DNA of 64,000 bases from Chlorokybus atmophyticus (GCA_009103225.1 RHPI01002823.1:907797-971796), one strand, 5' to 3'; positions 1 through 64,000 are shown, numbered from the stretch's first letter. Notes: generated by a model not told the origin, from the letters alone. Translations and numbers: made by a program.

Positions 1-1701
1 TTGCGTGTATTACTTCATGCCACCACGTGACACGCAAACATCCTCATACACATACGTCGTGAGTGGCGACCATGGCTGGCTGGCTAACTTCTCCCTCCTC
101 CGCGATGCTCTACAGGTGCTTGCCGCTACCGCGTCCCTCTACCCCCACCCCTCCCCCAGTCTATAGCTACTGCACTTAGGTATAGCTTAGTGGGGCCCCC
201 CACCCGGTTGTCTTGCCCTTGCTTGTGTTGTATTATTAGGCTTGGATGTGTTGTGTGCTTGCTGCCTTGACTACTTGGCCCCAATCCATCTGTTGTATAC
301 TATACATGCTGCAGCCATAGCATACAATCATCGCTGTCACCTCACCACCGCCACACAAGGTGCTGCAGCTAGCTCATGGCGTCTGTGCCAACAGGCGCGC
401 CTGCTACGGGGGCGGACGCAGCCCTGGCCACGGAGTCAGAGGTGATGTGGGCGACGTGGGCGGCACGGCAACATGGGCGGCGCGGCGTGACTTGGGCAGG
501 CGGGACGTGATGCGGGAGCGCATGTGACGCTGGGAGTCATGCGGTGGTGTGCTAGCAGCGAGCGTGTGTACGAAAGAACGCCGAGGATATCGGCTGTGTA
601 CAAAAGAACGTCGATGGAATGGTGTAACGCATGCGACACATAGGCTGAATACTAATGCTATACTAATATTTCAACTAAGATACACGGCAATCAGTTCGTG
701 TCTATGCCTAACCCCCCAACAACACAATGCATACAGCACAGCACAGCCAAGGCAACTACACTAGCGCCGCCAAGACACATAGCACACATGTCATAGCATA
801 GCTGGCAGCATATTGCCAGCTAACCCAATACACAGCACACGGCACAATTCGGTCATTAGGGCACCACTGGGCGGTGTCATAGATGAGCATGACGCGTGTA
901 CATGTATATAGAGTGTTGACTTATGTACCTTTACATGCATAGGCCAGCAGCAGCCAGATGCAGAGCCGCAATGTCTGTCACACTGTCAATGCGTCAGCAT
1001 CGACTATAACAATGACAACATCCATCATGCACACAAAATATCTCAAAATATTAACATGTGCACATGCTTGCAGACTTAACAGGGTTGGGCAGTAGAGTAG
1101 TGAAGTAGGTAGTAATATGTAGTATGTACTTGACCCGGTTGTTGTGACTGAGGTGAGAATGGTCGGAGAGTGTCCATGCCTGTGTCGTACATGTTGCATA
1201 CATTACATGCATATTCTGTACACTTGTTGTGTAGTATAGCTCACCTTTCCCAACGTGGCAGCTCACATTCAACTAGTCCACACTTTCCCGATCAATTACA
1301 TCTTATCCTTTGGACAACGTCCATTCATGACATTTACACCAACACAATGCTAACTCAAGCACATAATTTCTTGTACAACAGCTTATATTACATGAGAAAG
1401 ATTTGCCTGTGTTGACTTGCAAGCTGCGCAGACTCACACTGAAATAAGTTGCTGCCATGTTGGACTGTGCTTGGGCTGGCGTACGTTGCATGGGCCGTGC
1501 AATGGTGAGTCACATGCACAGCATTACACATTTTTTACACAAGTGCATACCAGGTGCATTTATGTACCTGCACAGGTATGCAAATTCAACTAAGGTTGAC
1601 AATCAGCATTAAGCGTACACTGTTTCACCTCTAATCCCAAAAAAGAATATGGTATCAAAAGAATGTACATCCCCGTATGGGGCAGATATGTTACACCCAA
1701 A

Positions 1702-3215
1702 CTACTTCTTGCCACCCGTGAAAAACCCATGCATGCCACCGGCTTCGCTTCCAGCCTCCATAGAGTGCGCAGATTTCAACTCGACGGCATCCATGTCATC
1801 CTTGTCACTCTGTTATGTCAAAGACAATTCAATTACTACTGAATGCAGACTCCACCAGCAACGTCAGCAGATCTGCAACTTACCACAAGAGGGCCCTGAA
1901 GATCAAACTTCACAGCCCAACCCTCTATGATCTGCTGATCAGTATACGTTGTCTTCTTGTAGCTGTCACGTGACTCCAGCTTCTGCACGTGCATTGAGTT
2001 CAAGTTCCTGCTGCAGATGTGTGCAAGGCAGGCAGCACCATCGTGTGCGCAGCTGTGCGGGGTCGTACCGACATATAGTCGCTGAGGGAATTAAGCTCAA
2101 GTGGGAAGGCGTAGTGGTAATAATGTCCTGTGGCAACACGCACATGGCGCAGCTTCGGCGCAAGATCCAGGTCGTGCTCTGTCACCTCTTTCCCAGCCAC
2201 ATACGGACCCTATTGACATGCCAAGTGCTGTTGATAACGAGTGGTAGGCAGGCAGTACTGCAGTCGTCACAGCAATGTAACTACATGAACCAAGTGTTGC
2301 AAGGTGTACAACTCACGTGCTCTTTGAGGTGGGTGTCAAATTTCGTCAGCTCCTCCTCCAGCTTCTGACGGTGCTCACTGGTGGCCTTCTTCTCCCTGAT
2401 CCACTCCATGAACTCAGGAAAAATGTTGTTGCCAACGCTCTTAAACTCCTCCGGAGTCTTGAGTGATGGCTCTGGGAACCTGATAGCATGCAGCAGATCA
2501 GCACAGGACCAGGACACACGCACACGCACAAACGCGCGCATGCGCAAACGCCCACATGAAATCGCAACCTCGCATCAGAACTTCAGAATCCCAGCCAGAA
2601 CTTACTTCTCCTCTAGGTACTGGATGATCTTCTCAGAGTCTTGGATCCACTTCTCTCCATCGCGGAGCACAGGCATCAACCCACTTGGGTTCTTCTCAAT
2701 GAAATAGTCTGGCTTATTCTCATTGGGACCCTCCTCAATGTATGTAGACTTATACGGCAACTGCTTCTCCTCCAGCGTCAGGTATACACGCTGGGAGAAC
2801 GGGCCTGCAATGCACGCATTTCACATGCCATAATTAGCCTCATCCATTTGACATATATGGCCTGATAGCCAGCTCCACATGCATGCATGCATGCATACGC
2901 CAAGCTGTAAGCCTGAACACAGTGCAACCAACCAGCAACATGCCGTAACAAGAATGCATGCCCAATTATCTCTTGCAGAGGCATTCACTCACAATCTCCG
3001 CGCTTGGGTGGCTGAGTGCCAGGCCACGCCTTCCCGTACGTCTCAAGGTCAACAGATCCAGCTTGTGCCGAGGCCATCCTGACTACTTGATCAGCTCGGC
3101 GAAACCCCGCACGCCTGGTGCCACTGTTACCAGCAAGTAATCTCAACCCCGCACCGCTGCTACCCAACCGCCTCAACCCCGCCGCCGCCGTGCTCGTCGC
3201 CACCACCCTCAGCAT
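1702..3215 (-). CDS. DHAR: Dehydroascorbate reductase (GST/DHAR class), multi-exon, probable organellar transit peptide
   Basis: Splicing exon 1 (...KRGD T|gtgagt) to exon 2 (cag|GC CCG) rebuilds GDCPFSQRVYLTLEEKQLPY. Later exons give KPDYFIEKNPSGLMPVL, FPEPSL, GPYVAGKEVTEHDLDLAPKL and QIIEGW. The final exon ending at TAG 1702-1704 is less certain. Confidence 0.88.
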
Positions 3216-3228
3216 GCTGAACGTTACC

Positions 3229-3237
3229 AAACCCTAA
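3229..3237 (-). promoter_or_regulatory. Telo-box (AAACCCTAA) 14 nt upstream of the DHAR start codon; ACGTGG/ABRE-like motifs at 3315-3320 and 3337-3343
   Basis: Exact motif matches next to the ATG; function inferred from plant promoter knowledge. Confidence 0.4.
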
Positions 3238-4736
3238 CTCAAAGCACCTCCACACTGCTATTCGAGCCATGGCCGTGGATAAGCTCGACACCGCCGGCGA
3301 CATCGCCGCAGCTGACGTGGTAGGAGCGCCCGGCCGACGTGGCAGTCCACACTGATCAAAAGACGCTGCCCGGGTCTGGTCAATTGCCTTGTGTCGGACT
3401 GCGCGACGTTGGTCATGCTCGATCCGATCGCCTCAGCGCGGGAGATCTGTGCTGGCATGACGCATAACGCGGGTAGTCCCAGGCTGGGAACTCCCGGCAG
3501 GGTAATTTGCAGCGTGATGCGTAGTGCGTGACACAGCCCCTGGGCAACCTCAATTCCCATGAGTGGCGCGCGCTCAAAATCAAGTACGTGGTAGTGGTAG
3601 GCCTACAGGAATAGTAGGCCTCAAGTTTCCATCTGGATTCCGACATCACTTATTCTAACACGCTCAAAAGGGTTTCATCTTGTTTTGTGTAGTTTTTTAT
3701 TTTTTTTGTTTCTTTTTTTCGTCTTGTTTCAAGCGCTTTGTGTTCCTCCTGATTGTTGTAATTTTAAGCATATCAACTAAACGGGTATTAAATGCTGATA
3801 AAAGTTGATTGCAGTCACAATAAACAACTTTATTCGCGAGTGAAAATTTACACCTGTCAAACGGTTTAACGATTGTGCATGGCAATGTTGCAGCACAATC
3901 ATTCAACGTCAACAATGAAGTGGTATGACTAATATGCTAAATAATGGCCTAATACTTGTGTTGCAATGTTGATAATGTGTGATTGTAGCATTTTAACGTA
4001 TGTTTGCATTAGCAACGTTTGCTTTAACGGCATTTACAACGTACTTTGCATATGGATGTCTACAACGCTTACATCGACATGATTCATTACAAAATTAGCT
4101 TTTATAACTATGATCAATGTGCATCACGTTGTTTTATTCTCAATTTTACTGATGTTGATTATCTGCATGCAATGTTACATGATGATTGTATAATATGCAA
4201 CATAATCATACGTGCAAAATAACATTGTGCATATCACCATACTTGCTATTATGTTATGGTTTACTTTCTCACGTTGAGTTGTCAACCCATTACAAGGGAG
4301 CCTGATTGCTTGAACCCGTTCATTGCTTATATTTATTACTGGTGCGAACTCGGATCATATAGCGTGTGGCTCACACGGTGCGATGATAGTTGCACACACA
4401 TGTGCATGTCGAGCTACAACTATTCCATGATGTAGTGCGTATATTTCAGAATTCAAGATAGTGAGTGAGGTTTCCTCACTGAGCATCTTGAGAACATTAC
4501 TCTTTTAGAAGCAAAAGTGTTGTATTAACAGTGTTGATCTGAGGATGTTGATTCAACGCCCTCAGGTCAAGCTTTCAACCCATCAACACCTACCTCATGC
4601 AGTTCAGGACTCAGGACTCACCCTTATGACCGTCGGTCTGCTTCCTTAATTTGAGGCTTGGCGGCGCCCATGCAACATGGCAAGCGCGCGCCAGCCACGC
4701 TCCGGCGCGGCGCTTCAATTTGCCCACAACGCGGTC

Positions 4737-4746
4737 GCCACGTGGC
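4737..4746. promoter_or_regulatory. Perfect palindromic G-box GCCACGTGGC in the GC-rich region upstream of the mitochondrial carrier gene
   Basis: 10-bp palindrome seen directly, lying between the divergent DHAR and MTM1-like genes. Confidence 0.4.
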
Positions 4747-5666
4747 CGCACCGTCACAGATCGCCGCCGGAGTGCCGAACTCGTTCTCCAGTCACGCTAA
4801 GTTTAACGCACAGAAGCCCGCGGATGCACGGCTACCTAACCGGCTGTTCTCGGTGACTTTAGCCGTGATTAGGGCTGGCATGGCGAGGAAATCAACTATT
4901 CGTGCCAGTGGCGGCGGCGGTGGCGGCGAGGTGGTTGGGATCGGCGTCGTCGGCATCGTTGTCGTCGTTGCTTGATTCGTCGCTGGCAGCTTTATCCAGG
5001 GGATGTGTCGAGGAGCTACGTGAGTTGAGAGGTGAGGAGAACAGTGACCGGCAAGTTCGCCGCATGCTGTACTCCCAGGCTGAGAGTACAGCACGCGGCT
5101 GCGAGTCCGGTAGCATGCTGGCCTGTTCACCCACGCGGGTGTAATAATAGTATTGATCAGAACCGAAAGTTTACCCTTAGTCGTGCAATTTACATCTTGC
5201 AGTGCATGTAACTATGCTGATGCTCATCGTTCACTGTTTTATGAGACATGTTTGTCTGATCAATAGGGTTTTGGCATTTGTGTGGGATGCATATCGTCAT
5301 GCAGTTTAGCGATGCTAGTTTGTCATGCATACTTTATTACTCGAGTATAGTTTAGTTTATCAACGTGCTTCACGACTGTACTCCGTGTCATCCGTTCGTG
5401 GATGCAGGATTGAAAATGCAACCGGTTGGTAACTACTATTTGCAGGTGTTTTATTTACAAGCAAGTACCGTGTGAAAGGTGTGCAGTGACAACAGCTGTT
5501 GACAATGCGCAAACCGAGGTGTACGCGGTTAGCATGGTAGGTCGCATGCCAGCATGCTCACATGCATGCGCTTGCGCGCGTTTGCAACCCACATTCTTGC
5601 ATGCATACGCTGATCTATGCCTGATGATCAGATCCCCCCTTATCAGCATCCCTTCCTATTGTCAAC

Positions 5667-7650
5667 ATGGTCAACATAAGTCAGCCCGAAGTAAATATGC
5701 AAGACCACCACGCAGCAGCGAGTCCCTCAATGCATAACTGGTCATCAGTTGTCGGCCGCTGGATGCCCGCAGCAGTGCAGCCGGCTGACAGCTGGCATTT
5801 GCGCAACAACAATAACATCGGTGATGATAACAATGCGCCGTCCACGTCCGGAAGTCACATGCCTTTGCCATCTGGTAGAGCCACCCATGAGCTTGCTCTT
5901 CACGAGAAGACTATTGCAGCGGGCAGCGCCGCTGTCGTCTCTGCTGTGGTTGTTAATCCTCTTGACGTAGTTAAGGTGAGTCTTTTGTATGTATATTGGT
6001 TTGCAGTGTGAGTTTGTAAGTACATCAGGCTGTGCTCTCTAATTGCTTGGTTGCTGCAGACTCGATTGCAGGCACAGACCAGCATGTCGAAGGCACATAT
6101 GCCACAGGAGCTGACTTGGGCCAGGGTATGTTGTGTTCTTTGCTTGTCGCAGTTAGTTGTTGTCTCTCACATGTACACACTGGCTGTGACGCCAGCGCCT
6201 GATGTCCAGTCTTTGGATTTGCTATGCAAAAGTACAAGATTGTGTGCAGATGGCTCTTGCTGGTGGTTGCCCCCACGGTTGCACGCCACGTGTGACAAAC
6301 TGTGCTTTACATCCTTGTCCTCCGCAGTACTACATCTACGATGGGTCTCTGGACGTCATCAACAAGATCATTCAGCAGGTAGCTCTACCTCATTTTGCAA
6401 CAACTTTGCTGTCACAACAATTATTGTTGTTGGAGTACGCAAGGCTTATGTATGCTTGATGTGGGTAACTTTACAGGAGGGGTGGTTACGATTGTGGCGT
6501 GGTACTGGAGCCGCATTGATGTTAGCCGTGCCCACTGTAAGTGCCTTGACCACTTTCGTCACTCATTGTGGATGCGTGCATGCATAAATGTATGGCTTGC
6601 ACATCCGCATGCACGCACATGAGCGTGTGTCTGCAAGCATGCGCACACATGCTTATACCACACACATGTATTTAGGTTAAGCGTTTGTGTTTACAGGTTG
6701 GTATATACCTCCCGCTGTATGACTTCCTCAAAGATAAGGTAGATAAGAAGCTACCCGGCCATGAAGGCGCTTCACCGCTCATTGCTGGCTCAGCTGCTCG
6801 CTCCTTTGCTGTGCTTGCGTGCTCTCCTCTAGAATTGGCACGCACGCGTATGCAAGCCAGCTCCTCTTCGCACAGCTCCATCGCCTCAATTTGGCAGTCT
6901 GTCTGGAACGACCGCAATGGCGCATCGTCCACAGGTTGGTGCTTGCGCGCACAGGCATGCGCGTGCACGTGTGTGGTGCGCACATATGTGTATGGCTTCA
7001 GCGAGCAGTGTGTCCAGTAAGGCTCACTACTTGTTGCTTGCCAGGGCTGCACAGAATGCGTGGGCTTTGGACAGGCGCTGGCACGCAGCTCATCCGCGAC
7101 GTCCCTTTTTCTGCCATCTACTGGGCCACCCTTGAGGCTGTGAGGATACGCCTCCTCCCAGAACCTACTCCTGGCCCTGAGTCGGCATCAAAGGTATGAG
7201 TTGTACTAAGTGGTTTATTTGCAAGCTATACAACCAACCTGTCGGTGTCTTGCATTGCGGCCACTCTGTTGGCCTGATTAAAGAAATATTGTGTTATTGC
7301 AACTCTTGCCAACAGTTATATTTCAATAGTCCAATGCACAGTTTATCTGCATGCAGGTGTTCCAGGCAAACTGCGCAGCTGGATTTCTTGGCGGAGCGAT
7401 TGCTGCGGCGGCCACAACGCCGTTAGATGTAATCAAGACCAAGCGGCAGATTGAGGCTGATCCGGCCCGGTTGCAGCGAAGCAATTTCGGTATGCTGCGC
7501 GAAATTGCCAAAGACGGTGGGGCAAGGGCGCTCTTCACGGGAGTCATCCCGCGCGTGGCTCGCGCAGCACCTTCGTGCGCGATCGTCATCACTTGCTATG
7601 AGCTTGTGAAGAACCACTTCCTGCAGATGGATAGTGCCTTTCTTAGCTAG
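5667..7650 (+). CDS. MTM1: Mitochondrial carrier, SLC25A39/40 / MTM1-like, multi-exon
   Basis: Three carrier repeats: NPLDVVK|TRLQAQ, SPLELARTRMQA and TPLDVIKTKRQI. Also EGWLRLWRGTGAALMLAVPT|VGIYLPLYD, RDVPFSAIYW and RAAPSCAIVITCYE. The start could be 5667 or 5697. Confidence 0.9.
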
Positions 7651-10149
7651 GGTTACGTGGGGTCTTGATCGGAATGCGGGTGACTCTGTCTGTAGAACTC
7701 TCGGCGCATTGCCATCAGGTATATGATGTGGTGTTGTGTTTGCTTCAAGCAGTTGTTAGTATATCTCTTTGCGTGACTGGAGTGACGCAGTCGCATAGTT
7801 GTGCATCTTGTGAACAACTGTACTGGCAGGGTTATCCCACAATTGAGTGCTATTGTAGCAGTGCCATGGCAGTCCGCAACCTCATATCTGTCAGCAGTCT
7901 GCACATTATTATGCATATTACTCGGGTGAGACGGTATATACTGTTGTGATCATTCTACGACCCTTAAAAAAAAATGCGGCTGTATGAATACTTCAAGTCT
8001 TGCAAGTGATGCACAGCTGTGCGCCTATGGTGTCACTTGCGTGCATTGGCACATCTGACATGATGCCATCTACCCCACCCCACCCCCCCCCCCACCCCTA
8101 TCAACCAATGTGGATGTAATCAAGCATGGTGTTAGATATGTCACATATGTACACACGCAACACAATGCACCATGAACACTATCAACTACTGCATTGCAAC
8201 CACTACACACTTCCAAGTTGTCCCCACCGAGTTAACATGGTAGTGCGGTAGGTGCATCGCATACTGCCATTAACGCTTCCCTGTTAGATGCATGCACATC
8301 ATTATTGCTTTTCACTGTATACGCGTTGTCCACCTCCGGAGACTTCGCATCTGCTGAGCATTGCATGTTAAATCATGCACGGTTGCCATATAGGTGCCCA
8401 TCATAAAAACATGCGTGCCATGCGGCAGGACTCCTGCTGCTGCGTCATCGTTGTCATGGTCGTCTGTCAACGCCGCCGCGGGACAGCGCACTGCTGCCGC
8501 AACTTGCACTATATGCATCAGACCTCTAGCCAGCCCTTTGTGCATATAGTTACATATATGATTGCTTGCTTCCTGGCTTGGTTTTAATTTGCAAATGCAT
8601 CCACCCGCATAGTGGCACATGCGTGGCACAGCTTATTATATCAACGCAACTTGAAAAGTTTGAGAGAAATGCATTTGATATTACAATGAGTTGCGTAGTG
8701 CAGTTGGTCGCAGTTTTCGCATGAATGATCCACACTTATCTTACTTTTGCAATTGTATGAGTAGCTTACAAAGATGATGGTTGCTGTATCTATGTTCGTT
8801 TTAAGTGTCATGTCATGGTGCCACTGGGCATGATTTTCATTATCAATGCTATCAACAATTGCCAATGTCAAGCTGGCTGCTTAACATAACTTTATGCAAG
8901 CGGCTTGCATAGTGCCGTAGTGATGGAATATTTGAAAATCTGCAAAAAGCTATCAGAAGCTCCAGCAAAAAAGAAAACATTCATTTTTCAACCCCGTCAA
9001 ACCATGAGTTTCATTATATTTTCACTGGAATGCATATATCTCGCCAAGTGTTTGATCAATAAGTTATTTTCGATACACCTTCAAGAGCCTCTTGACTACA
9101 TTGTCATTTTATATGCAAAAATTTCTAGGCACTTTGCTACTCGTGCTCAACCCATGTCATAGACGACTCGTATATAATACAGAAGCTTTTTGTGCTTGAA
9201 ACACAACATGCAGGCACGCGTATACACACATGCCCACGCATTTGAACCCATCCTCTCACTCAACCATTCCATTACAACAAGCTTGATTACAAATTCATCA
9301 AAGCCAAGGAACGGCAATATGGACCATGTGTGTGCATGTAGGTTTGGCCAAGTTTTGTATCTTACTTATCATATTCCACTTGTTTTTGTATCTTGATTTA
9401 TGCATTTAACATCATGCTTGATTATTACGAAGCCAGTAACAATAACATATTAAACATGGAATCAATTCGAGAGGTTTAATAAAGCTAACAAGAACATGCA
9501 TCACTTATATTGCAGATCATTGTGTATACGAAAACATTTTATGTTTATATATCATGTCATGTTCGACAGCTTGAGTGTATCATGTGTTCAAAATAGCTTG
9601 TTGCGGCAAACTTCTGCTTGATTTTTCACATTTGTACATGAAGTCGTCCTTATTTGCTTAAAAATACATATTTTGTTCGCACAAATTGAGCTACCACACA
9701 ACTAACATTTGAATTGTATTTGTGTAGAACGATCACATTATGTTGCCAATGTTGGTGCACCTAACATTAACATTACAAGTCAGGCAGCCCCGGGCGGGCG
9801 GAGAGTTGAAGAAAAAGGCATGAGTGCTTTTGCAGCAGCAAAATCAATTCTAGACATACAGTGGCGGTGTAGTTGAGGCGTCAGGGCGGAGGCCGCGGCG
9901 CAGGAGGACGAGGTGCGGAAGGAGGAGGACGAGTAGAGGCCGGAGGTGCAGAGCGACAAATACGCACACTTAGGTATACGGTGGTGACATGACTACGAGG
10001 CTGTGGCTGGGCGGTGGTTGATTGTTTACTGAGACAGAAGGAGAGAAGTGGCGAGGACTTTTCCACTTGGCTGCTGCCTAGAGCTGCCTGCTTAGTTGGG
10101 ACATAAGGGTTGAGCCGCCTGGCCTGGCGCTCGCGTGTCGCAGCTGACC

Positions 10150-13100
10150 ATGAACGACCGCAAGGTCATTGAGCTTGAGACGGGATGGGATCGCATGAAA
10201 AGGGGCATCAACAAGCTGAAGAATCTGCTGGAGGGTCGCCCGGAGTCGCAATTCAACGCCGAGGAGTACATGACGCTTTACACGTGAGTTGTGCTGTGTT
10301 CGTGTTAGCCGAGCAGTGTAGACGGCTTGGTTACTGGGTTGTTGTTTCGCTGTTTTGACACAGACCGCTAACCCTAAAGCAACTTCCAATTGTCACGCTT
10401 GTTTTGTAAGCTGAAGTGTGGTTTGCAATTGCGTTGCGGTCTTTGTGCCATGTCGCTACGTGCTTGAGCCATTTGTCCGCGCCTTAGGGTTACAACAGTA
10501 GCAGCTGTTCGTTGTTGATTATGCAGTTGTCATGTGGACGGCATGTGCTGCTGTGTAGAAGCGCTGCGAGCGCTTGCTAGCTGTTGCATGCACGTTTTGC
10601 TCTATTACACGCATGCAATGGCTCTCCAGCAGCCACTGTGCTTTCAGGCTGAGGGCCATCTCAAGGAAGCGGTGCAGATAGTCATGCTTGTGGTGCACTC
10701 AGTAAAACCACAGCCATGGGTATACTATCGTTCTGGGTAGTTTGGTTGTTAAAGATGGTGCTTGTTGCAGAACCATCTACAATATGTGCACTCAGAAGCC
10801 GCCCCACGACTACTCACAGCAGCTGTACGAGCGGTACCGAGAGGCATTCAACGAGTACATAAAGGATGCGGTAAGCACGGTCTATCACTAAATAGCCTCA
10901 AGTTAGTGGCATGCCCTAGTTGCTCCGCATGCATGCATATTAGTAGACGATAGTTTGTAAGTTGCAGTGTAAGAAGTTTCTTGTGAAGTTTTTACATGCA
11001 CGTCAGGTTCTACCAGCCCTGCGTGACAAGCATGATGAGTTCATGCTGCGCGAGTTGCAAAAGCGCTGGGACAACCACAAGATCATGGTCCGCTGGCTGT
11101 CCCGCTTCTTCAACTACCTTGATCGCTACTACATTACCCGGCACTCCCTTAGCAACCTCTATGATGTCGGCATGCTTTGCTTCAGAGATTTGGTACGCAA
11201 TTGTGTCTTGCATGCACAGCAGGTCGCTGACAGCATGCTCTAGCTTTACCAGGCTGTCGCTAGCTGACATGACTTTGCTCAATCAGTTGGCATAATCTTA
11301 CTTGACAGGTGTATTCGGAGCTAAAGCGCAATGTTAAGGATGCAGTGATCACTTTGGTATGGACAGATTATATTTTTCATGAGAGATTGCCACACGTTTG
11401 TGCAGGTGGTTTACCATGCTCACTCTACGTACGCACACAGATTGATAGGGAGCGGGAGGGAGAGCAGATAGATCGTGCATTGCTGAAAAATGTGCTGGGC
11501 ATTTTCGTCGAAATTGGCATGGGTTCCATGGATGCGTATGAGAATGACTTTGAGGCGGCGTTGCTATCAGACACATCTGCTTACTATTCGCGCAAAGCAG
11601 CTGTTTGGATCCAGCAGGATTCATGCCCAGATTACATGTTGAAGGTGACCAGCAGAGCATGTTTGCATTGAGTTGCTCCTCTTCCGCTTAGTTGCCAAGT
11701 GTTGATTATTTCCATGATGACAGGCTGAGGAGTGTTTGAAAAGGGAGAAGGAGCGAGTTGATATGTATTTGCATTCTAGCAGCGAACCAAAGCTGTTGAA
11801 GGTGGGCGCAATTGTGTCCGGTTGTTCGCAACAGTTTGAAATCGTGTTTGTAGCACACCCTTGTAGTTTCAGCTCGTGCTTAACAAGTAGTCGGCCTCAG
11901 GCTGTGGACGAAGAATTGCTTGCAAAGAATAAGCACACACTGTTGGAGAAGGAGCACTCAGGGTGCCATGCACTCTTGCGGGATGATAAGGTAAACCGCT
12001 GTTGGAGTCATCACTTGCTACTTCATCTTCACCCTTCCGATTGCATGCAGTGCAGCGCTTGCAATGTCATAGCTATTCTTGCGAAGGGAGGGTTTTTCTA
12101 ACAACAGCTCCTGAGTTCAGGTCTCGGATCTGTCGCGCATGTATCGGTTGTTTGAAAGGATACCCAAGGGACTTGAGCCAGTCAGCGACATCTTCCGGCA
12201 GGTATGGGTGATGACATAGCTGCTTGCAGACTGATTGATTGTCTTGCACACACAAACAGCCATTGGGCTGTCAGCTTGGGTTTCTTGGTTCTGAGTGTTG
12301 TACTGTTGTAGCACGTCACTGCGGAGGGCACTGCGCTGGTCAAGCAGGCAGAAGAAGCAGCAGCACAGAAGAAGGTAACATGCGTGGGAGGAGCCATACC
12401 ATTGCAAGCATGCAACTGACGTTGTTGCTACTTTTTTTGGGCAGGATGCGAAGAAGGACATTGTGGGCACCACAGAGCAGGTGTCGTTTTCGGTTGATTG
12501 TGACATGCATACACACATGATCTACAAGCCTGCATGAGCATGTGCGCGCAATGCAGTGTGTATGTGAATGCTGTTAGGAGTAGTATCCCTCAAGCTATGC
12601 ATGCGTGTTTGCCTCACTGCACTTGCTCAGCAGGTGTTTGTCCGTCGGGTGCTCGAGTTACACGACAAATACCTACAGTATGTCACTGAGTGCTTCAGGA
12701 ACAGCCCGCTGTTCCATAAGGTGTGCAACAATGCCGCTTTTCAGAGCAACACAGGTGCAGCAATTGTGGTGATAATCTTCTGCATGGTAGGCTTTGAAAG
12801 AAGCCTTTGAGGTCTTCTGCAACAAGGGTGTTGCGGGCAGCGCCAGCGCTGAGTTGCTCGCAACATTCTGCGACAACTTGTTAAAGAGGGGTGGCACTGA
12901 GAAGCTGAGCGATGAGGCCATTGAAGACACGCTGGAAAAGGTGGGATGAGAGGGCTTGCATGCGCTATTCTCAGTTAGCCTCACACACAGAGGCAATTTT
13001 GACTGTACACCTTTGCACTGCAGGTGGTGAAGCTGCTCGCATACATCAGTGACAAAGACTTGTTTGCGGAGTTCTACAGGTTTGTATAGCTGTTTGTTGC

Positions 13101-14647
13101 GGTGAGCAGCTAGTATGGATACTGAGTCAATAACCGTCGTGTTGGACAGGAAAAAGCTGGCGCGGAGGCTGTTGTTTGACAAGAGCATGAACGACGATCA
13201 TGAAAGGAGTATACTGACCAAGCTCAAGCAGCAGTGCGGTGCGCAGTTTACTTCCAAGATGGAGGGCATGGTGAGTGAGCAAACTTGTTTCTGGCAAGGG
13301 GTATACCACAGCTTTTGCGTGGTCACAAGTGTGATGTTGGTGTTACATAGTGTCGCCATGTTTGTATGCAGGTCACAGATCTCACGCTAGCCAAGGAAAA
13401 CCAATCGCGCTTCGAGGAGTATTTGGGTGAACACCCAGACAAGAAACCCAACATTGATTTGACTGTGACTGTGCTGACCACCGGCTTCTGGCCAACATAC
13501 AAGTTCACAGATCTTGCCCTTCCTGAAGAAATGGTAAATACTGATAGTTCTCCTTGAGCATCACCTAGATCAGTTTGCGATTTGTTGTGATGTTGGTGGG
13601 CATACATGTGCAGTTGGTTACACTGCACTTGCTGTCTTGTCGCACTGTGCCCAAGTGTGACATGATGACTGCTGTATACAGGTGAAATGCGTTGAAGTCT
13701 TCAAGGAGTTTTATGAGACGAGGACCAAGCACCGTAAGCTCACGTGGATTTACTCCTTGGGGACATGCCAGATCACCGGCAAGTTCAAGCCCAAGCCTAT
13801 TGACTTGGTCCTTTCAACACTTCAGGTGCACATTCGATCCTTTATGACTTATGTCCACCGGTTGTAACTCAAGCTGTTGACTGCTGCATGTTGATGAGCA
13901 CAAGTAGCTGAGTTGGGTTGCGTTCACCCATCAATTGGTCACTCAGGTCTTGTTTCTTCACAGGCGGCCGTCCTGCTATTGTTCAATCAAGCAGACCGGC
14001 TTACATACTCAGAGATCAAGGGCCAGTTGAACTTGGCGGATGAGGAGGCCATGCGCATGCTGCAGTCTTTGTCCGCACTGAAGTACAAGATCTTGATCAA
14101 AGAACCGGGTGAGCGTCACATCTCACAGGATGACGTGTTCTACTTCAATTACGACTTCACAGATAAGATGCGACGTATAAAGGTAAGGAGTGCTGAGATG
14201 TGTATGTGATGCGACTATGTTGTATCGCGGGAACATGAGCGTACTTGACCACTTGCTTGCAGGTGCCTCTGCCACCCGTTGACGAGAAGAAAAAGGTGGT
14301 GGAGGATGTTGACAAGGACAGGCGTTATGCCATTGATGCTTGCATTGTGCGCATCATGAAGAGCAGAAAGACGCTGACTCACCAACAACTTGTGCTGGAG
14401 TGCGTTGAGCAGCTCAACCGCATGTTCAAGGTATGTTGTGTTGGTTAGTTGTCACCAATTTCTGTCCTGTCTAACAGGCACTGCATGCTGTCCCTGGCTC
14501 TACATGCGTGTTCGTGCACTCTTTCAACCCTCGCAATATGTGCAGCCCGACTTCAAAGTCATCAAGAAGCGAATAGAGGACCTGATTGCGCGCGAGTACC
14601 TGGAGAGAGATAAGGAGAACTCCAACTTGTTCCGGTATCTTGCGTAG
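10150..14647 (+). CDS. CUL1: Cullin-1 (SCF scaffold), multi-exon
   Basis: [102 protein letters not shown], the neddylation motif IVRIMKSRK and [16 protein letters not shown]. Confidence 0.97.
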
Positions 14648-14907
14648 TAGCATGTATGTAGTGAATGGAACACCAGCATGTCAGAATGCGGTTGGTGAGT
14701 GCCATGGTCAGTGTAATGCTGTGCGTTGTGAATGACATTGTTTGTTGATGCATGGTGAGATTGCACATTGTTGGGCACCATGCCTTGTGATTGTGTGCTC
14801 ATAACACTGGCCCAAACATATGTTGGTGATGTGAGCGGAATCGTGCTCCCATGGGCCATTTTGAGAACTCTCAGCTTGCTGTAGGTTGACAACGAGGTCC
14901 TTGGTCT

Positions 14908-15030
14908 TATTGCCGATTTCAACATTGCGTGTGCATCCGATTTACAAAAGGCCGTTCCCCCGCCTGTCACATCGTGACAGGCGGGGGACGGAACGCATAC
15001 ACGAAGGTTGGAAGGTTGAAATCGGCAATA
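14908..15030. repeat. 123-nt nested inverted repeat / fold-back
   Basis: Outer perfect 16-bp IR (14908-14923 / 15015-15030) and inner perfect 15-bp stem with a 3-nt loop (14956-14970 / 14974-14988). Confidence 0.85.
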
Positions 15031-15633
15031 GCGTAGATTTGTATACAAAGATCGTATGCCACATACAGCGCGCACACATAAAAACAATGTAGTGGGATTG
15101 TTTCCTCATCCGTTGATGAGCTTGCAAGAAGTGTGTCTGAGCTGATCTGTATTGCAAATGCAAGACATGCAGTAGATGCAGCACGTACCACGCCCATGTA
15201 CATATGCATGTGCATTGCCGTTTATTGTAAGTACATATGCATACAGGAAGTTGAAGATGCTATGTCAGTCACTCAGTTTTGCCTGTGTATATATGTGGTA
15301 TTTCAGTTGCACAACAGCAGCAGGCCACGCAGACACAGAGCTTCATCCAAGGCAGGGGCATGGACTAGCTACGTGCCGTAATCAAGTGCATGCAAGTGGG
15401 GTGGAGGGGGAGAGGCAGGCAGTAGGGCAAGGCAGGAGTTGGAGGCAGGGAAGGATGACTGATCACAAGCAACCTATTGCACAGCAGATTGACTGTGCAC
15501 AGTGCTGACACGTGAGGCTATCGCCCTCTCCCTAGCCCGCCCTTGCTTCACTGTTCTCAGCTTTGCTAGAACCTTGCTCAGGTCTAAGTGTAGCTTAGCT
15601 TGAAGGGCCCTCAGTGCTTGTCTAAATGCATGC

Positions 15634-16590
15634 TTGTCACTGCGCAGTGCCTTTGGTTTTGTGGCCCCTCCACACATGCAGAGCACTGGTGACGTACAGC
15701 TGTTAGCAAGGTGCTCGCGTGGCGTACTGCGATACATAGACAATCTGTTTGTGGCGGGTATCCCGGAGTTTGAGCATCTGCTGTACAGAGGACCGGGTGT
15801 CCCAGGGGGAGGCATATACCCGCGAGACATTCTGACGGTGACCAGCACTGCCTGCGGTACTTCAGTCTCATTTTTGGATCTGTTAGTGTTCCAGACGGAA
15901 GTGGGAATGTGTACCAGACTATACTGCAAGCGTGATCTGCCAGACTTCGCCAACGTACCACGCCACCGAGCACCCCTACCATCGTTTAATCTACCTCGCA
16001 CAGTGAAGTTGGGCGTCGTCGAATCCCAGTAGCGCAAGATTCAGTCGCGTTTGCACCTACCGGACTCACTTCGTCAGCGCCATGTCCGCGCTGCTCCTGG
16101 GCATGCAGCAGGACGGACACCCCATGAAACGCCTGTTGGCGACGCTGCGTCACAAGATGTTGACAGCGAACACCTACGTATACTGCACACCACCGCAGCT
16201 CTTGTACAAGCTAGTGTTTGCGGAAGTGCGCAAGCACCGGGCCTGACTGTACGAGCCACTGCACGGGGAGCAGGCTGCTGCTAACCCAGCTTGCCCGTGC
16301 CACAGACACAACAAACCAACCCCACCACCCAACCCTACCAGCTGCACCTGACCAGCACAGCAGCACAGCCCCAGCGTACGACCTAAAGGTCCCTGCCCAG
16401 CGCAGTGCTGACGTGAGCACTGCGCGGCAAGGGTTGTCGACAACTGCGGCACGCAGCAGCCCGCGCAGTAGTGGCTGAGAGGAGGGCGGAGGCAGAGGGA
16501 GCGGAGGGAGAGGGGGGAGTTGTCTAGCATGTTGATGCTGTTGTCGCTGTAGCCGTGGTTGACAACGGACTGACCAGCGCCCATGTGAGC
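15634..16590 (+). mobile_element. 5'-truncated, decayed Penelope-like retroelement (RT palm C-terminal part and thumb, plus 3' flank)
   Basis: RYIDNLF (YxDD-derived), GIYP, SFLDL, LYCKR and KLGVVESQ*. After a 1-nt frameshift: SRVCTYRTHFVSAMSALLLGMQQDGHPMKRLL...KHRA* (stop 16244-16246). This matches the PLE RT/thumb pattern. Boundaries are approximate. Confidence 0.75.
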
Positions 16591-16906
16591 AGGTACTAAC
16601 TGAATGCATGCTTGTATGTCTAACGGGGCGGGCTAGCATTGGTATAGTGTAGCAAGCAGCCATAGAACTAGCCCGGTGGTTTAAATTTGATGTGTAAAGC
16701 GTGTGTATGCTTGTGCTGATGCATGCCATTCGCATTGTCCACATGCATGCTGCCACCGTACCATACCCTTTATATACACCATTATAAGCTGCTGGCTTGT
16801 CCTTGCTGTGGCATACGTCTGGATACAGGAATTTCGACACTGCGTTACGAACTCACAACGCAAAAGAGGTGGTCACTGGCGGCAGGGCTTGGCAGTGACG
16901 TCGGCA

Positions 16907-20714
<3,808 letters not shown>

Positions 20715-22195
20715 GGTTCTAGTAGTCCCTAGCACGACTCAGTTGGGGGTTAGTGTGATTGGATATATGCAGGAGCTGGTAGGGCTACAGGGCACATTGG
20801 TGAGTGCGGTGCTACAGTCTGACCTCGTTGTAGGAATCACTTGGCTTTGGAATTGGGTGTTGGCATAGCTATGTAACTTACTTACTACAGTGAGAACACC
20901 GTCAGCATTAATACGTTGTCTATGATGCATCTCAAGTTTCACAACGACCCACCCCCGTCCATTTTCTATCCATGCTGTTCTGCACCCATGCTACAGTTGA
21001 TTATTTGTAGATGTCAACACTTCTTTACTTCAACACATGTGGGACTCTTGAGCTAGTTGTACAGATATGCTGGCAGTAGTTGGAGACATGCATGACCTCA
21101 CTCACAGCATGCCAAACAGCAACACGCAAGCACATTACAACACACGGTGGAGTACACAGCACTGCGAAAAGGGAGTGCGACGTGCTGTGCGTATGCATGC
21201 TGCGCACTAACGGGCGCAAACCCTAACGACGCAGCCACAGCAGGGTGTATGACGCTATTGTGGGTGGAGGTGGTGATGTGGGCGGAGGAGGAGGGGGAGT
21301 CCGTTGGGTCTGCTGCTGCTGCTGCTGCCTCGGCTAAGACTGGGCCGCTAACCAACGGCCGTTGTGCAGGTGAACGCATATGCATGTGCATGCTTACATG
21401 GCTAACGGGGTGGTAGGGATAGTGCAGCGTGTGAGGTAGTGAATGAACCCGGTGGTCAACCTGACAATGGTGTTGTTGGTATGCGCTATGTCACTCTGCA
21501 TGCTGCTGACTGGGCATGCCACTATGCATGTGCATTGCCGTTTCGCATTGTATGTACAACCACAATGGCTATACACACTGTTTGTTCCTCACTATACTAC
21601 ACTAGTCTAGACCTCCCCGTTAGGCATGCATACATGCGTATTAGTAGTGCATTACCTGCCCACACGGGCTCTGTCAGTTGGTGTTGGCAAAGGCAGCAGT
21701 AGCAGCAGCACAGCATGACGACTCCCTCCCTTCCGCCTGCTCTCCCTCTCCCCCCACGACATGTGCGCTGATTGTGGTAGTGCCACATGTGGAGACGTGC
21801 AAACATTATTACATGATGTGGTTGACTTGCATGTGTGGACCCAAACATCTACACTACATGCTGTCACTATGAGCCACAATCAACACAAGCCGTGTGTGGT
21901 TAAGGCTCTATGTGGAGGGCTGAGGGATGAGGCTGGGGGTTGTCGCGATGCTAGTAATGCATTACAGTGCCCGCAGCCAAGGTCAGTAACAACGGGTTCG
22001 AACAATTGTGCTTGTGTTGAAAGGGTCTTGAAAACAATAACTGCATGCAAGCAGCGGTGTATACTCAATCCTTTACACGATACTTAGCGGTGCCAATGCT
22101 GGCTGAAGAAACCAACAAAAGGCAACATACCTGTACAAGTACACCCCTCAAGGAGCTTGGTTCACCCTTGTGCAGGGAGAGCAATCCCCTGTATA

Positions 22196-22514
22196 GAGGG
22201 GGCCCCAATCAGTTGTCGTGTGCTGCGTCGTGGTCGTCATCGCCGTTGTCAGCGTCTGTGAAGCCAGTGAAGCCCGGCCTGACCACCACGCCTCTGCTGC
22301 GGAGGCCCCGTCCTGCCCTGTGCTGCCCCGTCCAGCCCTGTGCTGCCCCGTCCACTGCGCAATTGCTTAGCAGTCATGTGGGTTGCTGCGTTTTAGTTGG
22401 TTCCAGCTGCTCTGGGCCCCCGTTCATTTCCTTGTTTTGTGCTTGTAATGCTGGTGTATGACTGCGTGTGCTATGTAGCTTGTTAAGCATGAAATAGCAT
22501 TTCCATGCTTTACA
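22196..22514. mobile_element. 319-bp insertion flanked by a 6-bp direct repeat TGTATA (22190-22195 / 22515-22520)
   Basis: Absent from the paralogous downstream regions at ~27390 and ~43085; carries an internal ~19-bp tandem repeat GCCCTGTGCTGCCCCGTCC. Confidence 0.55.
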
Positions 22515-22559
22515 TGTATACCACACGGAGGATGGCCAACAATTGCAATACACAATCTA

Positions 22560-25173
22560 GCAAGACCCATATGTACAGTTGAAAAGAAGTTGACAGTGCT
22601 TGCTCTACCACAACTTGCGCGTACACCGCACTGCGCTGGGGTTGTCGGGAGCGCGCACCTTGCAGCATTTTTCCCGCACATGCTCACAACACACTTCTGG
22701 GCAAACTGCTCCCGCCCGCACTTGCACATGCGCACCCAGGGTCCAGCAGGATGCGCAACGTGCGGGAGGTACATGCCTATGTTGGTGTTTGCAAGTCTGG
22801 CGTGGTGCTCAGGATGCTGTAAGGCCCACTGCACCAACTCCTGCATCCGCTTCTCCCCCTCTCGCCGCATCGTCTCCTCAAGCTCCCGCATCTCCCGCAG
22901 ACCCCCGCATACATCCTCCGCCCACATGTCCAGACGCTCCCGATGCACTCTCCTCTGCTCTGTCAACACTCTCGTCTGCTCTTCCTGCAATTGCCGCTCC
23001 TCCTCTTGCAAGCCCTGCTTTTTTCGCCTTTGCTGCTCAAGCAGCTTCCGCTGTGCGCCACCCTCCATGGTTTCCCAAACATGCACTCGATGTCGTCCTC
23101 CTCGTAGCCAACCTGCCAATATAGGCGTGTGTCAGAAGGCGCGTGCACACACACTCATATGCATACATGCCATGCATGTGTTTATGTTACTATGAGCAAA
23201 AACGGCTGTTCAATGGCAACTCTCTTGCATGTCTATGTGGGCAGCCATACAGCAGGCATTGCAACACTCTCCACTTATAAGCAACCACACAAAATACACA
23301 AAGTACAGTGCTTACCTCCCCGCAGGTAACGCAGCACCACACAAGGTGTATATTTCTGAGCACCTTGCGCAAGCGGTTTTGAAACAGCTCAACCGCTCTG
23401 TTCTTCACGTTAACATTATGCATTAGAAGTGCCTTGTTGCCGCTCTATGCCTGCATCATGACGCTGCGCGTCTACAATGCCCTGTCGTGTCTTTCAACAG
23501 CCTGCCTGACGCGCACACGCACACACACACACGCACACACACACGAGCGCGCGCATGCACAGTTATGCGTCGCATGTGTGCTGCTGTTGCAATGGTCATC
23601 CAAGGACAATAATCAACACCTCAATGCACAGTGTGCCTTGACCCACGCAAGCTAATGACACGGCTTGAGACAGGCCAAACGCACATGCAATCGTGCTCAC
23701 CTTGCGTCTTCCTCTTTGCGCTCTGCAATGTTGAATGCCTCAGCAAACCGCAGCTCACCGTCCTGCTCGTCCTCCTCATCACCAGTGTCATAGCCACCAA
23801 GATATTCCGCAGTCTCGAATCTCTTTGGATTGTGATTGATCTCATCCGCCCCATCCCACACCTCCGCACTAAGATAGGCTCAACATGCTTGTATGCGCTG
23901 TAAAGTATGTATGAGTAGCCATTGTCGTCATCATCAAAGTAGTTGATGAATCCTTGTCGAGCCTTTCGCTGCAGGCAGATGAACTTGGTGATGTCCGTGC
24001 TTTAGAATATTGCTACTTGTTCAAACCGATAGACTATTGTAAGCGTACTTGCAATTGCACAACGGAAGTATACATAACACACGCAAGTGCACTGCACAGC
24101 CACAAGATAGCATGAATTGTCATTGATGGGTTTGGAAAGGTCGACAGCTTTTATATAGACAACAAGACTTGCGGTCTTTGACAACTAGCATGCGACAATC
24201 GTTGCTAACACAAATAAACATACTAATATTGCTTGCCTCCAAGGAATGGCAGGAACAGTGTTGTTGTTGCAATGGTTGCATTTGTTAAACAATGTGCGAC
24301 AAGAGTGCAAAACACGCTCGTTCCCTCTTGAATCACACGCATGCACCACTACCAAACTCGCAGCTATGTACGCACACAAATATGGCTTGGTGACCTGGCT
24401 GGTCTAAGTAGCATACACGCTTGTATAAGAAGCAACAACGACAACACGTGCATATCCAGTTAGCACAGACCCAAGGCACAGCATGTCAGCAGCCAACATA
24501 TAAACCCTCCCATGCACATACACACACCTGCATCTACTGTGACGTAATGTAGGGGGCAGCATCTGCGCCCATCGCAGGACCGCCGTTCTAGCCCACCTCG
24601 CTTCCGCCGTGCGCTTCGGCAGCGCATGGATGACACGCAGCTCCTCACCTGCCAAGCTGCATTGAATGAGCAGAAAAAACGATAACAACGATGATGGTAA
24701 CAATCGCTAACCGTGTGCTTAGGCAATGCGATTGTTCACATGCGTGTGATGGCATTGGTGTATATGTGTCTGCACATGCACGTAATTGTGTACAATACGC
24801 GTTAACTTCAACTCTGCATCCTTTGGTACAACAGTATTCAATGCTTCAATATGCACAGTTACCACAAAAACCAACTTGCTGAGAGAAAATACTGAAGACA
24901 TAAAGTACGAGTGCTAGATCGTATAAGACAACAAAACAACTGGCTGCTTTGCTGACCCGGAGGAAGGTGGGCCCCGATCGCTCTAAGCAGCTCCGGGGGC
25001 AGCACGGGCACGTCAGCTCTGGGAATATCGCCTTTCGTGTCGATGGAAACGCTGCAGACGCTGCCCTCAACAGCACCGACACTGACACTGACACCGACAC
25101 CGATACCGACACCGACGCCGTCCTCCCCCATACGGCGGCGGAGCTTGTCCCCCGGAAGCCGCATCCAAGGCAT
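22560..25173 (-). CDS. Orphan F-box-like gene, copy A (F-box-like N-terminus, acidic middle, coiled coil, C-terminal Cys cluster); may be intact apart from a terminal frameshift
   Basis: MPWMRLPGDK...DVPVLPPELLRAIGAHLPP|GEELRVIHALPK, AEVWDG...ERKEEDAR, VELFQNRLRKVL...WCCVTCGE, the coiled coil QRKLLEQQRRKK...EKRMQEL, and CKCGREQFAQKCVVSMCGK. Exons are paralogous to copies B and C. Confidence 0.5.
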
Positions 25174-27847
25174 GTAGCATATTGGCAACCAGCACCAAGC
25201 CTGCGACACACTTTGAAAGCAAATTAAACACTTGTTGGTTGGCGCAAAGCCCGTTGGGTGGCAACATCAAGTCATTCGCAGCGACGGCGTGGGTGGCATC
25301 AAGCTTGGAAATTCCAAGGCTTGTAACTTAGCAGACTTAAGAGTTGTAGTCAAGCAGCTTTAAGTGGCAGGTATTTGTCGTAAAAGCTTCGCCACACCTG
25401 CGCAACCATGCAACTGCATTTTTGCATACCAAATCAAGCTAGCAACAGGTAACAACTCAGTTTGAAAGTATGTAATCGTATATACTAAAGGGTTGGCTAG
25501 AGTTCAAATGCAAGCATATGTAAGCTGCTATAGCAAGGGTGGCGTTAACGTACTGACAACCACAACGACGACAACAAAACAACAAGACACGCGGATGATC
25601 TCGACCTACTTGCGTGGCAGCCGCCATGTCAGCATGCATGAAGTGAATACAACCAATGCCAATGCCGTCATGCTTCAGCTTGGGATCGTCAAGTTCATAG
25701 TATCATACCAACCATATCATACCAACTCGCATACCCATAGTATGCGAGGTGGACAGAATATTTTATGATTTATAATTCGCAGCACGTGCAAATGACCAAT
25801 TCATGCCCGTGCTACTGAATCATGCCATCCACCCCAGCTAGAGTTGGTTCGCATACCATCTACCTAGTTTTGCGAACCGGCTCCATAAGCTGCTTCGAAC
25901 ACGTTGCGCGAGCACCAGGGGTGTATTTCAAGCTCCAAGGGGAGAGAGGGAGGGGGGCAATCAAAACATGATGACAGCTCCATGAATGTGCTCTGCAGCG
26001 GTGTGTCACAATTTGTTTTCTGGTCTTTATGGGCGCCGCGTGCTGGAGGGGAACTTCCTCAAAGGTATTGGCAGTAAGTGCGTGACTAGCTCGTGCTTGG
26101 TAAGCATTGCTTAAGGAATAATGCACATGGATTGTTGCATGCCGGGTGATGAGCGAAGGTCTGTTGTCATCATAATACGGGCCAACTTGACAAGGCATTC
26201 TACGCGAGGCAAAATGCACCATGAATGTGGCAAAGGGCGGAGCCCCGATGAAGAGGAAAGGGACTTACCACCAAGAGCGGTAATGTGTTAAGGACTTTTG
26301 TTTTGCAGGCTTAAGACCTGAGCACACCCTATAAGCCTATATTTAACTTGTAGAATGGCTTACTTATCGTTGAGAGTATGACTTATTTTCAGCGCCAATA
26401 GCTACTATGCGTCATAAGATCAAAATGTTGATCGTGGCTAAAGATTTGTATGTTTGTAAACACCTACAGTTGTGCATTGCGTGACTCACTGCATCAATGG
26501 CTGCCGCAGTGACTATGGTAGCGGTTTAAGTAATGCAATTAGAAAGATAGAAACATAGGGCTTGAAACCGTTTCATGTGAAATGCGGCATGTGCACGCTT
26601 TCGTGCTTGCAAAGGCCAATGCTACGGCTGTTGGTGTAGGGGCCGCACAGTAAGGGTAAATCTGCCAAAGTTGGAGCCACATTGCACACGAGCAAGGTAT
26701 TGCATTGTAAGGTAATACATCACTGTGCCCCTGAAAACATGCATGATTAAAAGTCTAAACGTCGTGTAAAGGTATGCACTAAAGCTGATGGGTACACAGG
26801 AGTTGCGAGGGATATTCTCATGCATAACAACAATTGGTATTAATACTGTGCAAATCACGTTGGTGTACACATACCTTGACTTATTGTGTATGCATATCAA
26901 CAACAACCTGCAAGCATGTGCAGTGTGCAATTAAGGCTGTATGCATTGCTTGTTGTCATAAGCACATTAATGTGTTATAAACTAACGACCTCCTCCTTAT
27001 AGGAAACCGATTAGCTTTAAGGTTTGTCTTTACCATGTCATCTCGCTATTTTACATATTAAACACCGCAAAGACCAATATCTTTGCAACAAGGCAGAACG
27101 ATTTACATGTTAAATGAGTAGATCATTAAACATAGATGGGGACTGTAAGCTGATGTTATCAGATGTGCGCTGATATGAGTGAGCAAGATTTGTCACGTAG
27201 ACATCATGTCGGAACACTATTGTGATTACGAGAATAGATCGTAGGTTTAGTCAGTGACTGCATGCCATGCATCGACATCATTTCAAAGGTACTCAGCAGT
27301 GCCATGGCTGTCTAAAACCAAACAGTACAAATACTTGTGTACAAGCACAGCCTTCAAGCAGCTTGGTTCGCTTAGTACAGGGAGAGAAATTGCCTACACA
27401 TATGCCATGCGCAAGCCAACAACCGGAACTCATAACTCAGCAAGACCTATACGTATAGTTCGAAACAAGTCGACAAAATGCTTGCTCTACGTATACCACA
27501 AGTTGTGGCGCGCACACCCCATTGCGTAGGGGTTGTAGAGAGAGCGCTTATTGCAGCAGTCCTTGCACATGCTCGCAATACATTTCTCGGCAGACTGCAA
27601 CCAACACTCGCACGTGAAATGCCAGGATCCAAAAAAGTGCGCAACACGCGTGTTTCGGATTGCATTGCCTCCATGTCTGTTGTTTTACCAAGGGTGCTGT
27701 GAGCGCCACCGATACAACTCCTGCCTCCGCTTTACCATTGCTTAAACGTGCTTCTCCATGTCCTGCCGGTTCTTCACCTTTTGCACTTGATGCTCCCTCC
27801 ACACCTGCAAGCCCTTGCATGGATGCTCTACCCTCACATGCGCGCTC

Positions 27848-29104
27848 TGTCGTGCCTGCCATGGTCGAGGGCAACCTTGTCTCGGACAGGCTGTGGAGGA
27901 GTGCTAGTGCTGCACGCATGCTAGTGTCGTGCATTGCATTGGAGTCATGTAAGCAAAAGACAACCCCCCAATTGTGGGCATAGGCTTGAAGATGAGCCTA
28001 CGCGGTAATCAGTGCAGTGGACGAGCCGATGCCGCTCACCACCTTTGTGTACAGACTGTGTCGTAGTGCACACAGTCAACAAGCCACTACGATAGGTAGT
28101 GCTGTGGACACAGTTCTTTGCATGAGTGGATAGAATGATACACTGTTAAGTGAGGTGAATGAGTGTGCAACACGTGGATACAACACCCTGACTACTGAAA
28201 CAACACACCACCGTCAAGCTCACAGCAATGACAGGCACAGCGCACAAGAGCATGCACCGTGTCTCACGCAGTAAGGGAATTCTTGGCAACCGGGGCAGCG
28301 TGCTTCCAGTTCAAGTCGCTTCACAAGCTCTTTAGAAACAGAGTCTTTACTTCTTAATACTCCTAGTACTCACAGTACTCACTTACAGTGTCACCAGCCA
28401 GTCTGGTGACGTGATTTCCTACTTATACATGTCAAATCATGATTGTGCAGTGCCACGCGGGCATTAGGCTAACGGTCACATCGAGGCCTCATGCTATTTC
28501 GGAAATCTCGTAAGACTCGATATAGCACATGTGTTATTAACAGACTTACAACTGATCAGCTACGCGCGGTCCCTACAGACAGGTCTATAAAGTAGCCCTA
28601 GCTACATGCTACATGAGAGGTACAGTAGCTAGCAGTAGGCTGGGGCTCGCGCGGTCTTCATGCTGGTAGCCCGGGCGTGGGGCTGGGTGTAGGCATGCTC
28701 GAGAAGGACTGGCATGCGAGGGTAGATGGCATGACAGCTGTCGTGCCTGCCATGGTCAAGGGCAACCTTGTCTCGGACAGGCTGTGGAGGAGTGCTAGTG
28801 CTGCACGCATGCTAGTGTCGTGCATTGCATTGGAGTCATGTAAGCAAAAGACAACCCCCCAATCGTGGGCATAGGCTTAATGATGAGCCTACGCGGTGTT
28901 CAGTGCAGTGGACGAGCCGATGCCGCTTGCCACCTTTGTGTACAGACTGTGTCGTAGTGCACACAGTCAACAAGCCACTACGATAGGTAGTGCTGTGGAC
29001 ACAGTTCTTTGCATGAGTGGATAGAATGATACACTGTTAAGTGAGGTGAATGAGTGTGCAACACGTGGATACAACACCCTGACTACTGAAACAACACACC
29101 ACCG
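27848..29104 (-). repeat. 3' terminal repeat array: A(27848-28073)-B(28074-28736)-GC-A(28739-28964)-partial B(28965-29104), then N-gap
   Basis: Direct comparison by eye. The two A copies (226 bp) differ at ~8 positions; B matches the 5' LTR with ~11 differences. Confidence 0.9.
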
Positions 29105-29247
29105 NNNNNNNNNNNNNNNNNNNNNNNNNNNNNNNNNNNNNNNNNNNNNNNNNNNNNNNNNNNNNNNNNNNNNNNNNNNNNNNNNNNNNNNNNNNNNNNN
29201 NNNNNNNNNNNNNNNNNNNNNNNNNNNNNNNNNNNNNNNNNNNNNNN

Positions 29248-30505
29248 CCATGTTGTCCTTCATGCGCTCGCCTCGTTGTCCCAACAGGTCCAGTACCCCT
29301 GTGGGGTGCACCTTCAATACCTTGTAGACAGCACGCCCGACGGAGGTATCGAGGGTGTCGCGTGTAGACGCCATACGGTAGACGAAGTCTCCTGACTCGA
29401 AGCGGCGCTCCCGCTCCTTGTAGAAACCACTGCGCACACGCTCGTAATGCAGCGTGTCGCGTTGCTGCGCGATGCGCAGGTTGTTGAAGGCCATGGGGAC
29501 TGTGTGTTCGAACAGCGCACTGCGCACTGTCAAATCATACAACATCTCGTCGGGGTTGTCGAGATTGTCGACCACTCTGTCGACCTCCTGCTGTGCGTGG
29601 AAAGGGAGCAATGGCTGCCTTCCGAACAGTAGATAATATGGGCTGTACTCTCGCAGGGCTGCCTGCTTGGACAGCCGGTAGCCCATTGCTACCCATGGGA
29701 GGTGATCATCCCAGGTATTCTTCTCGTAGGCGAGGACGTACTTGCGCAGTGCCTTCTTGATGGTCTGCACGGTACGCTCGGCGAGGCCGTCGGCCTGTGG
29801 GTGGTCGCGTGAGGTGCGACGGTGGTCGATGAAGCATCTGTCGATAAGCTTGTCGAAGGCTCCTCTGAACTCCGTACCCTGGTCGGTGATGACTTCAGCG
29901 CAGCTGCCGAAGCGTCCGAGTACATGGGAGAGGAAAGCCTGGGCTACTCCCTCACTGCTCTTGTCGGGCAGGGGCACCAGCTCCACCCACTTGGAGAAGT
30001 GCTCGATCATGACGAGGATGTAGCGGTTGCCTCGCGTTGAGGGCGCTAGGTCTCCGAGGATGTCCAGTCCCCAGCGGTAGAACAACCTGGAAATGGGAAG
30101 GGGATGCAAGGTGGCATTGCGCGTGTTGAGGCTGGCGCGAACCATGTCACACTGCAGACAGTTGCTGACGAACCTCCGCACCTGTCTGTGCACCCCATAC
30201 CACCAGTACTGGGTCCTGACCAGGCTGACCGTGCGCTTGACACTGAAGTGCCCGAGCTCGGTGTGAAGGGAGGAGATGATGCCTTCACGTGCAGCTGGTG
30301 TGGGGACCTCCTGATCTGCATCTTGTATCCATCGATACAGCCTGTCGTTGGCCCAGCGGTAACGATGAGTGCGTTGCCGGACGCGGTCCTTCTCGCGTGC
30401 GCTCATGCCTGCTGGAAGTTGTCCAGTCTGAAGCAGTGCGAGGGATGGCTCGTCCAGCCAGATGTCTTGTCGAGTGTCGGTAGGTGCCAGCTCCTCATCA
30501 TCCAC
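29248..30505 (-). pseudogene. Integrase domain of Gypsy pol; C-terminus lost in the N-gap
   Basis: LHTELGHFSVKRT...YWWYG...CLQC (HHCC), RWGLDILG, WVELVPL, VITDQGTEF, HPQADGLAERTVQTIK (DDE). Confidence 0.93.
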
Positions 30506-30689
30506 CTCAGGGTCGGCAGCGATTGCTTCTTCTGATAAGGATCGGTGGTGGTGATGGCGGGTTCGAGAGCGGGCATGTCCCCGTCTGCTGCTGCCTCAGC
30601 GATCTGAGTCTTTCGTCCTGAGCGTAGCGCAGCGACAGCGAACATGGTGGCCACACCTGAAGGTGCAGCTTTAGGCCCAACTCATGTCG

Positions 30690-32315
30690 GGTGCCTGTGG
30701 CGTCGTTGGTGCTGAGGTGGGGGTTACGGCTGAGGCCATCCGCATCCTGGTTGGCAAGGCCTGCGCGGTGTTCCACCTCGAAGTCGTACTCCTGGAGCAG
30801 CAGCGCCCATCGTGCTTACTTTCCTGTCAGGTGCTGGTTGTTCATTAACCACTTGAGGGGTTGATGGTCAGTGACCAGTTGGAACTGCCGTCCAAACAGG
30901 ATGGGTCGGAAGAAGGAGATGGCCCACACTGCGGCGAGACACTCCCCTTCGTAGCTGCTGTAGTTGGCCTTAGCACTGTTGTTGCTGCGGCTGGCGTACG
31001 ACACTACGCGCTCCTTCTTGTTGTTGTCGTGCTGTACGAGCACGGCCCCCATACCGAGCTTGCTCCAGTCTATGTGCAGGATGAACGACCTGGTGTAGTC
31101 AGGGCGTTGCAGAATGGGAGCTGTGGTGAGGCGGAGCTTCAGCTCCTGAAAAGCCTCCTGTTGTGCCTCCTTCCACAAGAACTCGGTGTCCTTCTTTAGT
31201 AGTTCGTTGAGAGGCCTTGCGATCTTGGCAAAGTCCTTGACAAACCGGCGGTAATAGTTGGCAAGGCCGAGGAAGGCCCGCAGCCGCGTGAGGTCTGTGG
31301 GAGCAGGGATAGCCACCAGTGCCTCCACTTTGGCCTGCTGTACGTACACACCATGGGGCACAATTATGTGTCCTAGGTAGGGTACCTTGTGGGTGAAGAA
31401 GGTGCACTTGTCAGGGTGCACCGTCATCCCGACTTCCTTCAGCCTCTATAGCACCTCTTCGATGTGCTGGAGATGCTCCTCATTGCTGTAACTGAAGATG
31501 AGGATGTCGTCGATGTAGCAGCGTGCGAAGTCCAACCCCTTGAGGGCTTTGTCCATGACGCGCTGAAACTTGGCCGGAGCGTTCTTCAGTCCGAAGGGCA
31601 TGACCTTCCACTGGTAAAGCTGCCGGTTTCCCCAGAAGGAAGTCTTGTGCTTGTCCTCCTCCTTGATGGCGATCTGGTTGTACCCTTGGCGCATATCCAG
31701 GATACTAAAGACCGTGCAGTCTCCTACATCGTCAAAGATGCCTTCTGCGGTAGGCATTTGATACCTGTCCTGCTTGGTCTAGTTGTTGAGGGGGCGATAG
31801 TCGCCACACATGCGCCGGTCTGTCTAGTTGCCTGCTGAATCTTTCTTCAGGGGCATGACGGTCGCGGCCGCAAAGTCCGATGTGGACTCCTCGATCAGGC
31901 CTGCATCTAGCAGCGCCTTGCACCTCTGTTCCACCAAGTCTTCTTCTAGCTTGGAGAGGCGGTACTGTCTTCTGAACACCGGTTCGGTGTCCACTAGTTC
32001 AATGTCCATCTGGTATGCTGAGCAGATGCCCAGCTCCTTCACACTGAAGCTGAATTGGCTCCTCCACTTGTTGAGGAGAGCCTTGAGTTGCTCTCGAGTT
32101 TGGCCTGTGGCCAGCGGTTCAATGGCGTGGGACCACGAGGTAGCGTTGGCGACCACTGGAATGTCTTCCACAGTGACTGCTGCCTGCTCCTCCATATGGG
32201 CGGTCTTGAGGGCGATGTGTGCTGCTTTGGTCTTTGAAAAGCGAGCAATCCACCCCCCACCCAGGTGTTCGAGCTCCTGGAAGGACACATGGCGGTCCTG
32301 GAGAGCAAAGCACAT
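30690..32315 (-). pseudogene. Reverse transcriptase and RNase H of Gypsy pol, with in-frame stops
   Basis: RMCGDYRPLN, LDMRQGYNQI, MPFGLKNAPAKFQRVM, YIDD (31506-31517), KVPYLGH, LRAFLGLANYYRRFVKDFAKIARPL, YASR...YEGECLA, VTDHQPL and DADGLSR. Stops at 31824, 31779, 31446 and 30816. Confidence 0.95.
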
Positions 32316-32329
32316 TTACAAGTACCACA

Positions 32330-33270
32330 CCATGCTGTTTTGATCCATGGCGCGCACTAACAACTGACACTGTTGACTGGTTGTCAGCGTGGAGCCTGTG
32401 ATGCTGCCTGGAAAGAATCCCATAGCACGCTCGCGCTCACGGGCATTGGGTTCTTCCAGCTGTCCAGTGTTGGAGTCTAACACCATGCCGTCGCCTCCAT
32501 TGCGGAACGCGTAGGAGCCTGGATAGGATACAAGTGTGGGTAGTGCGCGGCGCGGCTGACCAGGCTGGTTGCACTTGTAGAAGTGGTGGCGGTCAAGGCG
32601 TGTGACCGGTTGCGCTGTGCGTCCAGGGTCCAGGATGTCATCGACGACGAGATTTCGTGGCCGATTGCTGTATAGGTATTCTGCAAACAGGTTCTCCACA
32701 ATGGCCAGGTTGGTCCACTTGGCGCGGACGCGATGTGCGCGAGATCCATGACGCGCGGCGTTGCTTTTGAGAGGATGCCCTAGCAAAGAGCATACTTGTT
32801 GATAGGCCTTGGCGACGTGATGCCGCTTGTCATCCTCGGAGTGCACATTCTTGATGATGTACCCCAAGGGCCTAGCAATCTGACTGGTCTGCAGGAGTTT
32901 GATGACTCTCATTAGCTCCCAGATTAGCTGTGAGCGAGGATCAGAGAGCCCGTGGCCTCTGCCTGCCCTGGAGTGCCCTTGACACTCCCATCCTGCTATC
33001 AGCAGGTCAATGTTGCCGACTGCCTGCAGGTGATCCTTGGTAATCCAGCGGATGTCCTGCGGCAGAGCCTTCTGGCTCCCTTGCAGTGCCGACAGCGGTA
33101 GCTGCTGCGGGTAGCGCTGGTGCAGCTGTCGTAAATGATGGCTCAGAGCCTCCTGTGCATGAGGGTCAGGGTCACAGTAGAGGTACTTGGTGACTGTTGT
33201 TCCTGTGTTAAGAACAGCCGCAAGCCCACTGCCTATGCCTCCAAACAGCTCCAGCACGGTGATGCCTTGT
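32330..33270 (-). pseudogene. C5 cytosine DNA methyltransferase domain (DNMT3/DRM-like) in frame within pol
   Basis: Motif I VLELFGGIG (33231-33245 FGGIG), motif IV DLLIAGWECQGHS (Cys 32982-32984), motif VI YIIKNV (ENV-derived), motif VIII AHRVRAKWTN, motif IX ERERAMGF and motif X QLLVRAMD, all in canonical order. Confidence 0.9.
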
Positions 33271-33699
33271 TGTCGGCGGAACATGTGGAACTCCACAACT
33301 CCAGTAGCTATGTGGTACTGCTCCTGCACTGTAGCCTGGTCTTTGTAGACAAGGAAGTGTGCAGTGAGCTGAGGCCTGGTCAGTAGCATGTGTGCTGCTA
33401 CTTGTGCGCTCCAGCGACGCTCGGATGGCTCCTGAAAGGCCACTTCTTTGGTGTCAGTCTCCTGAGACTCATCGTACGGTGTAGGAGAGTCTTCTTCAGC
33501 GTTTAGGCTCGAGCTTGAGCTCGTTGCAGTTGTTCTCGGCTGCGTTCGGGCACAAGGCACACGTGAGCTTTTTGTAGGACTGTAGGTGGCTGCTGCGGCC
33601 GACCTTCGTTGCGAGCGGGCCTTGTCCACCAGTTTGAGAGGTAGGAATCCCTGCTCCTCTCCATCATCCTCATCCCAATGCGGTCGAAACCATGCCTGC

Positions 33700-34060
33700 T
33701 CAGTCCAGCAGTCCATCCCCATGCCGACAGGGAAGTTGCAGTCCTGTCCCAGCAGTAGGTCAAAGGACCCGGCATCGGTGACCACACACCTTTGTACAAT
33801 CTCGGTGCTGTGGGAAGGGTTTAGTCCGGTGAGGCGGATGCTCACAACCTGCTTGGTAAGGCCGAGCACCTTGTCGCAGTTGCCGGTTGCGGTGTCCAGC
33901 TGGTAGGGACAGGGCAGCAGCTCAGCGCTGGTGATGCCGAGATCTCGTGCGAGGTAGCGCCCAATAATGACAGGCTGTGCTCCAGTGTCCAGCATCACGC
34001 GTTTGGGTGCCCGCCCATTGACGGTCACGTGCTTGCCTTGGTTGGCGATCATGGCTGCAT
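33700..34060 (-). pseudogene. Retroviral-type aspartic protease domain
   Basis: RVMLDTGAQPVIIG (DTG at 33981-33989) and downstream FDLLLGQD. Confidence 0.88.
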
Positions 34061-34505
34061 TGGCGTTGATGCGCAGCCTCTTGAAGCGACGGAACCTCTT
34101 GCGTGGAGAGACTGTTGCTTCACTCTCATCTGCGGGGCCTGACCGTAGGGCAGCCAGGGCTCCTCTGCCTGATGGATCTTGTGGACCTCCTTGTCCTCGG
34201 TTTTGTCGAAACCGTCCTTGTCGCGGTTGCTGGTACACGCGTGGTGGCCTAGGCACTGGAGGTGCTGCTGCAACCTGTCCAAGTGGAGGTGCAGGAGGGT
34301 TGACCCTCTGTGCAGCTGTTGTCATGCCAGGAGGAGTGGCCAGTGGCTGTGGCGGGAACCCTGGAGGACCTGGTGTTTGCGGGACTGCCTCTCGTGCAGC
34401 CTGCTCCTCTGCATAGGTCCATCGCACAGCATGGGCTGCCTCTCTGACTAGTGTACCTTCCCATGTAGCCGTCGCATTGTTGTTCACGTCTATATAGCGA
34501 TGGTT

Positions 34506-37500
34506 CTAAGGCATGGGCTGCAGGTACACTGCGCGTAGAAGCCGCGCTCTCGTGTCGTGGGTGATGGTGGGCACCCTGAGGATCCCTGCCATGTAAGCAT
34601 CCCATCTGCCGTTGATCACTCCCACTTCCAGCACTGTTATTGCTCGTGCGCGTACAGTGAGGCGGGTCTCTGGCTGTTGGACATGCTGCTCGTAAGCAGC
34701 GGCGATGCGCCTGCGCTGACGTCCTGCCTCCACTCCTGGCAAACTCAGTATAGCCTCCAGAGCTCCCTCCAGAGTGTCAGTGGCGGCGGAAGCCACTTCA
34801 TCATAGGCTTGCCGTATGGAGCGAAGGAATGCGTCCACCCACGCTATTCTGGCGCCGAAAGCGAACAACGGGACTGCGGGATGGTTGGTGACCAGCCACG
34901 TCACTAACCGTGCGCGTGCCGCGTTGCCATTGTCTCGCATCCCAAGCATCTGCCGAAGTCCAATGCCTTCTTGCCGATGCAGCATGGTTGCTTGTCGCAA
35001 CAGAGCAGTGCGTAGTTGTTGCTCTCCAACCAGTCCTGCTCCATCTCTTTGTGTACACCCTTGTGGTGTAAGGTAGCCCCTCCCTGGCTCCCTTTGGTCC
35101 TCAGGTAGATCCTCCACCAGCGCAGGCAGCAACGGGGCGATCACCCCCCTGGTTTGTTGAGCCAACGCCCTCGCTTGGTCAGAGTTGGTCTCGACGAAGA
35201 GCGGAGTGGTGCTGGAGGATGGACCAGCAGCTGGTGACTGCGGTACTGGTGCACGCGTAGCTTCAAGAGCTTGTTCACGTGCAGCAATGGCGGCAGCTTG
35301 ATCCTGTCGCCAATGATATGCTTGTTCCAGTGCGTGGTAGCGCTGATGAAGGCGAGCGGTTGTAGGAAGTCCGAGTGCTTCATCAGTGCCCAAAGGCAGG
35401 TCGGCTGCGTCGGCGATGCGCTGCTGGACGGTGTCTCGGCGGTCCCGATACGTGTCCAGCGGGCTGGGTTCAAAGGTGGTGGTTGGCATGCGTGCAGACC
35501 GGTGCGGGGCGGTCTGCATGTTGTTGTGCAGCGCCCAGAACAGCTGCAGGGCCAACTCCAACACTACCGGTGGGCTGTAGCTGATCAAAAACACCCTGTC
35601 ACGCTTCGGAGGTGCAGTGCCAGCAAGGATCTCATCTTCCAATTGGTGTTGAGTAAGTGCTGGAAGGGTGTGAACCTCTGGTAGCGGGAAGACGCGATCA
35701 TCGCGGGCGACATGCGTGGTGCGCTCCCCCCCCGACCGAAGGCGATGGTAGTGGGGTCTGCTCCGCGCAGGATGGTTTCCCATGCTCGCTCAGCTTGCTG
35801 ACCAGTTGGGACAGCCTGAGTGACGTCGAGAGCGGGCAGAGTGGCTGCGCGCGTCGCTGCAGAGACAGCGGGCTCGACGATGGCCATTGTGGCAGTTGCG
35901 ACGGTATCGGTCGGTGGTGCGAGAGTTGTCTCAACGCCTACGGACAGAGGCACTGCTGCAGTGGGAAGTGCACCGCCCACTGGTGCAGATTCGGTAGAGA
36001 TGGCGGCTGTTGCCATTGTGCTCACCAGTGTCGGCGTCCCGGTGTCCATCGGTGTACCAGGTTGTGGTGCAACTGGAGTGGGTGCTGCTGACGTTGGTGG
36101 AGTCGACGTTGTAGCCGGTGTGGCTGTTGCTGCGGAGGCAGCACCACTGGTGGCTTCGGAGGAGGTGCCTGCTGATGTTGTTGCAGCTTCCCCTCGTGCT
36201 CCTCGTGATGGTTGCACGCGGGACGGAGTGTTCCTGTCTCTCTCGCGTTTTGCAGCCATCAGCGCCCATCGGGCAGCGTAGCAGGCGCGGTAGTCCTGCT
36301 CCTTGTCTTCCTCCATGCATGCCATACGCGCCATGAGGGCTGCCATATGGTCATCAGCTGGTGGGTTGGCTGAAGCCTTGGTGGCAACAGCAGCAGCGCG
36401 CGGACGTGTCTCTGGTCCCTTACGCTGAGGAGGTCTGTTCTTCCCCCTGTAGCCTTGCTCTTCCTTGCGAACACTGGCGTCGTTGTTGTTGTTACTGCCA
36501 TCAGCGTTGTTGCTGTTGTGGGCTCCAGTGTTGTCGCTATTGTAGCCACTGAAGTGGTTGCCAGTGTGGCCTCCAGTGTTGTTGCTGTTGTAGCCACTGA
36601 AGTTGTTGCCAGTGTGGCCTCCAGTGTTGTTGCTGTTGTAGCCACTGAAGTTGTGGTTGTAGCTGTTGCCAGTGTGGCCTCCAGTGTTGTTGCTGTTGTA
36701 GCCACTGAAGTTGTTGCCAGTGTGGCCTCCAGTGTTGTTGCTGTTGTAGCCACCGGAGTAGTTGTGGTTGTAGCTGTGGGCGGGCCTCAACTCTGGGAAC
36801 TTGAGCCAGCAGACTGACTCCAAATGACCAGTCCTATGACAGTGGTCGCAAACCAAAGTTGAGTATTCTTCGGTGCACTCCTTTTCGTAGTGCCCATGCC
36901 GTCCACAGCGATGACACAGCACAGGGGCAGCAAGTGCAGCATGAGCTGACCGTTTCCCTTTGTCGCGTGCTGGTGGAGCGTCCCGCCCACGGTCGCGGCG
37001 AGGAGGCTCAGTTGTCGTGCTAACTATAGGCCGTGCGGCGCTGCGGTTGGTGTCCAGCACTGCCTTCTCATACACCAAGCGCTTGTGGATGGCTTGTGCA
37101 GTCTCGAAGGCTTCTTTGAGGGTGTAACCAAGGGGCCTGCTGTAGTTCAGAGTCAGGCGTGTCGACTCGCTCAGAGCAGCATCCAACTCATTGACGTATA
37201 TCACTGCAGCAGCCTCCTCACTGACAATCTTGTAGTCAGTGTCCTTCAGCAGACCTTCCAGTCTGGAGTACAAGCGGAGGGGATCCTCATTGGGCTTGCG
37301 TCGGAAGCGTCTCAGCTCCTCAACCTTGCTGGTGGTCTGAGGAGGGAAGGTACGGCGCAGGGCAGCGTACAGGTCCTTGAGTGGAGAATCACAGATGGCA
37401 GCACCTACGGTGATGGCTGGTGCGCGCAGTGCTGCTGACCCGAGGGTGAAAGCACTGCCTCCTGCACGAGAGCCAGGTGTTGCTAGAGGTAGAGGAGTAC

Positions 37501-38192
37501 CCAACTCTGCGGCTGCCGCTTGTTGTGCAGCTCTTTGTTCCTCAATGATGATGGCAGAACGGTCAAGGATGCGGACTCGACGTGTGGCCTCCTTGGACTC
37601 AACTTCTGCAGGGGTCAAGTTGACAAGTACCAACTCTGGTTCCTCCTCCTCTGCCTGCTTGAGAGCTGCAGCTATGGACAAGCCTGTTACTGCAACTGAA
37701 GTGGCAGGTGGAACGACACCTGCTGGACGGTGCAGAGATGCAGATGCTATGGTGCTGGCAAGCTCGTCATAGCCGTCTACTCGACGCAGTTCAGCAACGG
37801 ACATCGTGTGCTTCATGATCAAGATAATGAGCAGCAATGTGGAAAGAGATCTCATCTGACCAGTCTTTGTTCTTCAGAGCTTGCTGCCGCATCTTGGAGT
37901 GGAACTTGATGATGAACTCATCCAGCGAGGTGGTGCCGGCACGTCCGGAGAAGCGCAGGGATGTGGTTGAACTGGAAGACTCCATCTCGTTGTCGTCGCT
38001 GTCCGATGATAGTGGAGAAGCTTGATGACGAGGAGTAGAGTGGAGCGGGGTGAAGCTGGAGATGGAGCGCGAGCCTCTGCTGCTGCGGTCGATGCTCCCG
38101 TCACTGGTCCGCTCGTAGGTGAGGTTGGTGGTTGGGCTCCAACTGCTGAGGTCACCCTCGTCTATTGGGGAGAACGGGGTGGGCCTGCTCAT
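34506..38192 (-). pseudogene. gag and long gag-pol linker, frameshifted near 37800 and ~35725
   Basis: LRRFRRKPNEDPLRLYSRL (gag-like) and two zinc knuckles, CHRCGRHGHYEKEC and CDHCHRTGHLESVC. The 34506-35783 ORF is in frame with pol across a single TAG. Confidence 0.8.
36520..36775 (-). repeat. 48-bp coding tandem repeat in gag (about 5 copies, GYNSNNTGGHTGNNFS)
   Basis: Repeat unit tgtagccactgaagttgttgccagtgtggcctccagtgttgttgctgt seen directly. Confidence 0.9.
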
Positions 38193-38389
38193 ACAGCTGG
38201 TCCAGAGGTGAAAGGGTAGAGTGCTTATGCTCTACCGTCTATCCTGATGTTGTTACCACCCAAACCACTAGTGCTTGTGCGCACTATGTGATGACAATGA
38301 TAACGAATGCCCAGCACTCCATCCCTGGGTGCAGACTGCACTATCTGATGCAGATTGCAACACACTCACTTGTGCAAAGAGGGTGACAC

Positions 38390-39056
38390 TGTAAGTCAAC
38401 AAGCCACTACGATAGGTAGTGCTGTGGACACGGTTCTTTGCATAAGTGGATAGAATGATACACTGTTAAGTGAGGTGAATGAGTGTGCAACACGTGGATA
38501 CAACACCCTGACTACTGAAACAACACACCACCGTCAAGCTCACAGCAATGACAGGCACAGCGCACAAGATCATGCACCGTGTCTCACGCAGTAAGGGAAT
38601 TCTTGGCAACCGGGGCAGCGTGCTTCCAGTTCAAGTCGCTTCACAAGCTCTTTAGAAACAGAGTCTTTACTTCTTAGTACTCCTAGTACTCACAGTACTC
38701 ACTTACAGTGTCACCAGCCAGTCTGGTGACGTGATTTCCTACTTATACATGTCAAATCATGACTGTGCAGTGCCACACGGGCACTAGGCCAACGGTCACA
38801 TCGAGGCCTCATGCTATTTCAGAAATCTCCTAAGACTCGATATAGCACATGTGTTATTAACAGACTTACAACTGATCAGCTACGCGCGGTCCCTACAGAC
38901 AGGTCTATAAAGTAGCCCTAGCTACATGCTACATGAGAGGTACAGTAGCTAGCAGTAGGCTGGGGCTCGAGCGGTCTTCATGCTGGTAGCCCGGGCGTGG
39001 GGCTGGGTGTAGGCATGCTCGAGAAGGACTGGCATGCGAGGGTAGATGGCATGACA
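38390..39056 (-). repeat. 5' LTR (667 bp, TGTCA...TTACA) with TATAAG at 38742-38747
   Basis: Matches 28074-28736, has canonical TG..CA ends on the - strand, and lies upstream of gag. Confidence 0.92.
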
Positions 39057-42000
39057 GCTCTCCCGACGCACTCTACTATGCTCTTCTTGCATGTGCTGCT
39101 TTTTTCGCCACTTCTGATTGAACAGTTTCCACTTGTTCGCCGTCCTCCATGAATTTTGAAACATGCACTCGCTGTTACCTCGTAATGGCCAATTTGCACC
39201 AGGTATATGCAAGCATGTTTGATTGTGTCAGAAGGCATTCAACAGGCATGGGAAGCCCCCCGATGACCTCCTATAGTAACGTGCAAGCGCACACACATAC
39301 ACGGCGTGCATGTTTGTGCTTGTGTATGTATACACAGCAGCAGTTGTTTATGGGCAATTCTGTTGCATGTCTGTGTCACATCAACAAAGCATGCACTCTC
39401 CACTTATCTGCAACCACAAGAAGTGCGTTGCTTACCTCCCCGCACGTAGCGCAGCACCACACGAAGTCCAAGTCCTTGAGCAACTTGCGCAAGCAATTGT
39501 GGAACAGCTCAACCGCTGTGTTCTCCACGTCAATATCATGCTTCATCAGCGTCATGTGCCGTTCTAAAGCTGCATCCATGATGCTGCGAGCCTACAATAT
39601 CTTGTCGTGCTTGGCAACAGCCTGCCTGCGCCATACACACACGTGCACATGCACACGCTCTTAGGTGACGTCACAAAGCACACCCGCTTGTCACGACAAA
39701 GCACTCTTAGAACTGGCAGGCAGTTGCGTATGTACTGCTGTTGCATGGCAATTAAAGACACTGTACCAACACCTCAAGGCAAAGCGTGTCTTGACTCATG
39801 CGAGGCAAGGCAAGGCCTGTGCTCTCCTTGCATCATCCTCTTTGCGCTCTGCGTCATCCCATGCTCTAGCATACCGCTGAAATTCCCCCTCGTCATCATC
39901 GATATCATAGCCCCCATTGTTCGGAACCGCGAATCCCTTTGGCTTGCGAACCAACTCACCCACCCCACCCCACACCTCCGCAGTGAAGTACTTTTGCAAA
40001 AGGCTTGACATAGACGTCTAGGTCCGTTGTCGTCTTCATGAAGCCAATATATGTTTGTGTAAGCCCGCGCTCCAGGCGAATTACATTTATGATGTCGATA
40101 CCTTTTTGAGTATAGAACTATCGCAGACACTCACATTACATCTATTGCTACTTGCTAGGAGTTAGACTGATGTAACTGTCTGTGCAATACAACAATACAG
40201 ATGACTAGCCCCGCATGCGATTGCAATCCCTATCACAAAACGGCATGAATACATAATGGCAAGCAGAAACAGGACTTGCGCTATTGGAAAACCTACATTC
40301 AATTTTCCACTAGTACAACCAAACACTGGAGTAGCTTTGGACTATTGTGCATGAGTGCAAACACGCCCCTCCCCTTGAATAGACGTATGCAGTTGCACAC
40401 ACACGCACCACAACAACACTCGCAGACAAGTACCACGCACACCAATGTGGCTTGTTGCTCACTGACATGCCTGATTGAATAAGCGTGCACACTTGCCTTT
40501 AAACAACCACCACAATGCAACTGCCCCGGTAAGCATACACATAAGGCACAAGTCAGCAGCTAACGCCACAAGCAAAGCAAGGGGCTCTCACACGTACACA
40601 CTCACACTCACATGCGCTTGTGCGCGTGCGTTGATACACCTGCATCGGCTTAGATATCCTGTTTGGGCAGCACCTGCGCCCACTGCAGGGCTGCCGTCTC
40701 AGCCCATCCCGCCTCCGCCACATGCTTCGGCAATGCGTGGATCTAACGCAGCACCTCACCTACCCCATCATTGAATGAGCAACACTCACAACGCCGAACA
40801 ACGATAATCATTTCAATTGCTTGACTGACAGTGCTGCTTGGGCAATGTGCTTGTTTATGCCTACATTGGCGTGTATGTGCTTGCGCTTACACACCCACAT
40901 CCTTACTTGTACAATACGCGTGAACTCTGCAATGCCGTGGGTAAAGCAACTATAAATGCTTGCTGCACAAGTTGCTGTGCACAGTCATGACAAAATAAAA
41001 TCTATCGAAAAAGTCATCAAGAACATACAAGAATACGAGTGTTGGTTGCTATAAGAAAACCAAAAAAACAAAACAACTGGTGTTGCTCACCTAGGGGCAA
41101 ATGGGCGCCGATCGCTCTAAGTACCTCAGGCGGCAACATCGGCACGTCGACACGGGTGACTTCGCTAACGACGACGATGCTGATGTCGGTGACGCTGTCC
41201 TCATTACCACCAGTGCCGCTGCCGTTATCCCCCACGCGGCGGCGGTGCCCGTTCCCCAACAGCCGCATCCAGGGCATTAAGCATGTTGGCAACAAGCTTG
41301 AAGCTTGTTACACCTTGAAAGCAAACATTGTTGGCCGGCGTTAAGCCCGTTGAGGCCTCGGGTGGCACGCGTGGGTGTAGCTCTCTCTCTTGAGGACAAT
41401 GCTAAGAGCACTGTGCTCAGAGCATTGTGCTCTGAGCAGCCCATTATCCGATTGCATTTTGCTAGAATAGCGTTGGCCTGTCCACGCACTGTCCAAGCCT
41501 GCCTGACGTTGTATGATGCTGGTGTGTTGTACTTTTATGTTGGTAGGGTCGGGAACTGTTTGCCACGTATGTTTTTGAAATATTGGTGTTTAAGAGTGTT
41601 CAAGTAGACCCAAGTTGGCCCAACACACCACAACCGCCAGTTGGCACTCTCACAACAACATTTACTCAATCGCCCGGGTAACTTTAACCTTCAAACTTCC
41701 AAAACTTGTGAGTGCGATTGCACTTGTGATGATACATATAATAGCCCAAGCAAACTCAAGAAATTGCAGTAAAGCAGCTCAGAGCGGGGCCAGCATCTGC
41801 TTGCATTTGACCGCCAGATGCAAGCAGAGGCGGCGAACATCCGTCTCATAGATTGTGCCACACATGCATAACCATACGAATGCATTTGCGCAACTGATCC
41901 AGCCAGCAAGTAAGCACAAATAACATATGTCACAACTTGGTACGTATACATCGGTGGGCTGATTCAAGGTTTGATGTAATCTGTACTTTAAGTGCATGCA

Positions 42001-43169
42001 GCGGCGGCATGAGCGGCATTGATTAACTGATGAACACAACACAACCCTCCATTGCGCAATGAGACATGTAGATGATGACAACGGACAACCTGCGTGGCAA
42101 CCGCTGCGTCAGCATTCATCAAGTGAGTACTACTGTAGTACATGCAATGCCTTGGTCATTGCGCTTGCCAGCCAATATGTCTTGGTCAAGTGGTGGCTAG
42201 GATTATCATTTCCACCATACCGGCTCGCATGACATGCGAGCTAGAGTGGACATTATGATTCGGTCAATACGTGCAACTGGTCAACTCGTGCGCGTGCTGG
42301 ATCATACCACCCACCCCCAGCTCAGACATTGGCCACTTAGCTGTACGAAACAGCACCAGTCAAGATGCGAACGAGACATTGCACAAGCATCAAGAGGATG
42401 TGAATAAGCTCAAGCAAGACTGGGGGAGGGGGGCAATTTAGGCATGATGTTGGCTGCGTCAAGAGCATGACGTCACGGCTGGTATCCTTTATTGCTGCTT
42501 AGAGTTACGGAAGAAGATGTTAGCGTTGCGGTGCGCAACCCCAAGTTGGCACTCGATAAGCGTTACTTGAGGAACTTCCTATTGAGATTTTATGTTCTGT
42601 TGACCTGCTACTTCGCAAGCTTATTATGCAATTAAACCCCACATGCCTATAATCTTTACTTTATTTGTCGGAAGGCATCTGCATCTTACAAAATATGATT
42701 TGGCGTTATACGTCGTAAGTTCGATCCATTACAGAGTGTGGCTGAAGATTTAAGAACCCTGTAAAGATTGATTCTTCGCAACAAGGCATATTAACATACA
42801 TACTAATTAGGTGGATTGTTTATAATGTTTGGGATTCTTGAGCTGATTTTTCATGGAGTGTAGTAATGCTGACAAGAGTGAGCAAGATCTGTTAAGTACA
42901 CGTCGGGTTTTGGGAAACTGTGGTCTGAAAGAGAATTGAGGTTTGGTCAATAACTGCTTACACCCCCTCTAACGGTATTCGGAGTGCCATTGCTATCTGA
43001 GGAAACCAAAGAAGGCGAACACTTCTTTACAAGCTTAGCTTTCAAGCAGCTTTGTTTGCCTAGTAAAGGGAGAGCAATCCCCAAACAAATGCCACATGCA
43101 AGATGGCCGGCCATCGCAACTCATAATAAAAACAGATCTATATGTAAATTATAAACAAGTTTACAATAA

Positions 43170-45855
43170 CTGCTCTACCACAAGTGCTGGCTTGCCACTT
43201 GTCCCCAGCCAGCACCGCACTTGTGGCGCGGTGTAACGCAACCCTAGGCTTGAGCACTTAGCGCTCACCTAGAAGGGTCATGCACTCTAAGTCGTGCAAG
43301 CACTCACACACAAGAGCAAGCACTCTCACACCGTACATACACTCACATAGAATTGTTAGCACCGTGCATACACTCACACATGCAAGTGTAAGCACGTCCG
43401 TCAAGTGTACACACACTTACACACATGCTACACAAGGACACACGTCCACACTTTGGCACCCCCTTCAACGGCCTCTCACGAACACCCCACGTGAAGTCCC
43501 ACACGAGCGAGCACGCCCAGGCAAGGTAGACCCAAGCCTCCAATGCCTTGCCTACTGAGCATGCTCACTTATATAACCCTAGCGCCTTATCTAGTCACTT
43601 AAGGGTAGTGGGTGTCTCCACCAATGGTACCTCGTTCGGACCTCAGTGTAATCTATAGCGGCCAACCATCTTGTGACAAGCACTATTGCACTTGCCCTTA
43701 TTAGGGTCACACCAATCACCTTGCAGGATATCTTACCCCAAGTACGAGCAACCAATGAGATTGTACTACAATCTTATGGTGTTGGCCACACAGTCTCGTG
43801 GCTACAGTTTGTAGATATCAGTCTGTGTGATATCTATATTGTAGTCTATATATAATCTATCTATCTATATATACTATCGGTGTATTTTCATGCGATATCC
43901 GCATTTGCCTCTTCTGGATCCTTTTAAGATAAGTGCATGTGTAATATCCACAGTTTTTTGTACAATGTGGACATTCGTTGCGAAGATATCCACGCCCTTG
44001 TGTGCGATATCTATGCTTGACTCTTCTGATATCCTTCCGACTTCAGTCTCTGTATATTAAGATCAAAGCTGTGATACCAACATTCATATGTAAGAGATCA
44101 ACATACTTGTCTTCATAGATGCCATTGTCTACAATATAGACACATCCACGTACAAGATGTCAACATCTATAACATGGACATAGGTGGCTAACTGTTCCAC
44201 ACCAATGTCTTCCTTATAGCAGCAAGCATACATGCTTGTTGATTGTCTATCTCACATATGTCCAAGCACTTGGAGCATAACTACTAGCCGCGTTACACAC
44301 GCATTGCCCGGCACCGGGGTTGCCGCGAGCACGGGCCAGCAACACACCTTTTGGCAAACCGCGACTGCTTCTTCCCGCACATGCTTGCAACGCACTTGTG
44401 AGCAAGCTGCGATTGCCCGCACTTGCATGCGCGCTTCCAAGGTTTATAAGGATGCGCACGCGTGTTGTTGTTCAAGACCACGTTACTTGCATAATGCATG
44501 TTGTACAGGTGAGGGTGCGGGTGCTGTGAGCCACTGCTCCGCCTCTTGTCTCCGCTTCTCCATCTTTTGCCGCATCCTCTCCTCCTGCAACCGCTGCTCC
44601 CGCAGCACCCGCAGACCCTCACATGGATCCTCCCGCAACATGATGACGCTCCCGACACACTCTGCTCTTCTTTATGCGCCCCCGCAGCTGCTCCTCTTGC
44701 AAGCGCTGCTCTTGTCGCCTCCTCTGAACAAGCGCATTTATACTGATAAAACTTGATACATTAACACACTGTTGTATTTATAAACCAACACCTCACAATG
44801 GTAACGTAAGAGCACTGCACGTTGTTGTGATCCACGCGGCGGCATGAATGCAGAAATGAAAGTAGTATTTGTGGAAAGGTTTTCAGCCAACAATAAATAG
44901 GACTTGCGGTCATAAGACACCAACATGCAACGCTTTCCGCTGACACAATAAAACACGGTGGAATTGCAACTAGTTGCATGGGAGGATTATGTTGAGTTGT
45001 TGCAGTGGCATCGATTGAAGTAAGTGCAAACATGCCTCTCCACTTATACACAGACACATACATGCACACACACACGCATGCGCCACACTTGTACATAAGA
45101 ATGACGCACACAATAATGGCTTGGTGCTTGGTGACCTGATCAATCCAAATAGCTTACACCCTTGCCCGTCGAAAGCAAAACTTCAACAGCAAATTGCTCT
45201 AGGTACGCACAGATCCAAGTAAGGCACAGCATCTAACATATAAACTCTCGCATGCATATACACACACCTGCATCTACTCCTACAATACGTTGGGGCAGCA
45301 TCTGCGCCCACCGCAGTGCCGTCCCCGCTTATCCCGCCTCCGCCGCGCTTGACCGCAGCTCCTCACCTGCTCATGTGTTGCATGACCGCATCAGCGCCGA
45401 CCTTCAGTTAACAACGATGACGGCCATGATGAACAAATGGTGATTGACTGTGCTACTTAAGACAATATGAACAATGTAGTCACATGCATGTTGATAGCAT
45501 TGGCGTGTACGTTTGTGCTGATGCTTGTATAATAGGGGTGCGTGCATGTTTGTAGGACTAAAAAGTTTGGTTACCTCAGTAGCCAATACAAAAACCACTG
45601 ACCATTGGTCTTCACTCCTACACAGCTACAACTGTCAAATATTGCAACATAACACAATTGGCTGCTTTGCTCACCTATAGGCACGTGGGCGGCAATCGCT
45701 CTGAGCAGCTCCGAGGGCAGCATTGGCACGTCAACACTGGGGACGTCGCCATTAGCGTCGACGATGACGCTGCCCTCACCACCACCACCAACGCCGCCAT
45801 CAGCGACCTTGACGCGGCGGCGGCGCTTGTCCCCCGGCAGCCTTACCCAGGGCAT
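43170..45855 (-). pseudogene. Orphan F-box-like gene, copy C; middle exons missing and last exon interrupted by a 1.07-kb insertion
   Basis: MPWVRLPGDK...DVPMLPSELLRAIAAHVPIG. Exon 2 has a stop in the frame used by copy A. Coiled-coil exon and CKCGQSQLAHKCVASMCGK are present. Confidence 0.7.
43232..44297. mobile_element. 1066-bp insertion bounded by inverted termini TGTAACGC...GCGTTACA (LTR-derived or MITE-like)
   Basis: Interrupts the copy C last exon relative to copies A and B. TATA-like TTATATAA near 43568, PBS-like TGGTACC at 43625 (+) and TGGTATCACAGC at 44068-44079 (-). No clean TSD. Confidence 0.55.
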
Positions 45856-46250
45856 TGAGCATATTGGCCACAAGCATCTTCTTGCCATGAGCTTCAATCT
45901 TGCCCACACCAACCCGAACACTTTTTAATGCAACGCAACGACAGCATTTGTTGGCTGGCGCGAAGCCCGTTGTCTGTCGTTGCAATGACTGGCTTTGGCG
46001 TGATTTTTCGAATTTTCGAATGCAGCGTCAGTTTAAGCAGCGTTTGTTGCCTTTTGCGGGTGTTTTTACCGGATTAGGGTCTCGAGAATTTCTCGGTTTT
46101 AGGGCAGTTCCAAACTTTCGGGGCCTTGTTGTTGCTGTGAGCGTCTTTCTTGTCGTCGACGGCGGTAGGGTTGTCGTCGGTGGCGCTGCCTTTGCTCGTA
46201 CGGCGCGTGTGGGTAGGTGAGCTTGTTTGAGTCTGTTTGGAAAGGACGGG

Positions 46251-49200
46251 ATGAAGCGGGATCGTAAGGAGCAGGCTCGGGCCGCAGTAATAGTAGGAGG
46301 AGCAGGAGGTGGAATTGCCGCAGCTGCTGCAGTAGCTGGAGTAGCTGGAGTAGCTGCAGGCGCCTCCGCCATCGCTCCTCCAGCTGAAAAGCGGGCTCGT
46401 AGCGCTCGGAGCAAGGCGAAGGCTGAAACTTTGGTAAGTCAGTTGCTTCGTGAACAGTCGACTGATGGCTGGTGACGAGTGCCTTGAGCAGCAGCAGCTA
46501 GTAGTAGAAGCAGTCCTGCTGAGCTCTTGAACTTCACTTCGAGAGTCAGGGGTTAGGCTTGGGTGCTTAATAGCTGAAAAGGCGCTGCGCTGGGTTTTCA
46601 AGCATTCCAAGTTTAGTCTAGTTTGAAGCTGAGCACAGATCACCGTAATCTACTTCAATATTGACTTTGAGCATAATGCTAACAAGCGTTGTTCGTGCAG
46701 TCGCGAAGAGAAGCGCCAGTCAAGGCGGCGCTCAAGCGTCTCCTGCAAACCGAGGCGCCTACGCTTTCTCATGTAAGTGCACGCATTGCATGCTTACTCT
46801 CTCACCGAAGCTGCTTGTGTTGCTACCTAGAGCGTAGGTGTGTGAAGCGAAATTCGCTGACTGACTTCTCAACGCAGACGCTTAAAGTGCTATTTCCAAG
46901 CGGGTCAGCGCATGCTGTGGTTGGCAATGGAGATTTGCCACTGCCTGAGCGGTAAGTATGTCTAAGTACGTTGTTCAACAGTGGTTTGTTGTGTATATCT
47001 TACGGTTGCTGCATGAAGTTGAGTGCACTGCACTCTCTGGCTGACCTGCATGCTGGAAGGACGTCTAGTTTGCAGAGCAGACTTGTGAAGCAGTTGCTTT
47101 GTCAACAAGCTTGCGGCTGAGGCATGTGTGTGCATTTTGCAGCCTTGTAAGGCTTGGCGAGCAATTGTGCCTTGTCGGCACACAGTTAGCTAGAGAGCGG
47201 GACTCTCAGCACAACTCATCAACATGGCCGCTAACTCGAGACCTCAGCATACAGGTACAACACATACCTTCACAATGGCTGCGTTTAGCTAATGGTTGAT
47301 GTTTGCTCATGCGCCATACCGTTCTTGCTGCACTTGTTATGGCAATGCTCAACCCTTGTGTCATGCAGATCTTCTCCCTGCTGGGTGTAAGCAGCCTGGC
47401 GCGTGCTGCTGCCACTTGCAGCCTGTTTAGGAACATTGCTATTGACGGAATGTGCCACTCCCACTTGGACCTGACCTTGTGCTGGGGCAAGATAGACAAC
47501 ACCATTCTCAACAGGCTGTTACAGCGTGCCGGCCCACACTTGAGGTGCAATGTGTTCGCGTACGCTATCCTGTAGTCGTATTGGTTCCTCCTGCTGTGGC
47601 TTGGCAGTGGGTTGTGCAGGACCTCTTGCTTATCAGTAACATCATTGCATAGGTGTTTGATGCTGGGCCAGCTGCCAGACAAAGTCCACAACACACAGGA
47701 TGCTCACAACGTGGTCTGCGACTGTCCAATGGCATATGCTGCACCGTCACCCCCGCCCAAGAAGGTGCCACGCTTGTTGCTGTACTCCTCTCCTCAATGT
47801 AGGACGCCCTCGACTTCTGCCGGTCCAACCCCTCAAAGAGTGGAGGAACGCACTGATGAGAGCAGTTTTAAGCCAGCTCCAGCGTTTGTTGACAAGGCAC
47901 TACCCATCTCCCGCTTGCTACGAAACGAGCCTGGTCAGTTCAAGCTGGATGCAGTCACGTTATCATAGAGCCAGATTGTGGTATAGATATGAGAAGTTTT
48001 CTTTGTAGGTGGCCCGTTGCTAACCAAGTCGTGTCTCGACTCGCTGGAAAGGTTTGGAGCCAGTCGCTCACTCCGCAACTTGTGTCTTTACAATTTGCCC
48101 ATTGACTCTTTGGATGTCCGTGCAATCTGCTCTGCTGTGGCAAGCTGCCGCAATCTGGAGCGTCTTGAAGTGGTTGCACTGTAAGCCACTGCCCGTAAAC
48201 TTCTTTCATGCTAGGTTTGTGTTTCTTGCAGCTGACTGTTGTGCTTCTCTTGCAGGTACGTGTACCTGACTGACATCGTGGAGTGCGTCGCACAGCACTG
48301 TCCAAAACTCATCAGCTTGCAGCTCCAACTGCCAAAAGGTTCCTCCCTCTCACACCCTTGGAACCTTCCAGGTGCGAGCGTCTTTTTACTGCTTTGTGTA
48401 TGTCACAGCGCACGTGACAAGCGCATTGACTTGGCATCTGTTGTGCAGGGCGATTGGACAGCTTGAAGGTGTCCATCTGTCATCAGCTCACACGGGGTTG
48501 CCCAAAGCTGAAGCAGCTGTCCTTGCGAAACCTCATTCTGCAAGACCGCAAGGTAACAAACCAACACCTACGCTCTACTTTGTGTGTTAGCAGTCTGCAG
48601 GTTGCTGGCCTGTACGTGTGTGATGCCTTTGTCGTCTGCACGTTTCTAGGTTGAGGTGTTCATGAAGGAGCTGTCACTCGAACGACTCGACCTGTCCGGT
48701 GCAGACTACTTGACAGGAAGCTTCCTGAGGGCCCTTTCGTGTTCTAAGTCCTCAGGCTTGAAGTCCATTGTTTTGCGGGACTGTCTTCGGCTCAAGGAGA
48801 CTGAGGTGAGACATAGTCATGGTTGTGTTCGCTTGTTGTGCAGCATGCCTTGCAGCAGTTGGTTGACAATTGCTGGTGCACAGGTGCAAAAGTTTTGCGA
48901 AGAGCTTGTGCTCGGCGCCTGCCCTTCCCTTGTACATTTGGATGTTTCCAACCGCGAGGGGCTTGCTGCATCAGAGTGGTTTGAGCGGCGCCGCAGCTTG
49001 GGCCCCGGTGAGTCTGGGTTTGTAGGTGTTAAACATTGCTTGCATGCACAGACAAAGCTTCTCACACGCACACGCAGCCTAGAACGCCCATGTTGCCACT
49101 GCGTCATCGGATTGCAATACCATCATTGTGTGACATGTTGGGCTGATGCCATGCATTATGTAGGTTTGGAGCAAGCGGTTGGGAGTCTGGCGGGATCCCG

Positions 49201-49543
49201 TCCGCAGCTGTGCATATCTGCGGACTTCCCCGACCATACTGATTCGGAGAGCGCAGAAGACAGTGATCGCAGCGATGCCTTTTTTACCAGCGATGACGAG
49301 GGCAGCGACGATGATCCGGATGGCCTAAGCGATGATGACATGCTGTTCAGTGATGAGGACGACGAGGATGACGAGGATGACCATCATGACGACGGTCTGT
49401 TCAGTGACGGGGAAGATCCCAACCTTTTCCTCAGCGATGAGAGCCTCTCAATGGACAGTTCGGGATACTCGGAATCTAGTCACGACACCGAGTCCACTGA
49501 AGACACAGAACACAGCGCTGAAAGCGGCCCTGGCGCCGTTTAG
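46251..49543 (+). CDS. F-box/LRR protein, SKIP17-like, with acidic C-terminal tail
   Basis: Spliced F-box STWPLTRDLSIQ|IFSLLGVSSLARAAATCSLFRNIA, then CHSHLDLT...LLQRAGPHLR, PLLTKSCLDSL, LRR-like LERLDLSGADYLT and RPQLCISADFP, ending in a D/E-rich tail. Confidence 0.8.
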
Positions 49544-50618
49544 ACCACCGTAACTGGGTAGTGAGTACCATGCATGTAGCAAGCTTTCCTCTGCACAGTG
49601 TGTACAGCAGGAAGGTTTCATGCTAGACGGCATGGCTGTGTTGGGGCAGCTGCTTGCAACCACCAGTCTGGCATTGGCGTGGGACACAAGCGGGTTTGGT
49701 TTTGGTTTGAAGCAACCAACACTCGAGCCTGCTGAGCTGCAGTTGTCATTGTCTGCAAGTCATTTTACAGCAGCAATTTCACAGGTATGGTATATCTGTC
49801 ACCATGAACAGACCATGCCACTTGCCGTTAGATAATTCACACGTAGTGACCACTGCAAACATAGCACTGTCGCTTATTGTCGTTGGCGGCAGTGGTCATC
49901 GTCGGTGTCAGTGGTTGTATGGAACTTGCAGTGTCCGGGTACTGGCTGTACCCCAGTTCTCTTGGGCTGCTTATGGGGATACGGAGTGAACTAGGTTTTG
50001 TGCCATCTTGTTAAAACCGCCCTGCGCCTCGCCTTCAGCCCTGCTATGCTGCTACTCGCATGCTTATGTGTACGGGGTGCTATCAGACATGCCCAAGGCG
50101 TGTTTACATGCACACTCTGTTGCTGGGCAGAGGCCATCTACAGTCATCATCACATCTTCAAGCAATCACCGCCAGGCTGTATGCTCTGTCAGCTGAATCT
50201 ATCTACCCCCCATGCAGAGCCCCTTGGCAGCATGGACTCACTGCCGTACCTGCGACAGCATTATGATGCCCACTCGCATAACAGCCGTTAGCCGGCAGAA
50301 CATGACCGTGTATGCATCAGCAGCATGCATTGAACATCATGACCGTCGTGCTGCGTGTACGTGTATGTGTGCCTTGTTGCTGGTGGTGTTCAGTTGTGTG
50401 ACATATCTGTCATCATGCGTGCACACATGTTGTGACAATCATTCATGCGTACAAACGTCAGCGTGCCTTGTACAAGCGAGGAGCCTTTGCATGCTCTTGC
50501 GCTAAGGAGGACGTGTTGAGTTAAGAACCGATTCCGGACATCACTGCGCACTGCTGTCATGTTATGTTAACTATATACACTTGCAGTGTTAAAAGCCGCG
50601 CAGCCGAGAATATGAGCT

Positions 50619-53506
50619 TCAAGTGTACACGGGGACCTCCAACAGCTCAGCCGGAACGTCCGTGTCCGTGTTCTTGACGCGACACAATTCCCACGCCTTG
50701 ATGCCGCACAAGTCCAGAGCAGCATCCAACCTATCCTTGTGCTCTGCTCCCGGCCAGAGCCCGTCTGGTGTCAACAGCACTGCAGAACAAACAACTGTTA
50801 GTCAAGCCTGCAAGAAGCCTTTTCTGACCCAAAGGTGCAATTTGCAGTAGCATACTTGCAGGCAATACACAACTACAAGCTTATGTCCGAGAAACATTCC
50901 GCGCAGCAAGATGAACTTGCATGCTTTCATGTACTACACATGAGCGTAAACACGCATGTGCTCGACGCCTGTACCAAAATGCATCCAACTGTGTCCATGT
51001 CTGTGAGCAAAATGCACGAGACCATCACAGTGCAAAGAGAAGAGTCTACTAATCCTTACCTGCGCCCGTGTATGCCAGCCCGGCCGCCTTCGCAGCCCCG
51101 CTATAAAAGCACAGACTCCAGCTGAGGTCATCCGGCGCGTCGACGATTCGCCAGAACTCGCGCGACGTCACGCCGTTGTCCAGAACAGTGAAGAAGAATG
51201 TGCCGGGCTTGTCGCCTCGCTTCACCCGGTAGTGCCGCCGGCGCCAGACTTTCCTGCCATCGAGAGTCTCCACCTGCATGCGCAAGCACTCTTGGTATCA
51301 TATGTGCGTGTACACAAGTGCACACACACACGCACACGCACATATGCACGCACGTACGCACATGCACACCCAAGGATGTGCGCACGCGCACCCACACACA
51401 TGCACATGCACATACAACGCTGCGCATACATGCACATGCAGAGACACGCACGCGCACACACACGTGCACCCATGCACATGCACATGCACACAAACACAAA
51501 TAACCAAGCAAATACACATACACACACACGGACAGAGTGGGTTTTCGTTCACCTGAAAGACGGGGTCATACCAGAAGGCCGTTGTGGACTTGCCATAATA
51601 GTACAGCTGGTACTGGTTGTTGAAGTGGTCGTAAGCAGCGTTCTGCCCCGCCACAGCTCTCCAACTCCACTGCTTGCCGCTATTGCGCCATCCAACAAAT
51701 ATCTCCTCGGCCAACGTATGCGTGAGCTCTTTACCACGCCAAACCTGCACAAAACAACAATCGGTTCCTCCCTGACAGCCAAACTCAACCAGTTAAAAAG
51801 CCTTCTTTACGAATCACACACACGAACGTGTGCGCGCGCGCGCGCACCCACACACGTACACATACACGCGCACACGCACACGCACACGCACACACGCATG
51901 CAAATACCAAGGCAAAACAGCTCTTCATGTACCTTCATGGGTTGAGGGTCAGGCCTTGGTGGTATATCTGCATCCAGCCTCAGGCAGTTGTGTTTCTGAA
52001 GTATACACAGCGAGAACTGCGCAAATGCTTCGCTCTCATGCGAGACAATACATCTATAGCTGCAAACTTGGTCGTTTGGCGCGCACGCATTGAGACAATC
52101 CAACCCCTGTCTGCAATTAGGATCCAACATGCAAGCCAGTATCTGAGAGCCGCAATTTGTGATCATGCATTGAAGCATGCTCAAATCCGTCGCGCGCATG
52201 TTCTGGACTTGCTTCACTTCCGTCACGTACGCGTTGATCATCACCAACACAATGAAGACTAAGTCATCGAATGTACATCGACGCCAAGCTTCCGATATCG
52301 CCCGTGAGAGGAGTTTAGACTTAGCTAAATCGCCGTTCCAAGGCAGCTTTTCTGATATGGCCGAGAGCGGTGAGTCAAAGTTCGACACAACATTGCCACC
52401 CAAACGAGTCTTTGCTTCCAACTCTGGAGTGCAGCCGAGAAAGACGGCTGTGGTTGAGGCTGATGAAAGGGATGATATTGCTGAAGTGGCATCGATGTCG
52501 CGCATGCCAACAGCGAGAAAGAGCTGCTCTGACTTGTTGACAACGTTGTTGGTCTGATCAACAATCTGTGTTGAGTCCAATACTTCAAGGTGAAAAGCCG
52601 GGTTGATGTTGCGCAGCCGTGAAGCCATGTGGTGGAAGACTTCAAGCCAGCTTACGCCAAACACGCTTTGCTCGTGCGAAGCAACTGCTACAATCTTCAC
52701 TTCGGATGTCATCTGGCGATCTGTTACAAGATCTTCCTCTTGTGCATTGATTGAACTTCGCTCAAGCGTCTGCATGTTGGATACTGAATGGGATGAATAC
52801 AGTCGCAAAGATAGATATTACCCCATTACATTGTTGCTTTACAAACTATTACAAACTATTACAAAATCAACAACAGCTGCTTGACTTGCCTGTGGCTGCG
52901 CTGAGTGGCTGAATGAGTCGGCTGTGCTGGCGCTTGATGATGTCGCCTCAGAGACAACCTGTCGACTGCTGTGAGACCTGCCATGCAGATGCATGCACAT
53001 GAGTGTTTGTGTCCTCACATCCTCTACTGCCATGCAAGTGATCAAGTTCTTGCCAACATGCATAGCTGGGGCTGTAAGCATCACACGTGAAGCTCACTCG
53101 CAAAGGCACATACATGCAAAGAGATAAGTTCTAGAAGCACTTGGCGCATGCATCGAGCTTACGCATCAATCGATTCGTGTTGAGTCTTATACATGCATGC
53201 AGTCACTCAGTTCTGATATCGGACGTGTCACTTTACAGCAGCAGAAAAAGTTCACATGCATGCACACAGCCATGACTGACTTCAAAGCATTGATCAATTT
53301 GAAGCTCACCTGCGAGGCATCCATGTGCAACGCAGCGCATGATGTTGGCAGTGCGTCCGCCACTTCTTCTGCGCAGGTGACGACAGCTGTAACTTCTCGC
53401 CTACACTATTCAAGCATGCAACGCTTCCACTGCCACAGACAGCTGTCGCTGCAACCCAGTTGCTGTTCAGCACACTGCCAGCATGCAGCAGGCAAAGAGC
53501 AGACAT
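50619..53506 (-). CDS. VDR: Violaxanthin de-epoxidase-related protein (VDR), plastid-targeted, multi-exon
   Basis: Cys-rich CMLDPNCRQGLDCLNACAPNDQVCSYRCIVSHESEAFAQFSLCILQKHNCL, YYYGKSTTAFWYDPVFQ, KVWRRRHYRVKRG...FFTVLDNGVTSREFWRIVD, SGAAKAAGLAYTGA and LDLCGIKAWEL. The 5' exons (start 53506) are less certain. Confidence 0.88.
51300..51530. repeat. Intronic low-complexity (CA/GCAC/CATG) tract; similar tracts at ~51820-51900, 55860-56000, 57570-57900 and 59740-59950
   Basis: Visible degenerate dinucleotide-like repeats inside introns. Confidence 0.8.
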
Positions 53507-54242
53507 GGCTGCAGAGCTTGGTGGCTAGTGTCTTAGATCGCTTGCAGCATTAGTACTAGCACCACCATCCCTTCAACTATGCAGCTACCGTCACCGCCGT
53601 CAACAACGACAGCGACATCGCCGCTAACACTGCTTTGAGCGTTTTCTGACACCAATTTTGCGCTTTTCGCAATGCAGTGAGCAAAATGCACATATCCGCA
53701 TCGGACGGCTGAAAGGGGTGCGCAAGCTAATCGGACGGTTGTCGATGCCTCCCAGCCGGCTACGTGTGCATGTGGGCAACGTTGTCGCTGTGCTTGTTGT
53801 CGCTGTGGTCGACGACGGCGGTGTTGGCTATAGAAACTGTTGCCGACCTTATTGTTTACTGAGACGAGGTCAGCGGTGGCGCTGGGTGGTAAATTGCCTG
53901 CCACACGAGGTAGGCTTGCTCCGCTTAATTGGAGCTGCTGCTTGCGGCCCAGTTGAACACCGCAACACATTCTTCGATCAGAGCTCTGCTTCGTGTTGCT
54001 GCTTTGTTAGTGGAATGCGGTTAATGCAACGTTGATGTGTAGTGCTTCCACTGCGTTGGTAACCTTTTGTACAACACCATTCGCACCTGAGAGCCTTGCT
54101 TCAGCTCAGTTGCGATCAGCTCTGCAAGCCCCTGCACACAATTAACACCACACACAGACAACACGAGATTTACCACAATCAAGCCATGTTTCAACTGTGT
54201 GCGACAGCCTTCGTTTGTGCTTTGCAGGCACAGGCACGCACA

Positions 54243-56311
54243 ATGGCGATAGCGATGGCGTTTACCACGACAACTACTGCGTTGCCCATAAACACTTTCC
54301 TGTCCTTCGGCATGAAAGCCCCCCTTCGTCAAAACTCGCACAGCTCATCTTCACCCCATAGCTCAAGCAACGGTTCACACTTGTGCCAAGTCAAGAGGCG
54401 GAGGAGAGGGTCGAAACTTACAATGCGGGTGACTTCAAGCTCGCTGGCGGATATTGGGGACAATGCGAAGCTCGCGGCGGAGGTCATGACTGGGTATAGA
54501 GATGAAGCGAAGGATAGGCTCCTCTCAGCGGTATGGTTTCGTGCAATGTGTTTACGCATCGGTTATTGTGTATGAGTGGACGTGCGCTTGTGTGCACGCG
54601 CATGCATGCACATGTCTATGCATGCATGTACATGCTGAACAACACGGCACAGCTGCACGGTTTGAAACCTACACATGACTTTCAGTGAAGTAGAGCACTG
54701 TATTCAACTGGTCAACACACGGTTTCATCATGAGCTACCGTGTGTCCTTGGGCAGATTCGTAGCTACAGCGGGCCGGAAGCTTTGGGCAATCTGTACACG
54801 AGCAGCTCGGAGGCGGGCAAGCCTGAGGTGCTCGAAGCTCTCCTGGCTTTGGAGAAGATGAACCCCACAACAACCCCAACAAAGTACTCATTATACAGGG
54901 CATGCTATGAGCATCATGCGCCTTGGTGTTGTGTTGTGATGGCAATGTTGTTGTTTTGCTGCAGTTCAACGTTGCTTGCTGGCGATTGGGAGTTTCTGTG
55001 GGCTGGCGGGAGCAGTCCGGGCCTCGTAGCCGCACAAGCTGTGCTTAGGTGAGAAGTGTTGTGAATTGCTCAACAATGTGTCCATCTCCAACTGGTTATG
55101 TGTTTGTGGTTGTGGCTGCACACTGTTGTGTTGCAATTCGCTTAGGTTGGACGACGTTGTTGTTGTGCAGAGCGCCAGTGCAAGGTCTTGCAAAGGTTGA
55201 GGGGATTGTTCTGTCTTTGAAGACGAACATAGCCGTGGCTAAAGCAACTTTGAGACTTCTGAGCTCGGTACTTAGACATGTGTGCGTGTGCGTGTGCGAG
55301 TGCGTGTGCGTGGGCGTGGGCGTGGGCGTGCACACAAATACACATGCAGACATACGCGTGTGAGTTTTTCCAACATATGCAGCACTTTTGAGCTGATGCG
55401 GTCTGTCTCATTGCAGCTGGAGCTTGATGTGACATTGAACACCACGTTGCTGATAGAGAGCGACGTTCGGTAAGCGCCACACCTAAACTCTCACGCTTAA
55501 GATGGTGGTTGTCAGCACTGAACTAACTAATCATGCCTTCAATTATACAGCTTGAAAGAAGCGTACGAGTCAGGCTTCATCTCCACGTTGCGCGTGCCTC
55601 CAGGAGAGTCCCCGCAGGTACGGCTGTTGTTGGATGTTGATGAGCCTGGTACTAAAAACCCCACTTGGTGATATGTGTGCAAACTCCCCCGCAGGGTGTG
55701 GCGGCGTTGTTGTCTAGTTCAGGGTTGCTCGGCCTCGGCGAGTCCATAGTTGGCAAGGGCATCAGCATCCCACTAGGTAAGTAAAAATTATCGTTGGCCA
55801 TGTATTCGCTCCATGTAGAGCGTGTAGTGCATTGCACCAATACATCCAGACATTGTCTGGATGTGAGCATATATGACTACACAAATGCGCGCCCACAGAG
55901 GCAAACACGCACGTGTACATACGCGTGCTTGTACCAATGCATACACATATGCATATGCGCACATATGTGTGCGTGCACACGCACCTGCACACGCATGGAC
56001 ACACACCTTTGCTGCAGGTTTGACTGGGGTCCAGCGAACTCTTTACATCACCTACTTGGACGAGGAGCTTCTGGTGCGTGCATGACTCACTGCATTGCTC
56101 ATTTGACGCTGCCCAAACTGCATGCCCTCATTCGGGCTCATTGTGCTTGTGTCTGCTGTTTGGCACCTATGCGATGTTACTGTTGTAATATCATACCCTC
56201 CTCATGGGATTGCAGATTGCACGGGACGCTCAAGGCCTGCCAGACATTCTCGCAAGGTTGCCGCCATTGAACACATTAGAGTCCGATCCAATCCTGGAAT
56301 ACGACTCATAA
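54243..56311 (+). CDS. Plastid lipid-associated protein / fibrillin, FBN7-like, multi-exon
   Basis: Ser/Thr-rich transit peptide; EALLALEKMNPTTTPT, LAGDWEFLWAGGSSPG, ESDVR|LKEAY, QRTLYITYLDEELL|IARDAQGLPDIL. Confidence 0.85.
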
Positions 56312-56447
56312 CATCCCAACCAACATGGCAACATACTCAGTACATTGACAACAAGCCTCATCTAATAAAACAGAGCCTATTGGCACGCCTGGTAGTAGCA
56401 GCCCCGCGCCGATGCATAATAAGTGTATACGTGTCTCATGTTTTGGT

Positions 56448-59400
56448 TCAGTTTGTGACTGTGAGTGAAGTGGCCGGTGCGGATTCTATGCACGGTCTGT
56501 TGTCTTGCGTGCTGGAGCAAAACCCCTCTTTGCCCGTTGCGCACGCCTCGCCCTCGTCATCACGGCATCGCACAAAACAACCCACGGCGTCCCTCACCTG
56601 TGCATGACATGTTGGTCTGTTCAGGCGGTATAACACATGTTGGTATGCACCATTGCGCACGCATTGCAACTTGGGGTCACTGTTGAGGTGGAGCAGTTCT
56701 TGCGCATGACGGCTGTTTTGATGTCATTGGTATCATGCAATATTGCAAAGACTGCATGGTTGATGGTGACAATGCAGCTGGTGAATGCTTACTGATTGCA
56801 ACAAGCACCGATCAACCTAGCCTTGGGCTAGTGCATGCCACACATGCAATGCGCATGTTTCTTCAAAACTTGTACCCTCTACAACCAGGTCATGGTGTGG
56901 AATTAAGCATTGGGGCAATGTTGGTCATAGCGTGTTGTTTATAGCGTCGTGGAACTCGGGGAGCTCACCTTGCAGAATCCCAACTTCGGCACAGGATACG
57001 GCGCCTGGCCGTTGCAATACGCCGCCTGAGAGCACCCCTCGCAGAGAGTGTCTAACACCGCAACACGCACTTCATGTCAGTGACACAGTCTCACAACAAA
57101 CCACAACCTAGTGACTCATTCAATGATTTGGCCATCCAGTCATTGCGTTGTCGCTTCACTTCTTGAGCCAGTAATGACAAATCCACACATGCACAGCATT
57201 GCATATATTCTACACTCCAGTTTCCGGTTCTTCATTTGATCAGACCTTTGCCTGAGTTATATCAGTCGTATATGCATTCATCCGCTCACTCTGACTCCTT
57301 CTGTTCAATCATTCCATGCCGCACCAGTCTCTCCACCACCAACACATCCACCCAAACACACTCACCTATGATGCATTGGTGCTTGAAGCTCATCCTCCCC
57401 GCGTGCTTCCGTATCAGCCCCTCGATCATCGGCATCTCGCTGTTGTCGCGCGGCTGCTGCCGGTCGTTCGGCTCCTCGGAGTCGAAATAGTGGTAAGGGA
57501 CCCAACTGGGACAAGAGCAGTGAGGCATGAGTTATGTCGAAGAGTGGTTGTGCATGTGTAAATGTGCGTGCAGGGTGGTTGAGCAGGTGCGTACGCGCGC
57601 ACGCGCATACACGCGTGTACATGCACACCTACTCGTGAACCTGTACGCTTGGGCATGCCAGCAGGCATGCACAGACGCGCGCGTGTGCGTGTGTGCATGC
57701 CTGTGCGCATTAGGAAACAATGCATCCGTGTGCGCAGCAGCGCGCGTAGATATACACACGCACACGCCTGTGTGCACAAGTGTGCGTGCGCGTGCGCATG
57801 CGCATGGACGCGTATGTCTGTTTAAGCATTTGCAGACACCTATGCACACGCACACACGCACACACGCACATGCACGCACACGCGCACGCACGCATCCATG
57901 TGGTGTACCCTCTCCAGGAGCGCAGGAAGCCGTACACATCCACCTTCTCGCACAGCAGCAGAGCCAGGTTGAGACCAAAATAGCCGTTGGTCGGCTGCTG
58001 CATCTCCTCCGTAACAACCTGGGCAAGGACATAAGCAAATCAGACGTCCATACAACATGAGCAACATATTTTCTTTATGCGCTGGCATAGTTAAGCGCTT
58101 TCCCTCGTCAGCCATCTGAGAAACACACTTGCACACAAGGTGATGTTTATGTATCAGATGATGGTTGGTTTGTGAATGGAGCCACGCACGCACGCACGCA
58201 CGCACACGCACAATTCTATGCAGTATACACGCAGTGCATCACCACATGCTTCCCCCCCCCAATCCTTTCCCTTCCCCCCTCACGTGTTTGTAGAATTCTC
58301 TGTCGATGGCGTACGTCCTCATGTCCCGGTTCCGCCTCTTCAGCCGCACGAACTGGCGCCACGTGTCGGAGATCGTCACGTGCTGGAGGACTGACTCCGA
58401 GGGGGTCTCACGAAACCCAAAGTCTATCACACATGTGAGGGTGTGAGAGTTAGTATGTGTGTGTGTGCTTGTGGGTGTGTTGTTGCAAGTTATTGAGGGC
58501 TTACGGAGGCGATTGACGAGGCGTATGGTGGTTTTGCTTCCCGCGTACCGCTCGTGACCCTGCGGTGGTATTGCATCAGCATGACATCAACTTGATGAAG
58601 TGAGTGAATCTAGTGTGTGAGTATTTCTCAAGTCAGTCACACAATTCACAGCCAAGAAGCAACACATGTCTGAAGCCCAGGTTGTGTTCAGCAACAGCGA
58701 TGTGTCTACCAACTCGATGAGGCAGTCAATGAAGAATGCAGTCTGTTGACTCGTACCTTGACTGGGGCAAGGTTGAACCGAAACACGGCGTCATGCGCGT
58801 CAATTTCCGCTCCACGTGGCTTCACAAATCCAAAACAAAACAGTAAGCCACACAACAACAATGCCAACAACAATAGCAAGAACAACAACCACAACCACAA
58901 CCACAACAATAGTAATGTCAACCACAACGCCAACGAACAACGAGGACGACGACAACCACGTTATCACCACCACCCCAACTATTCACACAACAAAAACAGT
59001 ATCAACACGAGCAACAACAACAACAACAACTTCCCCCCCACCCCACCCCCCACCTCATGCTTGAGCAGTCCCGCGCTCCCCACGACCGCGCAGCTCCCGT
59101 ACTTCACTTCTTTGAAAACGTCTTCTCTCGGCAGCGCACTGAACGCCTCGTCGGTCATCTCCCCGAGCGTCCGCGGCTTCTTGCTGGAGGAGACCCAGAC
59201 GGTGTTGATGGTGGAACCGGGCTTGGGGGAGGTGCGGCGGTTCATGGAGATGGTGGGACGCTTGGGGTATACAAAGGGGGAGGGGGAGGGGGAGGGNNNN
59301 NNNNNNNNNNNNNNNNNNNNNNNNNNNNNNNNNNNNNNNNNNNNNNNNNNNNNNNNNNNNNNNNNNNNNNNNNNNNNNNNNNNNNNNNNNNNNNNNNNNN

Positions 59401-60585
59401 NNNNNNNNNNNNNNNNNNNNNNNNNNNNNNNNNNNNNNNNNNNNNNNNNNNNNNNNNNNNNNNNNNNNNNNNNNNNNNNNNNNNNNNNNNNNNNNNNNNN
59501 NNNNNNNNNNNNNNNNNNNNNNNNNNNNNNNNNNNNNNNNNNNNNNNNNNNNNNNNNNNNNNNNNNNNNNNNNNNNNNNNNNNNNNNNNNNNNNNNNNNN
59601 NNNNNNNNNNNNNNNNNNNNNNNGGGGGAGGGGGAGGGGGAGGGGGAGGGGGTGGAGGATAGAGAGGGTGGGGTGGGGGTGTTGGTGGTGGGGTGGAGGG
59701 AACGGAATTGGGCGATGCGGTCTTGTAGTACCTGTGGGTGGGTGTGAGCGCGTGCATGCGCGTGCATGTAAATGCGTGCCTTCGTGCATACATGCATGTG
59801 TGTGCGCGTGCATTTGTGTGCGTGCGTTTGTGTGCACATGCATGCGCGTGCGCATGTGTGCGTGCCTTCTTGCGTACGTGTGTGCGTGCATACATATGTA
59901 TGAGCGTGTATTTGTGTACACATATGTGCGCGCGTGTGCATCTGCACGTGCTTGTACGCGTAGGCGATGTGGAATACAGGTGATTGTCGTTGTGTTATGT
60001 CATGTTGCTGAAAACTTCCATGGTAAGACAGCAACGTTGTTGTGGTCTTACTTGTTGTGGGACTTGTACTTGTTGTTGCTGTGCTTGCACTTGCACACGC
60101 GGTTGCAGTTGTGTCCGCAGCGGTTGCGTCGCTGCTTGCTGTCTCTGTTGCGCGCGTGTCTGAGGCTGCCAATCAATATCAACAGAACTGTCTAGGACTT
60201 CTCCTCTCCTTGCAAGCGACCATCCACCCTGTAGGTCGTGTCAAGATGTTGAGCTTGGTGATTGATCGTAAAGATAATGCTGATGGTGAGGATGTTGTCG
60301 TCGTTGTTGCGGCACTATACATCGCAACATTTAGAGGTCGCTTTCAGCTTTGCGTAACATTGTATTCTACAACAGCAACAACAGCAACAACAACACCCAT
60401 CAGTCAACCAGGCACTCGACCTTAACTACTCACTAACTCACTCCAAATATCAACCAACCATTGGATCCATCCACACAATCACTCAACCAACATACCAGCG
60501 TATGTCTGACCTCCTGTACAGTAAACACAACTGCCAAAGCGGCCACCACGCCTAGCAGAAATGCCCTTCTTTGCCCAGCCGCCAT
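56448..60585 (-). CDS. GT29 sialyltransferase-like type II membrane glycosyltransferase with (Ser-Pro)n stem; N-gap inside the stem exon
   Basis: N-terminal anchor MAAGQRRAFLLGVVAALAVVFTVQE; sialylmotif L CAVVGSAGLL...GAEIDAHDAVFRFN...GSKTTIRLVN; motif S PTNGYFGLNLALLLCEKVDVYGF; YHYFD; Cys-rich C-terminal exons. Confidence 0.85.
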
Positions 60586-61130
60586 ACTTGCAGACTGGAG
60601 CGTATCAGCATCACCAACAGTGCACTAGTCTGGTTGTGAAACAACTCACATCAGAACGCTGCATAGCGCAACGCACACTCATCCAATCAATTGACTATAT
60701 AAGCCAGTTTGTGGCCTTCTACTGCTTTCTGTTGCACATGATGATGGATGACACAGTGCTGAAAGGTGGTGGTGTCGATTTAACACTTGATGTCCTCCCC
60801 TCTGATGTCTCAATGGTCTTAGCACACGATCAGCTGCTCATAGTCCCTTGCCATTCTGAGATTGCATTCACCCTGCCATGTGTACTGCTTTGTTGTTAGG
60901 GTTGTTTGGTGCGTGTGCACTTGGCCCCCCCAAGCAAACTGTCTGTTCCGCTGTAGATCCACGGACGGCTGTGATTGCTGACATGCCACCACACAATACT
61001 TCGCAGCCGTTCGATTGCAACCTCACGTGATGACGAGCTGAGCGCTGTTAGGACAGATTTAGTCCCGATTGAGGTTTGAATCCAGGGGGCTGTTTGGGAC
61101 TGTGGCAAGGTTTAGAGTTGGGGCTTAGTT

Positions 61131-61167
61131 TTAGGGTTTTGCATGCAGTGAGCGCTTGACACGTGGC
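61131..61167. promoter_or_regulatory. Telo-box (TTAGGGTTT, 61131-61139) and G-box/ABRE (CACGTGGC, 61160-61167) in the divergent GT29/ILP1 promoter
   Basis: Exact motifs 34-70 nt upstream of the ILP1-like ATG. Confidence 0.4.
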
Positions 61168-61200
61168 ACAGTTGGCGGCGGTGGCAGCGGCGGGGTTAGG

Positions 61201-64000
61201 ATGAAGCAGAGGGCGTACCGTCGGAAGGCGGTGGATGGAGAGGGGGAGGGGGATGGTCGGGAGGATGGAGGGAAGGGGGAGGGGGAGGCGACCGCTCCCG
61301 CCCCCGCTTCTGCGGCCAAGACCAAGCAGGTCAAGGAGAAGCAGAAGGTGAAGCCCAGACTGTAATTGACCTTGTACTTGTATAAGCCTTGACTTACACG
61401 ACATTCGGAACGTCAACGACATGCATGTTTACGGCATCCAACATGTTTCATTTAGCGTTGACGTTGATGTCTACATTCAACGAATCTCATTCATTGTTGG
61501 TATCCAGACGTTGCGATTATCCATACTTGAATAAATCATAGGCACATACTCTATAGGACATAGTGTTAGTGCGTGCTTTATCACATCTTGTGCTTGTGTT
61601 TTGCAGTATACGTCCCTCGCTCTTTTAAGTTTACTTGGTTATCAACTGCGTGTAATTAGGCCTATCCTAGTCCAAGTAGGCAGCTTGCGTAGCACCATGC
61701 GTTGATCATGACGTTGAGAAGTGTCTCTGTCGACTGTGCTCTACTTGCTTAGCCAAGCGATGCACACGCACATGCGCATTGTACAGTAACACCAGCACAA
61801 CAGCCATTTACGTAGTCAATCTGATGTTAACTTGGAGCTGTTATATTCTGTGCGCAAGCAGTCAAGCACAGCACAATATTATTTGTCGACTGCATTGGTC
61901 ATTCTTGCATGCACGGAACAGGAGCATGCAAACAAGATTGTTCGTGGACGCACTCATGATCAGTAATGTGTTGTGCTGTACGTATGGCACAGCGCTTGTT
62001 ACTGTTAAATGATCAACCTGATCACTCACATTCTTGTGTCTCGTGCATGTAACAGGATCGCCCGCAGCGTGCAGCAACACTCTTGTCTTTCGGCGACGAG
62101 GAGGATCACGCGCTTCACGTGCCGCCGCCATCCTCATCAATGCAGGGGGCGGGCAGAAGCAAGAAGTCATCTGCCGCGTCAGCCGTCCACACCGTCAACG
62201 GCCGCAAAGACCGCTCGGCGCCTGTCGACGTGGCACCGGTTGCGAGCGTCGTCTCCAACATACGCGCACAGGTTTGTAGTGTGCAACGATGTTGTGTGGG
62301 TGAGGGTGTGCATGCCTAATCCCTCGATGCGTGCACACACGCACACATTTGTGTATCAGTGCGCGTCAGTCCTACAAATGGTGTGAGTCAGCATTGCTTC
62401 TTGTGCACAATGTTTTGCGCATGTTGTGCAGCATGTGTGTTGTGCAACATCTTCACATACACTCAGCATCCTTCTTGAAACTTTGCACTGCAGCCTGTAG
62501 TCCGGAGGAGGCACGTGTGCTGTTGTGCGTTGACATATCTCGTTGGTTATATGCACAACAGGCCGGCGAGTACACGGCAGAGAAGCTTGCAGAACTGGCC
62601 AAAAACGCGATCCGCGTCGGAGCGCCGGTGATCAAGCCTCTGTCGGCAGCCGAGCCGAACGCCATCCTCATCAAAGGAGGGTTCAAGCCCGCGGGATCGT
62701 CCTCGTTCGCTACGCCAACAGCCGTGCCTGTCAGGTGAGCTGGTGAGGAGCAAACAGTCCAGTGCGCTGGTAACATGCTGGTTGGTTGTGCCAGTTACTC
62801 TGCCACAACAATCCTGACTAGTTGCAGATTTTGCTTCTGTTTGCTGCGTGTGGTGTTTTGTTGCATAAGCATGTGCAGTGTTAACTAACAACGGGTCGTG
62901 CACACCCTGTGCAAAGAAACAGTGTGTACCAAAGTGTAATTATGCGTGATATGATAACCTCAGAATCACAGTCAATGATGGCATGCATTGCTTGCAGCAT
63001 TACATGTGCATATTTCTGTCATTCAGGCCAACAATAGCAGAGCCCGCAGCAGAGCTGGACTCCGACGCCCTCTCCGCCGCATTGCCTCCTCCTCCTCGTC
63101 TCACGTCCGCCAGCGCCGCCGACGTTGTCGGCGGCATCCCGGACGCGGCCACCATCGCGGCACTCAAAGCCAAAAGGGAACGGATGCGGGCGGCGGGAGG
63201 GGCAGCAGATTACATATCGTTGAGTGGACCGGGGAGGGGACTGCAGGACAGTGTAAGTCGGGAGGATGGTTAGAGTTGTTGGGGATCAGTGGTTTGGTCA
63301 TGCAAAGACATGTGGCATGTGTGTTTGTCTGTGTACACGCATGCAAACACAGAGCAGCTATTTGTCATAACGTGTGTACAAGTTGTCCATGTGTGCGCGT
63401 GCGCACGCGCGCGGGTGTGCAACGCAGTCTACTGCATTGTTGTTGTGCATGCTCTCTCCATTGCGAGTGTTGTAACGCAAGCGCAGGTTTTGTATCGTTT
63501 TGTAACAAGTTGAATTTGACTTCAGGATCGGAAGAATGGCGAGGAGCTTGACGACAGCGATGCCGAGGACCGCGAGGATGTGGTGCGCAGGCCGTTCGGC
63601 AAGGAGGCGTCGACGACTGCTGCTTCTTCTGCCATGAATGTCTCTGCTATGGATGGCTCAAGTGGCGTACTCGAGGCTGAAGATGAAGACGAGGCGTGGG
63701 AGATGGAACAGATGCGGAAGGGTGTCGGACGAAGGCCAGGCAAGCATGACTTTTGTGTTGTCACTGGCAATGTGCATATCACACATGAGACTGTCCACGC
63801 CATGCAACATTAGCATTAGTAGTTTGCGTTGGCAGTTTGCATGTAAGAATGCTTTGGGTTGTTGGACATTGTGTGGTATTTTGTATTAGGTTGTTGTCAT
63901 CAAATGTGTATTCTCTTGTTTTCAGCGGCAGCGCATGAGAATGGAGCGAGTGCGACCCCCGCTGTGGCAACCGCCTACGGCGCCAGCAACTTGACGGCTG
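61201..64000 (+). CDS. ILP1: ILP1 / PAXBP1 (GCFC) family GC-rich DNA-binding and splicing factor, 3'-incomplete
   Basis: MKQRAYRRK..., LLSFGDEED, QAGEYTAEKLAELAKN, IPDAATIAALKAKRERMR...DYISL and EDEAWEMEQMRKG. Confidence 0.85.

What the first reader, a model, noticed from the sequence alone, without database searches (positions are those of the whole stretch)
32330..33270. Cytosine DNA methyltransferase domain embedded in the pol polyprotein of a Ty3/Gypsy LTR retrotransposon
Seen: between the protease (DTG, 33981-33989) and RT (YIDD, 31506-31517), and in frame with both, lie ~310 codons carrying C5-MTase motifs I, IV, VI, VIII, IX and X in order. The AHRxRxxWxN, ERxxGF and LLGR-like motifs resemble DNMT3/DRM. 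Established: ordinary Gypsy pol is PR-RT-RH-IN; retrotransposon capture of DNMTs has been reported in dinoflagellates and charophyte algae. Inference: this family encodes its own methyltransferase, probably released by the protease and packaged with RT. It might methylate nascent cDNA or the insertion site (epigenetic camouflage), or reshape host methylation. Whether this family, this PR-DNMT-RT position or this host is already described is unknown to me.
Basis: partly seen in the sequence, partly recalled or inferred. Interest (0 to 1): 0.92.

Follow-up and report, generated by a model that had tools for sequence, protein, structure and literature searches.

The report
Gypsy retrotransposon with own DNA methyltransferase
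This is a real but dead copy of a green-algal Gypsy retrotransposon that carries a DNMT3-like cytosine DNA methyltransferase between its protease and reverse transcriptase, a kind of element first described in 2018 in the alga Klebsormidium.

Summary
On the minus strand lies an ~11 kb Ty3/Gypsy element with 666-bp repeats that are 98.3% alike. Its pol frame reads protease, C5 DNA methyltransferase, RT, RNase H, integrase.

The methyltransferase is genuine: Pfam PF00145 passes its cut-off, the AlphaFold model has pLDDT 93, and the 50 best PDB fold matches are all DNMT3A/B/C. A family profile scores DNMT3A (2e-24) above DRM (8e-15) and M.HhaI (4e-10).

This copy cannot code. It has six in-frame stops, a frame change before the integrase, K in place of the catalytic E of motif ENV, and V in place of the motif X glycine.

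The family itself is multi-copy in public runs, and listed differences in the domain are mostly synonymous (13 of 18).

The kind is already published: KnitGypsy-Dnmt3 (de Mendoza 2018), cited in 2026 as "streptophytes (Gypsy-DNMT3)". I found no paper on it in this host. Earlier scan notes name the host Chlorokybus; I did not verify that.

The scan has already noted this family on other DNA of this genome.

Relatives fall into two pol layouts. One subgroup has a TMV-type leaky-stop context after the DNMT.

Verdict: new member of a known kind.

The parts
38394..39059 (-). 5' long terminal repeat (in the element's sense orientation), 666 bp
   Evidence: 98.3% identical to 28074-28739, 11 differences
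35588..37873 (-). gag-like ORF. It has a capsid-like part, two CX2CX4HX4C knuckles and a low-complexity tail with 48-nt tandem repeats (36454-36813).
   Evidence: zf-CCHC E 0.0056, below Pfam's cut-off. Residues 155-365 align to the gag parts of relatives. Repeats.
34509..35789 (-). 427-codon open frame of unknown nature between gag and protease. It lies in the pol frame and overlaps the gag end by about 200 nt in the -1 frame.
   Evidence: No Pfam hit, no match in any relative, no usable Atlas hit
34506..34508 (-). In-frame TAG before the protease ORF
   Evidence: Not among the 40 listed differences in public contigs, with 367 rows hidden.
33741..34028 (-). Aspartic protease domain (DTG at 33981-33989)
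   Evidence: PF13650 E 1.3e-8, PF13975 E 3.9e-7
32319..33290 (-). DNMT3-like C5 cytosine DNA methyltransferase domain, motifs I, IV, VI, VIII, IX, X in the unpermuted order. In this copy motif VI is KNV and motif X has V for the conserved G.
32316..32318 (-). In-frame TAA 9 codons after motif X. It interrupts a helix that all 13 aligned relatives read through.
31827..32315 (-). Linker and N-terminal part of RT, same frame
   Evidence: Aligns to the pre-RT region of relatives
31779..31826 (-). Short stretch bounded by two in-frame TAG stops (31824-31826, 31779-31781)
   Evidence: All or nearly all public contigs read another letter at 31825 and 31781.
31449..31778 (-). Reverse transcriptase core (YIDD at 31506-31517)
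   Evidence: RVT_1 E 4.2e-22
31446..31448 (-). In-frame TAG inside RT
   Evidence: Contigs read another letter at 31448.
30819..31445 (-). RT thumb and RNase H
   Evidence: RT_RNaseH_2 E 1.3e-33, RT_RNaseH E 7.5e-30
30816..30818 (-). In-frame TAA inside RNase H
   Evidence: Contigs read another letter at 30817.
29248..30595 (-). Integrase (H2C2 zinc finger and DDE core) in another frame than RT/RH. It runs into the N gap.
   Evidence: PF17921 E 1.7e-14, rve E 1.5e-8; frame change. Contigs carry extra single letters after 30536 and 30675.
29105..29247 (.). Assembly gap (143 N) at the integrase C-terminus. A PHD finger, if the element has one, would lie here.
   Evidence: PHD follows the integrase in many relatives.
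27847..29104 (-). 3' repeat block. It holds the 666-bp repeat (28074-28739) flanked on both sides by copies of a 227-bp piece (27847-28073 and 28738-28964), then the first 140 bp of the repeat again (28965-29104).
   Evidence: Self-BLAST at 97.8-98.6%. The layout resembles the A...B-A-B order printed for KnitGypsy-Dnmt3.

Best explanation
The locus is a decayed insertion of a multi-copy Ty3/Gypsy family whose polyprotein natively carries a DNMT3-type, unpermuted C5 cytosine methyltransferase between protease and RT (identity: about 0.95). It is the same kind of element as KnitGypsy-Dnmt3 of Klebsormidium, here in another green alga. This copy makes no enzyme, because of stops, a frame change and the loss of the ENV glutamate.

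For intact family members, the most likely mechanism (about 0.4, inferred) is as follows. The DNMT is translated as part of Gag-PR-DNMT(-RT-RH-IN), cut out by the element's protease, and carried with the reverse-transcription or pre-integration complex. There it methylates the element's own new cDNA or fresh insertion de novo. The copy then enters chromatin already carrying the host's own mark rather than being recognised as foreign.
For: Shown here:
- Domain identity and fold.
- DNMT3 is the best solved relative by family profile: 89 bits, against 58 for DRM, 42 for M.HhaI and 30 for DNMT2.
- The motif order is unpermuted.
- The window is collinear with intact relatives P0038 and P0248.
- The family is large: 237 clusters at 50% identity with E < 1e-30. 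C123, Q124, R207 and R209 are invariant, and E167, N168 and G332 nearly so.
- The window falls in a supported clade (97) made only of PR-DNMT-RT types and unclassified fragments.
- The family is multi-copy in the host: 448 contigs in one public run and 186 in another match at 85% or more.
- Of the 18 listed differences in the domain, 13 are synonymous.
- Four of the six stops are read otherwise in all or nearly all contigs.
- The stop after the DNMT falls in a column where 13 relatives have a residue.

From print:
- Ka/Ks < 0.2 for the Klebsormidium DNMTs.
- Retrotransposon DNMT3s of Symbiodinium methylate CG de novo in yeast.
- The self-methylation hypothesis itself (PMC5890265).
Against: - No activity has been shown for any Gypsy-borne DNMT. 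The Klebsormidium domain gave no methylation in yeast, which the authors called inconclusive.
- Half the family, including this copy, has E instead of P before the catalytic cysteine (WECQ against WPCQ). The effect of that is unknown.
- Cleavage by the protease, packaging and the substrate are pure inference.
- Only 40 of 407 differences were shown to me, so the synonymous excess is a crude sample.
- I could not tell whether KNV is private to this copy.
- I did not confirm the host's name or its methylome.
Confidence: 0.7

Rival explanations
1. The element's DNMT acts on host chromatin rather than on its own cDNA. Brought to the target site with the integrase (which in many relatives ends in a PHD histone reader), it would write CG methylation around the insertion or more widely. 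That could mimic gene-body methylation or reshape silencing.
For: Many relatives pair the DNMT with an integrase PHD finger in one polyprotein. In Klebsormidium, CG methylation marks active gene bodies while CHG/CHH marks silent transposons.
Against: No data on the enzyme's sequence context or its targets. In this window the integrase end is lost in an assembly gap, so no PHD finger is seen. The nearest long relative, P0248, shows none in the precomputed Pfam list.
Confidence: 0.25
2. The domain is kept for a role other than DNA cytosine methylation, such as nucleic-acid binding, oligomerisation, or methylation of RNA or RNA-DNA hybrids.
For: The Klebsormidium Gypsy DNMT gave no DNA methylation in yeast. 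Half the family has lost the motif IV proline. The 2018 paper notes weak conservation of motif X in the Klebsormidium members.
Against: The catalytic cysteine, the ENV glutamate and the RxR arginines are invariant or nearly so across 30 diverse members, which is hard to explain without catalysis. Human DNMT3B failed in the same yeast assay.
Confidence: 0.15
3. The TAA right after the DNMT (32316-32318, followed at once by ATG) is a programmed ORF boundary. Protease and DNMT would then be made with Gag, and RT-RH-IN only by readthrough or re-initiation.
For: Several relatives do end ORF1 after the DNMT. L001, L007 and L008 have an in-frame TAG followed by CAA, L005 an in-frame TGA, and L003 a -1 overlap. 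The stop is not among the listed differences from public contigs.
Against: The window's stop lies about 100 codons upstream of the conserved site used by those relatives, and it lacks their context. It interrupts a helix that all 13 aligned relatives read through. The closest relatives, P0003 and P0248, are fused there. The copy has five other stops, four of them not shared by other copies.
Confidence: 0.12
4. The DNMT is a copy-specific secondary insertion or an assembly chimera, not part of the family.
For: The element borders an assembly gap and an odd tandem repeat.
Against: Single alignments of about 850 residues run from the DNMT through RNase H against two independent intact relatives. 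About 30 relatives show the same order. Public contigs cover the whole stretch, although no single listed piece spans it.
Confidence: 0.02

Closest known systems
KnitGypsy-Dnmt3 of Klebsormidium nitens (de Mendoza et al. 2018, PMC5890265)
   Same: Both are intronless, unpermuted, Dnmt3-related DNMTs inside the pol ORF of a Ty3/Gypsy element in a streptophyte alga. Both are multi-copy with signs of purifying selection on the domain. Both have an unusual repeat layout with extra repeat copies at the 3' end.
   Different: The host appears to be different: no hit above 49% identity appeared in three protein searches, and no Klebsormidium protein appeared at all. I could not read the printed domain order (it is in a figure only) or obtain the Klebsormidium sequences. 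It is therefore untested whether this is the same lineage or only the same kind.
Metagenomic and algal PR-DNMT-RT-RH-IN polyproteins (P0248, P0003, P0038; Closterium sp. NIES-68 P0007)
   Same: Same domain order. DNMT identity is 39-49%. They are collinear through RT/RH and share a DNMT clade with support 97.
   Different: Those are open reading frames; the window copy is broken. The window has about 650 extra codons between the gag knuckles and the protease, with no counterpart in them.
Chlorophycean RT-RH-DNMT-IN-PHD elements (Haematococcus lacustris, Monoraphidium neglectum, Chromochloris zofingiensis entries; P0228, P0236, P0101)
   Same: Related DNMT domain (about 40% identity, same motif signature) inside a Gypsy pol.
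   Different: The DNMT sits between RNase H and the integrase, not between protease and RT. On the DNMT tree the two layouts are separated by one branch.
Mammalian DNMT3A/3B/3C catalytic domains
   Same: These are the best solved relatives by profile (E 2e-24) and by fold (TM about 0.8). The motifs match, including AHRxRxxWxN and ERxxGF, and the motif order is unpermuted.
   Different: About 19-20% identity. There are no PWWP or ADD reader domains. WECQ or WPCQ replaces SPCN in motif IV. The domain is part of a retrotransposon polyprotein.
SymbioDIRS-Dnmt3 of Symbiodinium (same 2018 paper)
   Same: A Dnmt3-type domain in a retrotransposon Pol. It is the only group with shown de novo CG methylation.
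   Different: It sits on a DIRS (tyrosine recombinase) backbone in a dinoflagellate host, and the authors judged it an independent capture.

Membership tests
C5 cytosine DNA methyltransferase (Pfam PF00145) | Profile match above the curated cut-off | tested here: met
   34.7 bits against a cut-off of 22, E 1.8e-8, on a partial stretch. The family profile hits DNMT3A at 2e-24.
C5 cytosine DNA methyltransferase (Pfam PF00145) | Methyltransferase fold with target-recognition lobe | tested here: met
   pLDDT 93.1. The 50 best PDB matches are all DNMT3 catalytic domains, E 6e-15.
C5 cytosine DNA methyltransferase (Pfam PF00145) | Motif I FxGxG (SAM binding) and the motif IV catalytic cysteine | tested here: met
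   ELFGGIGSG and GWECQ are present. The cysteine is invariant in 30 members. The proline before it is E here and in about half the family.
C5 cytosine DNA methyltransferase (Pfam PF00145) | Motif VI ENV glutamate | tested here: not met
   This copy reads KNV (32844-32858). In the alignment every relative that covers the motif has E, and E is at least 90% conserved among 30 members. The family meets the feature; this copy does not.
C5 cytosine DNA methyltransferase (Pfam PF00145) | Motif VIII RxR and motif IX/X signature | tested here: met
   AHRVRAKW and ERERAMGF are present. Motif X has V for the nearly invariant G.
Dnmt3 clade of eukaryotic DNMTs | Closer to Dnmt3 than to DRM, Dnmt1, Dnmt2 or bacterial enzymes | tested here: met
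   Profile bits: DNMT3A 89, DRM 58, M.HhaI 42, DNMT2 30, and no DNMT1 hit at E <= 0.01. The fold ranking agrees.
Dnmt3 clade of eukaryotic DNMTs | Unpermuted motif order (DRM has VI-X before I-V) | tested here: met
   The order I, IV, VI, VIII, IX, X runs along the frame.
Dnmt3 clade of eukaryotic DNMTs | Placement inside the Dnmt3 clade in a tree with reference DNMT families | not tested
   No reference DNMT sequences could be brought in as tool results. The 2018 paper reports this placement for the Klebsormidium elements only.
Ty3/Gypsy LTR retrotransposon | gag with zinc knuckle, and pol order PR-RT-RH-IN | tested here: met
   Pfam hits are in that order on one strand. The zf-CCHC hit is weak (E 0.0056), but two CX2CX4HX4C motifs are visible.
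Ty3/Gypsy LTR retrotransposon | Paired direct terminal repeats with a target-site duplication | tested here: inconclusive
   666-bp repeats at 98.3% identity. No matching 4-6 bp lie outside 28074 and 39059. An extra tandem repeat block and an N gap at the 3' end obscure the true end.
KnitGypsy-Dnmt3 | Dnmt3-related domain inside the Gypsy pol ORF, intronless | tested here: met
KnitGypsy-Dnmt3 | Repeat layout A - coding - B-A-B | tested here: inconclusive
   The 3' block 27847-29104 shows alternating copies of two pieces. The gap at 29105-29247 hides the junction with the coding part.
KnitGypsy-Dnmt3 | Sequence kinship with the Klebsormidium copies (DNMT and RT trees) | not tested
   No Klebsormidium protein surfaced. 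The paper's text and the supplements held give no sequences or domain order.
KnitGypsy-Dnmt3 | Purifying selection on the DNMT among copies (published Ka/Ks < 0.2) | tested here: met
   A crude test only: 13 synonymous and 5 non-synonymous among the 18 listed differences in the domain. 367 rows were not shown.

The most novel reading that the evidence does not exclude
Gypsy elements with a DNMT3-type enzyme may not be a Klebsormidium oddity. They may form one old, very large green-lineage group with two pol layouts.
- PR-DNMT-RT-RH-IN: this window and Closterium.
- RT-RH-DNMT-IN-PHD: Haematococcus, Monoraphidium and Chromochloris.

That would mean the module either moved within pol or was captured twice.

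In one PR-DNMT-RT subgroup the DNMT lies upstream of a conserved TMV-type leaky stop (UAG-CAR-YYA). The enzyme would then be made with Gag and protease in large excess over RT and integrase. Neither point appears in the papers I could search.
Probability: 0.45. Interest if true: 0.6.

Novelty: new member of a known kind. Interest (0 to 1): 0.38.

Why it matters
Cytosine methylation is the host's main weapon against transposons, so a transposon that carries its own de novo methyltransferase inverts the usual picture.

The case itself has been known since 2018. This locus adds another host, apparently an early-branching streptophyte alga.

Through its relatives it also suggests that such elements are far more widespread and varied in green algae than the single published Gypsy example implies.

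No Gypsy-borne DNMT has yet been shown to be active. A host with many young copies would therefore be a useful second system in which to test whether these enzymes methylate the element's own cDNA.

This particular copy is dead and has no function of its own.

Tried and rejected
1. Finding the Klebsormidium sequences for a direct comparison. Three word-indexed protein searches, the exhaustive representative search and a cluster look-up returned no Klebsormidium entry. The paper's text and the supplements held give no sequences or domain order.

2. Naming the host. Run names are coded. The window's own proteins are not in the protein collection, where the best hit is 49% identical. The only host-gene clue is a violaxanthin de-epoxidase lipocalin exon, which points to a photosynthetic green-lineage genome. 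'Chlorokybus' comes from earlier scan notes and is untested by me.

3. Deciding whether the stops at 32316-32318 and 34506-34508 and the K of KNV are private to this copy. This is unresolved.

4. The 427-codon frame between gag and protease gave no Pfam hit, no relative and no Atlas hit. It may not be a real protein.

5. Target-site duplication under a simple LTR-LTR model: none seen.

6. CpG depletion as a sign of methylation-driven decay. The observed/expected ratio is 0.69 in the element and 0.67-0.84 in the flanks, which is not distinctive.

7. Other copies in the window: none.

Full report
**What is there**

The minus strand of 27.8-39.1 kb holds one LTR-type retroelement.
- Two 666-bp direct repeats (28074-28739 and 38394-39059) are 98.3% identical, with 11 differences.
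- Between them, Pfam finds an aspartic protease, PF00145 DNA_methylase, RVT_1, RT_RNaseH/RT_RNaseH_2, and the integrase zinc finger and core, in that order on that strand. A weak zinc knuckle lies in the upstream gag-like ORF.
The methyltransferase motifs lie between them in the same frame.
- The window holds no second copy.

**Is the methyltransferase real?**

Yes.
- PF00145 passes its cut-off (34.7 against 22 bits), although only on a 65-residue stretch.
- Against solved structures, the single sequence finds DNMT3A/3C/3B first, at E about 1e-5.
- A profile of 30 family members (alignment A1) finds DNMT3A at 2e-24 (89 bits), plant DRM at 8e-15, M.HhaI at 4e-10 and DNMT2 at 1e-6. DNMT1 does not appear at E <= 0.01.
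- An AlphaFold model on that alignment has mean pLDDT 93.1 and pTM 0.92.
- Its 50 best Foldseek matches in the PDB are all DNMT3A, 3B or 3C catalytic domains (E from 6e-15, TM about 0.8 by target, about 20% identity).
- The motif order is I, IV, VI, VIII, IX, X, unpermuted as in Dnmt3 and unlike DRM.

**Is it native to the element?**

Yes.
- The window aligns to two independent open polyproteins (P0038, P0248) in single stretches of about 850 residues, from the DNMT through RNase H, at 45-48% identity. The protease lies before this stretch and the integrase after it.
- The exhaustive search found 1822 representatives at E <= 0.001 and 237 at E <= 1e-30. Many are polyproteins of 1,500-3,400 residues.

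**State of this copy**

Read in the pol frame, the copy has the following defects.
- In-frame stops at 34506-34508, 32316-32318, 31824-31826, 31779-31781, 31446-31448 and 30816-30818.
- An integrase in a different frame.
- Motif VI reads KNV. In the alignment every relative that covers the motif has E, and among 30 members E is at least 90% conserved.
- Motif X has V where G is nearly invariant.
- The E before the catalytic cysteine (WECQ) is not decay, because about half of the family has it.

Contigs of three public runs were laid on 30500-35800.
- 448 contigs in one run and 186 in another match at 85% or more, spread over all identity classes. This shows a multi-copy family of mixed ages.
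- At four of the six stops (30817, 31448, 31781, 31825) all or nearly all contigs read another letter, so those stops are not shared by the other copies in these runs.
- The contigs also carry single extra letters after 30536 and 30675, where the window changes frame.
- The other two stops and the K codon are not among the 40 differences shown. 367 rows were hidden, so they stay open.
- The TAA after the DNMT falls in a column where all 13 aligned relatives have a residue, and the conserved helix continues across it. I read it as a nonsense change, at about 0.85.

**Selection**

Of the 18 listed differences inside the domain, 13 are synonymous and 5 are not; all 13 synonymous ones are at third codon positions. 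Neutral change would give roughly one quarter synonymous. This is a crude sample, but it agrees with the Ka/Ks < 0.2 published for the Klebsormidium elements.

**Relatives**

The best protein hits are only 39-49% identical and come mostly from metagenomes. Named ones include Closterium sp. NIES-68 (gag-PR-DNMT) and Haematococcus lacustris.

- About 165 read RT-RH-DNMT-IN-PHD. These include Haematococcus, Monoraphidium and Chromochloris entries.
- About 30 read PR-DNMT-RT-RH-IN, some with PHD.
- The sample is biased by my choice of queries.

On a FastTree of 226 DNMT domains the two layouts are separated by a single change. The window lies in a clade (support 97) of 21 PR-DNMT-RT proteins and 20 unclassified fragments, with none of the other layout.

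**ORF boundary in relatives**

In nine places with the PR-DNMT-RT order that I read as DNA or protein, the junction between DNMT and RT took three forms.
- Fused: P0038, P0003 and the first copy on L006.
- In-frame stop: L001, L005, L007 and L008.
- -1 frame: L003 and L004.

The stop codons and the letters after them are:
- L001: TAG-CAA-TCA
- L007: TAG-CAA-CTA
- L008: TAG-CAA-TCC
- L004: TAG-CAG-TTA, read in the RT frame

All four lie 21-31 codons before the same conserved RT N-terminal motif. From my own knowledge, UAG-CAR-YYA is the tobacco mosaic virus type of leaky-stop context. If it works here, that subgroup makes Gag-PR-DNMT in excess over RT-RH-IN. The window does not have this site, and its closest relatives are fused there.

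**Comparison with what is known**

- De Mendoza et al. 2018 (PMC5890265) described KnitGypsy-Dnmt3. These are Dnmt3-related, intronless, unpermuted DNMTs inside the pol ORF of a Gypsy element of Klebsormidium nitens, under purifying selection, with a DIRS-like A-coding-B-A-B repeat layout.
- The isolated domain gave no methylation in yeast. The authors called this inconclusive, because human DNMT3B also failed. Two Symbiodinium DIRS DNMT3s did methylate CG de novo.
- They proposed that such enzymes methylate the retrotranscribed cDNA.
- A 2025 paper and a 2026 preprint cite the case as known in streptophytes.
- I found no paper that links Chlorokybus with such elements and no other paper using these names.

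The kind is therefore known, and this host appears to be new. Whether the window's family is the same lineage as the Klebsormidium one could not be tested, because no Klebsormidium sequence reached me.

**Host**

- The window has 51% G+C, two N gaps and an exon of a violaxanthin de-epoxidase lipocalin domain, so it comes from a photosynthetic green-lineage genome.
- Earlier follow-ups of this scan call the genome Chlorokybus. I could not check that.
- The same notes show that the scan has already met this element family on other pieces of this genome, including two followed-up findings on its repeat layout and on the integrase PHD finger.

**Mechanism**

Shown:
- The family keeps every catalytic residue of a C5 methyltransferase over great divergence.
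- It keeps the domain in frame with the other pol enzymes.
- It is multi-copy here.

Inferred:
- The domain is released by the element's protease, travels with the cDNA, and methylates it or the new insertion de novo (about 0.4).
- Rival roles are methylation of host chromatin at the target (about 0.25) and a role other than DNA methylation (about 0.15).

**Limits I kept to**

I do not say which letters the other copies carry at the broken places.

**Verdict**

This is a dead copy of a known kind of element in a new host. The wider points on two pol layouts and a leaky stop in relatives are leads, not results.

Noticed in passing
relatives P0035, P0037, P0042, P0058, P0228, P0236, P0101 against P0038, P0248, P0007: The same DNMT clan occurs in two pol layouts. 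RT-RH-DNMT-IN-PHD includes named Haematococcus, Monoraphidium and Chromochloris entries. PR-DNMT-RT-RH-IN includes this window and Closterium. One branch separates them on the DNMT tree.
   Followed up: partly
L001:6000-6008, L007:4553-4561, L008:4807-4815, L004 about 4700-4714: In four metagenomic relatives the ORF that ends with the DNMT stops at TAG followed by CAA or CAG and a YY(A/C) codon. The stop lies 21-31 codons before the conserved RT N-terminus and in frame with it. This resembles the TMV-type leaky-stop context.
   Followed up: partly
window 34509-35789 (-): A 427-codon open frame between gag and protease, in the -1 frame relative to the gag end. It has no Pfam hit, no counterpart in any relative and no Atlas hit. 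With the gag tail it adds about 650 codons that relatives lack.
   Followed up: partly
window 36454-36813: Tandem repeats of 48 nt (with 12- and 24-nt offsets) in the gag tail. They encode runs of the type N-N-T-G-G-H-T-G-N.
   Followed up: no
window 27847-29247: The 3' end of the element holds alternating copies of a 227-bp piece and the 666-bp repeat, followed by a 143-N gap. No target-site duplication appears under a simple two-LTR model. Another finding of the scan deals with this.
   Followed up: partly
window 51810-52808 (-): An open frame with a violaxanthin de-epoxidase lipocalin domain (PF07137, E 5.7e-13). It is a host gene exon typical of photosynthetic eukaryotes.
   Followed up: no
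window 22668-25043 against 39416-45761: Several stretches on either side of the element are 72-79% alike at a near-constant offset of about 16.1 kb. One piece occurs a third time at 45645-45761. This is either another repeat family or an old duplication that the element sits in.
   Followed up: no
L006:1-14317: One metagenome contig carries two elements of this kind in tandem. The first has a single open frame of 2,300 residues (PR-DNMT-RT-RH-IN-PHD). The second is split after the DNMT into two frames.
   Followed up: no
window 32979-32993 and relatives: About half of the family, including this copy, has WECQ instead of WPCQ in motif IV. The proline that precedes the catalytic cysteine in most C5 methyltransferases is replaced by glutamate.
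   Followed up: no
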